From a virus (Duplodnaviria; Caudoviricetes): a DNA stretch of 64,000 bases. A program made the position numbers and the translations under genes. Positions 1-64,000 of this stretch are shown here, in pieces. The notes under the pieces were generated by a model, which did not search any database, had not been told where the DNA came from, and was given only the letters and a program-made list of their open reading frames with translations. Position 1 is the stretch's first letter. The number at the start of each line of letters is the position of its first letter. The DNA is taken from the IMG/VR virus record IMGVR_UViG_3300043480_000021, positions 5,422-69,421 of that record; one strand, written 5' to 3'.

Positions 1-3000
1 CTCCAAATCTTGTTAAGGTCCAGCCCCTTTTCTTTCGCTATCCGGTTCATCACCCGGATGAACTCGATCGAACGGACGTGAAACTCCTGGACCATGTTGA
101 AGATGTTCACCTTGTCGACAAACCACTCGGCGCCGCGGAACGCGGCATCGGCACCTTTGTCGACCTTGGCCAGGGCTTTGTTCCCGTCTACCTGGTCGTG
201 TTTTACGTCGGCCTCGATATCGGCGTTATACCGGCCGAACATCATTTCGTATTGATAAGCGTAGCGATCGAGGATGCCTTCGGCCATCCGGCGCGATCGG
301 AGAGCTCTCCACGCCTGCAGGGCAAGAATGTCGCGGAATTTGAGCTTTGGATCCAGACCGTCTTCTCCGAGCTTGATCTTCCCCTTGGTAGCCGCTTTCC
401 GAAGGAAAAGGTCGATCGTATCCGTCGCGGTCCTGACGCCGATCGTAAAGCCGCCCGATATCGCGTTATTGAACGCGGTTTTATAGGAGGAGATAAGCAG
501 GCCTTTCCAGATCCTCCGGAGGCGCGGCATATAGCCGACCGGTTTTCTCGAGAGAGCGTCGAGTTTTTTCCGAAGCTCGTTTTCCGCTTGGCGATGGCGT
601 GCGTGAGCGGCGTCGATCTCGGCCCTTGCTTCGTCGGTCAGTTCGGCCTCTTTCTCAGCTCGTGCTTCCTGCACTTTTTCCGCGCGGACCCGCTTCACGT
701 CCCGGACGAACGCCAAACCTTTGCCGATCATGCGGTCGGCTTCCTCTTTGGTGAGGCCGTGGCGGTCGTTCAGGACGCGGGCGATGCCGTTATAGTCGCG
801 CGTCTTGGGGTTGGCCAGCATCAGCGAGGTCTCGCGAAGGATCGGGTCGATATCCTGCTTCTCGGCCTCGTCGATAATGGCCTGCTGCAGCGGGGTAAGC
901 GCCGGATCGGTATCGGTCCCGCTGGTCCCTGCGCTCGTGCTGCCACGTCGAGCCGCGCGGGACTTCTTACCGGTCGCTTCGGGATCCGCGGCCCTGGCCT
1001 GCTTCAGATGCGCGTTCGCGATCTTCCGGGCTTCCTTCTGCTTTTCTTTGCGCTCGGTATACAGCTGATCGATCTCTGCGTCGTTCAGGTCCGGATTCGC
1101 GCTTTTCAGGCGCTCGAGGGCGTTCTTTTTGTTTTCCTCGCGCAGCAGCTCCTTGTATTTCGCGTAGCTCCGGGCATGGATCTGATCTGCGAAAGGACGG
1201 ATCCCCGCTCCGAAGATCTCCTGCAGGCGCAGCGTGAACATTTCGGGCTCGAGCTTGATCATTCCGCGGGCGAGCTCTAGGGCGCCGAACTCTGCGAGCT
1301 CGTTAAGCTCTTCGTCCGTCAAGCCGACATTCTGGGCCGTGGTCACGTCCGCGGCCTTCATAGCCGTCATATTCGCCGCTTTCATGTCCGTCGGCGGGTT
1401 AAACCGGTCACGGAATTTGTCGATGATATCGCTCTCTTTTTCGGCGAGCTTTTTGATTATGGATTCCTTGGCGCGGGATATCCTGTTTTTTGCCCTTCGG
1501 GCGCGACGGCGTTTTTGCCGCTCCACTCGATCGAGCTCGCGGTATTTTTTGAACCGGCGGTCCAGGCGGCCGTACTTGCGCGTGAGCTCGTCGACGGCGT
1601 TTTTCGATTCCTCGAGCTCCTCTGCCATTTTCAGCAGCTCGGCCTCGAGGTCGGGCGTCATTTCAGCGTCCGGATCGAAGCGCTGCATTCGGCGCTTAGC
1701 CGTCTCGACGATAAAGTCGGGCGAGAACGGTTCCATCAGCTTCACGGCCTCGATAAACCGGCCGGCCTCGCGCAGCTTCTCGTCGAGAATATCGGCGATC
1801 TGCGCGGCTTGGCCTTTCTTCGCTTCGTAAAAGTCCTTCTTGCCGGCTTTCAGGTCCGCCCGGGCTTCGCGCTGAAGGCGCTGGACCAGCTCGATAGCTA
1901 ACCCGGTATCGACGGAGGAGAGGTCCTTGCCACTAAGCAGTTTTTGGTAGATGATCTCCGCGACGTTGGCATAGTCCGCCATCTCGGCGACTGCGCGGCG
2001 CACATCGTCGTGAGATCTTATGTCGTAGGTTTTACGGTCGGATTCGTAGCCGTGGGCCCGGAGGGTTTCCGGAAGTGAAGCTATTCCTGGTCCCTTGAGG
2101 ACAGGGGGTCCGAGGTTAAATCTTTCTCCACCTGCGCCACCCGGAGGTGATCCCGGATCTTCTCCCGGAGGGCTTTGGGGTTTTTGACCACCTTGCTCAC
2201 TGTCTCGGCCAGGTCTTCCAGCTTTCTCTCGCCTAGATCGGTATTCTTCGGTCGTTCGTCTGATTTGCTCACGGATGTGTTGCTCCCGAACGGCATCGTA
2301 GTTCTTTAACGCTTGCTCGACATTGATGCCTTTCTCTTCGAGGCGTTTGGCGATCGATTCGAAAAATCCTGCTAAGTATTCTACCGCTTCGTCTTCCGAA
2401 ACACCAAGCTCCTCCATGCCTCCGCGGGCCAGTATTGCCGCGGTCTCGTCCCAGGCAACAGCGTCGCGGACGCTTGCCGGAAATTGGTCCAAATACGCGC
2501 CGTAGATCTGCTTGTATTTTTCTACGGCCGTGTGATGATTCAGGTTGTCCGCGAACCGGTCTTCGGATATCGCGGCGTTAAATATCATGTAGCCGGCGCG
2601 GTGGAATTCTTCCTCGGGGAGGAAGCGATCGTCGACGTAAAAAATGAATCCGCCGGCGCCGTTCTCGGCAGCAATCTCGATCGCGTCGGCCACGTTTTTG
2701 ATATTGAGGACCTCGTTCGTCGTGTAGCCGAGCCGCTGCGCCTCTTTTGCCTGGTCGTTTATGAAACGAATGACTTTCGCCGTGAACTCGCGATTCGATT
2801 TCGTATCTTTCAAAATATCGAAAAGCGCGTAGAACGGGACCTCGAAAGCCTGTGTTTTCGTCTGTTGGAAACGGATCTCCTGGTAGACGCGGCGCAGGAA
2901 CTCCGCGGCCTCGGCGTTGAGCTTGATCCGGTACGATTTTGGGCCGTCGAGCTCGACGCGCATCGGCGCGATAAGGTCTCCCAGGGACGCGCCGACGATC

Positions 3001-6000
3001 TCGTCATAGGATTTTTGGCCCGGCAGCCGTGTAGCGAAGAGTGGCTGGCCCTGCATTACCGATATCTGCATCTCGGGCGTTATCTCAACCGCATGAGCCT
3101 TTTGAGTATTCATGCGCTTCGCAGCAGCTTCCGCATTTTCCTCTATTTTGTAAGGACGTGCGGCACTTTTCTCTCCAATAGGCTTCGAATCGTTACCGAC
3201 GATGTAGAAGTCACCAGTTCCACTCTGAACCACACCGTATTGATTCGTATTGATTTCCGCGGGGGTTACTTTCGCGTCCCATTTTCTAGTGTATTTGTCG
3301 ACGAAATTCGGGATGATCTTGTCGTAGAATCCCTTCATCCCGGAGCCTTCGAGTTTCAAATTGTCGCCGGTATATTCTTTCGTGAGCAGCCCGCCTTCCC
3401 GGTCGGTTTTGATCTTTTCGGCCAGTTCTTTCCCGACGGCAGCGGCGAGACCGGCTTCGTCGTAAACACCGATGTCGAACGGATTACCTCTCAGGCTCAC
3501 GCCCTTGATGCCGTACTGGCCGTCGGAATAGGTATAAGACAGGCTTTTAACCTGCGTCGAAAGGTCGTATCGGTCGTTCTGCGTCTCCCCGGTGGTCCAG
3601 GCGACAGCGCCGTAGCCATTTTCAGCGGCGTACCGAAGGGCGCGCTTAAATGCGAGTTCGTGCCATGATTTTTTGAACGGAGCGTCGAGAACCCCTGTTT
3701 CGTTATTTATAAATGAATCTAAACTGCCCGCATGCGGATTTTTGTCAAAGAACTGCTCGCCCTCTTCTTTCGAGGCAAAATCTTGACCGATATCGCCATC
3801 TGGTTTGCGAAGGAAATATTGTTTTTGAGGCCCCTTCGGACTGTATCCTTGCTCGCGCCCCGCCTGGTGCCAGTCCGATTGAATTTCCTCGATGAACAGT
3901 GTTTTCTTCCCGTCGGCATCAGTCCGGTCGTTAAACCGAATGTGGGCGAGGATATTCGGTTCGTCGAAGTGCTTAGACTGAAAAATTCTGTCGTTCGCAC
4001 TATTGAGATTTTTACGGTTAGCCAGCATTTCCCATTCTTGGCGCTGGGCAATGGACACATCTCCCGTATCCATCGCATCGAGCTTTTGGTACCGCGTGAG
4101 TTGATCGGACGTAAGCGCGGACTCGGATGTCGGCAGCGTTAAAAGCAGTTCCCGGTAATTCTCGCCGCCTGGGAGGACACGATCGGAGTATTTTGTAGGC
4201 GATGCCTCAAAGGGATTGCCTAATCCTTCGTCCATAAATCGTACTTCGGCACCATCGTTCAGATACCTTTTAGCTTCATCGAAAGTATGGAATTGTTTTA
4301 CGCCCTGCGCACTCGTAGCCTCGAAAATCTTACCATCCTCGAAAATCGAGCCTACGCGGATTTTCTGCCCGTGTTCTTCATAAACCGGGTGTGGTCTCGT
4401 GATGTCGGCTTGGAAATAATGTAGCTTACCCTTTCGCCCATTCCGCTCGGTAGACTCCGAGTTCCATTCCTTGATAAAGATATCGCCGGTCCGAAAGGTG
4501 CCGCCTTTGATAACTTCCTCAACCTGGACATTATTTGACCGCACGAAATCGAGGACCTCGTCTTTACTGAACGCATCCTTCGAAGCTAAAAAGTCGTCGA
4601 TTCCGAGCCAATCCAGCTCTTCCTTCTTGATCCCGTATTCGGGCTTTAGTATCCCGCGGACCTGATCGGCCGGCGCGCGCTTCGGCATTTTGTCGGTGAT
4701 CACCTTCTCAACCTGGCTGTAGAAAGTCGGCGCGGGGCCTGGCAGAATGGCCGCCTTCATACCCGTCGGCATCGAGGCCTCGGCGATGAACGCATCGCGC
4801 TCGGCCGCCGTAGAGAAATGGAAACCGGCGACAGCACCGCCTTTGTTAAATTTCGAGTAATATCCGCCGTACCGGGGAGCCATGGTATAGCGGAGCGTGT
4901 TGAAGGTTGCCTTATCAAGCAGCTCCTTGGGTTTCGCGACAAATATCCGATTTCCGTTCGTGGTGTGATCGAACTCGGCCGCGTCGAACATGTCGGACCC
5001 CACGCCGGCGGTCTGCGCGGGAGCGCCTTCTGCTCCTTCCATGGCCGCGGCTGCCGGCGACGGCGTGATCGAAACGGGCCCGGCCTCGCTGGTCACGATC
5101 CGGGGCTCGACCTCCACGTGTTCCAAGTAATCGAAAAGCTCCTTGATATCGTCGAAGTGCGAAAGGTCGAGTCCTCCTCCGCTGGGGAGCTGCTTGACGT
5201 GCTCGGGGAAAAACTGTTTTTCCAGGATGATAATGTGCGTTCTCACCTGCGTCGCGGCCCGCTTGAAAGCTACGCCCGGCAGATGAATATCGCCGATCTT
5301 GTACAGGTCTTTTGCGTCCTCGCTTTTGAGGAACTTCTCGAGCTGTTTGTCCGCGGCCGGGCCATCAGGAATAAGCGCGACTATACGCCCTTGGTTGTGA
5401 AGGTGTTTCGCCGCTTTAGCGACGTGGTCGACCGCAGTTTTCCCGCCGGATCCGAAAGGCGGATTCATGACGATCGTATGGTATTTGTTCGCGCCGGTGT
5501 GATGGTTCTCGAAGATATCGCGCTCGAGACGGCCGTCGGTCACGAGTGAGAGCTGCGCGGCGAGCTCCTGCGAAGGCTCGATAACGGTTTTGCGGTTATC
5601 CGGACGGAACCAACGCGCGATCGCGCCATGCCCGGCTGAAGGCTCGAGGGTGTGTTCGGCGAGTCGCTGGTCCGCCCACTCGACCATCTTCAGGCCGATC
5701 GGCTCCGGAGTAGCATAATAATCTTTACCCTCCGCGGATTTGTTCCTCGAGGTTTTCTTGCCCTTCCCGAAATAGAAGCCGATCGCTTTTTGATAATCGG
5801 TCATAGCGGCCGCAAGGGCGCGGTCGCCCTCTTTTCCGCCGAGGCCCTCGTTCTCGCTGGGCGCGTAATCGGTGACTGCTTCCTGGTACCCGTCGATGAA
5901 CGCCTGACGCAGCGCTCTCGCTTCTTCGCCCAGGGCGAGATTTTCGGCCGTCGACGCTCTTTGTGAGATCTGTGTGCCGAAAGCGTATTGCTCGAAGTTC

Positions 6001-9000
6001 GTGCCCGTCGTGATATACAGCTGGATGGCGTTAGTCTTCGTTCCGACGCGGTAGATGCGGCCTTCGGTCTGGATCGCGGCGATCGGGCGCACAGGAAGCC
6101 CGAGGTTGATCAATACGCGCTGGTATTGACCGGTAGTATCGTGCAGCGATATCCCTTCTCGGCCGGCGTCTGACTGCGAGAGCAGGATCTTCGTGCTGCC
6201 GGCATCGTCGTTAAAATCGGCGACGGCCTCGCGCCGCTTCATTTTCGGTACCGTACCGTTGAACATTTTGACCTGGTCGCCGAACTCCGCGGGAAAAACC
6301 TCGTTAGGCGCGACGAGGGTCGTCAGGTCCAGGCCGACCAGGTCAGGGCGTGCGGCGGTGAATTTCGCGTACACGTCGCCCACGTCGTAGATCTCGCCGT
6401 CGAGCCTGATCACGCCGTTAAAATCAGGACCGAAGTCGAAGGGATGAATAGCCTCGTTTTTGTTGTAATCGTGGAAAACCACTACCTTTCGCCCGGCCTC
6501 GAGTTGCGCCTTTACGATCGGGATCACGCTCCGCGCGTTAATGGCCTCGAGGGTGAAACGTTTTGCGAGGTAATTGAAACGCTTGCGGGCGTACTCGTGA
6601 AGATTCCAGAAGCGGCGCTGCTCGATCGTTTCGAGGGCCTTATTCTGGCTCTGGTCCCAGATGTACTGGAAGCCCTCGTCGATCTTCATTCCGATCGCGG
6701 ATTCCGCAAGAATGAATTTCCTCGAGTAGTCGACGTCGATGTTGAGGCGCCGGCCGCGCAGAGCTCCCGCCTTCTGAAGCATGGAATTAAACTGCTGCTC
6801 CATCAGCTCGGTATTTACATCGGCGTCCGGTTTCGTGAGCTTGTTATAGCGCATCCGGTAACCGAAGTGCTGCATAAAGAAACGGTCCTTCGAGCTCCCG
6901 GAGTTGTAGCCGCCGGTGTCGACGTCCGGACCGTAAGAAAAGAGGTAGCCCTCGGCGTATTCGATGTTTTTCTCGTAAGCGAAAGGCGTCGCGGACAGGA
7001 AGACCACCTTCGGCCGCGCTTCAGTTTCGCGCCGGCGATCGTATTCCGCGTAGGCTGCGTCCTGGAGAGGCTGGAGCGCATCGAGCAATCGCTTATATTT
7101 TGCGTTGGCCTCGTCGTATTTGCCTTTGTCCGCTTCCGAATACGTCCGGCGGTACTGACGACTCGCTTTCTCCTTCTCTTCCCGGGCTGCCTCAAGCTGC
7201 TCGAGCTCCGCGGCATTCTTGACGGCGTGATAGTTCCACTGGCCGCGATCGTGAAGCGCGACGGCGCGAAGCATCTGCACGGCGCCGGTCTCGTCGCCGT
7301 CCTTGTTTTGGGAAAGATAATGAGACTCGTCGAAGATGATCGCGTCCCAGACCCGCTCGATAAGGGTGTTATTCGCGCGGAAATTCGCGTAGGTGGTAAG
7401 AACGGTACCGTCGCGGCCGTGGTCGACCGTGCTTTCAAGGCGCTTAGCATTGATGAGGACGTTTTCCGCGCTGGTCCGCCAATCCTCGAGGATCTTGTCG
7501 TTCGGCGCGATGATCAGTATCGACTTTTTGCCCTGCCGGTGGAGGCGTTTTGCTATGCCGAGCCCGGTGTAGGTTTTTCCGGTACCGGTGCCGTTCGTGA
7601 AAAGAACGCCCTCGCCCTCTTCGAGCCGGTTTTCGGCGAAAAGAACGTCTTCGTGTTGTTCGGGAAGTAAAAAGGGAAGCGTTGCCCGGATGTTATCCAG
7701 GTCGCGTAAGACGAGCTCGTGAGATTCGGCCTCTTCCTGAAGCCGGCGCTTTTCGCCTAGTTCAGAGTTGCGTTGAGCAGCTGCCCTAACTGCGTCGCTT
7801 GGTCGATATTCAAAAAGGAGTCCCGAGTCGCTATCTGGACCGCCTCGTCCGTCGTCAAAATCTCCGGAAGTACTTGCCTGATCGCCGGGTGGTGATTCGC
7901 GTACCTCGATATCGCCACGCGTTCCGCCAGGAGCGGCGCCAGCTCCAGGTACGATATCGCTACCTTCGGATCCACTCCCTTGTTCTCCAGCTCGGTCGCT
8001 GCTCGTTCGTGCGCTATCGCCATCTCGTCCGCTTTCAGCGTTAGGAAGTTCCTGCCGAAATTCGTCGCCAGGCCGTTCGCTGCTATCTCGTGCCAGATCT
8101 TCGGTGCTACTTGCAACATCTCCGTACTCCTTGGCCGCGTCGAGCTGGTCCAGCCTTTTGTTGAAAAAGCCTTCAAACCGGCCCGCGCCAATTTCATCAT
8201 AGACCTCTCTTTGCGCGCTTGTAAACTCCGTTGCGCCAAAGAGACCGCCCTGCAGGATGAATTCTTCGAACGGCATCCCGCGCATTTCGGCCTCACCTAT
8301 CTCCTCGATCGCGGCCACAACGTCGCCTACAAGATCGAGCGCCGGCCGTCCTTTTGCTTCGATATCACCTCGTCTGGCCAGGACTATGCCTGCGGCCCTC
8401 GAGGCGTGGGGTGTCGACGGGTTTGCCTTGCGCTCTATCAACAGCCGTCCGAGTTCCGGACCGAAGACGTTCATATTGCGCTCGCGCTCGGTATCGGTCG
8501 CGTTTTGCTTCAGCCGGGCGATCTGCTCACGCTTGCCGGCGTCATTATCCGGCGTCTCTCCGATCGCGGCCGGTCCGCCCACGGCGAACAGGCCTTCCTG
8601 GTCGAGACCGCCCATGTCGAAAAGCGTGTCTCCGGCGGGCGGGAGCGTCTGCGTGGCCTGGTCCGCCGGAGCTGCAGGAATTTCGTCCACCGTGGCGGGA
8701 GCGTCTTCCGTAGCAATTTCGGGCTTTTCGGCGGTTGCCTGGACTACTTTATCGGTTTCGGCCGAAAACTGGTCCAGTGCCTTGTCGATCGCCGCGATAT
8801 CATTCATCCCCGCGGTGAAGTGCGAGGTTTCCGGATCGAACTGGACGGCCAGGTACCAGGATTTGAGATAAGGGATCACGCCGGCGCCGAGGTCCTCGAT
8901 CATCGCCTTGGCATAGTCGGCGAAAAGACGCGCGCCGGCTTCGATGTGGTAGGCTGCGAGCTCGATCCCTGCTTTCGCTACATCCGGATCCAGACCGGCG

Positions 9001-12000
9001 TTGTGCTGGGTGCCTTTAAGCTTTTCACGGAGCAGCTTCCGCGCGGCCTCGGCTTTGTCCTCGGTGACGAAGGTGTTTTTCTTGCCGTATTCGGTTTTCT
9101 GTTTTTTCGCCTTCTTTTCCTGCTCGAAGTAGGCCCGCTGGTCGATCGCAAGCCCGCCCATGCCGGAGAGATCGAGATCGCCGTCCTCGGCCTGCGCGTC
9201 TTTCGCCGCCTTGGCCATTTCCTGACGACCTTCTTCCGTGCGGAAAGGGCTGATCGGCTCGTCGACCGTTTTCGCTTCCTCTACGAGGCGGTCGATCTCG
9301 TTCCGGAGCGTGAGACCGAAAGACTCGGCAGCCATCTCGTCGTAAAACGTCTGGGCGCGTTCGCTGAGAGCGCTACGCGGGGCAACTGTCCACCAGGCAT
9401 AAATGCCATTCCAGAGGTCCTCAAGCAGCGTAATGGCTTCTTCGCGATCGATCCCGGCAAGCTTGTCTGCCTGATTTACGGCCTGCTTGAGTGCGAGGCG
9501 CATAGCTCCGGATTGTGCGAACTGGTCCATGCCCGACGCGCGGCGGCCGCCCCAATCGTCGACAAGAGAAGCCTCGCGGGATTCCGGGAAGAGCTCCGGC
9601 AACGTTTTTGCGGTTTTTACGTCTTCGTCGACGAGGTCAGAGAAAAGAGCGGGCGCGGCCTCGGCTTCCTTCGCGGGCTCCCCGATCCTTCCTGGCGCTG
9701 CGGCCTCTTTCTGGGGTTCAGCTACATTTTCGCCGAAGTCGAAGCTGATATCTTCTTCAGCATCGGACTCGTTTTCTTCGTCGGAAAAGTCGAAAGAGAG
9801 GTCTACTCCGTCGCTTTCGGGTTCGGTTTCGTCGAGGATTTCTTCGCTATCGGGGTTGAAGATGCTTTCCGGGCCATCTTTGCGGCCAGCATGTGGCCGG
9901 CCATCGAGAGCATCGGCACTGCTTTCTTCAGGCGGTCCAGCCTCGCCCCGCCGGGCGACGTGGGTAAGGAGTTCATTGATGATCGATCGGGTTTCTTCTT
10001 CACTGAGTCCATAATTATATCCTAGTTTGACCAAATCATCCTGTTTTTCTTCCGAGATCTCGCCGTCGAGCTCCAGGTCCTCAAAGATCGGCCAGGCTTT
10101 GTCGTCGGTCAGGAAAAGCTCTATCTCGTATGTTTTCTTAAATTCGGCGCGGTTCATACCCGCGAGAATGGTCTCCAATTGCTCTTGCTGAATTTCCTCG
10201 CGCTGGTGATCATCGACGAGCTCCGCGGCGTCCTTTTCGCCGCCTTCTTCAGTAACGAAGTACCGGCGGATGCCGCGGGCGTCCTCTTCGATCAGGTCGA
10301 GGAATACGTTCGGATCGCGGTCCTGAACATCCGGCCACAGGTCGCGCAGGTATCCCATTTCCCAAGCATGCTCGGCCATGTGCTCGGCGTTGTACCTCGA
10401 GTTTCGATTGACGAGGCCGATCTTTCCGAGCTCCTTTTGCGAAATGCGCTCGAGCTCTCCGCCCAGGCGTCCGCGTTTAGCGTCGTCCGTGTCCGGACGG
10501 ATACCACCGGAGGATTGAACGAACTGCCAAAGTGATTTTGCCTTTCCGGGCCTTCCACTCGGCCGCGCGGGCTTACGAGCAGCAATACGCTCGTTATTGG
10601 CGTTGAAGGCTTCACTCTCGAAACTGCCGGCGATCTCGCCGGAGACGTTGCCAGCGGGCGCATGCGTGATTTTGACGCGGGTTTTTCCGGTCACCTCATA
10701 CTCGTAGCCTTTCCAGCGCAGCCGGGCCCGATTTTGCTTCTTCCGGAGGATGCTGGCGGTCGACCGCGAAACGTCGACGCTAACAGCACTCTCTAAAACC
10801 GAGGGTTTTACCTTTTTCGGCGATTTACGGAAGTATTCCCGCTTCGAGATCTTGTCTCTGACGATACGGTCGAGATCGCCGGGCTGAACATTCTCGAGAT
10901 CCTGCGCGTGATAGCCGAGTTTGCGGAGGATCCGGGTCCGCAAAGACTTGAGAGGTTTGGCGGCGTGAGTTTTTTCGCGCAGGTCGACCTCGGCGATCCG
11001 TTCGCCTTTTACCGGCAGCTCGAAGCGTTCGAAGACATTCCGCGCGCCGGTATCCGTTTGGACGGGCTTTTGAGAAGTAACCAGGTTGGAGACGAATTTC
11101 TCCTTCGGCGATTCCGGCATCGAGGGTTTCGCTTCCTGGATCCAGCGCATCGTGTCCTCAGCCGTCTTTTCCTCTTCACGCTTCTTGACGGCGTCGGAGA
11201 CCGGCATAACGACCTGCGAGACGGGCTCATCCGGAAAATGAGCTGCATCCTGTGCTTTCTGCTCCTCGATATTCGCGGGATCCGTAATGACGCTCGACGA
11301 AAGCTCCCGGCCGGTCTGATCCTCGGTTCGGACGACGTCTCCGGTTGCTGTGTCGCCGGTATGATCCTCAACCTTTCCGAGCATGTCGGAATAGCCCTTT
11401 TCCTGTACGTGCGCGGCGATCTCCTCGGGAGAGTTAAGACCGAGCTGCTCCTTTGCCTTTTCGGTGTTTACAAAGAGGACGCCCTCGTCCACAGGGACCG
11501 GTATAAGTTTTTCCGCGCCGGGCCCGTTTATCAGCTCGCCCTGTCCGGATTCGGTAAGGAGGACGGCGGACCGCGGCGATTCGTCGATCAGAGTGCTTAC
11601 GATCTGCTTTTGGATAGTAAAGTCCGATTCCGGCGACGTGGGCGCGGGTCTGGCCTGTTCCGGCGCCTGGACCGGAGCTTCGGCGGAATTGTCGGCGCCG
11701 AGGATATCGTCGACAAGACTAACGCCGGAGGGATGCGCTTCAACAGGCGCGGATTCCGCGGCCGGCGCGGGTGTTTCTGGGGAGAGGGGAATAAGAATAT
11801 CCGGGCGGTCCTCGTCCTCGATCGGCTTCGCCTCGAGGATCTCCTCGTCGCGCGGGATAACAACGTCTCCGACCTTTTCTTTTGAGGGAACACTGATACC
11901 GGATTTTTCGGCAATATCTTTCGAGATAACGACCTGCCTCTGCTGGAGCGCTGCGAGCTCGCGCCGGAGCTTCCAGATCTGTTTAAGAACGCCGCGGTTA

Positions 12001-15000
12001 GCGGAGAGTCCTTTTTTCGGGTCTGCCTTATCTTGGAGCGCGGAGATCTCGGCCTGGACCTCCTCGATGCCGTTCCGGCTGTTCTCGTAAGACTCGATAA
12101 GCTCGCGGTTCTTGTCGGTGACCTTAACCTTCTTACCGAAAGCATAGATCTCGCCTTCGCCGAAATGCTCGATGATCACGCCGTTCGCTTGCTCTTCCTC
12201 GATCGCGCGTTTGATCCTGCGCCGGTTACGGACGGTATTGAGAACCGTAACCGCCACGGACACGAGAGGCGCGGATATGCCGGCGACGAGCATGTTGTCG
12301 GCGAGGTCCTTGTCGGCCTTTCGGTCAGGATCGTAAACGAGATTTGCGACGATGTTCCCGGAAAACGTCTGCGTGCCTTCCTGGACGAGCTCTTCGGGCG
12401 CTTCCTTTCTCGCCTCCCTCCATGCTTCCCGGAAGAGTTTCCGCCACACGGTACCGCCGGCGCCTTTATTGAGACGGACCAGCGCTTCGCCGATACCCGC
12501 GATCTCGGTAATACCGAGCGGAGCGGTCAAGAGACCGGCCAGTTGTGCCTTATCTTCCGACGCGCCGAACTCGATCGCCTCTTTGTACGTATCGCCGCCC
12601 ATCTGCAGGGAAGACAGGAGGGCGATCATCAGCTTTGGGGATTTCGAGAAGCCGCCCGGCATCATTCCGAGCGAGGACCCCACGCCCTGCGGAAGTTTGC
12701 CGGCGAGAAACTCCCGCTCCATGTCTTCGTCGGTCGGCAGCCATTCGTTTAAGAATTGCTCGCCCCTTTCGGCGATCCCGAATGTCGCATAGTCCGAAAC
12801 CTTTTTGCGCGGGTTATCGGCGCCGTAAAGGACGTCGTCGATCGATTTCGAAGCCAAGGCTATGCCTCGATAGGTCGACGCGATCGCGACGGACAGAGCG
12901 GACTTGACGGTACCGAAAATGATGCCCTGGGCGCTGCCCTTGATGTAATCGCCCCAGCTCATTTGAGCGACCCGGCTTTTTCGGGCCTCCTCGGCCAGCT
13001 CGAGCTCGCGCATTTTGCGGTTGCGGTTGGTGATCGAACCGTAGAGCTCAAGTTCGCGCCGCATGTAGTTGGCCGTATTCTGAGCGGCCGCGGCGTCGGT
13101 TGGTCGCAGATCGAGCTCCTGAAAGCCCGTCGCGCGGGAGGCCTGCACCTTTTGATTTCCGCCCTGGATCTGTGCCCGGCGCTCCGATTGGAGCTTCCGG
13201 TACGCTTCGGCTTCCTTTTCGGCGACTGCGCGGGGAAGCCAGCCAACCTTGGCCTTTGCCTGCAGGGAGGCTAGATACGCATCGCCCTCTTGTTTCTGAA
13301 ATTCCTCGAGATATCGGCCGAAGTCTTTTCGCGAAACGCCGCCTTTGACCTTGGCCATCTCGAGCTCGTCGTAGCGCCGATCGGCGAGGGCCGAAGGATC
13401 GAAGTCGTTTTCCTTGAACTGCGCGAGATCGCGCGGCGTGAATTCCTGGCCCGAGGCGATAATGCCGAGAGCGTAATCCTCGAGCATTTTTCGGCGTTTG
13501 GATGAAAAAGCCTGAAGATCCTTAAGATCGCCGCGGGTGATATCGAACGGCTCTGTAGCTTTGTCGCCTTTGGCAAAATAATCCTCATGGCTGTAATTCT
13601 TGCCCGTATCGAGTTTGCGAAAACCAGTAGCTTGGTAAAAAGCCCGGATATCCGACTCGGGCACCTCCCGGAAGAGCTCCGGATCGCCCGCAACAGCGCC
13701 TTTCAGCGTAATCGCCACTTGATGGCTTAAAAGCAATTTAGCCGCTTCGTCGGTCGTTGAATTCTTTAAACGCTCCGGGATTAGTTCGATTCTCGTCTCA
13801 TGGGTGGCCAGCGATGCCAGAGACTCCGGACGAATATCCTTGGTTACAGGGTTTGCGATATACGTCTCGCCCTGATCATCCATCACGCGAATCTCGCCTT
13901 GCTTCAACCCGGCCGTATCCGGGGTGTGGGTAAGAACGCGCCCGTCCGCCGTTTTGATCTGATCGGTCCGCTCGAGGTCCGTTGCTTGTTTTTGCACCTC
14001 ATCTGAGGGGGAATTTCGAGCAACGCGCGGCACGCCGGCGCCCGGGCCGCGCCGTTTTGCCTGTTTCGGCCGGTTGGCGATCGCTACGTCGAGCTCGGCG
14101 AAGAGAGCATTATCGTCGGGTGTGAAAACACCCGTTTGTTTCCCATCCTTTACCGCCTGGTGCCCGTCGATGAATTTGCGGCGCAGCTCCTCCGAATCAG
14201 TGAATCCGTACGTCTTCAGATAACTCTGGTAGGAGGCTTTTAACGCGGGATCGTCCGGAAGCACAGATTTCGGCTTCGTCTTTCCAAGTACCCACGCCGG
14301 CAACTCGCGACGTATCTCAAACTTTTCGCCGTTCGGTTTAGCGAGATACGTTTTGCCGGTCTTCGAGTTTTTTAGCCTTATAAATCCTGGCGGCACATCC
14401 TTATCGTCGGTCTGCACTACCTCGCTGCCGTCTTTCTCCATGAAGCGCAGCTTTGGGTTTTCTTCGGCAATCTTTGTACCATCTACGATAAAATTAACGG
14501 GATTGCCGGCGACCTCTCGCGTGTACCTAGTACCCGCCTTGACGCCCTTTTGCCCGTCCGGGCCATCGGCGCGGATATACTCGGCCTTATTACCGTCCTG
14601 GATGCGCTTTGGCGGGCCGGTAGGCACAAGACGGACCTTTTCGCCTTCGATCTGACCTTCAAGAAGATCGCCGTCGGCATCCTTGAAGTAATGCTTGCCG
14701 CCCGCGGTACCGACATACTCGTGATCACCGAGCTTGCCGGATCGTTCGAAGTCGAACGTAGGGACCTTGTTTCGCTCGAAAGTGGTAGGGATCGGCGCGC
14801 TGAAAGGGGTACTTTCGGGGGAATTAGGAGTTTGATTTTTTTGATTGGTGAGGGCTGTGCCCGGTAGGGCTACGGAAGCAGTCCGCCCGTTTCCGGACTG
14901 CGGACCGCCGGGCGTAATTTGGCGTGACGCGCCGATGGTTTTCTTTTGCGCGTTCAACTGCACGAGCTGTTCCGTGATCTTCCGGATGGCGTCGGAGATA

Positions 15001-15866
15001 CGGCGCCGCTCAACTCGGTCCTTTGTCTTTTTCAGCTGAATCTGGAGATCGTCGCGCTGTTTTGTGAGATTTACGATCGGGTCGACCTCCGGAGGATCCT
15101 CCGGGGCGACATTTGCGCCGGGCATGGTCTCCGGGATCCTCTCAGGTACCAGGATCTCGGGAACCTCACCCGCGGGCTGTCCCGGTTCCGGCTGGCCGCC
15201 TAGCACATCGCCTACAAGGTCGCTGCCGGTCGCGGGTCCATCTTGCGGACGAGCTCCGGCCATAACATCCTGAATCAGGTCGTTGGCCGACGCGATTCCG
15301 AACGGTATGCCCGAAGGCATCGGTCGCGCGGGCGGGCGGGCGAACCCGCCAGTTTTCTCGACGTATGACCGGTACGTTTCTTTAAGATCCGGCCGGTAAG
15401 AATAAAGCCTGATATTTGGGACCTCGCCGGTCCGTCGATAGTAACCGATGATGTTGTTTCTCGCCCCAACATAGCGCAGCCGCCGCACGACGGGATCAAC
15501 AGGATCGCCGGCGACAAACTCACGCAGTCCCATTTGCCAGTTATCCTGCTCGTTGAACGGGTCCAGGCCTTCGGCTTCATAAGGTTTCGCCGTGCCGGGC
15601 ATTATTTGAGAGCCGCCGATCGCCCGGTCGCCGTTTGCGGTTGGTATGCCGCGCTTGACGATATTTGTGCCCGGCCAATAATGAGCGCGTCCGCTTTCGA
15701 TTTTTATGAGGTTGTAATAATCCTCAACATCATCGTCGGAGATATTGACCTTCCGACGACGCGCCTCCTGGGCCGCCTGGTAGAGCTTCGCCCTCACACC
15801 GTTATCGCTTTTTGCTGGTGCTTTCTTGCTTTTGGTGCCGAGTAGATCGTCGATTATGTCGGACAT
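1..15866 (-). CDS. Giant DarB-like / large polyvalent virion-ejected protein, at least 5288 aa, 3'-truncated by the window edge (lytic transglycosylase + SF2 helicase + N6-adenine MTase + further domains)
   Basis: ATG at 15866 (MSDIIDDLLGTKSKK), 8 nt after the upstream stop. My manual translation stays in one frame to position 3 (...IRVMNRIAKEKGLDLNKIW) with no stop seen; frame re-checked at 10040, 3797 and 59. The missing stop explains its absence from the ORF track. Confidence 0.9.
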   Translation of the reverse strand, partial: MSDIIDDLLGTKSKKAPAKSDNGVRAKLYQAAQEARRRKVNISDDDVEDYYNLIKIESGRAHYWPGTNIVKRGIPTANGDRAIGGSQIMPGTAKPYEAEGLDPFNEQDNWQMGLREFVAGDPVDPVVRRLRYVGARNNIIGYYRRTGEVPNIRLYSYRPDLKETYRSYVEKTGGFARPPARPMPSGIPFGIASANDLIQDVMAGARPQDGPATGSDLVGDVLGGQPEPGQPAGEVPEILVPERIPETMPGANVAPEDPPEVDPIVNLTKQRDDLQIQLKKTKDRVERRRISDAIRKITEQLVQLNAQKKTIGASRQITPGGPQSGNGRTASVALPGTALTNQKNQTPNSPESTPFSAPIPTTFERNKVPTFDFERSGKLGDHEYVGTAGGKHYFKDADGDLLEGQIEGEKVRLVPTGPPKRIQDGNKAEYIRADGPDGQKGVKAGTRYTREVAGNPVNFIVDGTKIAEENPKLRFMEKDGSEVVQTDDKDVPPGFIRLKNSKTGKTYLAKPNGEKFEIRRELPAWVLGKTKPKSVLPDDPALKASYQSYLKTYGFTDSEELRRKFIDGHQAVKDGKQTGVFTPDDNALFAELDVAIANRPKQAKRRGPGAGVPRVARNSPSDEVQKQATDLERTDQIKTADGRVLTHTPDTAGLKQGEIRVMDDQGETYIANPVTKDIRPESLASLATHETRIELIPERLKNSTTDEAAKLLLSHQVAITLKGAVAGDPELFREVPESDIRAFYQATGFRKLDTGKNYSHEDYFAKGDKATEPFDITRGDLKDLQAFSSKRRKMLEDYALGIIASGQEFTPRDLAQFKENDFDPSALADRRYDELEMAKVKGGVSRKDFGRYLEEFQKQEGDAYLASLQAKAKVGWLPRAVAEKEAEAYRKLQSERRAQIQGGNQKVQASRATGFQELDLRPTDAAAAQNTANYMRRELELYGSITNRNRKMRELELAEEARKSRVAQMSWGDYIKGSAQGIIFGTVKSALSVAIASTYRGIALASKSIDDVLYGADNPRKKVSDYATFGIAERGEQFLNEWLPTDEDMEREFLAGKLPQGVGSSLGMMPGGFSKSPKLMIALLSSLQMGGDTYKEAIEFGASEDKAQLAGLLTAPLGITEIAGIGEALVRLNKGAGGTVWRKLFREAWREARKEAPEELVQEGTQTFSGNIVANLVYDPDRKADKDLADNMLVAGISAPLVSVAVTVLNTVRNRRRIKRAIEEEQANGVIIEHFGEGEIYAFGKKVKVTDKNRELIESYENSRNGIEEVQAEISALQDKADPKKGLSANRGVLKQIWKLRRELAALQQRQVVISKDIAEKSGISVPSKEKVGDVVIPRDEEILEAKPIEDEDRPDILIPLSPETPAPAAESAPVEAHPSGVSLVDDILGADNSAEAPVQAPEQARPAPTSPESDFTIQKQIVSTLIDESPRSAVLLTESGQGELINGPGAEKLIPVPVDEGVLFVNTEKAKEQLGLNSPEEIAAHVQEKGYSDMLGKVEDHTGDTATGDVVRTEDQTGRELSSSVITDPANIEEQKAQDAAHFPDEPVSQVVMPVSDAVKKREEEKTAEDTMRWIQEAKPSMPESPKEKFVSNLVTSQKPVQTDTGARNVFERFELPVKGERIAEVDLREKTHAAKPLKSLRTRILRKLGYHAQDLENVQPGDLDRIVRDKISKREYFRKSPKKVKPSVLESAVSVDVSRSTASILRKKQNRARLRWKGYEYEVTGKTRVKITHAPAGNVSGEIAGSFESEAFNANNERIAARKPARPSGRPGKAKSLWQFVQSSGGIRPDTDDAKRGRLGGELERISQKELGKIGLVNRNSRYNAEHMAEHAWEMGYLRDLWPDVQDRDPNVFLDLIEEDARGIRRYFVTEEGGEKDAAELVDDHQREEIQQEQLETILAGMNRAEFKKTYEIELFLTDDKAWPIFEDLELDGEISEEKQDDLVKLGYNYGLSEEETRSIINELLTHVARRGEAGPPEESSADALDGRPHAGRKDGPESIFNPDSEEILDETEPESDGVDLSFDFSDEENESDAEEDISFDFGENVAEPQKEAAAPGRIGEPAKEAEAAPALFSDLVDEDVKTAKTLPELFPESREASLVDDWGGRRASGMDQFAQSGAMRLALKQAVNQADKLAGIDREEAITLLEDLWNGIYAWWTVAPRSALSERAQTFYDEMAAESFGLTLRNEIDRLVEEAKTVDEPISPFRTEEGRQEMAKAAKDAQAEDGDLDLSGMGGLAIDQRAYFEQEKKAKKQKTEYGKKNTFVTEDKAEAARKLLREKLKGTQHNAGLDPDVAKAGIELAAYHIEAGARLFADYAKAMIEDLGAGVIPYLKSWYLAVQFDPETSHFTAGMNDIAAIDKALDQFSAETDKVVQATAEKPEIATEDAPATVDEIPAAPADQATQTLPPAGDTLFDMGGLDQEGLFAVGGPAAIGETPDNDAGKREQIARLKQNATDTERERNMNVFGPELGRLLIERKANPSTPHASRAAGIVLARRGDIEAKGRPALDLVGDVVAAIEEIGEAEMRGMPFEEFILQGGLFGATEFTSAQREVYDEIGAGRFEGFFNKRLDQLDAAKEYGDVASSTEDLARDSSERPGDEFRQELPNAESGRDGDSARTSSDRAGEQGSGSEGSDIVPGAGAAPGGTRGDIEVRESPPGDQASTSGDFDDGRGGPDSDSGLLFEYRPSDAVRAAAQRNSELGEKRRLQEEAESHELVLRDLDNIRATLPFLLPEQHEDVLFAENRLEEGEGVLFTNGTGTGKTYTGLGIAKRLHRQGKKSILIIAPNDKILEDWRTSAENVLINAKRLESTVDHGRDGTVLTTYANFRANNTLIERVWDAIIFDESHYLSQNKDGDETGAVQMLRAVALHDRGQWNYHAVKNAAELEQLEAAREEKEKASRQYRRTYSEADKGKYDEANAKYKRLLDALQPLQDAAYAEYDRRRETEARPKVVFLSATPFAYEKNIEYAEGYLFSYGPDVDTGGYNSGSSKDRFFMQHFGYRMRYNKLTKPDADVNTELMEQQFNSMLQKAGALRGRRLNIDVDYSRKFILAESAIGMKIDEGFQYIWDQSQNKALETIEQRRFWNLHEYARKRFNYLAKRFTLEAINARSVIPIVKAQLEAGRKVVVFHDYNKNEAIHPFDFGPDFNGVIRLDGEIYDVGDVYAKFTAARPDLVGLDLTTLVAPNEVFPAEFGDQVKMFNGTVPKMKRREAVADFNDDAGSTKILLSQSDAGREGISLHDTTGQYQRVLINLGLPVRPIAAIQTEGRIYRVGTKTNAIQLYITTGTNFEQYAFGTQISQRASTAENLALGEEARALRQAFIDGYQEAVTDYAPSENEGLGGKEGDRALAAAMTDYQKAIGFYFGKGKKTSRNKSAEGKDYYATPEPIGLKMVEWADQRLAEHTLEPSAGHGAIARWFRPDNRKTVIEPSQELAAQLSLVTDGRLERDIFENHHTGANKYHTIVMNPPFGSGGKTAVDHVAKAAKHLHNQGRIVALIPDGPAADKQLEKFLKSEDAKDLYKIGDIHLPGVAFKRAATQVRTHIIILEKQFFPEHVKQLPSGGGLDLSHFDDIKELFDYLEHVEVEPRIVTSEAGPVSITPSPAAAAMEGAEGAPAQTAGVGSDMFDAAEFDHTTNGNRIFVAKPKELLDKATFNTLRYTMAPRYGGYYSKFNKGGAVAGFHFSTAAERDAFIAEASMPTGMKAAILPGPAPTFYSQVEKVITDKMPKRAPADQVRGILKPEYGIKKEELDWLGIDDFLASKDAFSKDEVLDFVRSNNVQVEEVIKGGTFRTGDIFIKEWNSESTERNGRKGKLHYFQADITRPHPVYEEHGQKIRVGSIFEDGKIFEATSAQGVKQFHTFDEAKRYLNDGAEVRFMDEGLGNPFEASPTKYSDRVLPGGENYRELLLTLPTSESALTSDQLTRYQKLDAMDTGDVSIAQRQEWEMLANRKNLNSANDRIFQSKHFDEPNILAHIRFNDRTDADGKKTLFIEEIQSDWHQAGREQGYSPKGPQKQYFLRKPDGDIGQDFASKEEGEQFFDKNPHAGSLDSFINNETGVLDAPFKKSWHELAFKRALRYAAENGYGAVAWTTGETQNDRYDLSTQVKSLSYTYSDGQYGIKGVSLRGNPFDIGVYDEAGLAAAVGKELAEKIKTDREGGLLTKEYTGDNLKLEGSGMKGFYDKIIPNFVDKYTRKWDAKVTPAEINTNQYGVVQSGTGDFYIVGNDSKPIGEKSAARPYKIEENAEAAAKRMNTQKAHAVEITPEMQISVMQGQPLFATRLPGQKSYDEIVGASLGDLIAPMRVELDGPKSYRIKLNAEAAEFLRRVYQEIRFQQTKTQAFEVPFYALFDILKDTKSNREFTAKVIRFINDQAKEAQRLGYTTNEVLNIKNVADAIEIAAENGAGGFIFYVDDRFLPEEEFHRAGYMIFNAAISEDRFADNLNHHTAVEKYKQIYGAYLDQFPASVRDAVAWDETAAILARGGMEELGVSEDEAVEYLAGFFESIAKRLEEKGINVEQALKNYDAVREQHIREQIRRTTEEYRSRREKAGRPGRDSEQGGQKPQSPPGEDPGSPPGGAGGERFNLGPPVLKGPGIASLPETLRAHGYESDRKTYDIRSHDDVRRAVAEMADYANVAEIIYQKLLSGKDLSSVDTGLAIELVQRLQREARADLKAGKKDFYEAKKGQAAQIADILDEKLREAGRFIEAVKLMEPFSPDFIVETAKRRMQRFDPDAEMTPDLEAELLKMAEELEESKNAVDELTRKYGRLDRRFKKYRELDRVERQKRRRARRAKNRISRAKESIIKKLAEKESDIIDKFRDRFNPPTDMKAANMTAMKAADVTTAQNVGLTDEELNELAEFGALELARGMIKLEPEMFTLRLQEIFGAGIRPFADQIHARSYAKYKELLREENKKNALERLKSANPDLNDAEIDQLYTERKEKQKEARKIANAHLKQARAADPEATGKKSRAARRGSTSAGTSGTDTDPALTPLQQAIIDEAEKQDIDPILRETSLMLANPKTRDYNGIARVLNDRHGLTKEEADRMIGKGLAFVRDVKRVRAEKVQEARAEKEAELTDEARAEIDAAHARHRQAENELRKKLDALSRKPVGYMPRLRRIWKGLLISSYKTAFNNAISGGFTIGVRTATDTIDLFLRKAATKGKIKLGEDGLDPKLKFRDILALQAWRALRSRRMAEGILDRYAYQYEMMFGRYNADIEADVKHDQVDGNKALAKVDKGADAAFRGAEWFVDKVNIFNMVQEFHVRSIEFIRVMNRIAKEKGLDLNKIW
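5180..5740 (-). other. N6-adenine DNA methyltransferase domain of the giant protein
   Basis: DYYATPEPIG, SAM-binding LEPSAGHG (about 5625-5650) and catalytic IVMNPPF (about 5455-5475), in gamma-class order. Confidence 0.85.
5880..7700 (-). other. SF2 helicase domain (Strawberry-notch-like) of the giant protein
   Basis: Walker A FTNGTGTGKT (about 7575-7600), Walker B IIFDESH (about 7320-7340), motif III LSATP (about 6985-7000), and C-terminal AGREGISLH...QTEGRIYR (about 6045-6170). Confidence 0.85.
7757..8119 (-). CDS. Nested (overprinted, +1 frame) 120-aa protein inside the giant ORF
   Basis: SD AAGGAG at 8127-8132, 7 nt before ATG 8119; TAG at 7757. The product MLQVAPKIWHEIAANGLATNFGRNFLTLKADEMAIAHERAATELENKG... 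has globular helical composition. The giant-ORF frame over the same bases is a G/S/D/R-rich disordered linker. Confidence 0.7.
   Translation of the reverse strand: MLQVAPKIWHEIAANGLATNFGRNFLTLKADEMAIAHERAATELENKGVDPKVAISYLELAPLLAERVAISRYANHHPAIRQVLPEILTTDEAVQIATRDSFLNIDQATQLGQLLNATLN
15330..15866 (-). other. N-terminal lytic transglycosylase (SLT/lysozyme-like) domain of the giant protein
   Basis: Catalytic-Glu motif LIKIESG (about 15693-15710), followed by GGSQIMPGTA and LDPFNEQDNWQMGLREF, matching the SLT E-S, GxxQ and helix-N pattern. Boundaries approximate. Confidence 0.75.
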
Positions 15867-15874
15867 GATAAAAG

Positions 15875-17017
15875 CTACTGGGTAGGAATGTACCCCCACG
15901 TTTGCATCGCATAGGCCTCGAGGGCTGTCCGCGTCTCTTCCGGGGTCGGCATCCGGAAGTTGGTCCGTGAGAAATTAGCTTCCCATTGCGAGCGATACGT
16001 CGACATTTGCTGCCGGGCCTGCTGGTACTGAGTCGCGGTGATCTGTTTCGTCTGCCGGTTATTTTGCTGCTGCTGGTTAAACTGCGTCGACCACTGCGAA
16101 AGAACGAGCGGCGCGAGCTGCTTCGGAGCTATCTTCAGCGGTACGCCGCCGATCTTCGCGTCGATCGGCACTTCCGACGCGTCGACGGGCATACCGGGCG
16201 AGGGTTCCCACTCTTTGGTGTCCGGGTTCTGGGTGAAGAACGCGCCGGCCTGCTCCTTCGTTTCGCGCCTTCTCGCATCGAAGTCCGAGAGCTCGATATC
16301 GGCATCGGCGAGCTGCTGGTCAAAATCCGCGTTCGCGCCCTTCTTGTAAAAATTCTGCTTCGCGATCTGGCCGAGGAGCTGCTGCCGGAGCGTAAGTTTG
16401 CGTTTCTCCTCGTCGCCTTTAAGCTTTTCTTCATCCCGCGCCTTTCGATCGGCGTCGTCGCGGGTCATATTTTCCATTTGCGACTGCTTGTAGGCGCTTT
16501 GGAAATACTGGTCCTCTTCCTTATCGAGCTGGCCGAGGTCCTTGCGGTTCGTTTCCTGCTTACGAAGCCGCGCATCTTCCTCGTCCCACTTGTCGTTGAT
16601 CATGCCGCCGGCGAACGCCCCGGGCGCTCTCGACAGACGCCCGAAAAACTCTTCCCAGTTTTTGACGACGCCCAACTGCGGGCTGTAGGCGTCCGCCAAG
16701 GCGCGGAGACCGGCTTCGGCGCCGCTCCTTAAGCGCGAGTCTTCGGATTTTTCCGTTTTATGAGAAAGCTGCTCCCTTTCTTCCTCGAGCTTCCTGCGAC
16801 GATCGGCATAAGGCCCGACATAGGGCACGGACGCGCCTTTCGCGATCGCTTCGGGCGAAGGGTTGGCATTAAAGTGCTGATCGCCGAGATCCGCCGGCTG
16901 TTGTGGACGAAAAACGGTAGGGACCAGCGTGTTACCGCCGCGGCCGCTAAGCGTGGCAAAATCTTCCTCGGCATCGCGCCGGCGTACGGTCGGTACTCGT
17001 GATTGCTGATTTCTCAT
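15875..17017 (-). CDS. Putative internal virion/ejection protein (380 aa)
   Basis: Q/E/K-rich helical protein directly upstream of the giant ejection gene. Function inferred from position only. Confidence 0.5.
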   Translation of the reverse strand: MRNQQSRVPTVRRRDAEEDFATLSGRGGNTLVPTVFRPQQPADLGDQHFNANPSPEAIAKGASVPYVGPYADRRRKLEEEREQLSHKTEKSEDSRLRSGAEAGLRALADAYSPQLGVVKNWEEFFGRLSRAPGAFAGGMINDKWDEEDARLRKQETNRKDLGQLDKEEDQYFQSAYKQSQMENMTRDDADRKARDEEKLKGDEEKRKLTLRQQLLGQIAKQNFYKKGANADFDQQLADADIELSDFDARRRETKEQAGAFFTQNPDTKEWEPSPGMPVDASEVPIDAKIGGVPLKIAPKQLAPLVLSQWSTQFNQQQQNNRQTKQITATQYQQARQQMSTYRSQWEANFSRTNFRMPTPEETRTALEAYAMQTWGYIPTQ

Positions 17018-17042
17018 ACTCGACTTAAAATAAAGCTGCCCT

Positions 17043-17723
17043 ATGACTTATTTGCGACACGCCAACGGCGGAGGGAAAAAATTTGACGAGGCCGAGGCAG
17101 ATCCCGGTACGTTTCTTTCCCGTTCGTCCTCGATATCGGGCGAATCCGATCTATTCGAGGCCGTTGTAGATAACACCGAGGAAGACAAGATCGTCGACTC
17201 GTTTATCCACCAGGCGCAAATTATCAACTCTTCCGTTCTCTCGACCATCGTCGCCGGCAAGGTCCGTGTTGAAAACTGCCTTGTGGCCTGTAAATCGATA
17301 ACCGGCCACGTACGCGCGACGAATTCCATCCTCCAGGGGGAAACTCGCCTTTTCGGTTCAGCGGAATCCCACAATTCCGCATTTCAAAATCTGTCCGTCG
17401 GCGGTACCGCGAAGATCGTCGACTGGAACAAGCTTTTCAAAACCAACGGTACCGGGCCCCATATCTTTGACGGCCAGTTCGGCCGGATAACGTCGGGTAC
17501 ATGGACGAGACCGCCGCGGATTATCCGTTTTGAGGACCTCGAGGTCACTGTAACCGAAAGCACCGAGGGGCGCGCCTTTGTCGGTTGTATCGAAAAACCG
17601 ATGAAGCGCTGGATCCAGGGCGGTCATTCGTACGGCGCCGCCCGCGGCTGGTCACCGGAACAGGTCGACCGTCTGGCCGATATTTTCAAAGAATGGTTAC
17701 TTGCCTCTCAGATACGGTACTAA
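17043..17723 (+). CDS. Hypothetical protein with beta-helix-like (hexapeptide-type) repeats; the only convincing plus-strand gene (moron-like)
   Basis: 226 aa with periodic I/V-x-x-S/A pattern (IVDSFIHQAQIINSSVLSTIVAGKVRVENCLV). It fills a gap with no credible minus-strand gene. Confidence 0.65.
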   Translation: MTYLRHANGGGKKFDEAEADPGTFLSRSSSISGESDLFEAVVDNTEEDKIVDSFIHQAQIINSSVLSTIVAGKVRVENCLVACKSITGHVRATNSILQGETRLFGSAESHNSAFQNLSVGGTAKIVDWNKLFKTNGTGPHIFDGQFGRITSGTWTRPPRIIRFEDLEVTVTESTEGRAFVGCIEKPMKRWIQGGHSYGAARGWSPEQVDRLADIFKEWLLASQIRY

Positions 17724-18044
17724 GAAGACCAGGAACCCGATCACCGCGATAGCCGTGCCCACGATCGCGTAAAACTCCTTCCTACTAAGAAAATCTCTCT
17801 CCCTGTCGGTCATGGCGCCGCGCCACTCGTTTGCGCTCTTTCGCCAGTTTTCGCCTTGTTTTTCGAGCTTGTCGGCGGCAAGGGTGGACGCCGTGAGCGT
17901 CACGTCCGTTTTTCCCTCCTGGTCCTTGAAACGTTGGTCGATGTGCCCGTACAGGTCCTTGAAGCGCTGGTCAACGTTCATGCCGGCGTCCGTAAACCGC
18001 TGGTCAACATAGTCCCTCATTTGTACCGTTTCGGTTTTTGCCAT
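17697..18044 (-). CDS. Holin-like membrane protein (coiled coil + C-terminal TM)
   Basis: 115 aa ending FYAIVGTAIAVIGFLVFLVPYLRGK; last gene of the lysis cluster. Confidence 0.5.
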   Translation of the reverse strand: MAKTETVQMRDYVDQRFTDAGMNVDQRFKDLYGHIDQRFKDQEGKTDVTLTASTLAADKLEKQGENWRKSANEWRGAMTDRERDFLSRKEFYAIVGTAIAVIGFLVFLVPYLRGK

Positions 18045-18057
18045 CTTTCCCGGTCGT

Positions 18058-18729
18058 TTACGCGCCTTTCTCGATCTCAGCGATCATCCACATCTTCCCG
18101 ACCCATCCGAGAACGTTACCGAGCTCGTCTTTATTGCAATAGGCCTCGCACCTCACCGAGACCACCGATTCGTCAGGCCGGATAACACGAAAGCGGTCGC
18201 TGAAGTCTGTACCGTCGCGGACCGATGACATCCAGTTCTCGACGACGGCCTCCCGGTAGTGGCCATGTATCGCGTTGCGCCAGTTAAAGCCCGTGATCTG
18301 CTCTAATTTGCGGCCGGTCATCACCAGAAACGCGGTATTGGCCCAAAGGACCGCGCCTTTCATATTGGCCTCGAAAAATGCGTCCTCGTCGCATTGCATG
18401 ATCGCTCGCCTGGCGGCCGTCTCCGTGGCGACGTGCGCGCGGATGCTGTCGAGGCTGGATCGGAGCCAGGTAATCTCTTCGATAAGGGTTTTACCGCTCT
18501 CGACCTTCATTTGCGCTTCAAGCCGGGCAACGACGTTCGGAGCGTCAAGAAATCGACCGCACCAGCGCTGTGCGGCCTTTAAGCGCTTATGACAGAACTT
18601 CAGATAACCACCGATCGCGCCGAGTCCGCCGAGGAAAAGTAAAACATAGCCATAGTACTCGGCCAGGGTTGCTATCAGCTTCGGGGTCGTTTCGGGAGTT
18701 GGTTCCAACATAATGTCCTTTCCGCTCAT
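18058..18729 (-). CDS. Membrane-anchored PAS-domain protein
   Basis: N-terminal TM (YYGYVLLFLGGLGAIGGYL), coiled coil, then PAS signature FFEANMKGAVLWANTAFLVMTGRKLEQITGFNWRNAIH...FRVIRPDESVVSVRCEAYCNKDELGNVLGWVGKM. Start placed at MSGKD, just after the upstream stop. Confidence 0.8.
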   Translation of the reverse strand: MSGKDIMLEPTPETTPKLIATLAEYYGYVLLFLGGLGAIGGYLKFCHKRLKAAQRWCGRFLDAPNVVARLEAQMKVESGKTLIEEITWLRSSLDSIRAHVATETAARRAIMQCDEDAFFEANMKGAVLWANTAFLVMTGRKLEQITGFNWRNAIHGHYREAVVENWMSSVRDGTDFSDRFRVIRPDESVVSVRCEAYCNKDELGNVLGWVGKMWMIAEIEKGA

Positions 18730-18734
18730 AAAAC

Positions 18735-19319
18735 TTAATCCGCGGCCCACGCCGGAATGACCGCCTCGGGCCGATAGTTAGACCCGAGCAGCGCCTTCAG
18801 GCCGGCGCCGGCGAGAACGCCCAGCACCATCTCGGCCGCCCTCTTGATCCCGCTCAGGATCTTCTGGAAAATGTTCTTTTTCGGCTTCATGAGCTGCAGC
18901 TGCATCCACGCGATAAAGTCCTGCTGGATCTTGATCATCCCCTGCAGGAGAAGCTCGAGCTGCTTATGCGCGTCGATCTCCTGGTTCTTGATGGCGAGGA
19001 CACGGTCGAAGCTTCCTATCAGCACGGTCGCGACGGCGCGCTCGGCACGGCTTGCGCCCTGGGCTTCGGCGGCTTTAACCGCAGCTTCCCGAAGGGCTAA
19101 TACCTCGTCGAAAGCCTTATTAGAATCGTCGACATAGGTCTGGTCGACCACGACCGGATTGTTAACATCCGGCGGAACCGGGATAAGCCTTGCACCGGGC
19201 TCGGTTTGACCGGCGGAGGTTTGAATTAGCGTAATTAGCATTACGTACAGCATCAGCATAGCGCCGAGCTGCGTCCGCAGCCTCGTTCTTCGTGTCGGTT
19301 TCAGTTTTTGCAGCTTCAT
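18735..19319 (-). CDS. Secreted coiled-coil protein overlapping the spanin-like gene (o-spanin analogue?)
   Basis: Basic n-region plus hydrophobic h-region signal peptide, coiled coil, hydrophobic C-terminal segment LGVLAGAGLKALLG. It overlaps the upstream gene by 158 nt in another frame, as in Rz/Rz1 pairs. Confidence 0.5.
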   Translation of the reverse strand: MKLQKLKPTRRTRLRTQLGAMLMLYVMLITLIQTSAGQTEPGARLIPVPPDVNNPVVVDQTYVDDSNKAFDEVLALREAAVKAAEAQGASRAERAVATVLIGSFDRVLAIKNQEIDAHKQLELLLQGMIKIQQDFIAWMQLQLMKPKKNIFQKILSGIKRAAEMVLGVLAGAGLKALLGSNYRPEAVIPAWAAD

Positions 19320-19593
19320 GGTCTTTCCTGTTCTCCTCGAGGATCGCGCTCTCTGCCGCGTCCTCTTTCTCCAGCTCGTGGATCACTCCCTCCTGGGTTT
19401 CAATGGCCTGCCCTTGCGCGTTCACATTCGCCTGGAACTCGCTCATCTTTTTGTTGGTGAAAAATCCGTCTATCCCGCCAAAGATGGCGCCCAAGACAGC
19501 GCAGATGATGACGAAAACAAGGACCACGACGGCGACTCCGATCCCGATCTGCCAACCACCGGATAACTTTTTAAATCTCGTGGCCAATTTCAT
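19162..19593 (-). CDS. Rz-like inner-membrane spanin candidate
   Basis: N-terminal TM (WQIGIGVAVVVLVFVIICAVLGAIF), long periplasmic coiled coil, two C-terminal Cys; directly downstream of the endolysin candidate. Confidence 0.6.
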   Translation of the reverse strand: MKLATRFKKLSGGWQIGIGVAVVVLVFVIICAVLGAIFGGIDGFFTNKKMSEFQANVNAQGQAIETQEGVIHELEKEDAAESAILEENRKDHEAAKTETDTKNEAADAARRYADAVRNANYANSNLRRSNRARCKAYPGSAGC

Positions 19594-19608
19594 TTCGCGG
19601 TTTCCTCC

Positions 19609-20928
19609 TTAACCAGCTTCGGGCTCGAACGCTTCTTGGTTCGGATTTATAGGAGCCAAAGCGGCCGCGACTGCCGCCCTACGCTCGCCGTTGCCAAACA
19701 CTTCGGGCATCGCCGTAGGTATGAGGTTGTGGGTCGTCGGGTTTTGCCATGAGTTCTGGCACATAGCTATGATCTCGAGGACCTTTTGACGCTGGGTGAT
19801 GATCAGGTAGATGACCAGCGACGCGGTGACGATCGTTCCGACGCCCAGGAGTATCTGAAGATGCGGAGGCAAATTCATTACCCAGGTTATCGCCGTCAGG
19901 AGCATTCCCCCGCCCGGGATCGCCGACAGCCACTTCAATCTGCCGAGCTGCGGAAGAAACACCGGTACGTTCTTTTGCTCGAACGTGCTGGTCGTCGCCG
20001 TCATAGTCTTTTCAACGGTTCCGTCGTCTTTTTCGGTTACGGACTCCGTAAACTCGCCAAGCGGCGCGTCCTCGCCGGGTTCGCCACCCACTCCCATGGG
20101 AGCGGCCTCGAAGGTTGCCGCGTGAGGATCTTCGTCGCCAATGATGCCGGCGTTCAGAATGTCGTCTTCGTCGTCGAGCTCGGCGATCGCGGCCTGAACC
20201 GCGGCTACCGATAACGGCTTGCGCTCGTCGACGAACGAAACGGCTGCCTTGACCTTCGGAACGTTGACGAAATGCTGCGCCTGGTACCGCATATCCGCGG
20301 CGGTGTCGAATTCGTTCTCCTCGAGTTCGAGGATGTGATTGAACTCGGCCTGCGTCAGGAGAATGTACGGGATATTTCCAACGCCAACATTGAACTGCTT
20401 CGTCGCCCTGCGCTGTATACCGAGAGGTACGTCCACACCGAGGGCGTCGCCGACAAAGGTAATAAATTCCGCGAATTGTTTGCGCGGGCACGTCTGGCAG
20501 CCGCGGCTTCCCGTTGTGCGATCGCCGCCGGCGTGGATATTGATCGCCGTTCCCATCGACTCGTAGAGCTGTCCGGACCTAATCGATTTCCGGTAGCATT
20601 TCAGCTGTTGCGCGGGATTATTCGGCCGAAGGGCAACGTAACGCTTCCCGTTCTCGCTGATGTGGTGATAGGACATTTTGAAGAAATGAACGCCGGTCCG
20701 GAGGATCGCCACTTCGGTCGCGCCGACGGCAAACATGCTCGGATCCGCATTCCAGTTAAAAGCCTTGATCGTGTCCGCCTTTCGGCTATACCAAAAGCCT
20801 TCGTCGTCGAACCAGTTAATGCCGGCGTTCCTGATCGCGAGGCCGATGCACTCGTAGTTTTTCCAATCGTCTCCGAAAAAGTAGCGGTAAATTTTTTCTG
20901 CCGATGAACGGCGTAAAGCTGGTCTCAA
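19609..20928 (-). CDS. Endolysin candidate: YkuD/L,D-transpeptidase-like catalytic domain + acidic linker + two C-terminal TM helices
   Basis: Motif INIHAGGDRTTGSRGCQT (H...S-x-G-C) near 20490-20545. Hydrophobic segments LSAIPGGGMLLTAITWVM and LQILLGVGTIVTASLVIYLII. First gene of the lysis cluster. Confidence 0.6.
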   Translation of the reverse strand: MRPALRRSSAEKIYRYFFGDDWKNYECIGLAIRNAGINWFDDEGFWYSRKADTIKAFNWNADPSMFAVGATEVAILRTGVHFFKMSYHHISENGKRYVALRPNNPAQQLKCYRKSIRSGQLYESMGTAINIHAGGDRTTGSRGCQTCPRKQFAEFITFVGDALGVDVPLGIQRRATKQFNVGVGNIPYILLTQAEFNHILELEENEFDTAADMRYQAQHFVNVPKVKAAVSFVDERKPLSVAAVQAAIAELDDEDDILNAGIIGDEDPHAATFEAAPMGVGGEPGEDAPLGEFTESVTEKDDGTVEKTMTATTSTFEQKNVPVFLPQLGRLKWLSAIPGGGMLLTAITWVMNLPPHLQILLGVGTIVTASLVIYLIITQRQKVLEIIAMCQNSWQNPTTHNLIPTAMPEVFGNGERRAAVAAALAPINPNQEAFEPEAG

Positions 20929-20968
20929 TGTCTAAAACCTCCAAAACTAACTGCCTTTAACGCTTCAT

Positions 20969-22240
20969 TTACGCGTTAACCTGGTACGTAAAAGTGAAAT
21001 ACATGTCTTGTCTCGAAACATCAGCGGCCATCCATTGCATAGACGCCCCCTCATTTGCGTTGTCCGCCAAGATGGCGGCACCGAGCCCTGCGACGCCCGG
21101 ACTGAACGCAACACCCGCACATTGCTCTGCCCCGGCTAAACTCGTCGAAACAGGCAGCGAAATGCCCAAAAGCGTATTACCGGCAGCTGTCGGGTCGACT
21201 GTGACCCTGCCGGAGACCGTAACAGCATCCCCCACGCGCAACCATTGACACATATACGGCGTAGAAGCGGCAATATTAAGCGTGTCGAAAAGTGTCGGGT
21301 TATAAGTGCCGTAGTTTGAGCCTACGATCGAATTGCCGTTCAGCGAGATGTCACCGCCTGAAGTGAACTCAAGATTTGCATCGGCGTGAATTTGAACCTT
21401 ACCGGTTAGGGCATCGATTTTAATGTCATTTACCGGGTCCGTCGCGACGTTTTCGATAAATCCGCCAACTAAGGTTTCTCTCGTCACGGTCTTGACCGTT
21501 GGCGAGGCGGTTACTACCGAATCAGTCCAATCCGCTTCATAAGGAGAATCCGGCATGTCACTGGAAGCATTAACAACGGTCCCGAGGTCATCACGGATTT
21601 CCCACACACCGCTACCTTCAAAATTCCCAATAATGGCGCTTATCTCGTCGCCGGTTCCAGTAGAGTTATAGACGGGTAGGCCGTTATAGGAATGCGTAAA
21701 ATGATAACCACCCGCGCCAAGCCCGGTTACCACTACATCGGTCTGCTTAACCCAGAACTCATCGGTCGGAGCCACCGCTACCGCTTCTTCAGCGGGAGAG
21801 AGGGGAACTGACTCAGGGCCTTGTACCTGTTCCGGCGTAACGGAATACGCAGTCTCAGCAACGGCAACCGCGGGAACGGGGAGCGCTCCGCCGCCGAATA
21901 CCGCCCACACGCCGAGCCATGGATGCTCCACGTCGTCGCTGGTATATTTCCTTACCGCGCCGCCGTATATGGCCCACGATGCGCCTTCATTCACAAGGGA
22001 ATTAACCAAAGGGGCGTCATCTTCGCCGACGAGGTTATAATATGGCTTGTTGTTGGATTCCCCTCTGTAGGTGTACGTGCCTCTTACTGCCGCTGTACCC
22101 GCGAGAGTTACTTCCACGGCATTCTGCACTGCAATAAGCTTTACGCCCGGATCCAATGCCGGAACAGTGTCGAGCAGGTTAACCGCTCCCGCCAAGTTGG
22201 CCGCTATTTGAGCGGCGGTAGTTTTTTTATTTCCGAGCAT
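20969..22240 (-). CDS. Tail fiber / receptor-binding protein
   Basis: 423 aa, beta-rich. Two similar internal modules (TYTYRGESNNKPYYN.../GYHFTHSYNGLPVYN...) and a fiber-tip-like C-terminus (GTYNPTL...WLRVGDAVTVSGRV...FTFTYQV). Confidence 0.65.
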   Translation of the reverse strand: MLGNKKTTAAQIAANLAGAVNLLDTVPALDPGVKLIAVQNAVEVTLAGTAAVRGTYTYRGESNNKPYYNLVGEDDAPLVNSLVNEGASWAIYGGAVRKYTSDDVEHPWLGVWAVFGGGALPVPAVAVAETAYSVTPEQVQGPESVPLSPAEEAVAVAPTDEFWVKQTDVVVTGLGAGGYHFTHSYNGLPVYNSTGTGDEISAIIGNFEGSGVWEIRDDLGTVVNASSDMPDSPYEADWTDSVVTASPTVKTVTRETLVGGFIENVATDPVNDIKIDALTGKVQIHADANLEFTSGGDISLNGNSIVGSNYGTYNPTLFDTLNIAASTPYMCQWLRVGDAVTVSGRVTVDPTAAGNTLLGISLPVSTSLAGAEQCAGVAFSPGVAGLGAAILADNANEGASMQWMAADVSRQDMYFTFTYQVNA

Positions 22241-22243
22241 TGT

Positions 22244-22570
22244 CTATCCTCCGATAACCGCAAATTTAATGTCGATCTCTGTCGTGGTATGCAGAAAGGT
22301 CGTTCCCGCATCGAGGCGCTCCCCGCCCTCGGCCCTCGCGAAATCGAAAGAATCCGCGATGCCGCCCGCGCCGATCTGTAATCCTTCCGTCCCGTCGACG
22401 GGCGGGAGCGTGGAATCGTTCAAATTGATATAGAACGTTTCGGCCGGGTTGGCCGGGTATAAAGTAAGTTGGTCGGTGCCGTTGTTGCGCCCGATATAAC
22501 CCGCGGCGATCAGCAAAGGCATTAACGCTTCGGTACCGTCTACAGTGATGATTCCTGTTTTCTGTGGCAT
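22244..22570 (-). CDS. Hypothetical virion protein (108 aa)
   Basis: MPQKTGIITVDG..., beta-rich, in the tail region; stop 3 nt before the next start. Confidence 0.55.
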   Translation of the reverse strand: MPQKTGIITVDGTEALMPLLIAAGYIGRNNGTDQLTLYPANPAETFYINLNDSTLPPVDGTEGLQIGAGGIADSFDFARAEGGERLDAGTTFLHTTTEIDIKFAVIGG

Positions 22571-22602
22571 AATTTTTCCTCTTTTTTCCTTAGACTTCTT
22601 CT

Positions 22603-23193
22603 CTAAATTGAGCCGGGCGTCATGCCGGCAGAAAGAACCGACGATGTTCCGCCGATCAGCCCGCCGGCTATCCCGGCCCACATATTCATCCTTTGCGCGG
22701 CGATCTGCCGCGCGATCTCGTCATAGCGTGAAGAACGGCTGTCGGCCGCGCCCATCAGGTTCATGCTGATATTGTCTCCCCGCGAAATAACCCCGCGCTC
22801 CATGTCGTTGGTCTCGTTGATATATCCCCGCCAGTCACCCTCGAGCTGCGCGGACGAGGCGCGCGCCTGGTCGGCTTTTAGCTGCGCGGTCTGCAGGCCG
22901 ATGGTCTTACCGTCGGCGTAGCGGTTGCCTATCGCCTGGATCCCGGTCGGCTGCGCGTTCCAGACGGCCTCCCGCTTGCGGTTCATAATGGCCTGGTTAG
23001 CGCTGTTACCGACGAAGTCGACAGCTCCGCCGATATTGCCGGTATCGATGGCTTTCCGCCGCTCGCCGATCCGGGCACTGTATGCCTTCGATTCCGGCGT
23101 GCCTTCCTGGAGCTGCGTTGCGAGTTTCAGGCGCTCCGCTTCCGCGGTCTTTGCCTGCGCTTCGTACTGGCGCTGTTTGTTTTTATTACCCAT
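22603..23193 (-). CDS. Putative small ejection (pilot) protein
   Basis: MGNKNKQRQYEAQ..., A/Q/G-rich helical protein with a Gly-rich hydrophobic C-terminus (WAGIAGGLIGGTSSVLSAG), as in podovirus DNA-transfer proteins. Confidence 0.5.
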   Translation of the reverse strand: MGNKNKQRQYEAQAKTAEAERLKLATQLQEGTPESKAYSARIGERRKAIDTGNIGGAVDFVGNSANQAIMNRKREAVWNAQPTGIQAIGNRYADGKTIGLQTAQLKADQARASSAQLEGDWRGYINETNDMERGVISRGDNISMNLMGAADSRSSRYDEIARQIAAQRMNMWAGIAGGLIGGTSSVLSAGMTPGSI

Positions 23194-23198
23194 AGGCC

Positions 23199-23257
23199 AA
23201 AAAGAAAAAGTCCCTTGTTTCCGGAGCTTCAAAAAGCAAAACTCCAGTAACAAAGGG
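23199..23257 (-). terminator. Long-stem intrinsic terminator-like hairpin
   Basis: CCCUUUGUU-A-CUGGAGUUU pairs with AAGCUCCGG-AAACAAGGG (G-U pairs valid only on the minus strand), followed by ACUUUUUCUUUUU. Confidence 0.65.
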
Positions 23258-23297
23258 CTTAAAACCGATTCGTCTAAACCTACTAAATTTTCAAAAT

Positions 23298-25568
23298 CTA
23301 ATTGACGGGGAAATTAGGGCTTTCCGGGCCGTCGTTCTTGCGATTATGGTTCAACACGTCTCCTAAGAGAAAAGTTTGGTCGAATTCATTATCGTCTTGT
23401 TCTTCGAGCTCGATAGAGATGACCACGAGGCCGTCCGGGTAATCCATCGTTTTGATGGATCGAATCGAGTCCATAATAAATTTATTTTGCGGAAAACGCA
23501 ATAGGGTTCCGTTTTCGAGCATTCGCTGCAGCGGGGTACCGTTCCCGATGTTTGCTATCTCCTGCACAAACCGGTGCGTCAGTGTGACCGGCGGGAGCGT
23601 TATCCCGCTCTCGAGCGTGACCTGGTATGCACGGTCGACCACGGAGAACTTTACCCTTTTGACGATCGACGGCCGGGCGCTTCCGTTAAACAGGCGATCG
23701 CCTTTCTTCAGCTCCATCGCGAGGAAGCGCTCGCGGGTGTCGAACCGCGTCGGCTCCCAAAACCAAGCGAAGCAGACCTGCCCTCCGCCCGGAGGAGGGG
23801 GCTCGATAACGCCGGTCCCGCCTTGCGTCGAGGCGTTCGGCATCGCTACGGGCAGCTGGCGGCGCGTGTTGTCCCAATTGTTCGCAGCCCATCGGCCGCG
23901 GTTGAGTGAGAGGCCCATCAGGTCGAGATAAAGACCGTTCGGCTCGCCCGCGAGGATCTCGATCATTACATTATCCGAATCGCCAAACGTTGGAACGGCG
24001 TCGAGAACAAGGCTCAGGCCGGGCGGGTCGCAATCCTGCACGGTCGTTGTAAAAGGCGGATCGGTCAAGTCGTTCAGGTTCGTCAGGATGATGGTTTTGC
24101 CGTTATGCTTCGCGTCGGAAAACCAGGGATTCGTGATAGTAATCGTATCGTCGACGAGAACGGCGTCCAGGACTTCGAGCGAAAGAGGCTCGGTCAAGCC
24201 CACGCGAAGCACGAGCTCGGTCGCTTGCACGTAGGATATCGAGTCCGGCATAGGGATGATCAGCTCCATGTTTCGCCAGTCCGCCTCGCCGTCCGCGATC
24301 AGGTCGTCGAGGTCATTGAGCAATGTGGCGGTGTAGGATTTTACGGTCCTGTCCGGATCCTGCGTCGGGAAGGTGGTTAAACCGGTATCGATCCGCTGAA
24401 CGGGATTATTGTCGGTGAACCGGGTATCGCCGTTCGGAACAACCCCGATGATCTCAACGTTCGCGCTCCCGATCTGCCGGTAAATTGTGTAAGTGAGCGT
24501 CGCCGGTACCGCCGGGCCCCAGGCGAGATTGTTATATACCTGGCCGGGTATATACGAGTTGGCATCCGGCGCGCTCGCCAGACTCTTGATATTCGAGAAA
24601 AAGGTGTATCCGCGGTCGGTCCGCGCGACGATCATGTACTTGGTGGTCGCGGTCGAGGCCGGCGAACCTACAACACCCGCGTCGACGGTGAATTCGTTGC
24701 CCGATAAGTACTCGAGGTTGCGATCGTCATTATTCCATATCCCGGCAAAGAAATTGCCGCGGACCTTGACGCCGGCGTGGGCCTTAGCGAGCTTGCAGAT
24801 GAAATACATCTCGCGCCCGCCGGTCATACCGTAAAGCGATGGAATGAAACTCGTGCCGGGCGTGTCTCCGGTGAAGTCGTCATTCCAGGTGCCGAGAAAG
24901 AAATCGAGCGTGTTCAGCCCGCCGATGGTCGCCCAGCCTTCAGTCCGCTTCCATGAAGGATCCTGAATATTTGTCGCGAAGTCGGCGTGCGTGGAGGATT
25001 TAAGCGCGTCGTTCGGGTTCGCGCCGCTAACAATGGAGTTAACCCGGCCGAGTTTCTGAAGACGAAAGCGGGCCTTCGCATTGCTAACGGTCGTAATGGC
25101 AGCGTCCGTAAGCTCTACCGAGCCCGGGCCGGTATAGGAGGCGATCGTCGTCACATGCTTCGCGCCGGCGGTGCCCGCGCCGTAGACGATGATCCTCGAG
25201 CCCACATCGCCCACTACAAAGGGATTGGAGGCGGTTGTGAACGTATTGTCGGCCGCGGTGATGGCGCCGTCGACCACGATCCGGGGATTAGGCTTTACGT
25301 GCGCGTAAACGTTCGCGCACTCCTGATTCTGATCGCCGACGGTCGCAGTCTTATGGAGACCGGTTTCGACCGAGTGCGAAAGGTCGGTATTTGTGAGGAT
25401 CTGCGTTATCGGCGGAGGAGTCGGAGGCGGACCCGTCGGAACTTCCGTCGATACCTGGTCCTGCAGGAGGGCGCCGGCGCCTCCGATCCGCGACTCGAGA
25501 CTATTCGTGCGGTTCTGTGCCTCGAGCTGAAGCTTTCGGAGTTCCTGTTCAGTATTGCCGATATTCAT
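23298..25568 (-). CDS. Tail-associated protein with C-terminal Hint (intein-like) domain
   Basis: 756 aa. After a PPPGGGG linker, the domain starts V-C-F (Cys at 23772-23774), has a TxxH-like VTLTHRF motif, and ends LLGDVLNHN (23343-23348), followed by RK and a short tail. Confidence 0.75.
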   Translation of the reverse strand: MNIGNTEQELRKLQLEAQNRTNSLESRIGGAGALLQDQVSTEVPTGPPPTPPPITQILTNTDLSHSVETGLHKTATVGDQNQECANVYAHVKPNPRIVVDGAITAADNTFTTASNPFVVGDVGSRIIVYGAGTAGAKHVTTIASYTGPGSVELTDAAITTVSNAKARFRLQKLGRVNSIVSGANPNDALKSSTHADFATNIQDPSWKRTEGWATIGGLNTLDFFLGTWNDDFTGDTPGTSFIPSLYGMTGGREMYFICKLAKAHAGVKVRGNFFAGIWNNDDRNLEYLSGNEFTVDAGVVGSPASTATTKYMIVARTDRGYTFFSNIKSLASAPDANSYIPGQVYNNLAWGPAVPATLTYTIYRQIGSANVEIIGVVPNGDTRFTDNNPVQRIDTGLTTFPTQDPDRTVKSYTATLLNDLDDLIADGEADWRNMELIIPMPDSISYVQATELVLRVGLTEPLSLEVLDAVLVDDTITITNPWFSDAKHNGKTIILTNLNDLTDPPFTTTVQDCDPPGLSLVLDAVPTFGDSDNVMIEILAGEPNGLYLDLMGLSLNRGRWAANNWDNTRRQLPVAMPNASTQGGTGVIEPPPPGGGQVCFAWFWEPTRFDTRERFLAMELKKGDRLFNGSARPSIVKRVKFSVVDRAYQVTLESGITLPPVTLTHRFVQEIANIGNGTPLQRMLENGTLLRFPQNKFIMDSIRSIKTMDYPDGLVVISIELEEQDDNEFDQTFLLGDVLNHNRKNDGPESPNFPVN

Positions 25569-25793
25569 GAATTAAAAAGTTTACAAATATGCAATTTCTG
25601 CAATTTTGTGTTGTTTCTCGTCCCTTTATGCTTGATCGGTTACGCTCACACTTGAAAAATAGAACGAAAACAACACCATAATTGAAAAATCTGTCGAAAA
25701 CGGCGTCATACTGGAAAGTGCATGCGTTTTCAAGAATCGTGCGATTCCGCGATTTTTACGATTTTTGGTGTTTTTCGCGTCTCTCATGCTTGC

Positions 25794-28112
25794 TTAGAAG
25801 CTCCTCCAGGTCTTTTCCGGATTTACGGTACCGGCGACCGAGCAGGAAAGAGGCGTCGCGAAGCCTTCTCCAGCGGACTCCATTATCATACCGACGGCGT
25901 AGCTTTTGACGCCGTTTACAAAGATCTCCTTCGGCGGCGGGTTGTTAATGCCGAGCCGCGTTGGCGTGTACTCGTAGATCCGCTTCGCGATCACACAATA
26001 GGCATTTGTGACAGTTTCCGAGGCTTTGAGTGAAATGCAGTTGGCGAGAACCCTTTCGCATGTCCCGATTTTGACCTGGTCGGGGGCTAGGATCTGTATA
26101 ATTCGCCCGCGCAGCATACTAGTCGGGCCCGCGCCCTTCACCAGTACGTAATCGCCCAGCATCGAGGCGTCGAAAACGACCTGGGTGCTTACCAGAACAT
26201 CGTCGCCATCATCCATGGCCGCGTCGGTTACGTGGGTAATCGCGTCGTTTACGTGCACCGAGACATAAACCTTGCGGTCCAGACGATCGGCGTTGAACTG
26301 CGGAGCAAGGGAATTGATGATCTTGGTTTTTTTCGCGTCCGGAGCGGTCTGGTAATGCGGTATCGCGGCAAAAACGGCGCTCTGGGCCGCGTCGAACTCG
26401 TAGAGACCGAGATCTCCGTCTTCTTCCGCGGTTGCCGACATGAGGACCCTTCCGTCGACGCCCAGGGCGGCCACTACCTCGATCTCGGGAACATAGTCGT
26501 AAAGGGCCAGCGGGGAGCTCCACAGGCCGGTCTGCGTGTTCAGGAGCAGCGTCTCGTTCTTGTACGTCCAAGAGATCGAAACGCCGTCGCTGTAATTGGC
26601 CACGACGACCTTTTCGCGCTCCGTCCAGTTCTTCATGTATTTCCGGACGAACTTGCCGATATTCCTATTCACTACCCCGTTCTCGCCGATCACGATCGGA
26701 ACGCCTTTCGCCGTGAACATGTAGATACCGGTAGCGTCCGCACACCAGTTATTGCGCGAGCTGATGCCCTCGTTCGGCAATAGCGCGGTGAGGGTGGCCG
26801 GAGCGCTTCCTTCGATATCTATGAACTGGATCGCGCCGGTAAACATCTTGCAGGAGAAAAAGACGTAACTATCGAGGCCGCGGTGAAGCACGTCGACCAC
26901 CTTCTGCGGCGAGTACAGGACGTGCAGCGGGTTGAAGGACTCGGGCAGGTTTCGAAGCGAGAAATGGAACGCGGTCCCGCGGTTCTCGCCGGAGGCGAGG
27001 TCGAACGAATCCGTATCGGAGACGACGCCGAGGACCTTCTCGAGAGGAAAAACGTGGCTCGCCGGCGGCGGCGGGTGATCTTCGGTCCAAGCATCCTCGT
27101 CGGTGAGATCTGATTCCTGCCAGTTGAGCAGGACGCTCCGCTCGAAACCGGCAACAAAAGAGATCACCTTCGCGGTCCGGGGGTTCGTTCCGCTCGATAC
27201 CGTGACGTTGTTCGAAAGGATGGCAGCTGTCGGTGAGGTAACAGATTGAATGACGGTACCGGCCGGAACGGTAAAGCCCGCGGAGACGGGCGAGAACTTC
27301 TTCCCGACGTCGGCCGCGGTGAAATCGCCGGACGCGGAGCCGATATTCGGCGATCCGTTCGTAACGGTTACGTCTGACAGGGAGCGCTCGATATCCGCGA
27401 CGGTATATTCGATGCCGGTGTATGGATTGGCGCGGACCAGGCGATAGTGCAGACCTCGCCCGGCAAAATTCGTTTTCGTGATAAAAAAGACGCCGTGGGT
27501 CGCGCCCTCCGGAGCTTCCCCGACTATTGCATAAACTCCTTTCCCTTGAGCGACGACGGTCGCGCTGGTCGCTGAAGCGATGCTGCGGCCTCCGGTTGTC
27601 GTCCGGATCCACGCGAATTTTATGCTATACGAACCATTGGTTTGAGGAACGCCGCCGATCAGCGTGTCGATGATACCGACGGTCGGAGCTCCCGGCTGTG
27701 GCAGCCCGGCCACGAAGGGACCGGACTCCGGCTCTTCGTATGACCCGCCCCAGCGGAGAAGGAACTGCACGAGGCTCGAGGCGAATTGATCGGGAATAAG
27801 GTTTGCGCCGTAAACTACCTGGCCATAACCCGCGTAGATCAGCATGTCGGCGAACCACGAGAAGATACTGCCTGCCGCCTGCTGGTCCTCTGTGTCGGCG
27901 AGGCCCGCCCAGGTGTCGCCGGCGAGCGCCATGACGCGGGCGCCCTGCCCATGGAGCTGGATGCCGTAAAACGGCCGGGCGGTCAGATCGTCGTCCGGGA
28001 TAAGGTTCCGGCTGCCTCGCGCGAACGTGGTCGACCGGCCGCGCGGGGATAGCGTGTCCTGAAAACCTTCAAGACCGTAAACAAATTCGGCTATTTCCTG
28101 CGCTTCGTCCAT
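25794..28112 (-). CDS. Tail nozzle / tubular protein B-like structural protein
   Basis: 772 aa, beta-propeller-like composition, N-terminus GLEGFQDTLSPRG...RNLIP typical of podovirus nozzle (P22 gp10-like) proteins; follows the adaptor genes. Confidence 0.6.
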   Translation of the reverse strand: MDEAQEIAEFVYGLEGFQDTLSPRGRSTTFARGSRNLIPDDDLTARPFYGIQLHGQGARVMALAGDTWAGLADTEDQQAAGSIFSWFADMLIYAGYGQVVYGANLIPDQFASSLVQFLLRWGGSYEEPESGPFVAGLPQPGAPTVGIIDTLIGGVPQTNGSYSIKFAWIRTTTGGRSIASATSATVVAQGKGVYAIVGEAPEGATHGVFFITKTNFAGRGLHYRLVRANPYTGIEYTVADIERSLSDVTVTNGSPNIGSASGDFTAADVGKKFSPVSAGFTVPAGTVIQSVTSPTAAILSNNVTVSSGTNPRTAKVISFVAGFERSVLLNWQESDLTDEDAWTEDHPPPPASHVFPLEKVLGVVSDTDSFDLASGENRGTAFHFSLRNLPESFNPLHVLYSPQKVVDVLHRGLDSYVFFSCKMFTGAIQFIDIEGSAPATLTALLPNEGISSRNNWCADATGIYMFTAKGVPIVIGENGVVNRNIGKFVRKYMKNWTEREKVVVANYSDGVSISWTYKNETLLLNTQTGLWSSPLALYDYVPEIEVVAALGVDGRVLMSATAEEDGDLGLYEFDAAQSAVFAAIPHYQTAPDAKKTKIINSLAPQFNADRLDRKVYVSVHVNDAITHVTDAAMDDGDDVLVSTQVVFDASMLGDYVLVKGAGPTSMLRGRIIQILAPDQVKIGTCERVLANCISLKASETVTNAYCVIAKRIYEYTPTRLGINNPPPKEIFVNGVKSYAVGMIMESAGEGFATPLSCSVAGTVNPEKTWRSF

Positions 28113-28158
28113 TTATATCGGAACGTTTGTTTAATAAAATCGGCTTTTTGTTTAATCG

Positions 28159-28200
28159 AAAGGGGCAAAAAGGCAGAGGTGACGCGCCTTTCGCCCCTTT
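28159..28200 (-). terminator. Intergenic hairpin (terminator- or processing-like)
   Basis: AAAGGGGCGAAAGGC pairs with GCCUUUUUGCCCCUUU around an 11-nt loop, between the lipoprotein and nozzle genes. The U tail is weak. Confidence 0.5.
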
Positions 28201-28242
28201 TTCATGCAGTAAAAACAAAGGGTTAGATTTAGGAGACGGGTG

Positions 28243-28536
28243 TCAAATCCGTAGAACGACGGCAGGCCTGCTTCGAGCGGTTATCCCCGGCGGTCTGTCG
28301 TATGAGACCGGTATCGGAATATCTCCTGTGTAGTTAAGGACCGCGACAGCCAGCGGCGGGCTCTCGCTGGTGAGGTTTGAAACCGCTTTGGTATCGGAAT
28401 GATACCGGTTCGGTATTTTAACAACCTTCTCGGCCGAGGCCTGGATGCGCGGCGTCGGCGAGCTGTCACAGCCTGCAAGCACCATCGCGCCCAGGAATAG
28501 GGCCGTGACGATCAGAGAAATTAGGAATCTCTTCAT
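28243..28536 (-). CDS. Lipoprotein (97 aa)
   Basis: Signal peptide MKRFLISLIVTALFLGAMV followed by a canonical lipobox LAGC; SD AGGAG upstream. Confidence 0.75.
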   Translation of the reverse strand: MKRFLISLIVTALFLGAMVLAGCDSSPTPRIQASAEKVVKIPNRYHSDTKAVSNLTSESPPLAVAVLNYTGDIPIPVSYDRPPGITARSRPAVVLRI

Positions 28537-28559
28537 TTTTATTTACTCCTTCTAGTGGT

Positions 28560-29201
28560 CTAGCCGGCCTTTCTGCCGGCGCTTTTTGCCTCTTTCCTGA
28601 ATTCGGCGCGTCTTCGCGAGGCCTCAGCCAGGTCTTCAGGCAATTCCTTGATATTCCGAAACTGGCAGCCGGGCTCGTTGCACTTAATGACGCTCACGAT
28701 CTTGCCGTGCCTTTCAGAATAGATATCGCGTTCGCGAAAATAATTCGGGTACCGGTGATCACCTTCTTGTTTGTACTTCGGGTGTTCACAATGCGCGTCG
28801 TCGTCGATCGCCATCGCCCGGGCGTGGGCCCGCGCGTTCCGGCGGCGCTGAGGGTCCCGAGTGTGATTCGCGGCCATTTCGAAGTTGCCGAGCTCGAAAT
28901 GCGCTTTTGACGCCTTTTCGCTAAGCGCGGCGATCGTTCGATCGAGCTCCTCTCTTTTCAGCTGGTCGCCAGCTGCCATCGCGGCCCGGCGAGCGGCGAA
29001 CTTGGTTCGCATGAGCGCGTTGATCTCCTCGAGGAGAAGCATCTGCGTCGCCCGGTGAGTTTGCGCGGGACTAGCCGGCGAAATATTAAGGGTTCGCCGA
29101 ATCGTCCGCTGAAAGTCCCTGTTTTCCGTGAGGAGCTTTTGCGTTATCTTCGGGACCAGCTCGAGCCTCTTGGGCTTTTCCTTTTGCTGCTCATTAGCCA
29201 T
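28560..29201 (-). CDS. Hypothetical protein (213 aa) with Cys/His cluster
   Basis: Helical N-terminus, then HCEH...KCNEPGC. Overlaps the upstream stop by 8 nt. Confidence 0.6.
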   Translation of the reverse strand: MANEQQKEKPKRLELVPKITQKLLTENRDFQRTIRRTLNISPASPAQTHRATQMLLLEEINALMRTKFAARRAAMAAGDQLKREELDRTIAALSEKASKAHFELGNFEMAANHTRDPQRRRNARAHARAMAIDDDAHCEHPKYKQEGDHRYPNYFRERDIYSERHGKIVSVIKCNEPGCQFRNIKELPEDLAEASRRRAEFRKEAKSAGRKAG

Positions 29202-29781
29202 TATTTGCGACCTTGCGCTGCGCGACGTCGACGTTCCGCCGCGGCTCCCTGATCTCCTGCTTGGCGAGAAACACGATCATTTCGACCAGGTCGCCCTCGA
29301 GCTCCTGGGAGAGGTTGTCCGCGGACTGCGGGCAGTTGATCCCGTTGACCAGGGCGTCCTCGTGAACATCCCCGGCTTTCGGCCGGATCCGGAGGATATT
29401 CCCCTCGAGATAGACAAGCGCGTAAAACTTGTCCTGGATACCCGTACCGGTGAACCTCTGAAGGGAGCCTACCTGCCGGGCCAAGAGCGGGGCTTTCCCG
29501 CCACCGTCGAAAGACAGGCGTATCTTTGCGCGGCTTATCAGGTCGAGGCGCAGGCCGGTTCCGGACGCAGTTGTCAGATCGGCCTCGTCGTCGCTGATCG
29601 GTACCGTGTACTCGGTACGGAAAAGCTCGAGCTTGGCGTCGTTCGTTTGCAGGAGCTTTTCCTGCAGGGCTTTTATCGCGGTCGGTATCAACGGACGGAT
29701 ATGCTCCTCCGTCATGTTGTGGGCGCCGAAGTCCCGCGTTAAAACGCTTTGTGCCAGTGATACGAGCCGCTTGACTATCAT
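29194..29781 (-). CDS. Head-tail adaptor / tubular protein A-like protein
   Basis: 195 aa with helix-beta-sandwich-helix layout ending ELEGDLVEMIVFLAKQE; located in the neck region. Confidence 0.45.
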   Translation of the reverse strand: MIVKRLVSLAQSVLTRDFGAHNMTEEHIRPLIPTAIKALQEKLLQTNDAKLELFRTEYTVPISDDEADLTTASGTGLRLDLISRAKIRLSFDGGGKAPLLARQVGSLQRFTGTGIQDKFYALVYLEGNILRIRPKAGDVHEDALVNGINCPQSADNLSQELEGDLVEMIVFLAKQEIREPRRNVDVAQRKVANNG

Positions 29782-29842
29782 AAAATAAGGGGTCGCCGCT
29801 TTTTTCAGACGGTGCGCGGCGCCACCGGTCCCAGGGGAGGGC

Positions 29843-30679
29843 CTATTCTGCCGTTTCAGGGGGTGCGGAGGCTTCCGCCGTCTCCGGCGCGGCCTCAGCT
29901 GCCTTTTCCGCTTTTTTCTTTGCGGCGTCGCGATACTTCTCGTATTGATCCGAGGCTATGCCGAGCTCTCTCGCTTCCTCGACCGACAGGGTCGGCACGA
30001 AGTTGTGCAGATCCGTCACGTCGCATTGAGCGCTGAGAGGCATCAGGTTTCCGAAGCCGTTATATTTCAACTTCAGGTCCTCGGCGTGGCGTCCAACGTT
30101 ACTCGACGACCAGCTGGCCAGGAGACCGGCGAAAGCATGCTCCTCGCTGTCAAACTGGATAATGGTGTCGCTGCCGAGGGTGATGGTTACCCCGCTCGAG
30201 GTCGGAATGACGGTACCGGCGCGCAGCCGGCGAAATCCTTCCGGAACGACCATCTCGCCGTGGAGCTGTTTCTCGAGCTCGATCGTTTCCAGCTTCCAGG
30301 CTTCCTTCTGGTCTTCGATCGGAAGATCACTCGTCCCATGTTCCGCGTTTGCAGTTATCAGGTCGTCGATCTTGCCGTCGAGGCCGGGTTCATCCGTCTC
30401 CTCGGGCGGGAATTTCTCATTGAGAGCTTTGCTTAATGTGTCCTCGGTTTCCTCGTCGATCTGCTCGTCCGATTTCGCCGGCGCGGGTGCTTCCGGTGCT
30501 TCCGGTGCTTCCGGTGCTTCCGGTGCTTCCGGTGCTTCCGGTGCTTCCGGTGCTTCCGGTGCTTCCGGTGCTTCCGGTGCTGCCTCTCGTTCAACGGATT
30601 CCGCTGCTTCCTTTTTCACATCCTCGACGGGTTTTTCGCCGTCGCCTGTTTTCGATTTGGCCTTTTTCCTAACGGTCAT
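29843..30679 (-). CDS. Acidic hypothetical protein with (PEA)10 repeat
   Basis: 278 aa, SD GGAG upstream, E/A/P-rich termini around a short globular core. Confidence 0.65.
   Translation of the reverse strand: MTVRKKAKSKTGDGEKPVEDVKKEAAESVEREAAPEAPEAPEAPEAPEAPEAPEAPEAPEAPEAPAPAKSDEQIDEETEDTLSKALNEKFPPEETDEPGLDGKIDDLITANAEHGTSDLPIEDQKEAWKLETIELEKQLHGEMVVPEGFRRLRAGTVIPTSSGVTITLGSDTIIQFDSEEHAFAGLLASWSSSNVGRHAEDLKLKYNGFGNLMPLSAQCDVTDLHNFVPTLSVEEARELGIASDQYEKYRDAAKKKAEKAAEAAPETAEASAPPETAE
30486..30580. repeat. Perfect 9-bp tandem repeat (GGTGCTTCC)x10.5
   Basis: Counted directly: 10 identical units plus 5 nt, in frame, encoding PEA repeats. Confidence 0.97.
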
Positions 30680-30699
30680 AGTTTTTTACTCCTTGAAAA

Positions 30700-31398
30700 T
30701 TAATTATTAAGCTGCTGGAACACTTCCGGCTCCGGCAGGTCAAGAGCCATGCCGGCGATCCGTCTGTCGAATCTATCGGCCTGGTCGATGTAGAACTTCC
30801 GGTGACTTTGGTCCTGGCCGTTCATGTAGAGCATTTTGAACGAGCGTGCGATCACGCCGTTCGCGTAGGCATCGGGATTGAGCAGGGTATCGCTCGAGAT
30901 AACGGTCGACCGGTTAAGATTCACCGTCGGCGAGTGGACCGCCGCGGAGTCTCCGCAAAAGAAAATATGGCCGTCCTGCATCCAGTAAAGCCCGTGGCCG
31001 TCGCCGAAGATGTCCGACTGATCGTTGCAAAGTTCAATATGTTGCCGATTCCGGGCCAGTCTGCCGAACACGGTTTTGGTGTGCCCCCCGCCGCCCTCGG
31101 TGTAAGTGACCGCTACCTTCGAGTGCGGGCCGATAGCTACAGGAATGCGATCGCCGTACGCCAGCGAAGCCGGTGTTTCGGTAAAAAAGGCGTTCCGGTA
31201 GGGGTGATCAAGCAGGTCGACAATGACGAGGGCTTGCTCGATATCGGCCTGCATGACCGCTTCTTTGAAGTTGTCGAGGGTAAACGGCGCGTCTTCCTTT
31301 ACCGTCGGCGCCGTGAAGTCCGGGTCCTGCATGCCGAGCAGCAGGATCGACCAGTAGAGCGTCCGGGTAAAATTTGCTTTTGTAACGGTTATTGCCAT
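30700..31398 (-). CDS. Putative head-tail adaptor-like structural protein
   Basis: 232 aa, neck-region position, C-terminal LLNPDAYANGVIA...FY pattern resembling adaptor proteins. Confidence 0.45.
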   Translation of the reverse strand: MAITVTKANFTRTLYWSILLLGMQDPDFTAPTVKEDAPFTLDNFKEAVMQADIEQALVIVDLLDHPYRNAFFTETPASLAYGDRIPVAIGPHSKVAVTYTEGGGGHTKTVFGRLARNRQHIELCNDQSDIFGDGHGLYWMQDGHIFFCGDSAAVHSPTVNLNRSTVISSDTLLNPDAYANGVIARSFKMLYMNGQDQSHRKFYIDQADRFDRRIAGMALDLPEPEVFQQLNN

Positions 31399-31411
31399 TG
31401 CTTAAACTGCC

Positions 31412-32119
31412 TTACTCGTAAAAGACGGGATCGCGCAAAGGCGAATAGGCTTCGATCTCGTGGGTCCGCCTTTTGTCGATCGTGCCGGCGAGATAGTTGC
31501 GCCAGATTATCTCCCGCCTTTGGATCGATTCATTGAGCTCCGCCTTCTGGGCCCGGACAAATTCCGCGAGCGCCGGCGCGGTACGCAAAAGCAGGTTGAT
31601 TGCCTTCTTCGCCGCGCCCTCGATAACCAAATGCTGGAAAAGCGCGGGAATGTCCGCTACCTCGTCGCTCGTCTCCTCGAGGTCCGAGAACATCAGCTTC
31701 TCGCCCCATAGCTCGAGCGTCTCGGTCGAGTCCGGATTCCAGGAGAGGATCATGGTCATAGGCGAGTGACCGACGAAGTAAACCGCAAGCCGCCCGGCGA
31801 GCTCCGCGTCGTTCAGGTCCGAGATCTTGTCGCAAACATCCAGGTCTTCCCAAAGGTCGCTCGCCACGCCGTCGTAGATCCTGCGCCGGACGTAGCCGAC
31901 CTGGCCGAACGCGAATGTTTCGGAAACGGTCGTTTCCTTTGTCGCCGGTGTTTTTGTGACCTTGTACTCGACGCGCCCCTTGCCGGCGTTGTAGATCTGC
32001 GCGGCATAGAAATCGAGCGAGCTGAGGACGAAAAACATTATCTGGTTATCGCCGATAATGTGGTCTTCCGCGTCGCCTAACCAATCGCGGACCGCGCTAA
32101 TGAATTCATCGAGGATCAT
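31412..32119 (-). CDS. Head-tail adaptor protein
   Basis: MILDEFISAVRDWLGD...IPALFQHLVIEGAAKKA matches the usual adaptor/tubular-A architecture. Confidence 0.6.
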   Translation of the reverse strand: MILDEFISAVRDWLGDAEDHIIGDNQIMFFVLSSLDFYAAQIYNAGKGRVEYKVTKTPATKETTVSETFAFGQVGYVRRRIYDGVASDLWEDLDVCDKISDLNDAELAGRLAVYFVGHSPMTMILSWNPDSTETLELWGEKLMFSDLEETSDEVADIPALFQHLVIEGAAKKAINLLLRTAPALAEFVRAQKAELNESIQRREIIWRNYLAGTIDKRRTHEIEAYSPLRDPVFYE

Positions 32120-32407
32120 TTAGTACTCTTCCATCTGGACCGTCTGGCCAGCGAACTCGTGCGTGCAATCGTTTAGGAATTCGATCTTTCCCTCGCGAAT
32201 GAAAACATGGCATCGGATATCCTTTTCGCCTTTGCTGTGCTGGACGAGAATGCTCGGGCTCACGGTCGGATTCTCATAATCTTCGTTCCACGTCCACGTC
32301 GGCGTCGCCGGTGCGGTTTGCCAGAAGTGGCCACAACGGCAGCCCGGACAAAAGAACAGCCATTTGTTCTCGCCTTGGACCGGGTAAACGATTTTCTTTT
32401 CGCTCAT
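32120..32407 (-). CDS. DUF6527-like small Zn-binding protein (95 aa)
   Basis: FFCPGCRCGH...WTWNEDYENPTVSPSIL...RCHVFIREGKIEFLNDCTHEFAGQTV matches the DUF6527 pattern as I recall it. Confidence 0.7.
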   Translation of the reverse strand: MSEKKIVYPVQGENKWLFFCPGCRCGHFWQTAPATPTWTWNEDYENPTVSPSILVQHSKGEKDIRCHVFIREGKIEFLNDCTHEFAGQTVQMEEY

Positions 32408-32443
32408 AAAAACAAAAGGACGAGCGGCGCGAACCGCCCGCCC
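32408..32443 (-). terminator. Rho-independent terminator
   Basis: 10-bp stem GGGCGGGCGG/CCGCUCGUCC (two G-U), loop UUCGCG, tail UUUUGUUUUU. Confidence 0.75.
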
Positions 32444-32472
32444 CGCCGGGGTGAGTGACAGGCAAAAGCCTT

Positions 32473-32820
32473 TTAGTCGCTGGTCACGCTTTCCGTGATT
32501 TCCCAATCGATTACGAAATGAGAATTCGCGGGAACGGTAATACCGGCGGCGATCGGCGACCACACGTAAACCGTGAAGGTCCCTGCGCCGTCTGCGACCG
32601 CGCGCCCGGTGACGCTTACGAGCGTTGCCGATTCCGCTTTATTCGAATCGAGAGCCCTGACGCGGGCGACGACCGCTTTGTTATTAGCCGCCGGGTCCAG
32701 GATGGTACCGATCGAGATAGATGCCGCGGCCGCGGCCGTGCTGTCCGTCTTCTGGACAACGATCCTTCCGCGCTTGGTGCCGCCGCCGCTTGTAGTGGTC
32801 GAAATTACATTGACTGCCAT
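32473..32820 (-). CDS. Small beta-rich virion protein (decoration-like)
   Basis: 115 aa, T/A/V/G-rich all-beta composition, in the head gene cluster. Confidence 0.5.
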   Translation of the reverse strand: MAVNVISTTTSGGGTKRGRIVVQKTDSTAAAAASISIGTILDPAANNKAVVARVRALDSNKAESATLVSVTGRAVADGAGTFTVYVWSPIAAGITVPANSHFVIDWEITESVTSD

Positions 32821-32834
32821 AAGCTATTTACTCC

Positions 32835-34133
32835 TTATTTATTTTTGGTCTTCGGTTTATCAGCGGCGGACGGCTTACCCGTTTCCGCTTTACTCGCTTC
32901 CGGTGAAGCGATTTCGGCCTCGCCCTCCGTGCCTGCCGGCGCCGGATTCTGGGCGAGAAATGTTTTCTTCAGCTCGTCGAGCGATGCGTCGAAGCTTTTC
33001 TTCAGCTCGTCGACCTTCGCGTTTACGATCTCGTCGACCTCACTCGCGGGAATATATCCCTGGAGAGGCGGCTGCGGCGGGGCGGGGGCCTGCTGCTGGT
33101 TAATTCCCGCGGCCACGGCTGCGCCCGTCCGCTGGGCGATATCGAGGGCCTTCATATCGCGCGGCTGCTTGTTGAGGTGGATCATCGCGACCAGGTCCGG
33201 AGGAAATGACGGATCCCGGTGGATGAGATCGGGCGGGTCATACCCTTTCTTCTCCTTGATATCGATCAAGCCTTCGGTTTTGGTAAGGGTTCGTTCGCAG
33301 AATTCGCGTGCGATGCGGGCACCTTTCAGGAGCTCGATGCGGATAGCTTCACACCGATCGCTATCGCCGGAGCTTAAGCCGGCGCGTTCGATCGTCTTTC
33401 TCGAGTATTCCTGAAGGTAGAGAATGATCTCCGGCATGAACGGGCCCTCGAGCTCGAATCCGAGGCGCTCGCGCTTGGGCTGCGGAATTGCTTCCATGAC
33501 GGCCTTGCGGTTGATCACAGCCTTCAGAAGCAGGCGGGCCTCGTCGTAGTTCTCGTAACCGAGCAGCGTCTTTTTGTCGGAAAGAAGGGTAAACCCTTCG
33601 GACTGAAACCGCTCATAGATCTGTTCGGCGAACTGCGCGGCCGAGATCCTGCCCGATCGGCGCGATTCGGCGACGGTCGACTTGACGGTCGAGAAATCGA
33701 ATCCCGCCGGGTTCGAGCCCAGCTCTTCTTCGGCCTGCTCCTCGCTTAGGAGCTCCGCGCGGCCTTCGTAGGGTATCGGGTACCCCTGTGTGGTAAAGGG
33801 ATAGAGCTCCAACCGAGGGAACCAGTGCGTATTTTCCTTGTTAACGAGGCGGCCGCCCGGCTGGTGCCGGACCTTCACGTTAAAATCGCCCATATAGAAA
33901 TACGGGTCGGCCACGATCCGGATATCGGTTAGAAGCGGAACGCCGTACCGCGGCAGGTTGGCATTGGCGATTATCTCTTCGCGGCGCGTTCCTTGGCGGA
34001 TCTTGCTTAAAAAATCGCCGTCCTCGTCGTCGTCTTCTTCGGAAAGCTCTGAAGCAGCTTCCTCGAGCGCTCCCGCAGCGTCGTCGCTATCGTAGAGATC
34101 GGATATATTAAAATCGTTTAATTCATTGGTCAT
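32835..34133 (-). CDS. Hypothetical protein (432 aa)
   Basis: Long ORF with SD GGGAG and acidic N-terminus; no motif recognised. Confidence 0.7.
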   Translation of the reverse strand: MTNELNDFNISDLYDSDDAAGALEEAASELSEEDDDEDGDFLSKIRQGTRREEIIANANLPRYGVPLLTDIRIVADPYFYMGDFNVKVRHQPGGRLVNKENTHWFPRLELYPFTTQGYPIPYEGRAELLSEEQAEEELGSNPAGFDFSTVKSTVAESRRSGRISAAQFAEQIYERFQSEGFTLLSDKKTLLGYENYDEARLLLKAVINRKAVMEAIPQPKRERLGFELEGPFMPEIILYLQEYSRKTIERAGLSSGDSDRCEAIRIELLKGARIAREFCERTLTKTEGLIDIKEKKGYDPPDLIHRDPSFPPDLVAMIHLNKQPRDMKALDIAQRTGAAVAAGINQQQAPAPPQPPLQGYIPASEVDEIVNAKVDELKKSFDASLDELKKTFLAQNPAPAGTEGEAEIASPEASKAETGKPSAADKPKTKNK

Positions 34134-34163
34134 AACAATTCACTCCCTGGGTGGTGGCCTTTT

Positions 34164-35153
34164 TCAGGCCTTTTTTGTGTATGAAGGCTTTCGCTTAATA
34201 CTGCGGTCCTTCGGAAAAATGCGGACATTTTTGCTTTTACCGTGTCTGACGATATTTGCTTCCGCCATCAACGTGTCGATCGTGCGCCTGGTACGCGCGG
34301 CCGACGCCAGCTGCTGGTTGTGGACCGTTGTAACCAGGCGGTCCTCGATGGTCTCGGTCTTCGACTTGGGCTTAGCCTTTCGGGCCTCGGCAAACATCTT
34401 CCGGATAGGGTCCAGGCAGTTATGCTCGTCTGGCTGCGCGTAACCGCCATTCTCAGCCTCGATCTTCAGCAGGATGTTCCAATACTCGCCGTATTGCGGG
34501 TATGGCCCGATAATGTCGACGAAACGCTCGTCGCCTCCGAACTCCATCAGAGGGTTTTGGCCGAAGCGGTTCATCTGCCAGTTCCACTTCTCGTCGATCT
34601 GCGGGCCCGGGATCCACTGGACGGCGTAGAAATTCGGGCAGCCGATCTCGGTGATCGTCGGGATGTCCTCGAAGTAGGTCCAGCCGTCGGGCAAAAGCCG
34701 CGCAGTCTCTTCGAAGCTGCTGCCGATCGCGAGTCGGGCCCATTCCTTGACCGGTATGAACTTTTTCAGAAAATACTCGGCCGGCGCGAACAAAAGCGCG
34801 TGATAGGTATCCCAATCCGCGGATTTGAGCGCAGCCTCTCGCCTTTTCGCGGCGATGCGCTGGAGCTTCCCGAGCTGCTTGATCCCCTCGGGGGTTATCC
34901 GAAAAGCCTGTTTCTCAAAGATCGGGTCGATCTTTGGATCGACGAAGCGGATCCGCTGCTTCCCGCACTCGAAAGCCCTCGTCGTCTGGCCCCAGAGGAG
35001 CGTGACGCGGGGTTTACCGGTAAACCGGCCGAAGCCCGGCCCGACGGTACCGCCGAGCTTTGTGAGCTCGTTCTGGATGAACGGCGGCACATACGGCGCC
35101 GGATTGTTTTTCAATTCAACCGCGAGGATCGCGGACCTGCTCCCCTGTTCCAT
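34164..35153 (-). CDS. Hypothetical protein (329 aa)
   Basis: Long ORF in operon context; no motif recognised. Confidence 0.7.
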   Translation of the reverse strand: MEQGSRSAILAVELKNNPAPYVPPFIQNELTKLGGTVGPGFGRFTGKPRVTLLWGQTTRAFECGKQRIRFVDPKIDPIFEKQAFRITPEGIKQLGKLQRIAAKRREAALKSADWDTYHALLFAPAEYFLKKFIPVKEWARLAIGSSFEETARLLPDGWTYFEDIPTITEIGCPNFYAVQWIPGPQIDEKWNWQMNRFGQNPLMEFGGDERFVDIIGPYPQYGEYWNILLKIEAENGGYAQPDEHNCLDPIRKMFAEARKAKPKSKTETIEDRLVTTVHNQQLASAARTRRTIDTLMAEANIVRHGKSKNVRIFPKDRSIKRKPSYTKKA

Positions 35154-35166
35154 TGAAAAAAAACCT

Positions 35167-35490
35167 CTACGTCCTGGAGCCGATCGCGACCAGGATAAAA
35201 ACGTCGTTCGCGGACAATTCGTCGAGATCGTTGACGTGAATAATGCCGCCCGATTTCGGGGTGCACGTATAAGCCGCGGCGTCCGCGGTCGGACTCAGGA
35301 TTATTTTCCCCGTGAAGACCTGTTTTAAGTCGGTCTGAAAGTCGACGCTGTCCGCATATCCGGTGCCGACCTTATAGACCTTGATGTAGACGTCGAACCC
35401 GTTGAGCGTGAAATTCGGCTGCTCGGAACGGTTAAGGCCGGAGTAGCTCAGGCCCTGCGTGCCCTTGACGGGTACTTCGGAATTAGCCAT
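35167..35490 (-). CDS. Capsid decoration / cement-like protein
   Basis: 107 aa, beta-rich, immediately after the major capsid gene. Confidence 0.5.
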   Translation of the reverse strand: MANSEVPVKGTQGLSYSGLNRSEQPNFTLNGFDVYIKVYKVGTGYADSVDFQTDLKQVFTGKIILSPTADAAAYTCTPKSGGIIHVNDLDELSANDVFILVAIGSRT

Positions 35491-35494
35491 TGTG

Positions 35495-35555
35495 TTTGAC
35501 CTCTTGGCTTGACCCGAGGGAAGGGCAAAAGCCCCGCCCTCGATCAGCTGTCAAA
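35495..35555 (-). other. Long intergenic hairpin with UUUU tetraloop between capsid and decoration genes
   Basis: UUUGAC..UGAUCGAGGG-C-GGGGC-UUUU-GCCCU-U-CCCUCGGGUCA..GUCAAA forms a nested stem. Confidence 0.6.
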
Positions 35556-36860
35556 TTACTCGTAACCGATGCTCACGTCGGAGACCGCCAGACCGGTTAT
35601 CCAAACGCCGAGGCCCGCGGGATCGTTCGTTCCCGTATTGCCGACGCCCTGGAAGATGATCTGTTTCTTCGGGGACCAGCGCTGTCCGTCGCCGCCAGGC
35701 AGCCGGCGCAGGTACGAACCTGTTCCCGGATCCTTGATCGGCTGGAAGTTCTGCATCCCGAATTTGTGCAGCTTCGAGAGATCGCCGAGGAAGATCGCGT
35801 CGTACGGAACGAAGCGGTCATACACGAACTCGATCTCGCCGAAGAAGAGCTTGCGGAAGCCGCGCTTGAGGTCCGCGCCGCCGTCCGCGTATCCCTGCTG
35901 CGGGAATCCGGAGGCTTCGTACATGTCGTACTGCGCCGAGGCATAGAATTTCAGGCCCGGACGCTTCTTGCCCTGGTCGAGGCGGTTACGCCGCGCGGAA
36001 ATGGCCCGGCGAAGCAGCGACGCGCTAACACCCGCGCCGCCGGCCGGTATCCGGATACCGCGGGTGCGGTCGTGGATAGAGCGGTCGGCCATGCCTTGCC
36101 AGGCTCCGGTCGTCTTCGTGTGGTAGTCGATACCGGCCCAGGCATTGTTGTAATCGCCCCATCCGTAGATGAGATCGCCCGCGGCTACTCCGACCGGCGC
36201 CGGCGTCGCCGCAGCATACTTCCACGTGCCGAGCGTTTTATTGACGACGTCGGTCTTGACGTACGGCAGCCCGGCCACATCCTGGCGAAGCACGAAGGAC
36301 GTATCGCGAAACTCGACGCGCATGCCTTTTTCGAAAAAGCGCGAGCCGAAAAGGTTCGTCGACATATCGTTCGTGACGGTCCGCGTGCCCGTAACTATCG
36401 AGCCGACGGTACCGATCACGTTCGTTCTGTCGCCCCAGATCTGGCGCGAGCGCTTGAGGTCGACGAAACGCAGCTCGCCGTTGATATCGTTGAGAACGGT
36501 ATCAACGTCCTTCGCCGGCATTTCTTTGTATTTGGCCTTGTCCTGGAGCTCCGCGTGGTCGGTGACCTGGACGGTGGCGCGGGTGACGATCGGAAGCACC
36601 TGCAGGCGCAAGTATTCCGAGTTGGTCGGAAGCGGGAAGTCGGTGAACTCGGAATCCGAGAACTGCGAATCCTGCGCCGAATTGGTGGCCCCGAGTTTTA
36701 CGAGGTAGAATCCGCCCTTCTGATTCATGTTCTCGGCGGGTGCTTCGGAGAGATCGTCCCAGACCGGCGAATTTTCGTTCGGTACGAGGTCGATCATCTT
36801 GACGTCCGCAAAGATATTGTCAAGAAGGGTATCGATCGATGAAGTTGTTACTCCCTGCAT
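35556..36860 (-). CDS. Major capsid protein
   Basis: 434 aa, SD GGAG, directly after the scaffold-like gene. Size and motifs (RSRQIWGD, WQGMADR, FGEIEFVYDRFVPYD) are consistent with an HK97-fold coat protein. Confidence 0.8.
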   Translation of the reverse strand: MQGVTTSSIDTLLDNIFADVKMIDLVPNENSPVWDDLSEAPAENMNQKGGFYLVKLGATNSAQDSQFSDSEFTDFPLPTNSEYLRLQVLPIVTRATVQVTDHAELQDKAKYKEMPAKDVDTVLNDINGELRFVDLKRSRQIWGDRTNVIGTVGSIVTGTRTVTNDMSTNLFGSRFFEKGMRVEFRDTSFVLRQDVAGLPYVKTDVVNKTLGTWKYAAATPAPVGVAAGDLIYGWGDYNNAWAGIDYHTKTTGAWQGMADRSIHDRTRGIRIPAGGAGVSASLLRRAISARRNRLDQGKKRPGLKFYASAQYDMYEASGFPQQGYADGGADLKRGFRKLFFGEIEFVYDRFVPYDAIFLGDLSKLHKFGMQNFQPIKDPGTGSYLRRLPGGDGQRWSPKKQIIFQGVGNTGTNDPAGLGVWITGLAVSDVSIGYE

Positions 36861-36928
36861 AAATTATTTACTCCTTTACAAAATTTCTGATCCTTTTCTG
36901 CAACGGAGCGGATTCGCCTCGAATAGCT

Positions 36929-38371
36929 CTAGAACTCTTTGATCTGCCGGCCCGTGGCGTCGCGTGCGCGATCCATGAAGCCTTTCTTCTCGCCTCCGGG
37001 GTTTCCCCCGCCGGCGTCGATATTCTGGCGGTTTCCGTTTCCGTTCGCTCCGGGTTGGCCCGGTTTTCTGGCCGGCGCTTTCACCCCGGCAATTAGCGGC
37101 GACAGTTTTTCCAGCAGATTGTCGAGCCTCAAACTCATGGCAGTCGTAAGATTGCCGTTTGCGATCGTCCCGGCAGGGGCTTTCAAAGTGTTCTTGTGAA
37201 GGAATCCAGCGGCCATCTTAAAGGCCTTCGACGGGCGAATGACGGAAGCAATATTTTGCTTGCCGAGCAGCAGGTCGTTGAGCAGCTGCTTGGCTTCGGC
37301 CATTTCCGGCGAATCCTTGTCGTTCGGCGCCAAGCCGTAGCTTGCGAGTGTTTCCGCACCTACTTCCTGATACCGTTCAACGAGAAGCGTTTCCTCTGCA
37401 GTGATTCGGCCCTGCTCGGATTCGAGCGCCTTCTGGTAGCTCTTCTCCATCTCAGCGACGGGATCCGCGGGCTGTGCCTCCGGATTATCCTTGGCTGCGA
37501 GCTTTGCCTTGAGCTCGGCTATTTCGCGGTCCTTTGTGAATTCTTCCGCGTTGTAGTCGAGTCCCTTGGTTTCGAACTCCAGGTCCTTGAACACTTTTTC
37601 AACTTCTGCGGGCGTTTTTGCCAGATTGACCTTGGCAGCGATGTACTCGAGCATCGTGTTGAATTGGTCCGCCGTGATATTGCCCTCGGGTTTTAAGCCG
37701 AATTCCTGCTTCATCACGTCGTTGACCGCGAAAACACGATTCTCGATGCTATCGAGGCCCTTCAGGAAGAAATCGGAGAAGATCTTGTCGGATTCGGGGA
37801 GCTGCTCCACGAAATTGTTGATCATCTCGCTCCCGGTTAGCTCCCGCTCGACCGGCGCTGCGCCGTCCGCTCCGGGCTCGGTAACCGTGAATTTTCCTGT
37901 CGGGTCCAGGAACGCGTCGAAAACACTAGCGATGTGGTTAAAGCCGTCGGTACCGCCATACTTGGCGAGATCGGCATTAACTTTTTCAAGTCCCGCTTGA
38001 GCTTCGTCGCGCTCGGCTACCACCCTCTTGTAACTGTTCATCCGGTCCGGTTTGGCCTCGCCTTCAGGCGGAGCGTTCGGATCGGGTTCGTTCGGGTCCG
38101 GGGGTGGCTGCTGCTGCTGTGCTGCCGGATCGTCGGCCGGGTCCGGCTCGTTTCCAGGCACGTCAAGATCTTGGTTTGCGCCTTCTCCTTCGTCTCCGGT
38201 TTGCAGCGCTGCCTTGGCGGCCGCGGCGCGTTCCATGAACGAGGGGTTTCCTCCGGATTCCTTTCCGCCGCTGCCGGCGGGTGCATCCGGTTGTTGCTGT
38301 GTGCCATCGTTAGCAACTGACGACGGAGCGGCTTCCTGGCCTACATCGCTCCCTGGTGCTGGTATATTCAT
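36929..38371 (-). CDS. Capsid scaffolding protein
   Basis: 480 aa, low-complexity P/Q/G/D N-terminus, coiled coils, basic C-terminal helix; lies between portal and capsid. Confidence 0.7.
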   Translation of the reverse strand: MNIPAPGSDVGQEAAPSSVANDGTQQQPDAPAGSGGKESGGNPSFMERAAAAKAALQTGDEGEGANQDLDVPGNEPDPADDPAAQQQQPPPDPNEPDPNAPPEGEAKPDRMNSYKRVVAERDEAQAGLEKVNADLAKYGGTDGFNHIASVFDAFLDPTGKFTVTEPGADGAAPVERELTGSEMINNFVEQLPESDKIFSDFFLKGLDSIENRVFAVNDVMKQEFGLKPEGNITADQFNTMLEYIAAKVNLAKTPAEVEKVFKDLEFETKGLDYNAEEFTKDREIAELKAKLAAKDNPEAQPADPVAEMEKSYQKALESEQGRITAEETLLVERYQEVGAETLASYGLAPNDKDSPEMAEAKQLLNDLLLGKQNIASVIRPSKAFKMAAGFLHKNTLKAPAGTIANGNLTTAMSLRLDNLLEKLSPLIAGVKAPARKPGQPGANGNGNRQNIDAGGGNPGGEKKGFMDRARDATGRQIKEF

Positions 38372-38471
38372 TTTTGTTTCGTGCTAAAGGATCTGTGTGA
38401 TACATTGCCTCGTCCGGATCACGCACGAAGAAGAACAAAGGCAGCCTTCACACAAATTTTTTGTTAAGGGT

Positions 38472-38539
38472 AAAAAAACGAAAAGCCCTGATCCTGAGCT
38501 CTACGGGATAATCGTCCGTAAAACTCTGAATCAGGGCTT
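38472..38539 (-). terminator. 24-bp stem terminator/attenuator in the leader of the scaffold-capsid operon
   Basis: AAGCCCUGAUUCAGAGUUUUACGG / CCGUAGAGCUCAGGAUCAGGGCUU (one A-A mismatch; three G-U pairs valid only on the minus strand), 9-nt loop, tail UUCGUUUUUUU. Confidence 0.7.
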
Positions 38540-38625
38540 AAACTTTTAGCGGCGCCGGCGTTCGGCGTTCGCTCTCTAAACCATCAAATTTTCAATGTCT
38601 TTAGCTTTCGCTTCAGACAGAGAGA

Positions 38626-38663
38626 AAAATAACCCTTTTTAGAGCATTCGTCAAGAGCGAATG
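38626..38663 (-). promoter_or_regulatory. Sigma70-type promoter with an operator-like palindrome over the -35 box
   Basis: TTGACG (38649-38654), 17-nt spacer, TATTTT (38626-38631). The inverted repeat CATTCG-N7-CGAATG (38645-38663) overlaps the -35 element. Confidence 0.55.
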
Positions 38664-38664
38664 T

Positions 38665-38931
38665 TCAAGGGTGCTTTTCGGAAGGGGATACGGCCGCGCC
38701 GGCGAGACGCTTTTCATGCCGGTTCATACGGTATGACAGCGCAGCCTGGTTAACTATTATGGCAAGGAAAAACTGCATCAAAACTACCATCGCTCCGAAA
38801 ACGGCGTCGAACCGGCTGAGCGCGTCCGGGTCGTATTTCTGCACCTCGTGGCGCATGTTCATGGTGTCGCGGTGACGGGCGACGGCCTTTTCCTCGCCGC
38901 TTAAACGCCTGGTCGATGGTGTTTCGTTCAT
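38665..38931 (-). CDS. Small membrane protein coupled to the sigma gene (anti-sigma candidate)
   Basis: 88 aa, ATGA overlap with the sigma stop, one TM (FDAVFGAMVVLMQFFLAIIV). Confidence 0.5.
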   Translation of the reverse strand: MNETPSTRRLSGEEKAVARHRDTMNMRHEVQKYDPDALSRFDAVFGAMVVLMQFFLAIIVNQAALSYRMNRHEKRLAGAAVSPSEKHP

Positions 38932-39509
38932 GCAGCGAGATAGGACGGATGGAATACCCGCGGGTTGGCCTTCCTGTTCAGTAGTTTCTGCATTTTGTTC
39001 CGCGCTTTGTGCAGCTGGGACTTTGATGTGCCGACCGAGCAGCCGAGAAGCCTCGCCACTTCTTCATGCTCGAATCCCTCAATATCGTGGAGTATCAGAA
39101 CGTTTCGGTAGCCGGCCGGTAGCTGAGCGATCGTTTCCTTGAGCAGGAATCCCCGGTCAAGCGCGGCCGGCCGTTCGCTTCCGGGTACCAGCGCGGCCTT
39201 GAGGCGCTGTTTGGCGAGCTCGTCGTCGAGCGGGACGGACCGCTTTCCTTTCTGCGCCCGGATAGCCATCAGGCATTGATTAACGGCGATGCGGTGGATC
39301 CACGTCGAGAGCCGCGACTGAAACTCAAACGTGTCGAGCTTCCGGAATATGACCAGCATTGTCTCCTGGACCATGTCCTCGGCAAGCGCGGGGTCGAAGA
39401 GGATCCGGAAGCACACGTTTTTAACGCGGCCGTGGTTTTCCGTGAGAATGGCCGTCCAGGCATCGCCGTCGCCGGCAAGGGCTTTTTCTACCAGCTCGCG
39501 ATCGTTCAT
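38928..39509 (-). CDS. ECF (sigma-24/RpoE-like) RNA polymerase sigma factor
   Basis: Region 2 AEDMVQETMLVIFRKLDTFEFQSRLSTWIHRIAVNQCL; region 4 LPAGYRNVLILHDIEGFEHEEVARLLGCSVGTSKSQLHKAR. Confidence 0.92.
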   Translation of the reverse strand: MNDRELVEKALAGDGDAWTAILTENHGRVKNVCFRILFDPALAEDMVQETMLVIFRKLDTFEFQSRLSTWIHRIAVNQCLMAIRAQKGKRSVPLDDELAKQRLKAALVPGSERPAALDRGFLLKETIAQLPAGYRNVLILHDIEGFEHEEVARLLGCSVGTSKSQLHKARNKMQKLLNRKANPRVFHPSYLAA

Positions 39510-39523
39510 TTTCAGCCCTCCTT

Positions 39524-39985
39524 TTAGGATTCATTGCCGCAAAAACTCTTTTCAAGGAGCAGATTGCCTGACCAAATCGAGCTAACATATCGAGGGCCGT
39601 CCTCCACGTGTCTTGTGACTCGCATCGCGAGTGTAAGTTTGAGCGGAGCCGGAAGATTGTTTGTCAGGGCTTCGCCAATGATAAGAATTAATTGATCTTC
39701 CCCGGCATAAAGAACCTCACAGCGTTGTCGGGAGGACAAGGAAAAGACGGGCAGATCTCCGCCATCTTTAAGCTCCGCCGTTGCAACCATAGAAAATCGA
39801 TGCGATGCCGCCTTGGAAAAGTCTCGCATTGGTCCGTCAACCTCTTGTTCAAATGTTTTTAACGGCATAGGTGAGTCGCCATCGTCCAATACGCGTAATG
39901 TTAATTCCAGCGTATCGCCGCGAACCATTGTGATCTTATTCCCTTGAAGGGATCCGTTGCTTATGCTAATTATTTCTGCTCTCAT
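39524..39985 (-). CDS. Hypothetical protein, BppU N-terminal-like beta domain
   Basis: 153 aa, ITMVRGDTLELTLRVLDDGD pattern; visibly more AT-rich than its neighbours; ATGA overlap with the portal stop. Confidence 0.45.
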   Translation of the reverse strand: MRAEIISISNGSLQGNKITMVRGDTLELTLRVLDDGDSPMPLKTFEQEVDGPMRDFSKAASHRFSMVATAELKDGGDLPVFSLSSRQRCEVLYAGEDQLILIIGEALTNNLPAPLKLTLAMRVTRHVEDGPRYVSSIWSGNLLLEKSFCGNES

Positions 39986-42723
39986 TTCGTAGACTTACCT
40001 CCTCCTCCTTGACCTTTAGCGACGGCGCCGATGATCGTTTTCTCGATCTCATGCTCGCGGCCGCGCTCTTTTTCCTCCGCATCGAGGATCTGCCGGTCCT
40101 CCTCGGATGCGATCTCCTTCTCCTGGCCCGCGGCTTCGGCCTCGAGGGCCGCTGCTTCGCGTTCTTCCTCTCCGGACAGAGCCCGGGCAGTCTCATTCGC
40201 TACGGCGCTGCCTGTGCCCTCGATCCTGCCCTGCGTGGCCGCTTCCCGCGCCATCATGTTGTCCATGGTTGTAAGGTGCTGCTTGTAAAACACATCGAGC
40301 ATCCAGAGCAGTATCGTATTCGGATGATCACGGCCGAGCTCGCCGTTGATATGGTCGACAAAGAACTCCATCATCACCTGATGGTTTTCCGTCTCGTGAG
40401 CCTGAAGGCGCTCGTCGGCCATGATCGCCGCCTCGAGCTGCGGATCGAGGATCTTCCGCTGAACGGTCTCCATTCCCGGCGGCGCGGGCTGCGGGAGCGG
40501 TTCTTCGACAATAACGAACGCGTTCTCCATGGGCGTCTGGGCGAGAACGTTCGCAACCTTCGTCTTGAGAAGTTTGAGGCGCTTTTGCGCGAGCCGGCGC
40601 GTGGCGTCGGTATTCTTGGGATCGTATTCGACGCCGAGGGCCCGAAGCAGCTTGACCAGGACGACTGGCGGGAGCGGTATCTGCGGATCGAACAGGCCCA
40701 TCTGGAAGGCTGCCATAAGCGCGCCCTGCGGATCGTTGATCGCCCGCGGGATATCGGTACCCTCGACGACCTTGAAAACCACGTCGGAGTCGATATCGAG
40801 GTTCTTAAAGGCGGCGATATCCTGCGGCTTCCACTCCTCGTTAAACGAGCCCTTGATCATCTGGAAGGCCGCGTTATCCATCGTTTGCCATTTCTTCAGG
40901 AGCTTGCGGCAGGTCTCGATCTTCCCTTTACGCTTGGCCTGCGCCGGCGAGAGCATCAGCTGAAGCGACTGGTTGGCTGCCTGCAGGCGGCCGCCCATTG
41001 TCTGGTTCTTGTCGTTGGCCACGCCAACGGTCTCGTCGTAGACGCCGGATTCTTCCTTCTGGATCTGAATGATGAGCTGCGCGAGCTCCCAAACGAGCGC
41101 ATCGAGTCCCGGAGGGTCCAGATAAAAGAGCTGCTGCTGCCAGTTGATCTGCTCGAGCGGGAGGCCGCTTTCGGTCTTCGCGAAGATAAATCCGCCGGTG
41201 TGGTTTTTCCGAAGGCTTTCCTCGTCGACCAGGTTAGGATTGGCGAACAACGCGGCCAGCTGGCGTTTGAGGCCCGCCGAGTAGATCATCGAGAGGATGT
41301 TCGTGATCGCGTCCTGGAGCTTGTTGAGACGCTCCTCTCCGAGCGGGTAATAACTCGAGGCGTTGATCGTCCAGCCGTAGGGGTTGAAATCGTTAATAAC
41401 ATCGTAAGGCTCGACCTTCAGGAGCTTGCCGTTTGCTATCCAGCAGCAGATGCCGGTGAATTCGAAATCCTCGCCCGCGGCGTGCGGCTGATCGTATTCG
41501 CTTTCAGCTTCCGGAGCGGCTTCGGCGCTCTCCATGGTAGCGATATCGTCGCCTTCAGGCGGGTTGGCGGGCGGAACCTCCTCCTCGACGGCCCCGAAGT
41601 GTCGACGGACCGCCTTTTCGATCGTCTCGCCCTCTTTCATCGAGAAGCCGAGGTTATCTTCGCCGTCGCCCTCGAGCTCCCACTCGCCTTTTGCGGTATA
41701 GCCGAGACATTTGTCGGGCGTATAATACCACTTTTCAAGCTCAAAATACTGCCGGAGGCCTTTTTTGTAGCCATCGGAGAGCCCGCCGGCATACCAGAAG
41801 TTACCGCGCTCTTTCGTTAGCGCGTACCACCACGCGGTACCGGCGCTCCATTTCTCAGGGTTCGGCTCGCCGAGCTTGTCCTTGAACTGCGGGAATTGCA
41901 TTTGAAGCTCGAGCTTCGGCACGAGCTGATTGACGTTGAACCAGCCTGTATTGTCGAATTGAAGCCCGACGCAGGGCAGATCGTCGATGCGCGTCAGGAG
42001 CGCGGAGATTATCTCGATATCGGGTTCGCCGGTCCGTTTCGTCTTGGTTACGAACGGGACGATATCGCGGACCTTCTCGTCGTGCAGCTGGCGCAGTGTG
42101 CCCGGACAGCCCTCGCCATCCTCTCCAGGGCAGTGCATGACGCCGGCTTCGTCCGGCTGGACGTATTCCTCGCCGACCTCGAGGCCGCATTCTCCGCAGC
42201 CGTAGATCTTGCCGTGGATTCGCCTTTGCGTCGGTTCGCCTCCGCGTTCCTGCTCCTGGTACCGGATGCCTTTTTTCTGATTATTGAAGATCCGGACGTA
42301 GCACAGCCTTTGCGTCTGCCGGAGATGGGCGGTATTTATCTCGAAATCCTCGTCGAAGATGTTCGTCTCGGCCCGGGCGAGTATGTTCGTTGCGAGATCG
42401 ACGCCGGCCTCGATCTCGGGGAGCTCCCGCGCGGGCTTCAGCTCGATCTTTACGCTGGTCGCGAGCATGGTCGCTGTCTTCGATCGAATAGCGCGGGGAA
42501 CGACGGGGAATGTCACCAGCCCTTTGCCGAGGCCGCCGACATACTCCATGTTGCGGGTCTTGAGTGTGTTGAAGGTCCCGAAATAGTCGCCGCGGTACCG
42601 GAACTCGGTTGTTACCGCCTGGCGAACGCGCTCGTCGTTGTCCGCGTCGTAGGCTTCCTTCTTTTCCTTGACGGAGGCGAGGATCATCTCCTCGAAATTG
42701 GAGCTGGTATACTCTTCGGCCAT
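39982..42723 (-). CDS. Portal protein (about 913 aa)
   Basis: Large helical protein after TerL; portal-like motifs (QKEESGVYDETVG, TMGGRLQAANQSLQLM); long charged C-terminal barrel-like tail. Start placed at MAEEY. Confidence 0.8.
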   Translation of the reverse strand: MAEEYTSSNFEEMILASVKEKKEAYDADNDERVRQAVTTEFRYRGDYFGTFNTLKTRNMEYVGGLGKGLVTFPVVPRAIRSKTATMLATSVKIELKPARELPEIEAGVDLATNILARAETNIFDEDFEINTAHLRQTQRLCYVRIFNNQKKGIRYQEQERGGEPTQRRIHGKIYGCGECGLEVGEEYVQPDEAGVMHCPGEDGEGCPGTLRQLHDEKVRDIVPFVTKTKRTGEPDIEIISALLTRIDDLPCVGLQFDNTGWFNVNQLVPKLELQMQFPQFKDKLGEPNPEKWSAGTAWWYALTKERGNFWYAGGLSDGYKKGLRQYFELEKWYYTPDKCLGYTAKGEWELEGDGEDNLGFSMKEGETIEKAVRRHFGAVEEEVPPANPPEGDDIATMESAEAAPEAESEYDQPHAAGEDFEFTGICCWIANGKLLKVEPYDVINDFNPYGWTINASSYYPLGEERLNKLQDAITNILSMIYSAGLKRQLAALFANPNLVDEESLRKNHTGGFIFAKTESGLPLEQINWQQQLFYLDPPGLDALVWELAQLIIQIQKEESGVYDETVGVANDKNQTMGGRLQAANQSLQLMLSPAQAKRKGKIETCRKLLKKWQTMDNAAFQMIKGSFNEEWKPQDIAAFKNLDIDSDVVFKVVEGTDIPRAINDPQGALMAAFQMGLFDPQIPLPPVVLVKLLRALGVEYDPKNTDATRRLAQKRLKLLKTKVANVLAQTPMENAFVIVEEPLPQPAPPGMETVQRKILDPQLEAAIMADERLQAHETENHQVMMEFFVDHINGELGRDHPNTILLWMLDVFYKQHLTTMDNMMAREAATQGRIEGTGSAVANETARALSGEEEREAAALEAEAAGQEKEIASEEDRQILDAEEKERGREHEIEKTIIGAVAKGQGGGGKSTK

Positions 42724-42848
42724 AAAACTCAAATTTCCCCGGCGACGCCGCAAAAGCGTGAAGCCGTAAAAAACCGCCTATCGGAAAAATTCGAGTTTAA
42801 GCCGTGATAGGTATCAAATTGTAGTAATCAAAATAGGGCTAGGATGAT

Positions 42849-43262
42849 CTAATTTACTGCTCGGGGATGGTGCTGAGCGTTGTGGACCGCGAGCTCCGAT
42901 TCCCGTACCTCATCCAGGTAATTAATATCACCGGTTTCGCGATAATTTGCAAGCCTTTTCGCAACTTCGCCCTGGATCGTTAGTTCATCCGTCAGGCTTA
43001 GATGCTCGGGTACCTTGTAGTTTTCGAAGTGTTTAAGGCGATTGTCGAGGTCCGTTGCTTGTCGAATACGCGCATCGGTTTCGGTAGTAAGTGCGCTGTC
43101 CACCTCCTGCAGGCGCTCCGACAGATCGGCGATCGCTTTGCCCTGGGCCTTCGTTTCGCCGTCTCCTTTGCGGACGCGGGTGAAGAGATAATAACCAGCG
43201 CCGGCTAGTCCTAAAATGAGCATGAATTGAGTTCCAATTAACAGTCCGTAGATCAGGTCCAT
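42849..43262 (-). CDS. Membrane-anchored coiled-coil protein (137 aa)
   Basis: N-terminal TM (LIYGLLIGTQFMLILGLAGAGYYLF) followed by a heptad pattern. Confidence 0.65.
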   Translation of the reverse strand: MDLIYGLLIGTQFMLILGLAGAGYYLFTRVRKGDGETKAQGKAIADLSERLQEVDSALTTETDARIRQATDLDNRLKHFENYKVPEHLSLTDELTIQGEVAKRLANYRETGDINYLDEVRESELAVHNAQHHPRAVN

Positions 43263-43267
43263 AAAAA

Positions 43268-43471
43268 TTAACCCTCGATTTTAACGAATTCGAAAGTGAT
43301 GCCGTCCGTGAGAACAAGCATGTCGCGCGGGATTGCAGGTGAATATAAAACGGGAACCATGTCGCCCGGTTTTGTTAGCGAACCGATCAAATGTCTTACC
43401 GCGGCGGTTACGAGCTTCGATAGAGGCTGCTGCTCGAAAATAGTGTTGAGATTTAACGTTAGTTCGGTCAT
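43268..43471 (-). CDS. Hypothetical protein (67 aa)
   Basis: Tightly spaced (4-5 nt) in the operon. Confidence 0.55.
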   Translation of the reverse strand: MTELTLNLNTIFEQQPLSKLVTAAVRHLIGSLTKPGDMVPVLYSPAIPRDMLVLTDGITFEFVKIEG

Positions 43472-43475
43472 AGCT

Positions 43476-44165
43476 TTAGTGGATTATCTCCGGAAAATCC
43501 TCGTCCGGTTCGTTGGAAATTTCCGTAAACTTCCGGAAAAACTCCTGTTCGTCGTAAGTGAGGTCCTCTTTCTCCATGTGAAGCTCGCCCTTCGCTGCCA
43601 TTAAGACGCGGCGGAAGAATCCCTCGTTGGCCTTCATGAAATTGGTCGTCTTGTCGAGCTCGAGAACCATCGCGATCGCGCCGAGTAACTGCCCCTCCGG
43701 CGTTTGGCCGAAATGTTCAGCCAAGGTAAGGAGTTTGTTGACTATTTGCTGCTGGTAGGGAAAGACCAGGCTTTCATAAAAAGCGTAGCCATCGGATATC
43801 CACTCCATTATTACCGAAGTCCCACTACGATATCCAGCGCCGTCCAAAGAGGCTGCTAGAGCTTGTTCTACAGCATCCCGTCCGCTCAAGATTTGTTCCT
43901 GAATTTTCCAATTCTCCTGCATACGGTGCAGGACGCGCTCTGGAGTAGGGTCCGGGTGAACGTTCATCCAATAATGGTCGACACGGTCCTCGACCATTTG
44001 CCAGAAGACCGTGTCGTCGAAGCCGATATCCTGCGATTTAACTTCCTCCAGGCGTTTCTCGACGTCGCCGCGGTCGAATTGCTGATAAGGGTAGTTGTGC
44101 AAAAGGGTGTCGACCATCTGACCGTAATCCTGTTCGGTTAATTTCTGCTGCTTCATCTGCGTCAT
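43476..44165 (-). CDS. Hypothetical protein (229 aa)
   Basis: ATGA overlap with the TerL stop; helical. Confidence 0.65.
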   Translation of the reverse strand: MTQMKQQKLTEQDYGQMVDTLLHNYPYQQFDRGDVEKRLEEVKSQDIGFDDTVFWQMVEDRVDHYWMNVHPDPTPERVLHRMQENWKIQEQILSGRDAVEQALAASLDGAGYRSGTSVIMEWISDGYAFYESLVFPYQQQIVNKLLTLAEHFGQTPEGQLLGAIAMVLELDKTTNFMKANEGFFRRVLMAAKGELHMEKEDLTYDEQEFFRKFTEISNEPDEDFPEIIH

Positions 44166-46591
44166 TTGATCTGCCCCTGCCTCTTCAAAAACTCCATAAG
44201 GTCAGTTCCGTCGTCCTGGACGTCGGGTTTCTCCTGGTCGCCTAACATCTTATCCATTTTGATTTGCCTCTGCAATCGCCTTTGCTGGCGGACCTGCACG
44301 TCTTTCTCCTTATCGATCGCCGCGTCGGAAAGATGCGGGAACTCCTCGTCGATCGAATGATGGACCTTTTCGTAGGCCGTGAGCTTCAATGCCTGCGGCT
44401 TAAAGCCGGTCAGGATCATCTTCAGGCACTCGGTGATCACGCCGCCGTGTTCCTGCGGTTCGGTCTTTTGGTTGTAGGTCCAGGCCGCGAGCTCCTGCCG
44501 GAGAGAGATCAGCCCGAGCTCGTTGATCGGATTGTCGACCTGTTTGTCGGCCGCGAGTAAATAAGCCCTCGAGGCGTTCATATTCGGGTAAAACGGGTGC
44601 TTCTGCTTCGGCTCCTCGCTAAAGTACCAGTTCGTCTCCGGGATGCCGGTCTCGAGCTCGCCCTCGAACATGCCTAGCTTGACCTTGAGCTTCGAGCATG
44701 CGGTCTGGATCTCGTCGGACGATTTATCGCTCATCCAGAGAAGCGGGATCGGCTTCGGCTTTAGCTTCCCGCCGGGCAGCTGCTCCTTCTGCACGAAGAA
44801 GTCCGTCGCCTTTTTCAGCCAGTTAACGACCGAAGCGAAGTCTCCGGAGAGCTGCTTGTAGCACGCGAGAACAAAAACAGCCTCGCCGATGAAGGCATTC
44901 TCCGCGGCCCGGGCGACCAGGACGGCGCCGGACGGGACCGAGCTGTCGTTCGACACCTTCAGCCCGGCCGAGATATGCCAGTGATGCGGTACGCCCTTGC
45001 CGAAGCGTTTGGCGAAGGCCGACCAGCCGACGACGTTGCGCTGCGGGGCGAACGTTTTGATCACGAGGCCGTGCTTGAGCTTCTCGTGCAGCTTGCGGTA
45101 CACGTCGCCCGCGGCGTCGACCTGGTCCTTATGTGTCGAGCCGGGGAAATGCTTTACCTCGTTCTTGAAAGCGCGGTACCACAGCGCTCCCTTCGGAACG
45201 GTCAGAAGCCCACGGTTGACGGCGACCGAAAAAGGATGCGCGCGGACCTCTTTCCGTTCGGTCGTAGGCATCAGCTCGACCGTATATTCCGGAAGCATTT
45301 GCTGAAACTGGAAAGCCGTGTCCTTGCCGGCCGCGGGGTCGACCGGGTGAGTGATCAGGACCATCTTCCCGTCGTCTTCAGCCGTGTCCTTCTGAAGCTC
45401 GAGCCTGGCGCCGCTGTCGAGCTGCTCGCGGATGTCGTCGAAAATGTGGATGCTCTCGTCGTGCCGGATACCCATCTTGATACCGACGGTAAAGTCTCCG
45501 CCATCCTTCGTGGTCGCGTTGTCCCATCCGCGGCCGACAAATGCGAATTCGCTTTCGTCGGGCAGCTGGTCGACCTCGCGGATCCTGCGCACGTCGAACA
45601 TATTTCCGCCGGCGCCGGTCGGTCGCTGCTGGAATTGCGAGTTCCATAGCACCGGATTCTTTTTCTGTCGTTCGTAAAAGGCGTCGGACCGGCGCGGGCT
45701 CAGATACTCGCCGAGCTCACGAGGGAACGCATCCGGATAGGACCGGCCGGTTTCGTCGTCGACGTAATCCCCGACGAACTCCGCGTCGTAGTGCCAATAT
45801 TCGAAAGTGAAAAAATCCGAGGCCAGGGCCCGGCCGCCGATGTCGTCCTGGTGGTACCGGTGAAACATGAGGAAGATGTTACCGGTATCGCCGCCGCGCA
45901 TCTGGGCCGTCTCGACGAGGAAATTCCAGCTCTTCTCGCGGATCGTTTCCGAGTTGGCCTCGTTACGGTCCTTGTAGGGATCGTCAATGATCAGCGTGTC
46001 GTAGCCGATGCCGGTGAGGCCGGTCAGAAGGGAAGCCGCGGTAAAGCTGTCCTGGCCGTCGTAATTGTCCAGCCGGGCGATCGTCGAGAACTCTTTGTCG
46101 GAAACAATGTTCGGGATCCAGCCGTTCGGGTCCGTGAATATCTGACGGTGGAACGGGCTGCGCATGATCGCGATGAGGGCCTGGGCGTGCTTTCGCGAGC
46201 GCTTGAGGTTGTAGCAGGCCAGGACGACGCGGTGATAATGATCATGGCCGAGGATCCACGCGATATAAGCCTGCGAGATGATCACCGACTTACCAGCCTG
46301 CGGCATGACGGCGATCGCGGCTTGCATCGCCTTCTCGTCCTGGCCGAAGAAAGCCGCCTCGAGGCGGTCGCAGAAGTTTTCCTGCCATGGATCGATATCG
46401 ATGCCGCGGAGAAGAAAGAGTCGCCGGACGTACTCTCTCAGGTGGATGATCAGGACCGGCTTTCGCTTGAGCCGGTGCCTGGCCGGGCGCGGAGGGCTAA
46501 AGCCGCGCTTCAGCTCGAGCTCCTTCGCGATCGCAACGGCCACGGGATTGAAACCCGGCGCTTCTGACTTAAGACTTTGTACTTCGGGCAT
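44162..46591 (-). CDS. terL: Terminase large subunit with about 300-aa C-terminal extension
   Basis: Walker A VMPQAGKS, Walker B LIIDDPYK, coupling motif LMFHRYHQDD, nuclease motifs GWDNATTKDGGDFTVG and HKDQVDA. Start placed at MPEVQ. Confidence 0.9.
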   Translation of the reverse strand: MPEVQSLKSEAPGFNPVAVAIAKELELKRGFSPPRPARHRLKRKPVLIIHLREYVRRLFLLRGIDIDPWQENFCDRLEAAFFGQDEKAMQAAIAVMPQAGKSVIISQAYIAWILGHDHYHRVVLACYNLKRSRKHAQALIAIMRSPFHRQIFTDPNGWIPNIVSDKEFSTIARLDNYDGQDSFTAASLLTGLTGIGYDTLIIDDPYKDRNEANSETIREKSWNFLVETAQMRGGDTGNIFLMFHRYHQDDIGGRALASDFFTFEYWHYDAEFVGDYVDDETGRSYPDAFPRELGEYLSPRRSDAFYERQKKNPVLWNSQFQQRPTGAGGNMFDVRRIREVDQLPDESEFAFVGRGWDNATTKDGGDFTVGIKMGIRHDESIHIFDDIREQLDSGARLELQKDTAEDDGKMVLITHPVDPAAGKDTAFQFQQMLPEYTVELMPTTERKEVRAHPFSVAVNRGLLTVPKGALWYRAFKNEVKHFPGSTHKDQVDAAGDVYRKLHEKLKHGLVIKTFAPQRNVVGWSAFAKRFGKGVPHHWHISAGLKVSNDSSVPSGAVLVARAAENAFIGEAVFVLACYKQLSGDFASVVNWLKKATDFFVQKEQLPGGKLKPKPIPLLWMSDKSSDEIQTACSKLKVKLGMFEGELETGIPETNWYFSEEPKQKHPFYPNMNASRAYLLAADKQVDNPINELGLISLRQELAAWTYNQKTEPQEHGGVITECLKMILTGFKPQALKLTAYEKVHHSIDEEFPHLSDAAIDKEKDVQVRQQRRLQRQIKMDKMLGDQEKPDVQDDGTDLMEFLKRQGQIK

Positions 46592-46847
46592 TCGGGGGAT
46601 CGATCTTGTCGGCAAAGGCACGCATCCGGCCGGCGACCTTGGTGCGGAGATCGTCGACGTATTCCTGGTCCTCGGCGTCGATGTTAAGGGTCCGTGAATA
46701 GATGCGGTCAAAGCTCAGCTTAACGGACGCGAGGCTGTCGGTACAGGGTTGGCCGGGCGAGCTGGTGTCTTGAAGGATCTCCACGACGAGGTCGCCGTCG
46801 TCCTGCAGGGTAAATGTAGTATCAAGCTCTAGGGTGATTTTTAGCAT
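46569..46847 (-). CDS. Hypothetical protein (92 aa) between TerS and TerL
   Basis: SD GGAG, ATG 9 nt after the TerS stop. Confidence 0.6.
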   Translation of the reverse strand: MLKITLELDTTFTLQDDGDLVVEILQDTSSPGQPCTDSLASVKLSFDRIYSRTLNIDAEDQEYVDDLRTKVAGRMRAFADKIDPPNARSTKS

Positions 46848-46856
46848 TTTCGTCTC

Positions 46857-47393
46857 CTAATTATTAGCATCGCTCACGAGATCGTCGCGGCTTATCTGGT
46901 ACCGGTCAACAACGAACTGGATCGACTCCTCCATGTTTCCGCCTTCGCGCAAGAGCTCCTGAAGCACGTCGTTCGCAAAAGCTTTCGAATCGAACAGCGG
47001 TTCGCCGTTCGCGCCGGCGATCCTCCGCTGGTTGGTAAACAGGCCTCCTTCTTCCTTCGCGGCCTGCTCGAGCAGATAGCGCAGCTCCACCGTGTTGAGC
47101 CGCGGATTGGCCATCACCTTCTCGAGAGCGGTCTGAAGCATTTTCAGCCGATAGGTCTTGTTCGCGATCGGGATCTTGACCAGCTGGTCCAGAAAGTCCG
47201 CGCGGGTTTTGTCGAATAGGTCCTTGAGTTTCTTCGACAAATTGCTCTTGCCCGGTTTGTATTTGAAAACCTGCTGGCGGTCGATAGTAACGCCGAATTC
47301 CTGTTCTACGAGGTCCGCGACGTGCTGAGGCTGCGCGTACATCGCTAATTGCTGGACAATATATTCTTTTACTGCGTCTGTGAGTGCTGCCAT
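46857..47393 (-). CDS. terS: Terminase small subunit, DUF2280-like
   Basis: MAALTDAVKEYIVQQLAMYAQPQHVADLVEQEFGVTIDRQQVFKYKP...LSKKLKDLFDKTRADFL...IPIANKTYRL matches the DUF2280 pattern; upstream of TerL. Confidence 0.8.
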   Translation of the reverse strand: MAALTDAVKEYIVQQLAMYAQPQHVADLVEQEFGVTIDRQQVFKYKPGKSNLSKKLKDLFDKTRADFLDQLVKIPIANKTYRLKMLQTALEKVMANPRLNTVELRYLLEQAAKEEGGLFTNQRRIAGANGEPLFDSKAFANDVLQELLREGGNMEESIQFVVDRYQISRDDLVSDANN

Positions 47394-47423
47394 ATAAAAC
47401 TATTCTGTCGCCCCGCCGTCGCC

Positions 47424-48302
47424 CTACTCGCAGACTCCGGCCATGCATCGCGGTTCGTCCTCGAAATCCTCAAAATGAAAGTCGTAATTAGAGCTGTGTT
47501 TCCGGTCAGACGTGCGCGACCAGGCGACAACGTCGTCGATCGTCGGAACGTATATCTCACGGCCGTCTTTCGTGATGATCAGCTTTGAACGATAACGTTT
47601 CGGCGTCTTATCGATCGGGAACGCTTGGCCGAATCCCGCGTCGTTCGGCATCGTGTTTTCCTTCTCGCGTACCAGATCGATCCGCTCCGGATATTGGTTC
47701 GCAATCAGTCGAATTTCGCTCTTGCTAGCGAATACGACGCAGGGGAAGCATCCGACGCGTGTGAAGCCCTTTGCATAAAGAGGGTTTAGCGGAAAGCTAT
47801 ATTTTTTATGAATCAGGAACACATCCTCGAGGGTCCATCTAAGCAACGGCCTCCACTCCGGCCGGCCGTGATATGTCTCTAAGGAGTGGCCCCATTCGTC
47901 GTACAAGGACCGCTCCTTGCTTTCCTCGGCGCGTACTCCGGTCACTGAGACGATATTGCCCCCGAGGGTCGTCATAAACCGCTTGGCGGGTTCAAGCTTC
48001 AAGTATTGCGTACAAAATCGGGCCTGCTTGTAAGGGAACATCTTCTTTTTGTGGACCAGGTCGTAAAACGGAAGCTCGGGCTCGAGCCAGACGACCGGGT
48101 GCAATTCCTTCGAGATAAGAAGGATGTGATCATAGACTTCCTTCGCCTCGTTGCCGGTGTTCGAGAACGTACAGATCAGCTTCGACAGCGGGATATCGTT
48201 TTCGGGAAAGAATTCGTTCTTCAAATAGAGCAAGAGCGCGGCCGAGTCTTTTCCGCTCGAGATCCCGGCAACGAACCAATCTATTTGAGAGAAGTCGATC
48301 AT
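47424..48302 (-). CDS. Phosphoadenosine phosphosulfate (PAPS) reductase-family protein
   Basis: PP-loop ISSGKDS, TFSNTGNE, RFCTQYLKLEP, GVRAEESKERS, NPLYAKGFTRVGCFPC. Confidence 0.88.
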   Translation of the reverse strand: MIDFSQIDWFVAGISSGKDSAALLLYLKNEFFPENDIPLSKLICTFSNTGNEAKEVYDHILLISKELHPVVWLEPELPFYDLVHKKKMFPYKQARFCTQYLKLEPAKRFMTTLGGNIVSVTGVRAEESKERSLYDEWGHSLETYHGRPEWRPLLRWTLEDVFLIHKKYSFPLNPLYAKGFTRVGCFPCVVFASKSEIRLIANQYPERIDLVREKENTMPNDAGFGQAFPIDKTPKRYRSKLIITKDGREIYVPTIDDVVAWSRTSDRKHSSNYDFHFEDFEDEPRCMAGVCE

Positions 48303-48625
48303 ACGCCGTGGCGAGGCCCCTCTTCCGCTCTCGCCGAGGCTTCACCCAGGCGGTCCAAAACTCTTCGCATCGCTTCGTCCTCATGGACCTCAGATAAAGG
48401 CTTTGCTCGATCAAAATTGATAGGCAGCATGGTTCGGCCGGTTTTCTCGAGAATGTCGATGTAAAAGTCGTGGCTCGCGTCGGCGATAACGCGCTCCATG
48501 GCGCCGTTGTCACGCTCGAGCTTCCAATCGTGATCTCCACCGCCTTTGCAGGGAAATACTTCGACGGTCGCCGGCACGGTCTTGTATTGGTTGCACAACT
48601 GGCATTGATAAACGTCATTTTTCAT
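48299..48625 (-). CDS. Hypothetical protein (108 aa)
   Basis: CQLC...CKGGGDH motif; ATGA overlap with the PAPS-reductase gene. Confidence 0.55.
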   Translation of the reverse strand: MKNDVYQCQLCNQYKTVPATVEVFPCKGGGDHDWKLERDNGAMERVIADASHDFYIDILEKTGRTMLPINFDRAKPLSEVHEDEAMRRVLDRLGEASARAEEGPRHGV

Positions 48626-48635
48626 AAGTCACCTT

Positions 48636-49301
48636 TTAGCAGGTCCCGCAGATGGATTTGATGTCTGCGAGAGCGATTTTCGGCTTTCTTTTTCCCGCGG
48701 CGATCAACTCCGCTGTCTTACCCGCGCCGGCGCCCGGGCCGTAGCGCTCGACGATCCCGACGAACTCCTCGGCATCATGGCCGCGGATCCCGTAGACGGG
48801 AAGTCCGGACGATCGGCGAAATTTCGGGAACCCGAATTCATCCTCGGCCTGGCCGCAATGGTATAGCTCGTGCTCATCGAGGGCGCAGAAACTTGCATCG
48901 TCGCACTCGTCCGCATATTTGGCGTAAAGGGTGATGAGGAAGTCGAGCTTATCGGTGCCAAACCATTCGCGAAGCTGCTGCCAGTATCGCGCCTTGGTCC
49001 AGGCGTCGAGCGTCGGCGACGGGCGCGGGATCTGTGCCATGCCGGCGACAGGATTCATTTGGCGCTTGTAAGGGACGTTGGTCCATAGAAAACCTATATC
49101 CGCGTTCAAAAGATGGCCGTGGTCCTCGTTATAGAGCTTTGACGAGGGATTTAAGAACGCCTCCCTGGTAAATGTGAGAATTTCGGGCGCGGGAATGAAG
49201 AGGTCCTCGAAAGACTTGAGCAGTATCTTCGGCGGCTTCGGTCGCACTATTTTGAGTTTTGCGGCAGGCATAATGTTCGGCTTAATCGGGCTCGGCTTCA
49301 C
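48636..49301 (-). CDS. Putative phage metallopeptidase
   Basis: HExxH motif LDEHELYHCGQ with downstream GHDAEEFVGIVERYG, the pattern of the phage metallopeptidase family found near terminases. Confidence 0.8.
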   Translation of the reverse strand: MKPSPIKPNIMPAAKLKIVRPKPPKILLKSFEDLFIPAPEILTFTREAFLNPSSKLYNEDHGHLLNADIGFLWTNVPYKRQMNPVAGMAQIPRPSPTLDAWTKARYWQQLREWFGTDKLDFLITLYAKYADECDDASFCALDEHELYHCGQAEDEFGFPKFRRSSGLPVYGIRGHDAEEFVGIVERYGPGAGAGKTAELIAAGKRKPKIALADIKSICGTC

Positions 49302-49578
49302 TGTCTACTATCTGATCGGGCCAAACGGAGAGGTCGGTGAATGGATAATCCGTTGTGAGCCACACGGGTTGAGGATTCTTTCCTACTACCCCGAGCCAAA
49401 TGCGTTTCGTTTCAAGCAGCTCCTCTATCTGCCGATCGGTGAGGATCCAGCAAGTGATAACATGCGTCCCGTCATAATGAGCGGGAAGATCTTCACAGCC
49501 TGGCGCGGAGTACCGCTTGTTTACTTCGTCGAACTCGACCGGTTTTAGTTGTCCTTGGTTCATACCGCTCTCCCTCAA
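49282..49578 (-). CDS. Hypothetical phage protein (98 aa)
   Basis: CEDLPAHYDGTHVITCWIL...RIWLGVVGKNPQPV, a common small phage protein pattern. Confidence 0.6.
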   Translation of the reverse strand: MRESGMNQGQLKPVEFDEVNKRYSAPGCEDLPAHYDGTHVITCWILTDRQIEELLETKRIWLGVVGKNPQPVWLTTDYPFTDLSVWPDQIVDSEAEPD

Positions 49579-49943
49579 TTCACGCCTTTCAGCTCCGTCA
49601 GATCATTCCTGAAAATCTCAAACTTCATGTTAGTCAGAAGATCCGCCGCACCTTCGCGAATTGGCGCGCGCAGCTCGCAGGCATCCGGTGAACACATTGG
49701 CCGATTCGGTGACAAACCGCCGTCGACGCCGTAAAAATGGAACGGTGTAGCGCAATCCGCGCAGCTTACGAGGACCTCAACATAACCGTATTGCATGGGC
49801 GCGTCCGGCGCTTCGTTCCCGGTAATGCGAGAGACTACCGTGATCGTTGCAAAATTCGGGTGCTGGCATGTGGTAGGATCCTGCGTAGCTTTTTCTTTGA
49901 TATCCGCTAAACACCGTTCCTTATACTCTTCAATTTCAGACAT
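49575..49943 (-). CDS. Hypothetical Cys-rich protein (122 aa)
   Basis: CQHPNF...CADCATPFHF; ATGA overlap. Confidence 0.6.
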   Translation of the reverse strand: MSEIEEYKERCLADIKEKATQDPTTCQHPNFATITVVSRITGNEAPDAPMQYGYVEVLVSCADCATPFHFYGVDGGLSPNRPMCSPDACELRAPIREGAADLLTNMKFEIFRNDLTELKGVN

Positions 49944-49949
49944 ATTGTT

Positions 49950-50567
49950 CTATCCCGCGGTCTTCACAGCTTTTAACCTTCTGGCTTCACGGAACGCCTT
50001 GAACTCCTCGATAACGAGGGCGATGTTTCCTTTTTCGTCTTCCGAGGTCCCGATAATGTCGCGTGTTAACCATTGGAAAACAAACGCGTCCGATTCAGAC
50101 GCCTCGCAGGCCTCGAGGATATATAGCGCTTGGTTTCGGGCGTCGCCGAGTGGAAGCTGCGCCTTGTTCACGCCCCAGGAGATCTCGATTAGCGGCTCGT
50201 GCGTCCGGCCGGAAAGAAGGGAAGTAACGAAAATCTGTTCATCCGGAGGCGCACCCGGCATGGCCTTAAACGCATGGTGTGAAAGTAGAGCGCCCAGCTC
50301 CCGCGCCTGTTCCGGGTTCATACCCATCCAGGAAACCGGCGTTCCAAAATTGATAACCACCTTACCGTTGTCAGTGGTGATGCCGAATTGGATTTCTCCC
50401 TCGTCCGCTTCGTTCAGCTTTCCCTCCGGAAACTGGCCGGTAGCTCCGAAGCTTTCTCCTTTGGGCCGCGCTGCGCTGGCTAATTTGTCGCTCCCGCCTG
50501 GTTTTCGGTCGCTTTTGTATGGTCGGTCCGGCTGTTCCCCCGGATAAGGTTCTCGTGAATGATGCAT
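49950..50567 (-). CDS. Hypothetical protein (205 aa)
   Basis: SD AAGGAG upstream; operon context. Confidence 0.6.
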   Translation of the reverse strand: MHHSREPYPGEQPDRPYKSDRKPGGSDKLASAARPKGESFGATGQFPEGKLNEADEGEIQFGITTDNGKVVINFGTPVSWMGMNPEQARELGALLSHHAFKAMPGAPPDEQIFVTSLLSGRTHEPLIEISWGVNKAQLPLGDARNQALYILEACEASESDAFVFQWLTRDIIGTSEDEKGNIALVIEEFKAFREARRLKAVKTAG

Positions 50568-50616
50568 AAAAATACTTCTCCTTTTTTCGTTTCATCCCGC
50601 GAGTCTGCCCCTCACG

Positions 50617-50901
50617 TTAGGCGTATAGTTCATTCTTCGCTCCGCACCAGTCGCAGTTAGCCGCGCCGGCGGTTCCTTGCTTTCGCCTCTGCATTGGCGG
50701 CTCGATGGACCGGAGACACTCGTCGCACAAAGCGCGTAGTTTCCAGCTCTTTCCGTAATCCTCGGAGATCTTCACGCCCTCAATAGGTCGGTATACGCGG
50801 CCGTTCAAGCGCTTCTCGCGTTCCTTTTCGAAGATTTCTTGCGTCCGCCGGGCATGTGCGATCTGGCGGCCGATAGCTTCCTGACTAAGAATTGCTCTCA
50901 T
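50617..50901 (-). CDS. Hypothetical Zn-finger protein (94 aa)
   Basis: CDEC...CDWC; ATGA overlap. Confidence 0.6.
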   Translation of the reverse strand: MRAILSQEAIGRQIAHARRTQEIFEKEREKRLNGRVYRPIEGVKISEDYGKSWKLRALCDECLRSIEPPMQRRKQGTAGAANCDWCGAKNELYA

Positions 50902-51170
50902 TTGTTCCTCGCCTGGCGCTCCTCGTATGCTGCTTTCGCGATCGGGTAATGCTCACGGCAGAAATCAACGCCCGGGCTCACTCCTTTCTGCGTGCAGTTT
51001 TTACAAAGCGATCTGTCGCAGTCCTTCTTTTCGCCGTTCCTTTTCTTTCCAACCGGGAAGTCACAAAGGAAATCCTCGTCGCCGTCGCAGTAATGGCATT
51101 TCTTTCGCCGGCCGCGGCCTCGGCAGACTATCGCTTTAACGTCGCCGATCTTTATTTCCGTGCAGATCAC
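50898..51170 (-). CDS. Hypothetical Cys-rich protein (90 aa)
   Basis: CHYC...LCDF...CDRSLCKNC...DFCREH. Confidence 0.6.
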   Translation of the reverse strand: MICTEIKIGDVKAIVCRGRGRRKKCHYCDGDEDFLCDFPVGKKRNGEKKDCDRSLCKNCTQKGVSPGVDFCREHYPIAKAAYEERQARNK

Positions 51171-51589
51171 GCCGGAATAAACCTCCGCTTCTTTGCGTTC
51201 AGCTGTTTAAGAACGGCACCGAGCTTTTCAAGAAGCTCGTCTTTCTCGGCCGGATCATCTTCCGCCTGCCAATCCTTGAGGGTGTCCGTCGCGACCGCGG
51301 CGAAGACCTTCGTCTCCACCGGGTTCTCGTCGTAGTAGCCTGTAGCTTTGAGTTCCTGGACGCGCTTGGTCCACCCGCCACATACCCGCGCCGCTGGCGC
51401 CAGCGTGCGTCTCTCCTGGCGGGAAAGCGGGCGGTCAAAGACCGGGTTCTTATAATCGACCGACTCGTGACAGTGAAAGGATTTCGGGCCCAGGACGCAG
51501 AGTTCGGCCGTAAGATAGCTTACCGGTTCCTCGCTCGCCTCCGAGCCCGGACGGAAAGCGCATCCAGCGCATTGATCAAGCTGAGGCAT
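51167..51589 (-). CDS. Hypothetical Cys-rich protein (140 aa)
   Basis: CAGCAFR...FHCHE...VCGGW. Confidence 0.6.
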   Translation of the reverse strand: MPQLDQCAGCAFRPGSEASEEPVSYLTAELCVLGPKSFHCHESVDYKNPVFDRPLSRQERRTLAPAARVCGGWTKRVQELKATGYYDENPVETKVFAAVATDTLKDWQAEDDPAEKDELLEKLGAVLKQLNAKKRRFIPA

Positions 51590-52058
51590 CTTTGCCCTCC
51601 TCGATGTATTCGGGGAAATCCTCGTTGTTTATAACGCGGACCATCCGCTGGTGAAGGGTGGCCGCCAACTCCTTCATTTTCGCGTCGGACTCCTCAAACC
51701 AGTCGTTCATGCCCGCCATTAAGAAGTCCCTCAGCTCTCCGCTCTCGAGAACTTTGTTGTGATCCTCGGCGAAGGTTTCATTCTCCGGAAGAATTATCCT
51801 TCGAAAGTCTTTATCGGCGATCGTTCGGATCGCGCCGGCAGCTGCCGAGTAGCCGAAAGCCTGCATCGTGAAGAAATCGAACATGAACAACGCTGCGTCG
51901 CGGGATTCCTGGTCGATATCATCCTGGATGGCTATAAGGTAGGCGACCGACTGACCGGCGATCGCCATCCTGTTCATGCGCCGAAGCGCTGGCTCCTGTT
52001 TCGACAGGAGCTTCAGGCTTTCGGCTAATTTCGAGAGGATAAGCTGCTGTTTGGTCAC
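51576..52058 (-). CDS. Hypothetical protein (160 aa)
   Basis: GTGA overlap with the upstream stop; helical. Confidence 0.6.
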   Translation of the reverse strand: MTKQQLILSKLAESLKLLSKQEPALRRMNRMAIAGQSVAYLIAIQDDIDQESRDAALFMFDFFTMQAFGYSAAAGAIRTIADKDFRRIILPENETFAEDHNKVLESGELRDFLMAGMNDWFEESDAKMKELAATLHQRMVRVINNEDFPEYIEEGKDASA

Positions 52059-53512
52059 CTCTTGACCTCCTCGGCTGCCCTCTCAGCACGCTCGGGCGGA
52101 GTTCTTTCGGCGCGAGACTGCTCCTCGTGGGCCTCGACCACTTCCGCGATCGCGCAAAGGAGATCTCGGCCGAGCGCGGTTTCCTTGAAAAAGTTACCGG
52201 AGAAGTCGATAACGAGCCGGCCGCTTTTCAGATTGACCACCGTCGTTAACTGCGGCATCGACGCCGAGGCCGACATGAGCGCGGCCATCGGGTAAAACGC
52301 TCCCGAACCCTTCCCTCCAATCCCTGGGCCCATCCCTTCGCCGAACAGGTGTTCGAAGAGGGTTTTCGGCTTGGGAATATCCTGATAATAATATTCCTCG
52401 CGTTTTTCGTATTCCCGCCGGCGATGGGACTCGGCTTCCTCGTCTCCCGGTCCCGTTTCGGGAACCTTTTCGCTTTCCTTCTCCCGCTGCTGGCTGAAGT
52501 TATCGACCGGCAGATCTTTCTCCGCGAGCAGATCGAACGGAGACGCTGGCGCGGGCGCTGCGGCCGCTTCCTGCGCGGGGTTTTCCAGCGGAGTCTCGGC
52601 GATCAGGCATTTTGCGCCATCACATCCGTCAACTCCGAGATCCAGGAACGGGGAGTCAATGAGCTGCCTGCCGCAGTTTCCGCAATAGCTAGACTGCTTC
52701 TCCTCCTCGTCCGCGTGATCAGCCGCGGCCGCGAGTTCGTTTTCCGTCCCTAAAACATCTCCTTCCTCGGGTATCTCGAGCGGATCTTCTTCTTCGACAG
52801 CGGTCGACCCCGCTTCCTCGGCTATCTTTTCGAGGTAGTCGCCTCCGGTCTGAGGCGCTTCCGGGGCATGCCCGTTTGTGTTTTGGACGATATCGACACC
52901 ACCGTTCCCGTTCATAACCAGCTTCGACGTTGCCGGCGGCTCACTGCCTTTGACAAAGTATGCCGTCACGGCGCCGCATTGCCGTTCTACGATAGCCCGG
53001 GCCGCGACAAGGCCGCTTATCGCCTGGCCTATCTTGCCGGGCGGGTACATTTCTAGGGCAGTGTGTATCGCTCGCCTTAGATTGCTTCCGGCGCTGATCG
53101 CTTCGACGACCTTTTCCTCGATGATCCGAAGCGCTTCTTCCTCGTCCTCCGGAAGCTCGACCTGACCGTTAGAAGCCGTTGCCGGCACTCCTTTCCGACG
53201 CTGCTTTCCTCTATCGATCGCGGCTTTCCATTCCTCATCGGAATTCTTCCTGTTGTAGAAAGTGCCGCTCGATATTTCGAACTCCGCGCAGATCTCGTCG
53301 ACCGACTTACCGTCGGTGATCATCTGCTCCAATTTTGTGTAATCAATGTTTTTTTCGTTCATTTCTGTCTCCCTTTGTTTGTCTAAAAAAATCTTCAATC
53401 CTTTCGCTTCCAATGCCTGCTCGAGCTTTTTCAGCGCCCTTTTTTCGATCAGCCAAATATTGTTTTTGTTACAGCCTGCAACATCGGCAATTTCCTGTGT
53501 CGTCCTGGTCAC
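52055..53512 (-). CDS. Multi-HTH DNA-binding protein (sigma70 region-4-like HTH + second HTH + winged-helix-like segment); 5' end interrupted at a G13 tract
   Basis: RTTQEIADVAGCNKNNIWLIEKRALKKL and KSVDEICAEFEISSGTFYNRK. The frame stays open upstream to 53605 without an ATG. An internal ATG at 53362 has SD AGGGAG. Confidence 0.7.
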   Translation of the reverse strand: MTRTTQEIADVAGCNKNNIWLIEKRALKKLEQALEAKGLKIFLDKQRETEMNEKNIDYTKLEQMITDGKSVDEICAEFEISSGTFYNRKNSDEEWKAAIDRGKQRRKGVPATASNGQVELPEDEEEALRIIEEKVVEAISAGSNLRRAIHTALEMYPPGKIGQAISGLVAARAIVERQCGAVTAYFVKGSEPPATSKLVMNGNGGVDIVQNTNGHAPEAPQTGGDYLEKIAEEAGSTAVEEEDPLEIPEEGDVLGTENELAAAADHADEEEKQSSYCGNCGRQLIDSPFLDLGVDGCDGAKCLIAETPLENPAQEAAAAPAPASPFDLLAEKDLPVDNFSQQREKESEKVPETGPGDEEAESHRRREYEKREEYYYQDIPKPKTLFEHLFGEGMGPGIGGKGSGAFYPMAALMSASASMPQLTTVVNLKSGRLVIDFSGNFFKETALGRDLLCAIAEVVEAHEEQSRAERTPPERAERAAEEVKR

Positions 53513-53588
53513 CCCGCGCGGCGTCGCCAGAAAGAGCAGATGGATCCCGGCATCTATAGAGCCATCTGCGAAAGGTAAGTCGGTAATA

Positions 53589-53601
53589 CCCCCCCCCCCC
53601 C
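53589..53601 (-). repeat. G13 homopolymer tract (C13 on plus strand)
   Basis: Counted directly; the only run of this length I saw in the window. Confidence 0.95.
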
Positions 53602-53633
53602 ACTTTTAACAGTGTTTTTCAGATATTCGTGCG

Positions 53634-54665
53634 TCATACCTGCGCGGTTTGCTTCGCCTCCTCGTGCTTACATTTCGACTTGCGTGGGACCTTGTTGACG
53701 ACGATCGTTATCCAGCCGAAGCCGTCCCTGCAGGCGTCGCAATAAACCGGCGCTTTGCCGTTTCCGTTTGCGGCCGGTCCCGCGGCTTTTTCCTTTTCCA
53801 TCCAAGCTTTTATTTCCTTCAGGATAGTTGCGATCGTGACAGGCCCTTTCCGCCAGCTGGTTTGTGACGCGTGAGTAGTAGCGAATTTGTAAAATGCCTG
53901 TACCTCGCTGAGCAGTATCCCCTCGTCGAGCAGCCATTCGATCTGCTTTATGAAAACGGTATCGGTATCAAGTGGACAGCTGCCCGGACCGTGCGATTTT
54001 TCCCACCAGGTCCTGAAGTTTTTGGCGTAGCCTCTGAAGGTAGCCGAAGGCTCCTCCCACACACCTTTTTTGCTCTTGTGTGTGTTTAAATCTTCTGGAG
54101 AAGAGTTCTTAATTCTTAAGGAAGGATTTGGATTATTCTCCAAATGGTCGGTCGATTTTTGCTGGCTACCATTTGGATTATTTTCCAAATGGTCTTTGGA
54201 TTTTTCTCCAGATGCATTCGGATTATTCTCCAAATGGTCGACCACTCCCGCCGTCAAAAATTCCTCGTATTTTTTGTTCAGAAATTCGTAGTCGATCCGG
54301 GAATATTTCGTCATGTCGCCGGTACCTTTGTTCGGCTGTTTAACGATCAAATAGCCCTCGTTTTCGAGCCACTGAAGATGCTTACTGACGGTATCGCCGG
54401 AAACCTTGCCGGTCTTCTTATTGACCGTCTTCCAAAAAGTGAAATAATCCTCGACCCACTCCCGCGCGGAGTTGTAGATATACTTCTCGCCCTCGATGAT
54501 CACCCCGCCGCGTTTCTGCGACCAAAGGTAATGGATCTGCTGAAGGACGATCGCGCGGTGAAGGCCGATCAAGCACGCCAGCGAGGGAAGCACCTGGAGA
54601 GGCGGCTCGTTGATAAGTAGTTTTGAAAATTCGTTTATCACTATTTCCAGTAGAAAGATGAGCAA
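53634..54665 (-). CDS. Phage replication initiator (replisome organizer)
   Basis: N-terminal SKLLINEPPLQVLPSLACLIGLHRAIVLQQIHY winged-helix motif typical of phage initiators; internal iteron-encoded DHLENNPN x3; C-terminal CDAC...CKH. The start may be slightly downstream. Confidence 0.8.
   Translation of the reverse strand: MLIFLLEIVINEFSKLLINEPPLQVLPSLACLIGLHRAIVLQQIHYLWSQKRGGVIIEGEKYIYNSAREWVEDYFTFWKTVNKKTGKVSGDTVSKHLQWLENEGYLIVKQPNKGTGDMTKYSRIDYEFLNKKYEEFLTAGVVDHLENNPNASGEKSKDHLENNPNGSQQKSTDHLENNPNPSLRIKNSSPEDLNTHKSKKGVWEEPSATFRGYAKNFRTWWEKSHGPGSCPLDTDTVFIKQIEWLLDEGILLSEVQAFYKFATTHASQTSWRKGPVTIATILKEIKAWMEKEKAAGPAANGNGKAPVYCDACRDGFGWITIVVNKVPRKSKCKHEEAKQTAQV
54130..54239. repeat. Iteron-like direct repeats (putative replication origin)
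   Basis: GGATTATT(C/T)TCCAAATGGTC at 54130, 54175 and 54220 (45-bp spacing), a partial copy at 54198, and an AT-rich stretch at about 54080-54125. Confidence 0.7.
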
Positions 54666-54679
54666 AAAGAAAGAACCAC

Positions 54680-54727
54680 AAATCGGGGAATCGCGTAGCC
54701 CGTAGAGGCGAAGAGATTCCCCGATTT
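54680..54727 (-). terminator. Hairpin with 13-bp perfect stem after the (XG)n ORF
   Basis: AAATCGGGGAATC / GATTCCCCGATTT inverted repeat, followed by GTGGTTCTTTCTTTTT on the minus strand. Confidence 0.6.
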
Positions 54728-54734
54728 GACATGT

Positions 54735-55031
54735 TTAGCCGTAGCCGTCGCCGGAGCCGGAGCCGTAGCCGGAGCCGGAGCCGTAGCCGTAGCCGTAGCC
54801 GTAGCCGGAGCCGGAGCCGTAGCCGTCGCCGTAGCCGTAGCCGTAGCCGGAGCCGTAGCCGGAGCCGGAGCCGTCGCCGTAGCCGGAGCCGGAGCCGTAG
54901 CCGTAGCCGGAGCCGTAGCCGTAGCCGGAGCCGGAGCCGTAGCCGTAGCCGTAGCCGGAGCCGTAGCCGTCGCCGGAGCCGGAGCCGTAGCCGTAGCCGT
55001 AGCCGGAGCCGGAGTTAATTACTGCTCCCAT
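54735..55031 (-). CDS. Gly-alternating repeat protein MGAVIN-(S/Y/D-G)46
   Basis: ATG lies inside the last codons of the DUF6948-like gene (GTATGGGAGCAGTAA); 98 aa. Confidence 0.6.
   Translation of the reverse strand: MGAVINSGSGYGYGYGSGSGDGYGSGYGYGYGSGSGYGYGSGYGYGSGSGYGDGSGSGYGSGYGYGYGDGYGSGSGYGYGYGYGSGSGYGSGSGDGYG
54738..55013. repeat. Array of 46 hexamers (TCCGGC / TACGGC / GACGGC on minus strand)
   Basis: 276 bp built from only three hexamer variants; counted directly. Confidence 0.95.
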
Positions 55032-55306
55032 ACGGGCACCTCTTCGATCGACTTTTTACCTTCCTCGGTGACCTCGAGTAATTCGATCACTTCGGTAAGC
55101 ACGACTTTGGGTACGGCAACGGGAAATTTACATTGGCTCGGCGACGACGTTCCTTTTACCGCTAACTGCGACAAAGAAGCAGCTCCCGCCCAGTACCATA
55201 GCCGCCGGGCATCTTTGAGCTCTGCCTCTTTTCCATCACGTTTGACCAATATTCCGGCAAATACTCCTGCGGAATAGGTCCGTGCGATTACATAAGTTCC
55301 TTCCAT
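55019..55306 (-). CDS. DUF6948-like phage protein (95 aa)
   Basis: YVIARTYSAGVFAG...ELKDARRLWYWAGAASLSQLA...KFPVAV...EVIE is the family pattern as I recall it; SD GGAG. Confidence 0.75.
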   Translation of the reverse strand: MEGTYVIARTYSAGVFAGILVKRDGKEAELKDARRLWYWAGAASLSQLAVKGTSSPSQCKFPVAVPKVVLTEVIELLEVTEEGKKSIEEVPVWEQ

Positions 55307-55362
55307 CTTTGTTCTCCTTGTGTTGTTTTACCTTCCCTTGCTCGTTTAGAAAATTGTGTTAT

Positions 55363-56727
55363 TTACTCCCCGAAAAAGTTTTCAAACCGCGAAAACTCCT
55401 TCAAGAAAGCGACCTTTACGGTGCCGATAGGACCGTTTCGCTGCTTGGCGAGGATGATCTCGGCAATGCCGGCGTTTTCGTCGTCCGGTTTGTAGTAATC
55501 CTCGCGATATATAAAAGCGACCACGTCGGCGTCCGCCTCGATCTGCCCGGACTCGCGGAGGTCGGACATCATAGGACGGGGCGGGTTCCGGGCTTCCGGC
55601 GCGCGGGAGAGCTGCGAGAGCGCTACCACAGGCACGTTCAGCTCCTTGGCCAGGGCCTTTAGTTCGCGCGAGATAAGAGCGACTTCCTGCTGGCGGGAAT
55701 CGGTCCTCCTGCCGCCGCTCATCAGCTGCAGGTAATCGACGACAATAAGGTCTAAAGATTTTTGCTCGGCCTTTAGCCTTCGCGCCTTGGACCGCATTTC
55801 AAAAACGGATATACCGGGGGTGTCGTCGATGAAGATATTGGATTCAGTAATGACGCCGTCGATAGCGAACGAGATCCTGCCCCATTCCTGCTGTGTGAGA
55901 TAACCGGTCCGATACCGGTTGCTGTCGACCTTCGCCTCGGCGCTGGTCATTTTTATTGCAAGCTGCTCTTTGGACATTTCAAGTGAGAAAACGGCGACGA
56001 CAGCGTTTTCGTCCCTTGCGGCATTTGAGGCGAAGTTAAGGACCAAAGTCGTCTTGCCCATTGAGGGTCTCCCGGCGACGATGATCAGATCGGACTTTTG
56101 TAGTCCGCCGGTTTTCTCGTCGAGATCCCGGAGTCCGGTAGCAAGGCCGAGCAGGGCGTGAGTTTCCCGCTTTGAAAACTCCTCGGCTTTTGCTTTCATC
56201 TCTCGAGCGACAACGCCGAGCTTTGAAAATCCTTTTTTTAGCTGAAAATCCGATAAGGCGAATATCTGCCGTTCGGCGCGCTCGAGCGTGTCCTCGACCT
56301 CTTCTTCCTCGTTCAGCGTTTCGCTAACGATATCGTTGCAAACGCGTACCAGGTCCCGGGCGAGCTTTTTTTTCTTGACGATCCCTATATAGAGGGAGAG
56401 GTCGCTCATGTGCGGCAGACCGTACGTAAGGTTGGTTATTGTCGCAACGCCTCCGATGCTTTCGAGTAAGGATTCCTTTTTGAGCTCCTCACCGATCAGG
56501 ACCGGCTCGAGCGGTTCGCCCCGGCCGAAAACGCCTAACATTGCCGCGAAGATCTTCCGGTGCCGCGGAGAATAAAAATCGTCGACCTTGAGGAGCTCGG
56601 CAGCCTGAAGCATTAAAAGGTTATCCAGGAGTATGCAGCCGAGGACGATCCGCTCGGCTTCTTCGCTGGAGGGCAAAGGCCGCTCGAGGAACTGTTCGCG
56701 CTTTGATTCGAGGAATACGGAAGCCAT
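55363..56727 (-). CDS. dnaB: Replicative DNA helicase
   Basis: LPSSEEAERIVLG, GLATGLRDLDEKTGGLQKSDLIIVAGRPSMGKT, FSLEMS, VVDYLQLM, SQLSRAPE...DLRESGQIEADAD. Confidence 0.97.
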   Translation of the reverse strand: MASVFLESKREQFLERPLPSSEEAERIVLGCILLDNLLMLQAAELLKVDDFYSPRHRKIFAAMLGVFGRGEPLEPVLIGEELKKESLLESIGGVATITNLTYGLPHMSDLSLYIGIVKKKKLARDLVRVCNDIVSETLNEEEEVEDTLERAERQIFALSDFQLKKGFSKLGVVAREMKAKAEEFSKRETHALLGLATGLRDLDEKTGGLQKSDLIIVAGRPSMGKTTLVLNFASNAARDENAVVAVFSLEMSKEQLAIKMTSAEAKVDSNRYRTGYLTQQEWGRISFAIDGVITESNIFIDDTPGISVFEMRSKARRLKAEQKSLDLIVVDYLQLMSGGRRTDSRQQEVALISRELKALAKELNVPVVALSQLSRAPEARNPPRPMMSDLRESGQIEADADVVAFIYREDYYKPDDENAGIAEIILAKQRNGPIGTVKVAFLKEFSRFENFFGE

Positions 56728-56912
56728 TATCGTTTCGGTACCTCCCGCAACGCGGCCGGGCGCCCGGCGTACGTTTCCCTTGGAAACCTGACGACGTTTG
56801 TCGTCAGGATCTTGCCGAATACTTCGTCGGCCGAACGCGCCATATTGGCGATAAGCTGCTCGAGCTGCTCGATGCGCTTCTGTTTTCGTCTACATTCAAG
56901 GCAATCGCTCAT
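56727..56912 (-). CDS. Hypothetical protein (61 aa)
   Basis: TAATG coupling to dnaB. Confidence 0.5.
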   Translation of the reverse strand: MSDCLECRRKQKRIEQLEQLIANMARSADEVFGKILTTNVVRFPRETYAGRPAALREVPKR

Positions 56913-57238
56913 ATTAAATCCAAGATCATCTCAAACCATGCATTCTCCGGAAGCTTCACGCCGCCGAGCCAGGCGAGGGTGTCGTCGCTATCGACCTGGA
57001 TCTCGATCTGTACGCTCCAAAGCGGCTCGGTAATGAGGCCGATCGGGGCGTATTTGGCCGTGGCTGGCACCTTGGGGTGCTTCGGCGCGTAAAGAAAGCC
57101 GTACAAGCCCTCGCGCTCCGCTATCCCGGTCCTGATGAGCCAGTCCCGGCCGGCGGTATAACAGTTAACAGCGTGTTCATGGTTGCCGGGCTCAAAGACG
57201 ACTCTCAGGTCCGGATCAAACCTTTTTAATCTCTCCAT
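56909..57238 (-). CDS. Hypothetical protein (109 aa)
   Basis: SD GAGG; ATGA overlap. Confidence 0.55.
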   Translation of the reverse strand: MERLKRFDPDLRVVFEPGNHEHAVNCYTAGRDWLIRTGIAEREGLYGFLYAPKHPKVPATAKYAPIGLITEPLWSVQIEIQVDSDDTLAWLGGVKLPENAWFEMILDLI

Positions 57239-57256
57239 TTCTCTCCTCTCGAGGTA

Positions 57257-57478
57257 TCAAAGAATCATTTTCAGCGGGTAAACAGCGAGCTCCGGCCGCG
57301 GCGGCTCGTGAGTTTGGAGCTCGCGATCGAACTGCTCGGTGTTTTCCTTCTCGTCAACGGCGATCCGGGTGATGAAGCAGTGGACCGGGATCCCGCTGTC
57401 GGTTTCCCCGGCCCAGACCCGCGCCGGTACGTCGTTGAACTGGACGATCTGCTCGGTGCTTGTGACGGTAATCTTCAT
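57257..57478 (-). CDS. Hypothetical phage protein (73 aa)
   Basis: MKITVTSTEQIVQFNDVPARVWAGETDSGIPVHCFITRI, a common small phage protein pattern. Confidence 0.65.
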   Translation of the reverse strand: MKITVTSTEQIVQFNDVPARVWAGETDSGIPVHCFITRIAVDEKENTEQFDRELQTHEPPRPELAVYPLKMIL

Positions 57479-57768
57479 AAGGTGATAATCCTCCTCTCCT
57501 GCAGGTCCGCGATCTTGGTAGTAACGGCGATATAGGACTCTTCCGCGAGCTTGTTAAAGCAGAAGTCGCACATGCCCGGCTCGGCCCAGGCGCACGCCAT
57601 TTTCGGGTGTTCAGGATGAAAACAGGGTGTTGTATCCGTGCAGCCACAAAAGGCACATTTGACCTCGTCGCAACCGGCGCAAAAGGGCCCGGCCGCGTCT
57701 GCGGCTTCCACGGTCGACGTGAAGCCGCAGTTTCGACACTGGACGATTCGATTAGGGTCGCCGATCAT
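57475..57768 (-). CDS. Hypothetical Cys-rich protein (97 aa)
   Basis: CRNC...CAGC...CAFCGCTDTTPC...CAW...CDFC. Confidence 0.6.
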   Translation of the reverse strand: MIGDPNRIVQCRNCGFTSTVEAADAAGPFCAGCDEVKCAFCGCTDTTPCFHPEHPKMACAWAEPGMCDFCFNKLAEESYIAVTTKIADLQERRIITL

Positions 57769-59672
57769 GCGGCCACCTTTTCCTCGACCGGTTCCGCGGC
57801 GTATTCTTCGACGATTTCATCAAAGTCCTTGCCTTCCTGGAGCCCGGTTTCGATCGCCTCCATTTCGGTTTTCGCCTTTTTTGCTTTACGGGCTTTTTTG
57901 GGTTTTTGAACCACGTCGTCGACGCAAGCGTAGGTTTCCGCGTATAGTCGCGGGATGGCCGCTTTCTTGCCCTCTCTTACTGCTTCCAGATATTTCTCAA
58001 ATTGAGGGCGGTTCTTTTTGTTGGACAGTTCTAGGCGCTCCTCGGCGTCCATCAGGCGGTAGTTAAACCCATAAATCGCGGCGAGCTCCATGATGGCTTT
58101 TTGCGATCTATAATTGCCGTGATACATCTCGCCGTCGTGAGCATGGCTGAACAGGAAGAGAAGGCGCTTCTGCTGATATTCACTAAAGGTGGCTTCGATC
58201 CAATCGGCTGGCCGGAGTTTGCTTGGGGACCATGTATTCCAAAAGTCGTAACTATTGGTCAAAAGCTTAACCTTTTCGCCAACCATTTTTTGGGCGATCG
58301 GGCTAACGACTTGGCGGCGGTCATTGTCTTCAGCGCGGAGCCATAGAGTGCCGACCAGTGCAGGAAGTATGCCCCGATGGAGGCCGGCCTCGAACGCGAA
58401 GCTATTCGCAAAAGTCTCGGAGGCTCCTTCCAGGATTACCCTCCGGATCTTTTCGCGTACTTTGACGTCGATTATCTCTTCGCGCCGCTCACGCTTCTTT
58501 TTAAGCTCTGCTTGGGACGACGAGCTCTTATCCTGCGATACTGACGGAAAATGTTTTTTGCAGGTGTGATCGCGGCAGACTAGAGCCGTGGTCCCGCGCT
58601 TATCGCCGCGGACGTAGATAGTCTGCTCAGCTTTTTCACAGAAGTCCTTGTCGGACGTGAGTACCTTGAATTTATCGTGATAACCGATTATCGGCTTCTC
58701 GTACTCGCTGCTGTCCCAGTTCCCGTAATAATTCGTATCGATCACTGGCGCCTTATAGGTTTTATCTTTCTTATCCTTCTGCCCGTTCTTGGTAAATTCC
58801 GAACGAGTGATCTGGATAAATTTCACCGTCTTTTTGTCGAAGCAGGCACTATTGAGGCATTTATCGTCTTTTGCCTCCGGTGCGTCGAAAAGGGTTGGCA
58901 TCGCTCCGCTGCGGGCTGGACAGTCGACACACTTAAGCTTGTCTTTTCGGAGGCGATCATCGTCGAGCGCGAACGGAGCTCGAGAAAGAAGTGCGTGTAT
59001 GTTTCGCTCGATGCTGCCTAAGAAATTCCGGAAGACCTTGACCGATCTATCCCCGTTTGAATGTTCAAAAAGAAGCTCCTTGATTATCTTCGCCTGAGTG
59101 TCGGGATCGTATTTGACGAGCTCCAGCGCGTGGGTTAAAGGTAGCTCCCTTTCATCCAGAAGTTTTTGGGCCGGGACCGTCAGATCGTTCAGCTTTAAGC
59201 GGGTGTGGATAAACTTGACCGGCTTATGTAGCCGAAGCGCAAGATCATCGAGGGAAAGACCGACTTTCTCCTGCAGGAACTTATATCCCCGCGCCTCGTC
59301 CATGGGCTCCAGGTCGTCGCGGTGAAGATTCTCGTCGATCTGCGCCGACAGTGCTTCTTCGTCGGTAAAATTGCTCACCAAAACGGGCACCATGGAGAGG
59401 CCAGCCAGCCGAGCAGCTCGCGAACGACGTTCCCCGGCAACAATTTCGAATTTCTCACCTTTCGGTCGAACGATAAGAGGCTCAAGGATCCCCTTTGATT
59501 TGATCGAATCTGCCAGCTCGTTTAGCGGCTCTTCGTGAAAGACCGTGCGCGGATTGGTTGCGCTCGGGAAAACATCGTCGATCGGAACTTCCATATACGT
59601 CGGATTTCCGGTTGCGTTGCTCTGTTCCATAAATATGCTTTTCTCCTTATTTTTTCTCTGTGTCGTCTTCAT
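57765..59672 (-). CDS. parB: ParB/Spo0J-family protein with long C-terminal region
   Basis: PSATNPRTVF...LADSIKSKGILEPLIVRP...FEIVAGERRSRAA...DENLHRDDLEPMDEA, then HTH and CVDCPARSG...CLNSACF. May start at 59630. Confidence 0.85.
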   Translation of the reverse strand: MKTTQRKNKEKSIFMEQSNATGNPTYMEVPIDDVFPSATNPRTVFHEEPLNELADSIKSKGILEPLIVRPKGEKFEIVAGERRSRAARLAGLSMVPVLVSNFTDEEALSAQIDENLHRDDLEPMDEARGYKFLQEKVGLSLDDLALRLHKPVKFIHTRLKLNDLTVPAQKLLDERELPLTHALELVKYDPDTQAKIIKELLFEHSNGDRSVKVFRNFLGSIERNIHALLSRAPFALDDDRLRKDKLKCVDCPARSGAMPTLFDAPEAKDDKCLNSACFDKKTVKFIQITRSEFTKNGQKDKKDKTYKAPVIDTNYYGNWDSSEYEKPIIGYHDKFKVLTSDKDFCEKAEQTIYVRGDKRGTTALVCRDHTCKKHFPSVSQDKSSSSQAELKKKRERREEIIDVKVREKIRRVILEGASETFANSFAFEAGLHRGILPALVGTLWLRAEDNDRRQVVSPIAQKMVGEKVKLLTNSYDFWNTWSPSKLRPADWIEATFSEYQQKRLLFLFSHAHDGEMYHGNYRSQKAIMELAAIYGFNYRLMDAEERLELSNKKNRPQFEKYLEAVREGKKAAIPRLYAETYACVDDVVQKPKKARKAKKAKTEMEAIETGLQEGKDFDEIVEEYAAEPVEEKVAA

Positions 59673-59827
59673 CGATCTCGGTCGAGATCGCCCAAAATCT
59701 CATAGGCTACCCATCCGCTTTTTAACTTCTCGGCACGATAGCCGAGTTTCTTAATAACGTCGGGGAGCTCGCTCTGCGCGACCTTGTCTTTTTCCGGCGC
59801 ACGCTTGGCCGTGCCTGCTGTTTTCAT
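59669..59827 (-). CDS. Hypothetical protein (52 aa)
   Basis: SD GGAGG before ATG 59827; ATGA overlap with parB. Confidence 0.45.
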   Translation of the reverse strand: MKTAGTAKRAPEKDKVAQSELPDVIKKLGYRAEKLKSGWVAYEILGDLDRDR

Positions 59828-59853
59828 AATTTTTCCCTCCAAATCTGCGAACA

Positions 59854-60459
59854 TTAATTGCCTTGGACAATCGAGCCGAGAAGCATCGCTTCGAGCTCGG
59901 TCAATTCCCATTCGGCGACCACAACGAACAGGTCGCCCTCAATTCTGCGAAGTAGGAACGGGTCGCGTGGGTATTCTTCCCAACTCTGGACCTCGAAAAG
60001 AATGTAGAAGTTGCTTAAGCGGCTGTATTTGGGCCTCAGACCGGGCGGTATATGGGGAACCGGGGAACGGAGGCCCCGACCGGTCAATTTGCCTGAGTCG
60101 AACGCACCGTCCTTGAGGACATAATCCTGCGTAGGTCGCCAGCGTTCGTCTTTATCAGCGTCACTGAACTTGCCGCCGCCCGAGACATAATCCCATGCTG
60201 AATGACCGCTATGGGCTTGAAACCGGACTGTCTTCCAGTCACCCCTCGCGATAGCAAGCCGCGGCTGGCCTTTTTCGCTTAACCCGGTGGTTTTGAACGC
60301 TTCGCGCACGTTCAGCACGCGCGCGCCCTTGGAAACCATCTGATAGAGTGCCTGAAGGCGATCGTCCTCCGCGGTTCGCTGCCGGGCGTTAAGGCTCTTG
60401 TACTCACGGATCTTCCGCAACGCGTCTGATCGTTCAACTCTGATAGTCGGAACTTCCAT
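59854..60459 (-). CDS. Conserved phage hypothetical protein (201 aa)
   Basis: SD GGAGG; C-terminal ILFEVQSW...DPFLLRRIEGDLFVVVAEWELT pattern. Confidence 0.7.
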   Translation of the reverse strand: MEVPTIRVERSDALRKIREYKSLNARQRTAEDDRLQALYQMVSKGARVLNVREAFKTTGLSEKGQPRLAIARGDWKTVRFQAHSGHSAWDYVSGGGKFSDADKDERWRPTQDYVLKDGAFDSGKLTGRGLRSPVPHIPPGLRPKYSRLSNFYILFEVQSWEEYPRDPFLLRRIEGDLFVVVAEWELTELEAMLLGSIVQGN

Positions 60460-60462
60460 TTC

Positions 60463-60720
60463 CTAACCTCCCGCTTTCGCCTTTTTTGAAAACTTCTTCG
60501 CAAACTCGCAAGTCGCGAAATGATTGATATACAGGTTTTTCCCCTCGACTTTTGCCGTTTCCTTTTCTTCTGCAGTCGCTTGCCGGTAAAGACCTTTTTC
60601 GCGGCTTATCACCAAATTGCCGTCATGATGCGGAGCGGCCTCGATCGGCGCCGGCTTTCCCGTTGTAGCGTGATTTAGCCAGATGATCTCTGTTACACAT
60701 CGCCGGCAGCGGTTAGGCAT
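60463..60720 (-). CDS. Small Zn-binding phage protein (85 aa)
   Basis: CRRC..IIW...GKPAPIE...HFATC. Confidence 0.7.
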   Translation of the reverse strand: MPNRCRRCVTEIIWLNHATTGKPAPIEAAPHHDGNLVISREKGLYRQATAEEKETAKVEGKNLYINHFATCEFAKKFSKKAKAGG

Positions 60721-61131
60721 TCAGGCTCGCCCTCCTTGAATCGGTATCAGCTGGAAAACGGCGCTTGGCTTCGAGCGCATACCACCGTAGACGACCGTCG
60801 CTCTCGGGATAACCGTGTAATCGTCGTCGGGAATAATATGTTTCTGGACCAGCAGATCGAGCGCGTGCTTAATGCTCAGATTGTGAACGTCCCGTTTTTT
60901 CGCGTCGGAATAATAGACGGTAAGGATCGCCTCGACCGGGCCCCGAAACAGAGGCCGCGTTTTCGTCGGGCTCGGGCTCACTCTCGCCTGTCGAAGCGCT
61001 TGGTAGACGAGGATTGCGACCTCTTCCTTGATCTTCTTTTTCACGGCGATGCGGTCCGAGCGGCTCATGCTGTCGAGCTCGTTGTCAGACGGAAACGCCT
61101 GAATACCTGTTTCGATCGAAAACAGTTCCAT
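60721..61131 (-). CDS. rusA: RusA-like Holliday junction resolvase
   Basis: FRGPVEAILTVYY...RDVHNLSIKHALDLLVQKHIIPDDD resembles the RusA D-x-D-N...K...D...DD motif. Confidence 0.65.
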   Translation of the reverse strand: MELFSIETGIQAFPSDNELDSMSRSDRIAVKKKIKEEVAILVYQALRQARVSPSPTKTRPLFRGPVEAILTVYYSDAKKRDVHNLSIKHALDLLVQKHIIPDDDYTVIPRATVVYGGMRSKPSAVFQLIPIQGGRA

Positions 61132-61134
61132 AGA

Positions 61135-61872
61135 TCAAGCCTCCTCCGTTTCGAGGCCCCGAAGGATCTCTCGCTTGTGCGCGATCTTAAGATCTTCCAC
61201 GCGAACGTTAAATTTTTTCTTGACCGCAGCTGCGTAGGTAACAGAGCGCTCTTTGGCGTTCCAGAGATTTGTGATCAGCTCATCGAGACGGTCGTGTTCA
61301 GCGGAAGGCTCCGCGCCTCCTTGGTCCGCCCGGCCGGGTCCGCTATTCGCTGGCGGGTGGTCGATTGTCTGCATCGTTTGAACTTCCACGCCGAGGCGCT
61401 TTTGAAGCTCGAAGAGCAACGCGAACCAGTCGCGGCTATCGTTGCGCTCTGGCCACAGCTTTAGACAGGTCCTGGGGTTGAACACATCGCAGAAGACAAC
61501 CTTGCCCTCTTTGCCTTGGTTGGCGACGACGGACACCGGGGCGCGGAGATCCTCCAGTATCTCGAGAGCAGAAAGCAGGCCGCGGCCGAAATTCGTGTCG
61601 ATACCGCTTCGAATCACGTACGGGCGATCACCGCGGATAGTAACGTCGACCTTGTAAGCGACCCCGCGCCGGCTGTCTTTACGGACGCCTTTGACGTTTG
61701 TCACGTACCCGGTGATGCAGGGCTCGAAGATCGGGACGCGATGGTTCTCGCCGTCCAGCTGGTACCACGAGTAATTAGGACCCGCTTCGCCGTCGTTTCC
61801 ACCGACGAAAACGAACATCGTATCGGGCGAAGGACCAAGGCCGAAGTTTATAGGAATCTCAACCTTGTGCAT
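61135..61872 (-). CDS. Hypothetical protein, possibly ssDNA-binding/recombination-associated
   Basis: SD GGAGG before MHKVEIP (61872); beta-rich N-domain, linker and small helical C-domain; next to RusA. Confidence 0.55.
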   Translation of the reverse strand: MHKVEIPINFGLGPSPDTMFVFVGGNDGEAGPNYSWYQLDGENHRVPIFEPCITGYVTNVKGVRKDSRRGVAYKVDVTIRGDRPYVIRSGIDTNFGRGLLSALEILEDLRAPVSVVANQGKEGKVVFCDVFNPRTCLKLWPERNDSRDWFALLFELQKRLGVEVQTMQTIDHPPANSGPGRADQGGAEPSAEHDRLDELITNLWNAKERSVTYAAAVKKKFNVRVEDLKIAHKREILRGLETEEA

Positions 61873-62050
61873 CGAGAGCCTCCCGTACCTTCTGGATATA
61901 CCTCTCGAACGCAACGAGCACACTCTCATCGAGATAGATCGTGTTGGTCGCCCTGGTACCGTCTTCAGCAGTCAGGACAATTTGATAGTTTTCAAATTTG
62001 GCGTACACGCCGTCGCCTAGATATTGTTTTTCAGTTAAATAATCAGCCAT
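61859..62050 (-). CDS. Small phage protein (63 aa)
   Basis: MADYLTEKQYLGDGVYAKFENYQIVL...NTIYLD. Confidence 0.6.
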   Translation of the reverse strand: MADYLTEKQYLGDGVYAKFENYQIVLTAEDGTRATNTIYLDESVLVAFERYIQKVREALDAQG

Positions 62051-62133
62051 AGTAGTTTTGGGGAGGGCGAACGCTCCCACACCGTCCGCCCTTTTTCCGC
62101 GCTCGCCTCGAATTGGCACAAACGCGAAACTTG

Positions 62134-62634
62134 TTAAACCAGTGCCGCGGGATTCAAACTAGCGGCTTTCAATTCGTTCAATTGCTTTTGCATCTGTGCG
62201 ATTAATCGCTCGTAATCGAGGACCCTGCATGTGCGGTAAGCCTCACCGAGCTCGATCGAAGCAACATCGAACTCGCGTTTTACTTCCCAAAAGGAACGGC
62301 GGGGCCGGTAGATCGTTCGTTCGCCGTTCTGAGCCCGGAGCCACGCGAACAGGCGCTCGGTTTCCTTCATGATTAATTCGCCGCGCTCGGCCGACGTGAA
62401 GTTCACCCCTGCGGTCCACCACCAATAGCGGCCCATAATGTTCCACCTGGTCATGTCCTCGGCGACGGTCCTTTGCCGGTAAAAGAAGTTCAAGCTTTTG
62501 GCCTGCGAATCGGGAGATATTTCGAGGAAGGTTCTCTGCAAAAGAGCTGCCGAGCCGTTTACGACCTCCTTGTTTGTTTCCGCAGATTCGACCCGCGCCA
62601 TTTGGTTTATCGTGTCGATGATCAGCTGTCCCAT
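62134..62634 (-). CDS. Hypothetical protein (166 aa)
   Basis: ORF with natural composition and a C-terminal coiled coil. Confidence 0.55.
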   Translation of the reverse strand: MGQLIIDTINQMARVESAETNKEVVNGSAALLQRTFLEISPDSQAKSLNFFYRQRTVAEDMTRWNIMGRYWWWTAGVNFTSAERGELIMKETERLFAWLRAQNGERTIYRPRRSFWEVKREFDVASIELGEAYRTCRVLDYERLIAQMQKQLNELKAASLNPAALV

Positions 62635-62858
62635 AGTTTTTATTGAGAGAAGCGAGAGTGCGGGTACTTCCTCCGCACTCTCGTCCTATCGCGGCCCTTC
62701 TGAGCGATGGGCAGACTCGAGCCGCAATCTTTTGAATTGGTATGGTCAATGTTTCTCGGGTTTTGACCTGCACAACTTCTTTTCGCTCCATTAATCTAAG
62801 ATCGTTGCAACGCGGAAGCTTTTATTCCGCATGACTGGTTCGCGAAGGCCGAGCTCGG

Positions 62859-63290
62859 CTAGCGTCCCACCGGACGAGGCGGCGCGTTGGTTATGGCGAT
62901 CGATGGCGCCGCCTCGACACTGCTCTTTGATAATTCTTCGATCCGTCGCGCGACCAGGGCCTTTAGCTCGCTGGATCCTGTTCTCATTTGTTCGCACTCG
63001 GCCTTCATCACCTGATAGGCCACGAGCTCGGACGCGAAAGTAGTGTCCAGGAGCGTCGCCCATTGCCCGGGCCGGCAAATGCACCACTCGGGACCGCCGA
63101 GATAGGGGAAGATCATTGGCAGGTCAATCTCGATCTTCTCGAGGTAGGGATCGTTATCGCCCTGTTCCTTGCGCCAGACGTGGACCGTTATCGGGCCTTT
63201 AACCACGAAGCCGTCCCTCGTGAGCATGTGCTTCATCGGGCCCTGCGCTTCGTTCAATTTTTTAGAGTTCATAAAAAGCTCCTTCCTCAC
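62859..63290 (-). CDS. Hypothetical protein
   Basis: SD GAGGAAGGAG; the start may be the second Met (MNSKK). Confidence 0.5.
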   Translation of the reverse strand: MRKELFMNSKKLNEAQGPMKHMLTRDGFVVKGPITVHVWRKEQGDNDPYLEKIEIDLPMIFPYLGGPEWCICRPGQWATLLDTTFASELVAYQVMKAECEQMRTGSSELKALVARRIEELSKSSVEAAPSIAITNAPPRPVGR

Positions 63291-63300
63291 ACACCCGCCC

Positions 63301-63606
63301 TTACCAGGGCAGCTCGCCTCGAAATATTCCGGAGACGGCCAGCAGGGCGATCACGATACCGACCCAAAAGAAGGCGGTCCAGAATTGCCGCACCTTTAGC
63401 TGGCGTAGTTCGCGCCGGGCGACTTCCAGGACGATCGGGATGCAACGGGCACAGGTCCCGCCGCGGTTAACCACACGAACAACGCCGCAGCCGGCGCAGA
63501 GGAAAACGTTCTTTGAATGGCCGGGAAAGTCGACAACTTTTTTGTCGGGTTGTAGATTTTGCATAATTTTCTCGGTTTTGTTCAGGGCCGGGCGTATCCC
63601 ATACAT
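63301..63606 (-). CDS. Small Zn-ribbon + TM protein
   Basis: CAGC...CARC then TM FWTAFFWVGIVIALLAVSGIF. Confidence 0.55.
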   Translation of the reverse strand: MYGIRPALNKTEKIMQNLQPDKKVVDFPGHSKNVFLCAGCGVVRVVNRGGTCARCIPIVLEVARRELRQLKVRQFWTAFFWVGIVIALLAVSGIFRGELPW

Positions 63607-63628
63607 CGCGCCCGGCCTGTCGTGCGTT

Positions 63629-64000
63629 CTACCCCTGGATCGTTTTTACTGCTCCTTCCCTTGCTCGATAAGAAAGGGAAGCGGCTTCGTCCCGAACTCC
63701 GCCGCCTCCCGCGGGGCAATGCCTATTTTGCGCCGCGATCTCTTCTAAAACTTTCCGCGATCTGGAGTAGACCGCGCCTTCCGTGAATAGGGTTGCGCCG
63801 TTCGAAACTTCTTCGAAGGCTTCGTCCTCAGCTGAATCCGTGAAGAGCTCTCCAGATATGGTTTCCTGTCGCCGGCGGAATGCGGTACGCACGTCAAGAA
63901 AGTAGGTGACCGCAACCGGCGGTATGGCCTCGATCTCGTCGGCACCGTTCTCGAGCCGGTAAATGTTAAGAGCCTTTCCGTTGGTATAGTCGAAGTTCAT
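63629..64000 (-). CDS. Hypothetical protein (may extend beyond the window)
   Basis: ORF abuts the right edge; no motif recognised. Confidence 0.4.
   Translation of the reverse strand: MNFDYTNGKALNIYRLENGADEIEAIPPVAVTYFLDVRTAFRRRQETISGELFTDSAEDEAFEEVSNGATLFTEGAVYSRSRKVLEEIAAQNRHCPAGGGGVRDEAASLSYRAREGAVKTIQG

Follow-up and report, generated by a model that had tools for sequence, protein, structure and literature searches.

Human SmD1 (Gly-Arg repeats), SmD3, SmB, and LSm4 are Sm/LSm proteins with Gly-dipeptide or Gly-rich tails, and the tail of SmD1 is a strict Gly-X dipeptide repeat. The Hfq of Acinetobacter has a Gly-rich or acidic C-terminal domain, E. coli SSB has a Gly-rich linker with an acidic tip, and T7 gp2.5 has an acidic C-terminal tail. 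The crystalline blocks of the silk fibroin heavy chain are (GAGAGS/GAGAGY)n, and [G/S]-Y-[G/S] is the motif type of FUS-like low-complexity domains. In phages, a DUF6948 gene followed by a gene for an alternating Gly-X chain is already visible in GenBank. The Gly-X homologue is annotated as a CDS in MW202898.1 and in Ralstonia phage NK-7 (PP919442.1), where it is named 'fibroin heavy chain-like protein'. The family is nevertheless uncharacterised and the two-gene module undescribed in the literature searched (most subscription journals lie outside it): no paper on DUF6948 or on the pairing was found there, and the original prediction likewise named no established function.

We analysed a prophage copy of this pair in a window of 64,000 nucleotides, the whole stretch of DNA under study. 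MW202898.1 and NK-7 encode the same PF22253 family and a chain of the same Gly-Ser/Tyr/Asp make-up; nothing essential differs, and MW202898.1 has an identical 13-nt overlap geometry. Compared with the GenBank pairs, the window copy stands out as rich in Tyr (50% of X) and poor in Asp (9%).

The likeness to Sm, LSm, and Hfq proteins lies in a small five-stranded bent barrel, predicted here, together with a glycine-rich low-complexity chain. However, the chain here is a separate polypeptide, and X is Tyr, Ser, or Asp (acidic) instead of Arg (basic). The DUF6948 model also differs from Sm proteins in having no N-terminal helix and in two added helices, one between strands 3 and 4 and one at the C terminus. 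In silk fibroin, too, short DNA repeats encode a strict alternation of Gly with residues that are small or aromatic, but the window chain is a cytoplasmic phage product of fewer than 100 residues that is high in Tyr/Asp; X of the silk type is dominated by Ala and Ser, and the window array contains 0 Ala (1.2% of X in the family). As in FUS-type domains, dense Gly/Ser-Tyr-Gly/Ser motifs (23 in 98 residues) stand beside a putative nucleic-acid-binding fold, but the Gly-X chain has no Gln, keeps a strict two-residue period, and contains Asp. SSB and gp2.5 combine a small β-barrel core with a flexible Gly-rich/acidic chain that competes with ssDNA, as proposed here, and work in a replication context. 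Their core is an OB fold rather than Sm-like, their tail is covalent and short, and no homology was detected.

The gene pair in the window

The DUF6948 protein matched PF22253 at 102.6 bits (gathering cut-off 27; E 1.3e-29) over model positions 2-85 of 85, and the match was also confirmed on the genome record. No other Pfam family, including the LSM and Hfq models, matched it at E <= 0.1, and an ESM Atlas search returned DUF6948 clusters only. Neither protein of the pair had a match in PHROGs, NCBIfam, or PADLOC, the last being a library of defence, not counter-defence, proteins. For the repeat protein, Pfam gave only TrAA12, below threshold, which we attribute to low complexity.

Table 1. Features of the DUF6948/Gly-X locus and its surroundings, in window positions.
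Feature	Position	Strand	Description
DUF6948 gene	55019-55306	minus	95 aa; ends V-P-V-W-E-Q-stop; Pfam PF22253
Shine-Dalgarno-like AAGGAG	55314-55319	minus	7 nt 5' of the DUF6948 start codon; read from sequence
Shine-Dalgarno-like GAGG	55039-55042	minus	inside the DUF6948 coding sequence; 7 nt 5' of the Gly-X ATG
ATG of the Gly-X gene	55029-55031	minus	A of Val GTA plus TG of Trp TGG; 10 nt before the DUF6948 stop
Gly-X repeat gene	54735-55031	minus	98 aa; head MGAVINS plus 46 X-Gly dipeptides; TAA stop directly after the array
Hexanucleotide array	54738-55013	minus	46 units of three types: GGCTAC, GGCTCC, GGCGAC
Hairpin	54679-54728	minus	14-bp stem, 22-nt loop; 6 nt past the Gly-X stop
U-rich run (GUGGUUCUUUCUUUUUGCUC on RNA)	54660-54678	minus	directly after the hairpin; read from sequence
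Palindromic iterons of 22-45 nt	54126-54250		inside the DnaD-like gene, 500 bp away; candidate origin of a more conventional kind

The two genes overlap by 13 nt, with the Gly-X gene in the -1 frame. Its ATG was found where the original prediction had placed it, at the Val-Trp codons GTA TGG. Tandem Repeats Finder described the array as period 6 with 46.0 copies (score 398). Its codons were GGC (46), TAC (23), TCC (19), and GAC (4) and no others, in agreement with the predicted alternation of GGC with those three. Gly accordingly occupied 46 of 46 alternate positions, X was Tyr 23, Ser 19, and Asp 4 times, and the chain contained no basic residue. Autocorrelation detected no higher-order period in the order of X in the window array. 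Elsewhere in the phage's genes, GGC accounts for 56% of Gly codons and TCC for 23% of Ser codons, so the single codon per residue points to unit amplification and not to codon bias; no phage tRNAs that would serve the demand for GGC/TAC were found. The 276 bp of hexamer repeat breaks short-read assemblies, and contigs ended inside the array in 16 of 70 relatives and in both of the closest relatives. Because of such breaks, the window count of 46 units could be an assembly estimate.

The hairpin 3' of the array folded at -31.8 kcal/mol (z -4.4), and 0 of 200 shuffles folded as well. A consensus terminator scan did not call it, as the 22-nt loop exceeds 8 nt. Strong hairpins were enriched 3' of the array in relatives (11/41 loci; Wilcoxon p 0.0075). 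The strong stem that had been said to close the cassette was thus present, although with 14 bp instead of the predicted 13, and no more than roughly one-quarter to one-third of relatives had a clearly strong hairpin behind the array. The hairpin is probably a terminator or a transcript-stabilising 3' structure. It is real, but it is no defining part of the DUF6948/Gly-X module.

Pairing, translation, and turnover in relatives

A Gly-X or Gly-rich ORF lay directly behind DUF6948 in all 70 IMG/VR loci found with the DUF6948 protein, which bears out the predicted pairing in other phages and the view of a two-component module. The same pairing occurred in MAG prophages from many phyla and in GenBank phages. 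DUF6948 formed at least 4,907 related clusters at 90% identity, carried by phages of Proteobacteria, Bacillota, Bacteroidota, Acidobacteriota, Actinobacteria, and others, and its identity averaged ~62% across phages of hosts from different phyla.

The embedded start was conserved as well. In 63 of 71 arrays, an ATG, GTG, or TTG stood 10 nt before the DUF6948 stop, and the remaining 8 had another start close by. A Shine-Dalgarno-like tetramer or longer was seen at the equivalent place in 55 of the 71. In the L050-L055 lineage and in phage NK-7, the Gly-X gene started after the DUF6948 stop and in the other frame.

The arrays of relatives differed in their codons. The dominant Gly codon was GGC in 49 arrays, GGT in 8, GGG in 5, and GGA in 2; Ser was written TCC, TCT, AGC, or AGT, so both Ser codon families were used. 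Across the family, X was Ser (39%), Tyr (30.5%), or Asp (22%; ~40% in some arrays), and Lys and Arg were nearly absent. The Gly-X frame contained 0 stops in the non-repetitive arrays L045 and L066, against 2-11 in each of the other five frames. The comparison of relatives shows that the repeat is a translated gene, because the start is kept, synonymous codons vary, and only the Gly-X frame is open in degenerate arrays. A repeat that is untranslated and whose frame is not kept in relatives had been named as what would refute the original prediction; at the protein level, the frame is conserved.

Array length was 5 to about 70 units among complete stand-alone Gly-X forms. In six loci with 100% identical DUF6948 DNA, the arrays differed by 1-20 substitutions and a 24-nt indel, and in another near-identical pair of phages they differed by a 66-nt indel. 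Length change in hexamer steps, as foreseen in the original prediction, is therefore seen between near-identical phages. At the DNA level, the array was shown to behave as a minisatellite, which amplifies and shuffles its units and gains or loses them 6 nt at a time, and selection to maintain the frame, the start, Gly at every second position, and the Ser/Tyr/Asp make-up. Jointly, we consider it very likely that the locus is a self-contained, translationally coupled two-gene cassette, in which a very conserved first gene encodes a predicted Sm-like protein of 95 residues and the second encodes a (Gly-X)n chain from a minisatellite array under protein-level selection.

In more distant relatives of the Bacillota type, the Gly-X protein is a long form with an N-terminal helix and a C-terminal domain of ~150 residues, both of which the window protein lacks. 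This domain carries the motifs PCFVVK, FAHG, and DWHHxLTGSCxxGR and has >2,000 homologues, belongs to no Pfam or PHROG family, and was absent from the window's genome by tblastn. Its model (pLDDT 84.7) gave no convincing match: the best Foldseek E value was 0.29, the best VIA-align hit (Z 6.3) fell on an EF-hand-like helical part, and its profile retrieved only Gly-rich linkers among PDB sequences. Given that the long forms add a helix and a domain to the chain, the Gly-X chain may basically be a linker whose effector is missing in the window phage. No natural DUF6948-(Gly-X)n fusion was present among the 10 longer DUF6948 proteins read (of 22), whose extensions were N-terminal only. One protein, P0061, joins a truncated DUF6948 to the long-form C-terminal domain and looks like a deletion or an assembly collapse.

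In the window, the cassette sits between the helicase (DnaB) and helicase-loader (DnaD-like) genes. Flanking genes are mostly those of replication/recombination, elsewhere including RecT, YqaJ, RusA, helicases, and ParB in a Pfam tally. No flanking gene is conserved, since no neighbour cluster was common to >11 of the 71 loci, and the cassette is autonomous and moves as a unit between unrelated phage backbones. The early/replication region of phages also gathers anti-defence and accessory genes, so the neighbourhood does not single out nucleic-acid handling. A RiPP precursor with its recognition partner was considered and rejected, as no modifying enzyme was conserved among these neighbours, for which the Pfam tally gave replication/recombination functions only.

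Predicted fold of DUF6948

The AlphaFold2 model of DUF6948 (pLDDT 96.9) is an Sm/LSm-like β barrel with a C-terminal helix. The best Foldseek matches were Sm/LSm proteins (E 1.7e-3). In VIA-align, the top 18 rows were all Sm/LSm chains, the best with Z 7.9 and an rmsd of 2.0 Å over 62 residues; this Z is middling, as the tool states that unrelated models typically reach 7-8. The model thus agrees with the Sm-like β-barrel that the original prediction had assigned to the upstream protein. A DUF6948 profile found no solved relative among PDB sequences (nothing below E 0.86), and the Sm1/Sm2 sequence motifs were not found in DUF6948, to judge from the lack of an LSM/Hfq Pfam match and of a PDB profile match. 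DUF6948 is therefore confidently predicted to resemble Sm/LSm proteins in fold only.

The barrel (residues 1-70) is basic, with a charge of +5 in the window protein and +3.2 on average across relatives. R34, R35, W37, Y38, and W39 of the RRLWYW segment are invariant among relatives, as are R9, C59, E75, and W93. Conservation is highest where strand 3 ends and in the loop and helix after it, which is not the known RNA-binding site of Sm proteins.

Proposed function and competing explanations

Our best guess, which we put forward tentatively, is that an Sm-like core binds nucleic acid and that its partner is a separate disordered chain, acidic and rich in Tyr. DUF6948 would assemble into an oligomer, like other Sm-fold proteins, and the oligomer would bind single-stranded nucleic acid, either RNA or the ssDNA of replication/recombination. 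The binding surface would comprise the basic barrel together with the invariant RRLWYW segment. Made alongside DUF6948, the Gly-X chain would serve as its separate low-complexity arm, flexible, acidic, and tyrosine-rich, and this arm might compete with nucleic acid for the DUF6948 surface or link several cores. Its role would be that of the Gly-rich/acidic tails in Sm D1/D3, LSm4, Hfq, or SSB, except that the arm is a polypeptide of its own, and the hairpin would end or stabilise the transcript. The ideas of the original prediction, in which the barrel binds or templates the polymer and an amyloid-, silk-, or condensate-like polymer possibly serves as a decoy or replication-compartment scaffold, are hypotheses as well. 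We propose this mechanism because the barrel is basic, the RRLWYW residues are invariant, the neighbours are mostly replication/recombination genes, and X is nearly without Lys/Arg. We count against it that the Sm match is structural only, that no LSM/Hfq profile matches, and that the conserved segment lies off the known Sm RNA site.

A further reading, which we think unlikely, is a hitherto unrecognised, phage-wide two-part system, in which a constant Sm-like ring and a separately encoded, rapidly length-varying Gly-Tyr/Ser/Asp polymer act together, the polymer as a nucleic-acid mimic or multivalent glue. They would either capture a universal host factor or else build or gate a condensate that surrounds phage DNA/RNA during replication or recombination. 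If true, this would be a bacterial-virus counterpart of eukaryotic Sm/LSm and low-complexity-domain granule biology, with a tail that evolves as a minisatellite.

Similarly unlikely in our estimate is a decoy or sponge function, in which the Gly-X chain would serve as multivalent acidic/aromatic bait. Early in infection it would sequester a defence protein or host factor, by mimicking nucleic acid or by binding proteins promiscuously, and DUF6948 would be its chaperone or adaptor. Array length and X order change fast beside an unchanged DUF6948, as would be expected in an arms race or if only bulk composition matters, and the mobile cassette sits in early regions. In addition, the chain is acidic, Tyr-rich, and without basic residues; minimalist antibody binding loops are composed mainly of Tyr, Ser, Gly, and Asp, and in T7 gp2.5 and SSB an acidic tail with an aromatic tip mimics ssDNA. 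However, the window array, with only 4 Asp among 46 X, is a poor polyanion, and a DUF6948 identity of ~62% on average across host phyla is more in keeping with a universal ligand than with a host-specific defence target. The lack of a PADLOC match also speaks against a decoy, although weakly, given the scope of that library.

The original prediction itself had read the chain as a self-assembling material, which we find more doubtful still. The chain would assemble into silk-like β sheets, or into a condensate or gel of the FUS kind by which replication is organised, with DUF6948 nucleating or capping it. The strict alternation of Gly with Ser or Tyr resembles the silk fibroin blocks, after which the NK-7 homologue was named, the density of [G/S]-Y-[G/S] motifs is high, and the window cassette lies between two replication genes. 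Nevertheless, many relatives are Asp-rich, and charge opposes β-sheet stacking; a defined material would not be expected to vary between 5 and about 70 units, and in the long forms the chain joins two folded parts in the manner of a spacer.

Two explanations are highly improbable. In the first, the array would be a DNA-level element (an origin, protein-binding iterons, or a recombination hotspot) with an incidental open frame. One codon per residue is what a pure DNA repeat would have, the array lies between replication genes, and the window by itself is a weak test, as the array has two stop-free frames out of six and a single stop in each of three others. The comparison of relatives largely refutes this explanation: they keep the amino-acid pattern and not the DNA, with all four Gly codons and both Ser families in use, the start and stop codons are conserved in place, degenerate arrays are open in the Gly-X frame only, and the array travels with DUF6948 and not with the replication genes. 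The palindromic iterons nearby are also a more conventional origin candidate. In the second, to which we give just as little credence, programmed -1 frameshifting would join DUF6948 to the chain and yield an Sm-like protein with a covalent Gly-rich tail. Sm, LSm, and Hfq proteins normally carry such tails, and most loci have the Gly-X gene in the -1 frame relative to DUF6948, but no X-XXY-YYZ slippery heptamer was seen by eye in the window overlap or in the relatives' overlaps inspected. Moreover, the frame relation is not conserved, as the L050-L055 lineage and NK-7 demonstrate, the start codon is kept or replaced in every case, and the longer DUF6948 proteins that were read are extended at the N terminus only.

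Gene callers and phage annotators should be prepared for Gly-X arrays, which break short-read assemblies and may be mistaken for non-coding repeats. The product of the Gly-X gene is among the purest natural dipeptide-repeat proteins, and it offers a ready test case for low-complexity, tyrosine-rich chains in bacteria. A DUF6948/Gly-X module so common and so conserved should do something basic in infection.

Layout of the cassette in the window

The DUF6948 gene and the Gly-X ORF lie on the minus strand, as does every gene in this part of the window. The DUF6948 protein ends in V-P-V-W-E-Q-stop, and the Gly-X ATG (55029-55031) straddles two codons near that end, taking its A from GTA (Val) and its TG from TGG (Trp), which gives an overlap of 13 nt. 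The product has the head MGAVINS followed by 46 X-Gly dipeptides, X being the residue that alternates with Gly, and the array is written with just four codons: GGC (46 times), TAC (23), TCC (19) and GAC (4). Tandem Repeats Finder reported a period of 6, 46.0 copies and a score of 398. The coupled ORFs, embedded ATG and codon set of the original prediction were all present. The strong closing hairpin it described was found as well (-31.8 kcal/mol, z -4.4; no shuffle was equally stable), with a stem of 14 bp instead of 13. A U-rich run lies directly 3' of the hairpin, which was missing from the consensus terminator scan because its loop is too long. Among 41 non-redundant loci, the post-array hairpin was stronger than all 20 background segments in 11 (Wilcoxon p 0.0075), indicating that it is frequent in the module without defining it.

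Features of the cassette and its neighbours, with examples of long-form Gly-X proteins
Feature	Position	Strand	Remarks
DUF6948 gene	55019-55306	minus	95 aa; Pfam PF22253 full-model match, 102.6 bits, E 1.3e-29
AAGGAG	7 nt upstream of DUF6948 ATG	minus	
Gly-X ORF	54735-55031	minus	98 residues; -1 frame relative to DUF6948
GAGG	7 nt upstream of Gly-X ATG	minus	
Hairpin	54679-54728	minus	14-bp stem, 22-nt loop; begins 6 nt after TAA stop
DnaB-type helicase gene	55363-56727	minus	adjoins cassette on one side
DnaD-like helicase loader or initiator gene	53634-54665	minus	phrog_6493, E 1.8e-23; adjoins cassette on the other side
Separate ParB-like gene	57765-59672		
Long-form examples	L062:3276-4007		also L059, L063, L067-L070 (IMG/VR loci) and P0001-P0120 (protein relatives of the C-terminal domain)

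The source record is a 69.4-kb IMG/VR provirus with an estimated completeness of 87% and one DUF6948 copy. Farther from the cassette are a ParB-like gene, the large terminase and a PAPS-reductase-like gene. The best match among the GTDB genomes scanned was a Pyrinomonadaceae MAG (67% identity), which fits an Acidobacteriota host.

The window holds other repeats and open frames. Within the DnaD-like gene, 54126-54250 contains 3-4 direct repeats of 22-45 nt, each with the palindrome ACCATTTGGA-N6-TCCAAATGGT; they encode a repeated DHLENNPN segment and are a candidate iteron-bearing replication origin, as in lambda O. A perfect 9-nt repeat, GGTGCTTCC, occupies 30486-30581 (10.7 copies) within a 278-codon minus-strand ORF (29843-30679) and would encode a Gly/Ser/Thr tripeptide repeat. 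On the minus strand, a single frame stays open for more than 5,299 codons (3-15899) and runs off the left edge.

Conservation of the Gly-X frame

Across the window array, two of six reading frames are stop-free and three more have one stop each, so the window alone leaves coding undecided. We scanned IMG/VR with the DUF6948 protein and obtained 70 loci at 44-75% identity, and in all 70 the ORF that immediately follows DUF6948 is Gly-X or Gly-rich. The same ORF occurs in prophages of GTDB MAGs from Acidobacteriota, Proteobacteria, Bacillota, Bacteroidota, Actinobacteria and others. In GenBank it is an annotated CDS of MW202898.1 ('hypothetical protein', identical 13-nt overlap) and of Ralstonia phage NK-7, where it is named 'fibroin heavy chain-like protein'. 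The earlier expectation that (GX)n ORFs would recur beside DUF6948 is thus supported by all three sources. The embedded start, also expected to be conserved, was found in 63 of the 71 arrays, where ATG (56 arrays), GTG (6) or TTG (1) stands 10 nt ahead of the DUF6948 stop. The other 8 all have an alternative start codon: an ATG just 3' of the DUF6948 stop in a lineage with CTG at -10, and, among the other exceptions, one GTGA overlap and one ATG at -13. In the non-repetitive arrays L045 and L066, the Gly-X frame is open and each of the other five carries 2-11 stops; an untranslated repeat whose frame is lost in relatives had been named as grounds for a DNA-level role. Comparison of the relatives settles the coding question: the Gly-X repeat is a gene.

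Array turnover and long forms

Family-wide, Ser (39%), Tyr (30.5%) and Asp (22%) make up most of X; no other residue exceeds about 1%, and Lys and Arg hardly occur. The window array consists of three unit types one base apart (GGCTAC, GGCTCC and GGCGAC), and no higher-order period was found in it. Its use of one codon per residue does not come from codon bias, because the phage's other genes mix codons (GGC, 56% of Gly; TCC, 23% of Ser). The units are amplified and shuffled. Among six loci with 100% identical DUF6948 DNA, 1-20 substitutions and a 24-nt indel separate the arrays; another near-identical pair differs by a 66-nt array indel. Both indels are multiples of six, in agreement with the predicted length variation by hexamer steps. 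Judged from these comparisons, array turnover is fast. The closest relative of the window DUF6948 (L088; 97% identical, DnaB synteny shared) already differs from the window in the Gly-X head and array start. Between DnaB and DUF6948 this locus carries an additional, unassigned gene of 187 codons (L088:2397-2960), where the window gap is only 56 nt.

The L088 contig terminates 30 nt into the repeat. Contigs end inside the array in 16 of the 70 IMG/VR loci, and those of the further relatives L073, L075, L078, L081, L083, L088 and L089 end in or just before it. Hexamer arrays of this kind systematically disrupt short-read assembly, so too few copies of the module are counted and the lengths obtained for arrays cannot be relied on; the figure of 46 units in the window record is best taken as an estimate.

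More distant relatives, mostly in gut Bacillota phages, are long forms comprising an N-terminal helix (MESVIxxFL-like), a Gly-X stretch and a C-terminal domain of about 150 residues with an invariant DWHHxLTGSCxxGR. In every locus examined, the long-form gene lies directly behind DUF6948. Homologues of the C-terminal domain number more than 2,000, and the Gly-X stretch in them varies from none to dozens of units; the domain matched no Pfam, PHROG or NCBIfam family, gave no convincing structural match and is absent from the window phage genome. At L028:3276-5414, a chain of about 74 units runs in frame into ParB_N and HTH_ParB in a 712-residue protein. Given that long forms join it to other protein parts, the Gly-X stretch is capable of serving as a flexible linker; the one in the window is free-standing.

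The DUF6948 fold and possible functions of the pair

Across 39 DUF6948 sequences whose phages are otherwise unrelated, column identity averages 62%, and R9, G14, G18, G25, R34, R35, W37, Y38, W39, G41, A42, A43, G52, P56, C59, E75 and W93 are invariant. The AlphaFold2 model (pLDDT 96.9) consists of three strands followed by a short helix, two more strands and a helix at the C terminus. Its best Foldseek matches in the PDB were Sm/LSm chains (E 1.7e-3), and the top 18 VIA-align rows were also Sm/LSm chains, followed mostly by Sm-like domains; the best row had a middling Z of 7.9 (rmsd 2.0 A over 62 residues). The protein had no LSM or Hfq Pfam match, and its profile found no relative among PDB sequences. 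Because of the middling Z and the lack of a sequence-level link, we call DUF6948 Sm-like in fold and not an Sm family member; the predicted Sm/SH3-like beta protein holds as to fold. Residues 1-70, which form the barrel, are basic (+5 in the window copy, +3.2 on average), and the C-terminal part is acidic.

The module is a coupled two-gene cassette: one gene encodes a conserved, predicted Sm-like barrel, the other a hypervariable Gly-X chain that is acidic and rich in Tyr and Ser. We tentatively propose that oligomeric DUF6948 binds single-stranded nucleic acid and that the chain is its detached low-complexity arm. DUF6948 would oligomerise as other Sm-fold proteins do and bind through its basic, aromatic RRLWYW region, and the arm would compete for the nucleic-acid surface or bridge cores. 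Gly-rich or acidic tails are known in SmD1/D3, LSm4, Hfq and SSB, and we propose them as parallels to the chain. It is doubtful that the chain serves as a decoy or sponge, and a silk- or FUS-like material is a slightly weaker candidate. A DNA-level role of the hexamer array is highly improbable: all four Gly codons serve as the dominant codon among arrays (GGC 49, GGT 8, GGG 5, GGA 2) and Ser is spelled four ways (TCC, TCT, AGC or AGT), which shows that the protein pattern and not the DNA is conserved, and a more conventional origin candidate, the palindromic iterons inside the initiator gene, lies nearby. Equally hard to credit is a frameshift fusion of DUF6948 with the chain, since several lineages differ in frame relation or start Gly-X after the DUF6948 stop, no slippery heptamer was seen in the window's overlap, and the longer DUF6948 proteins inspected are extended only at the N terminus.

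A small Sm-like barrel with a glycine-rich low-complexity chain is a known combination, but here it is divided between two genes and the chain is a strict dipeptide repeat. In a literature library with limited coverage of subscription journals, we found nothing that names DUF6948 or its Gly-X pairing. The most widespread flanking gene cluster is common to at most 11 of the 71 loci, and DUF6948 itself to all 71; flanking genes matched RecT, YqaJ, RusA, AAA_24, DUF2800, helicases, ParB, KTSC and similar Pfam families. From these gene neighbourhoods, the cassette is autonomous and usually sits in early replication or recombination regions. Clustering at 90% identity divides the DUF6948 family into at least 4,907 groups, and it is its spread that makes the cassette of interest.
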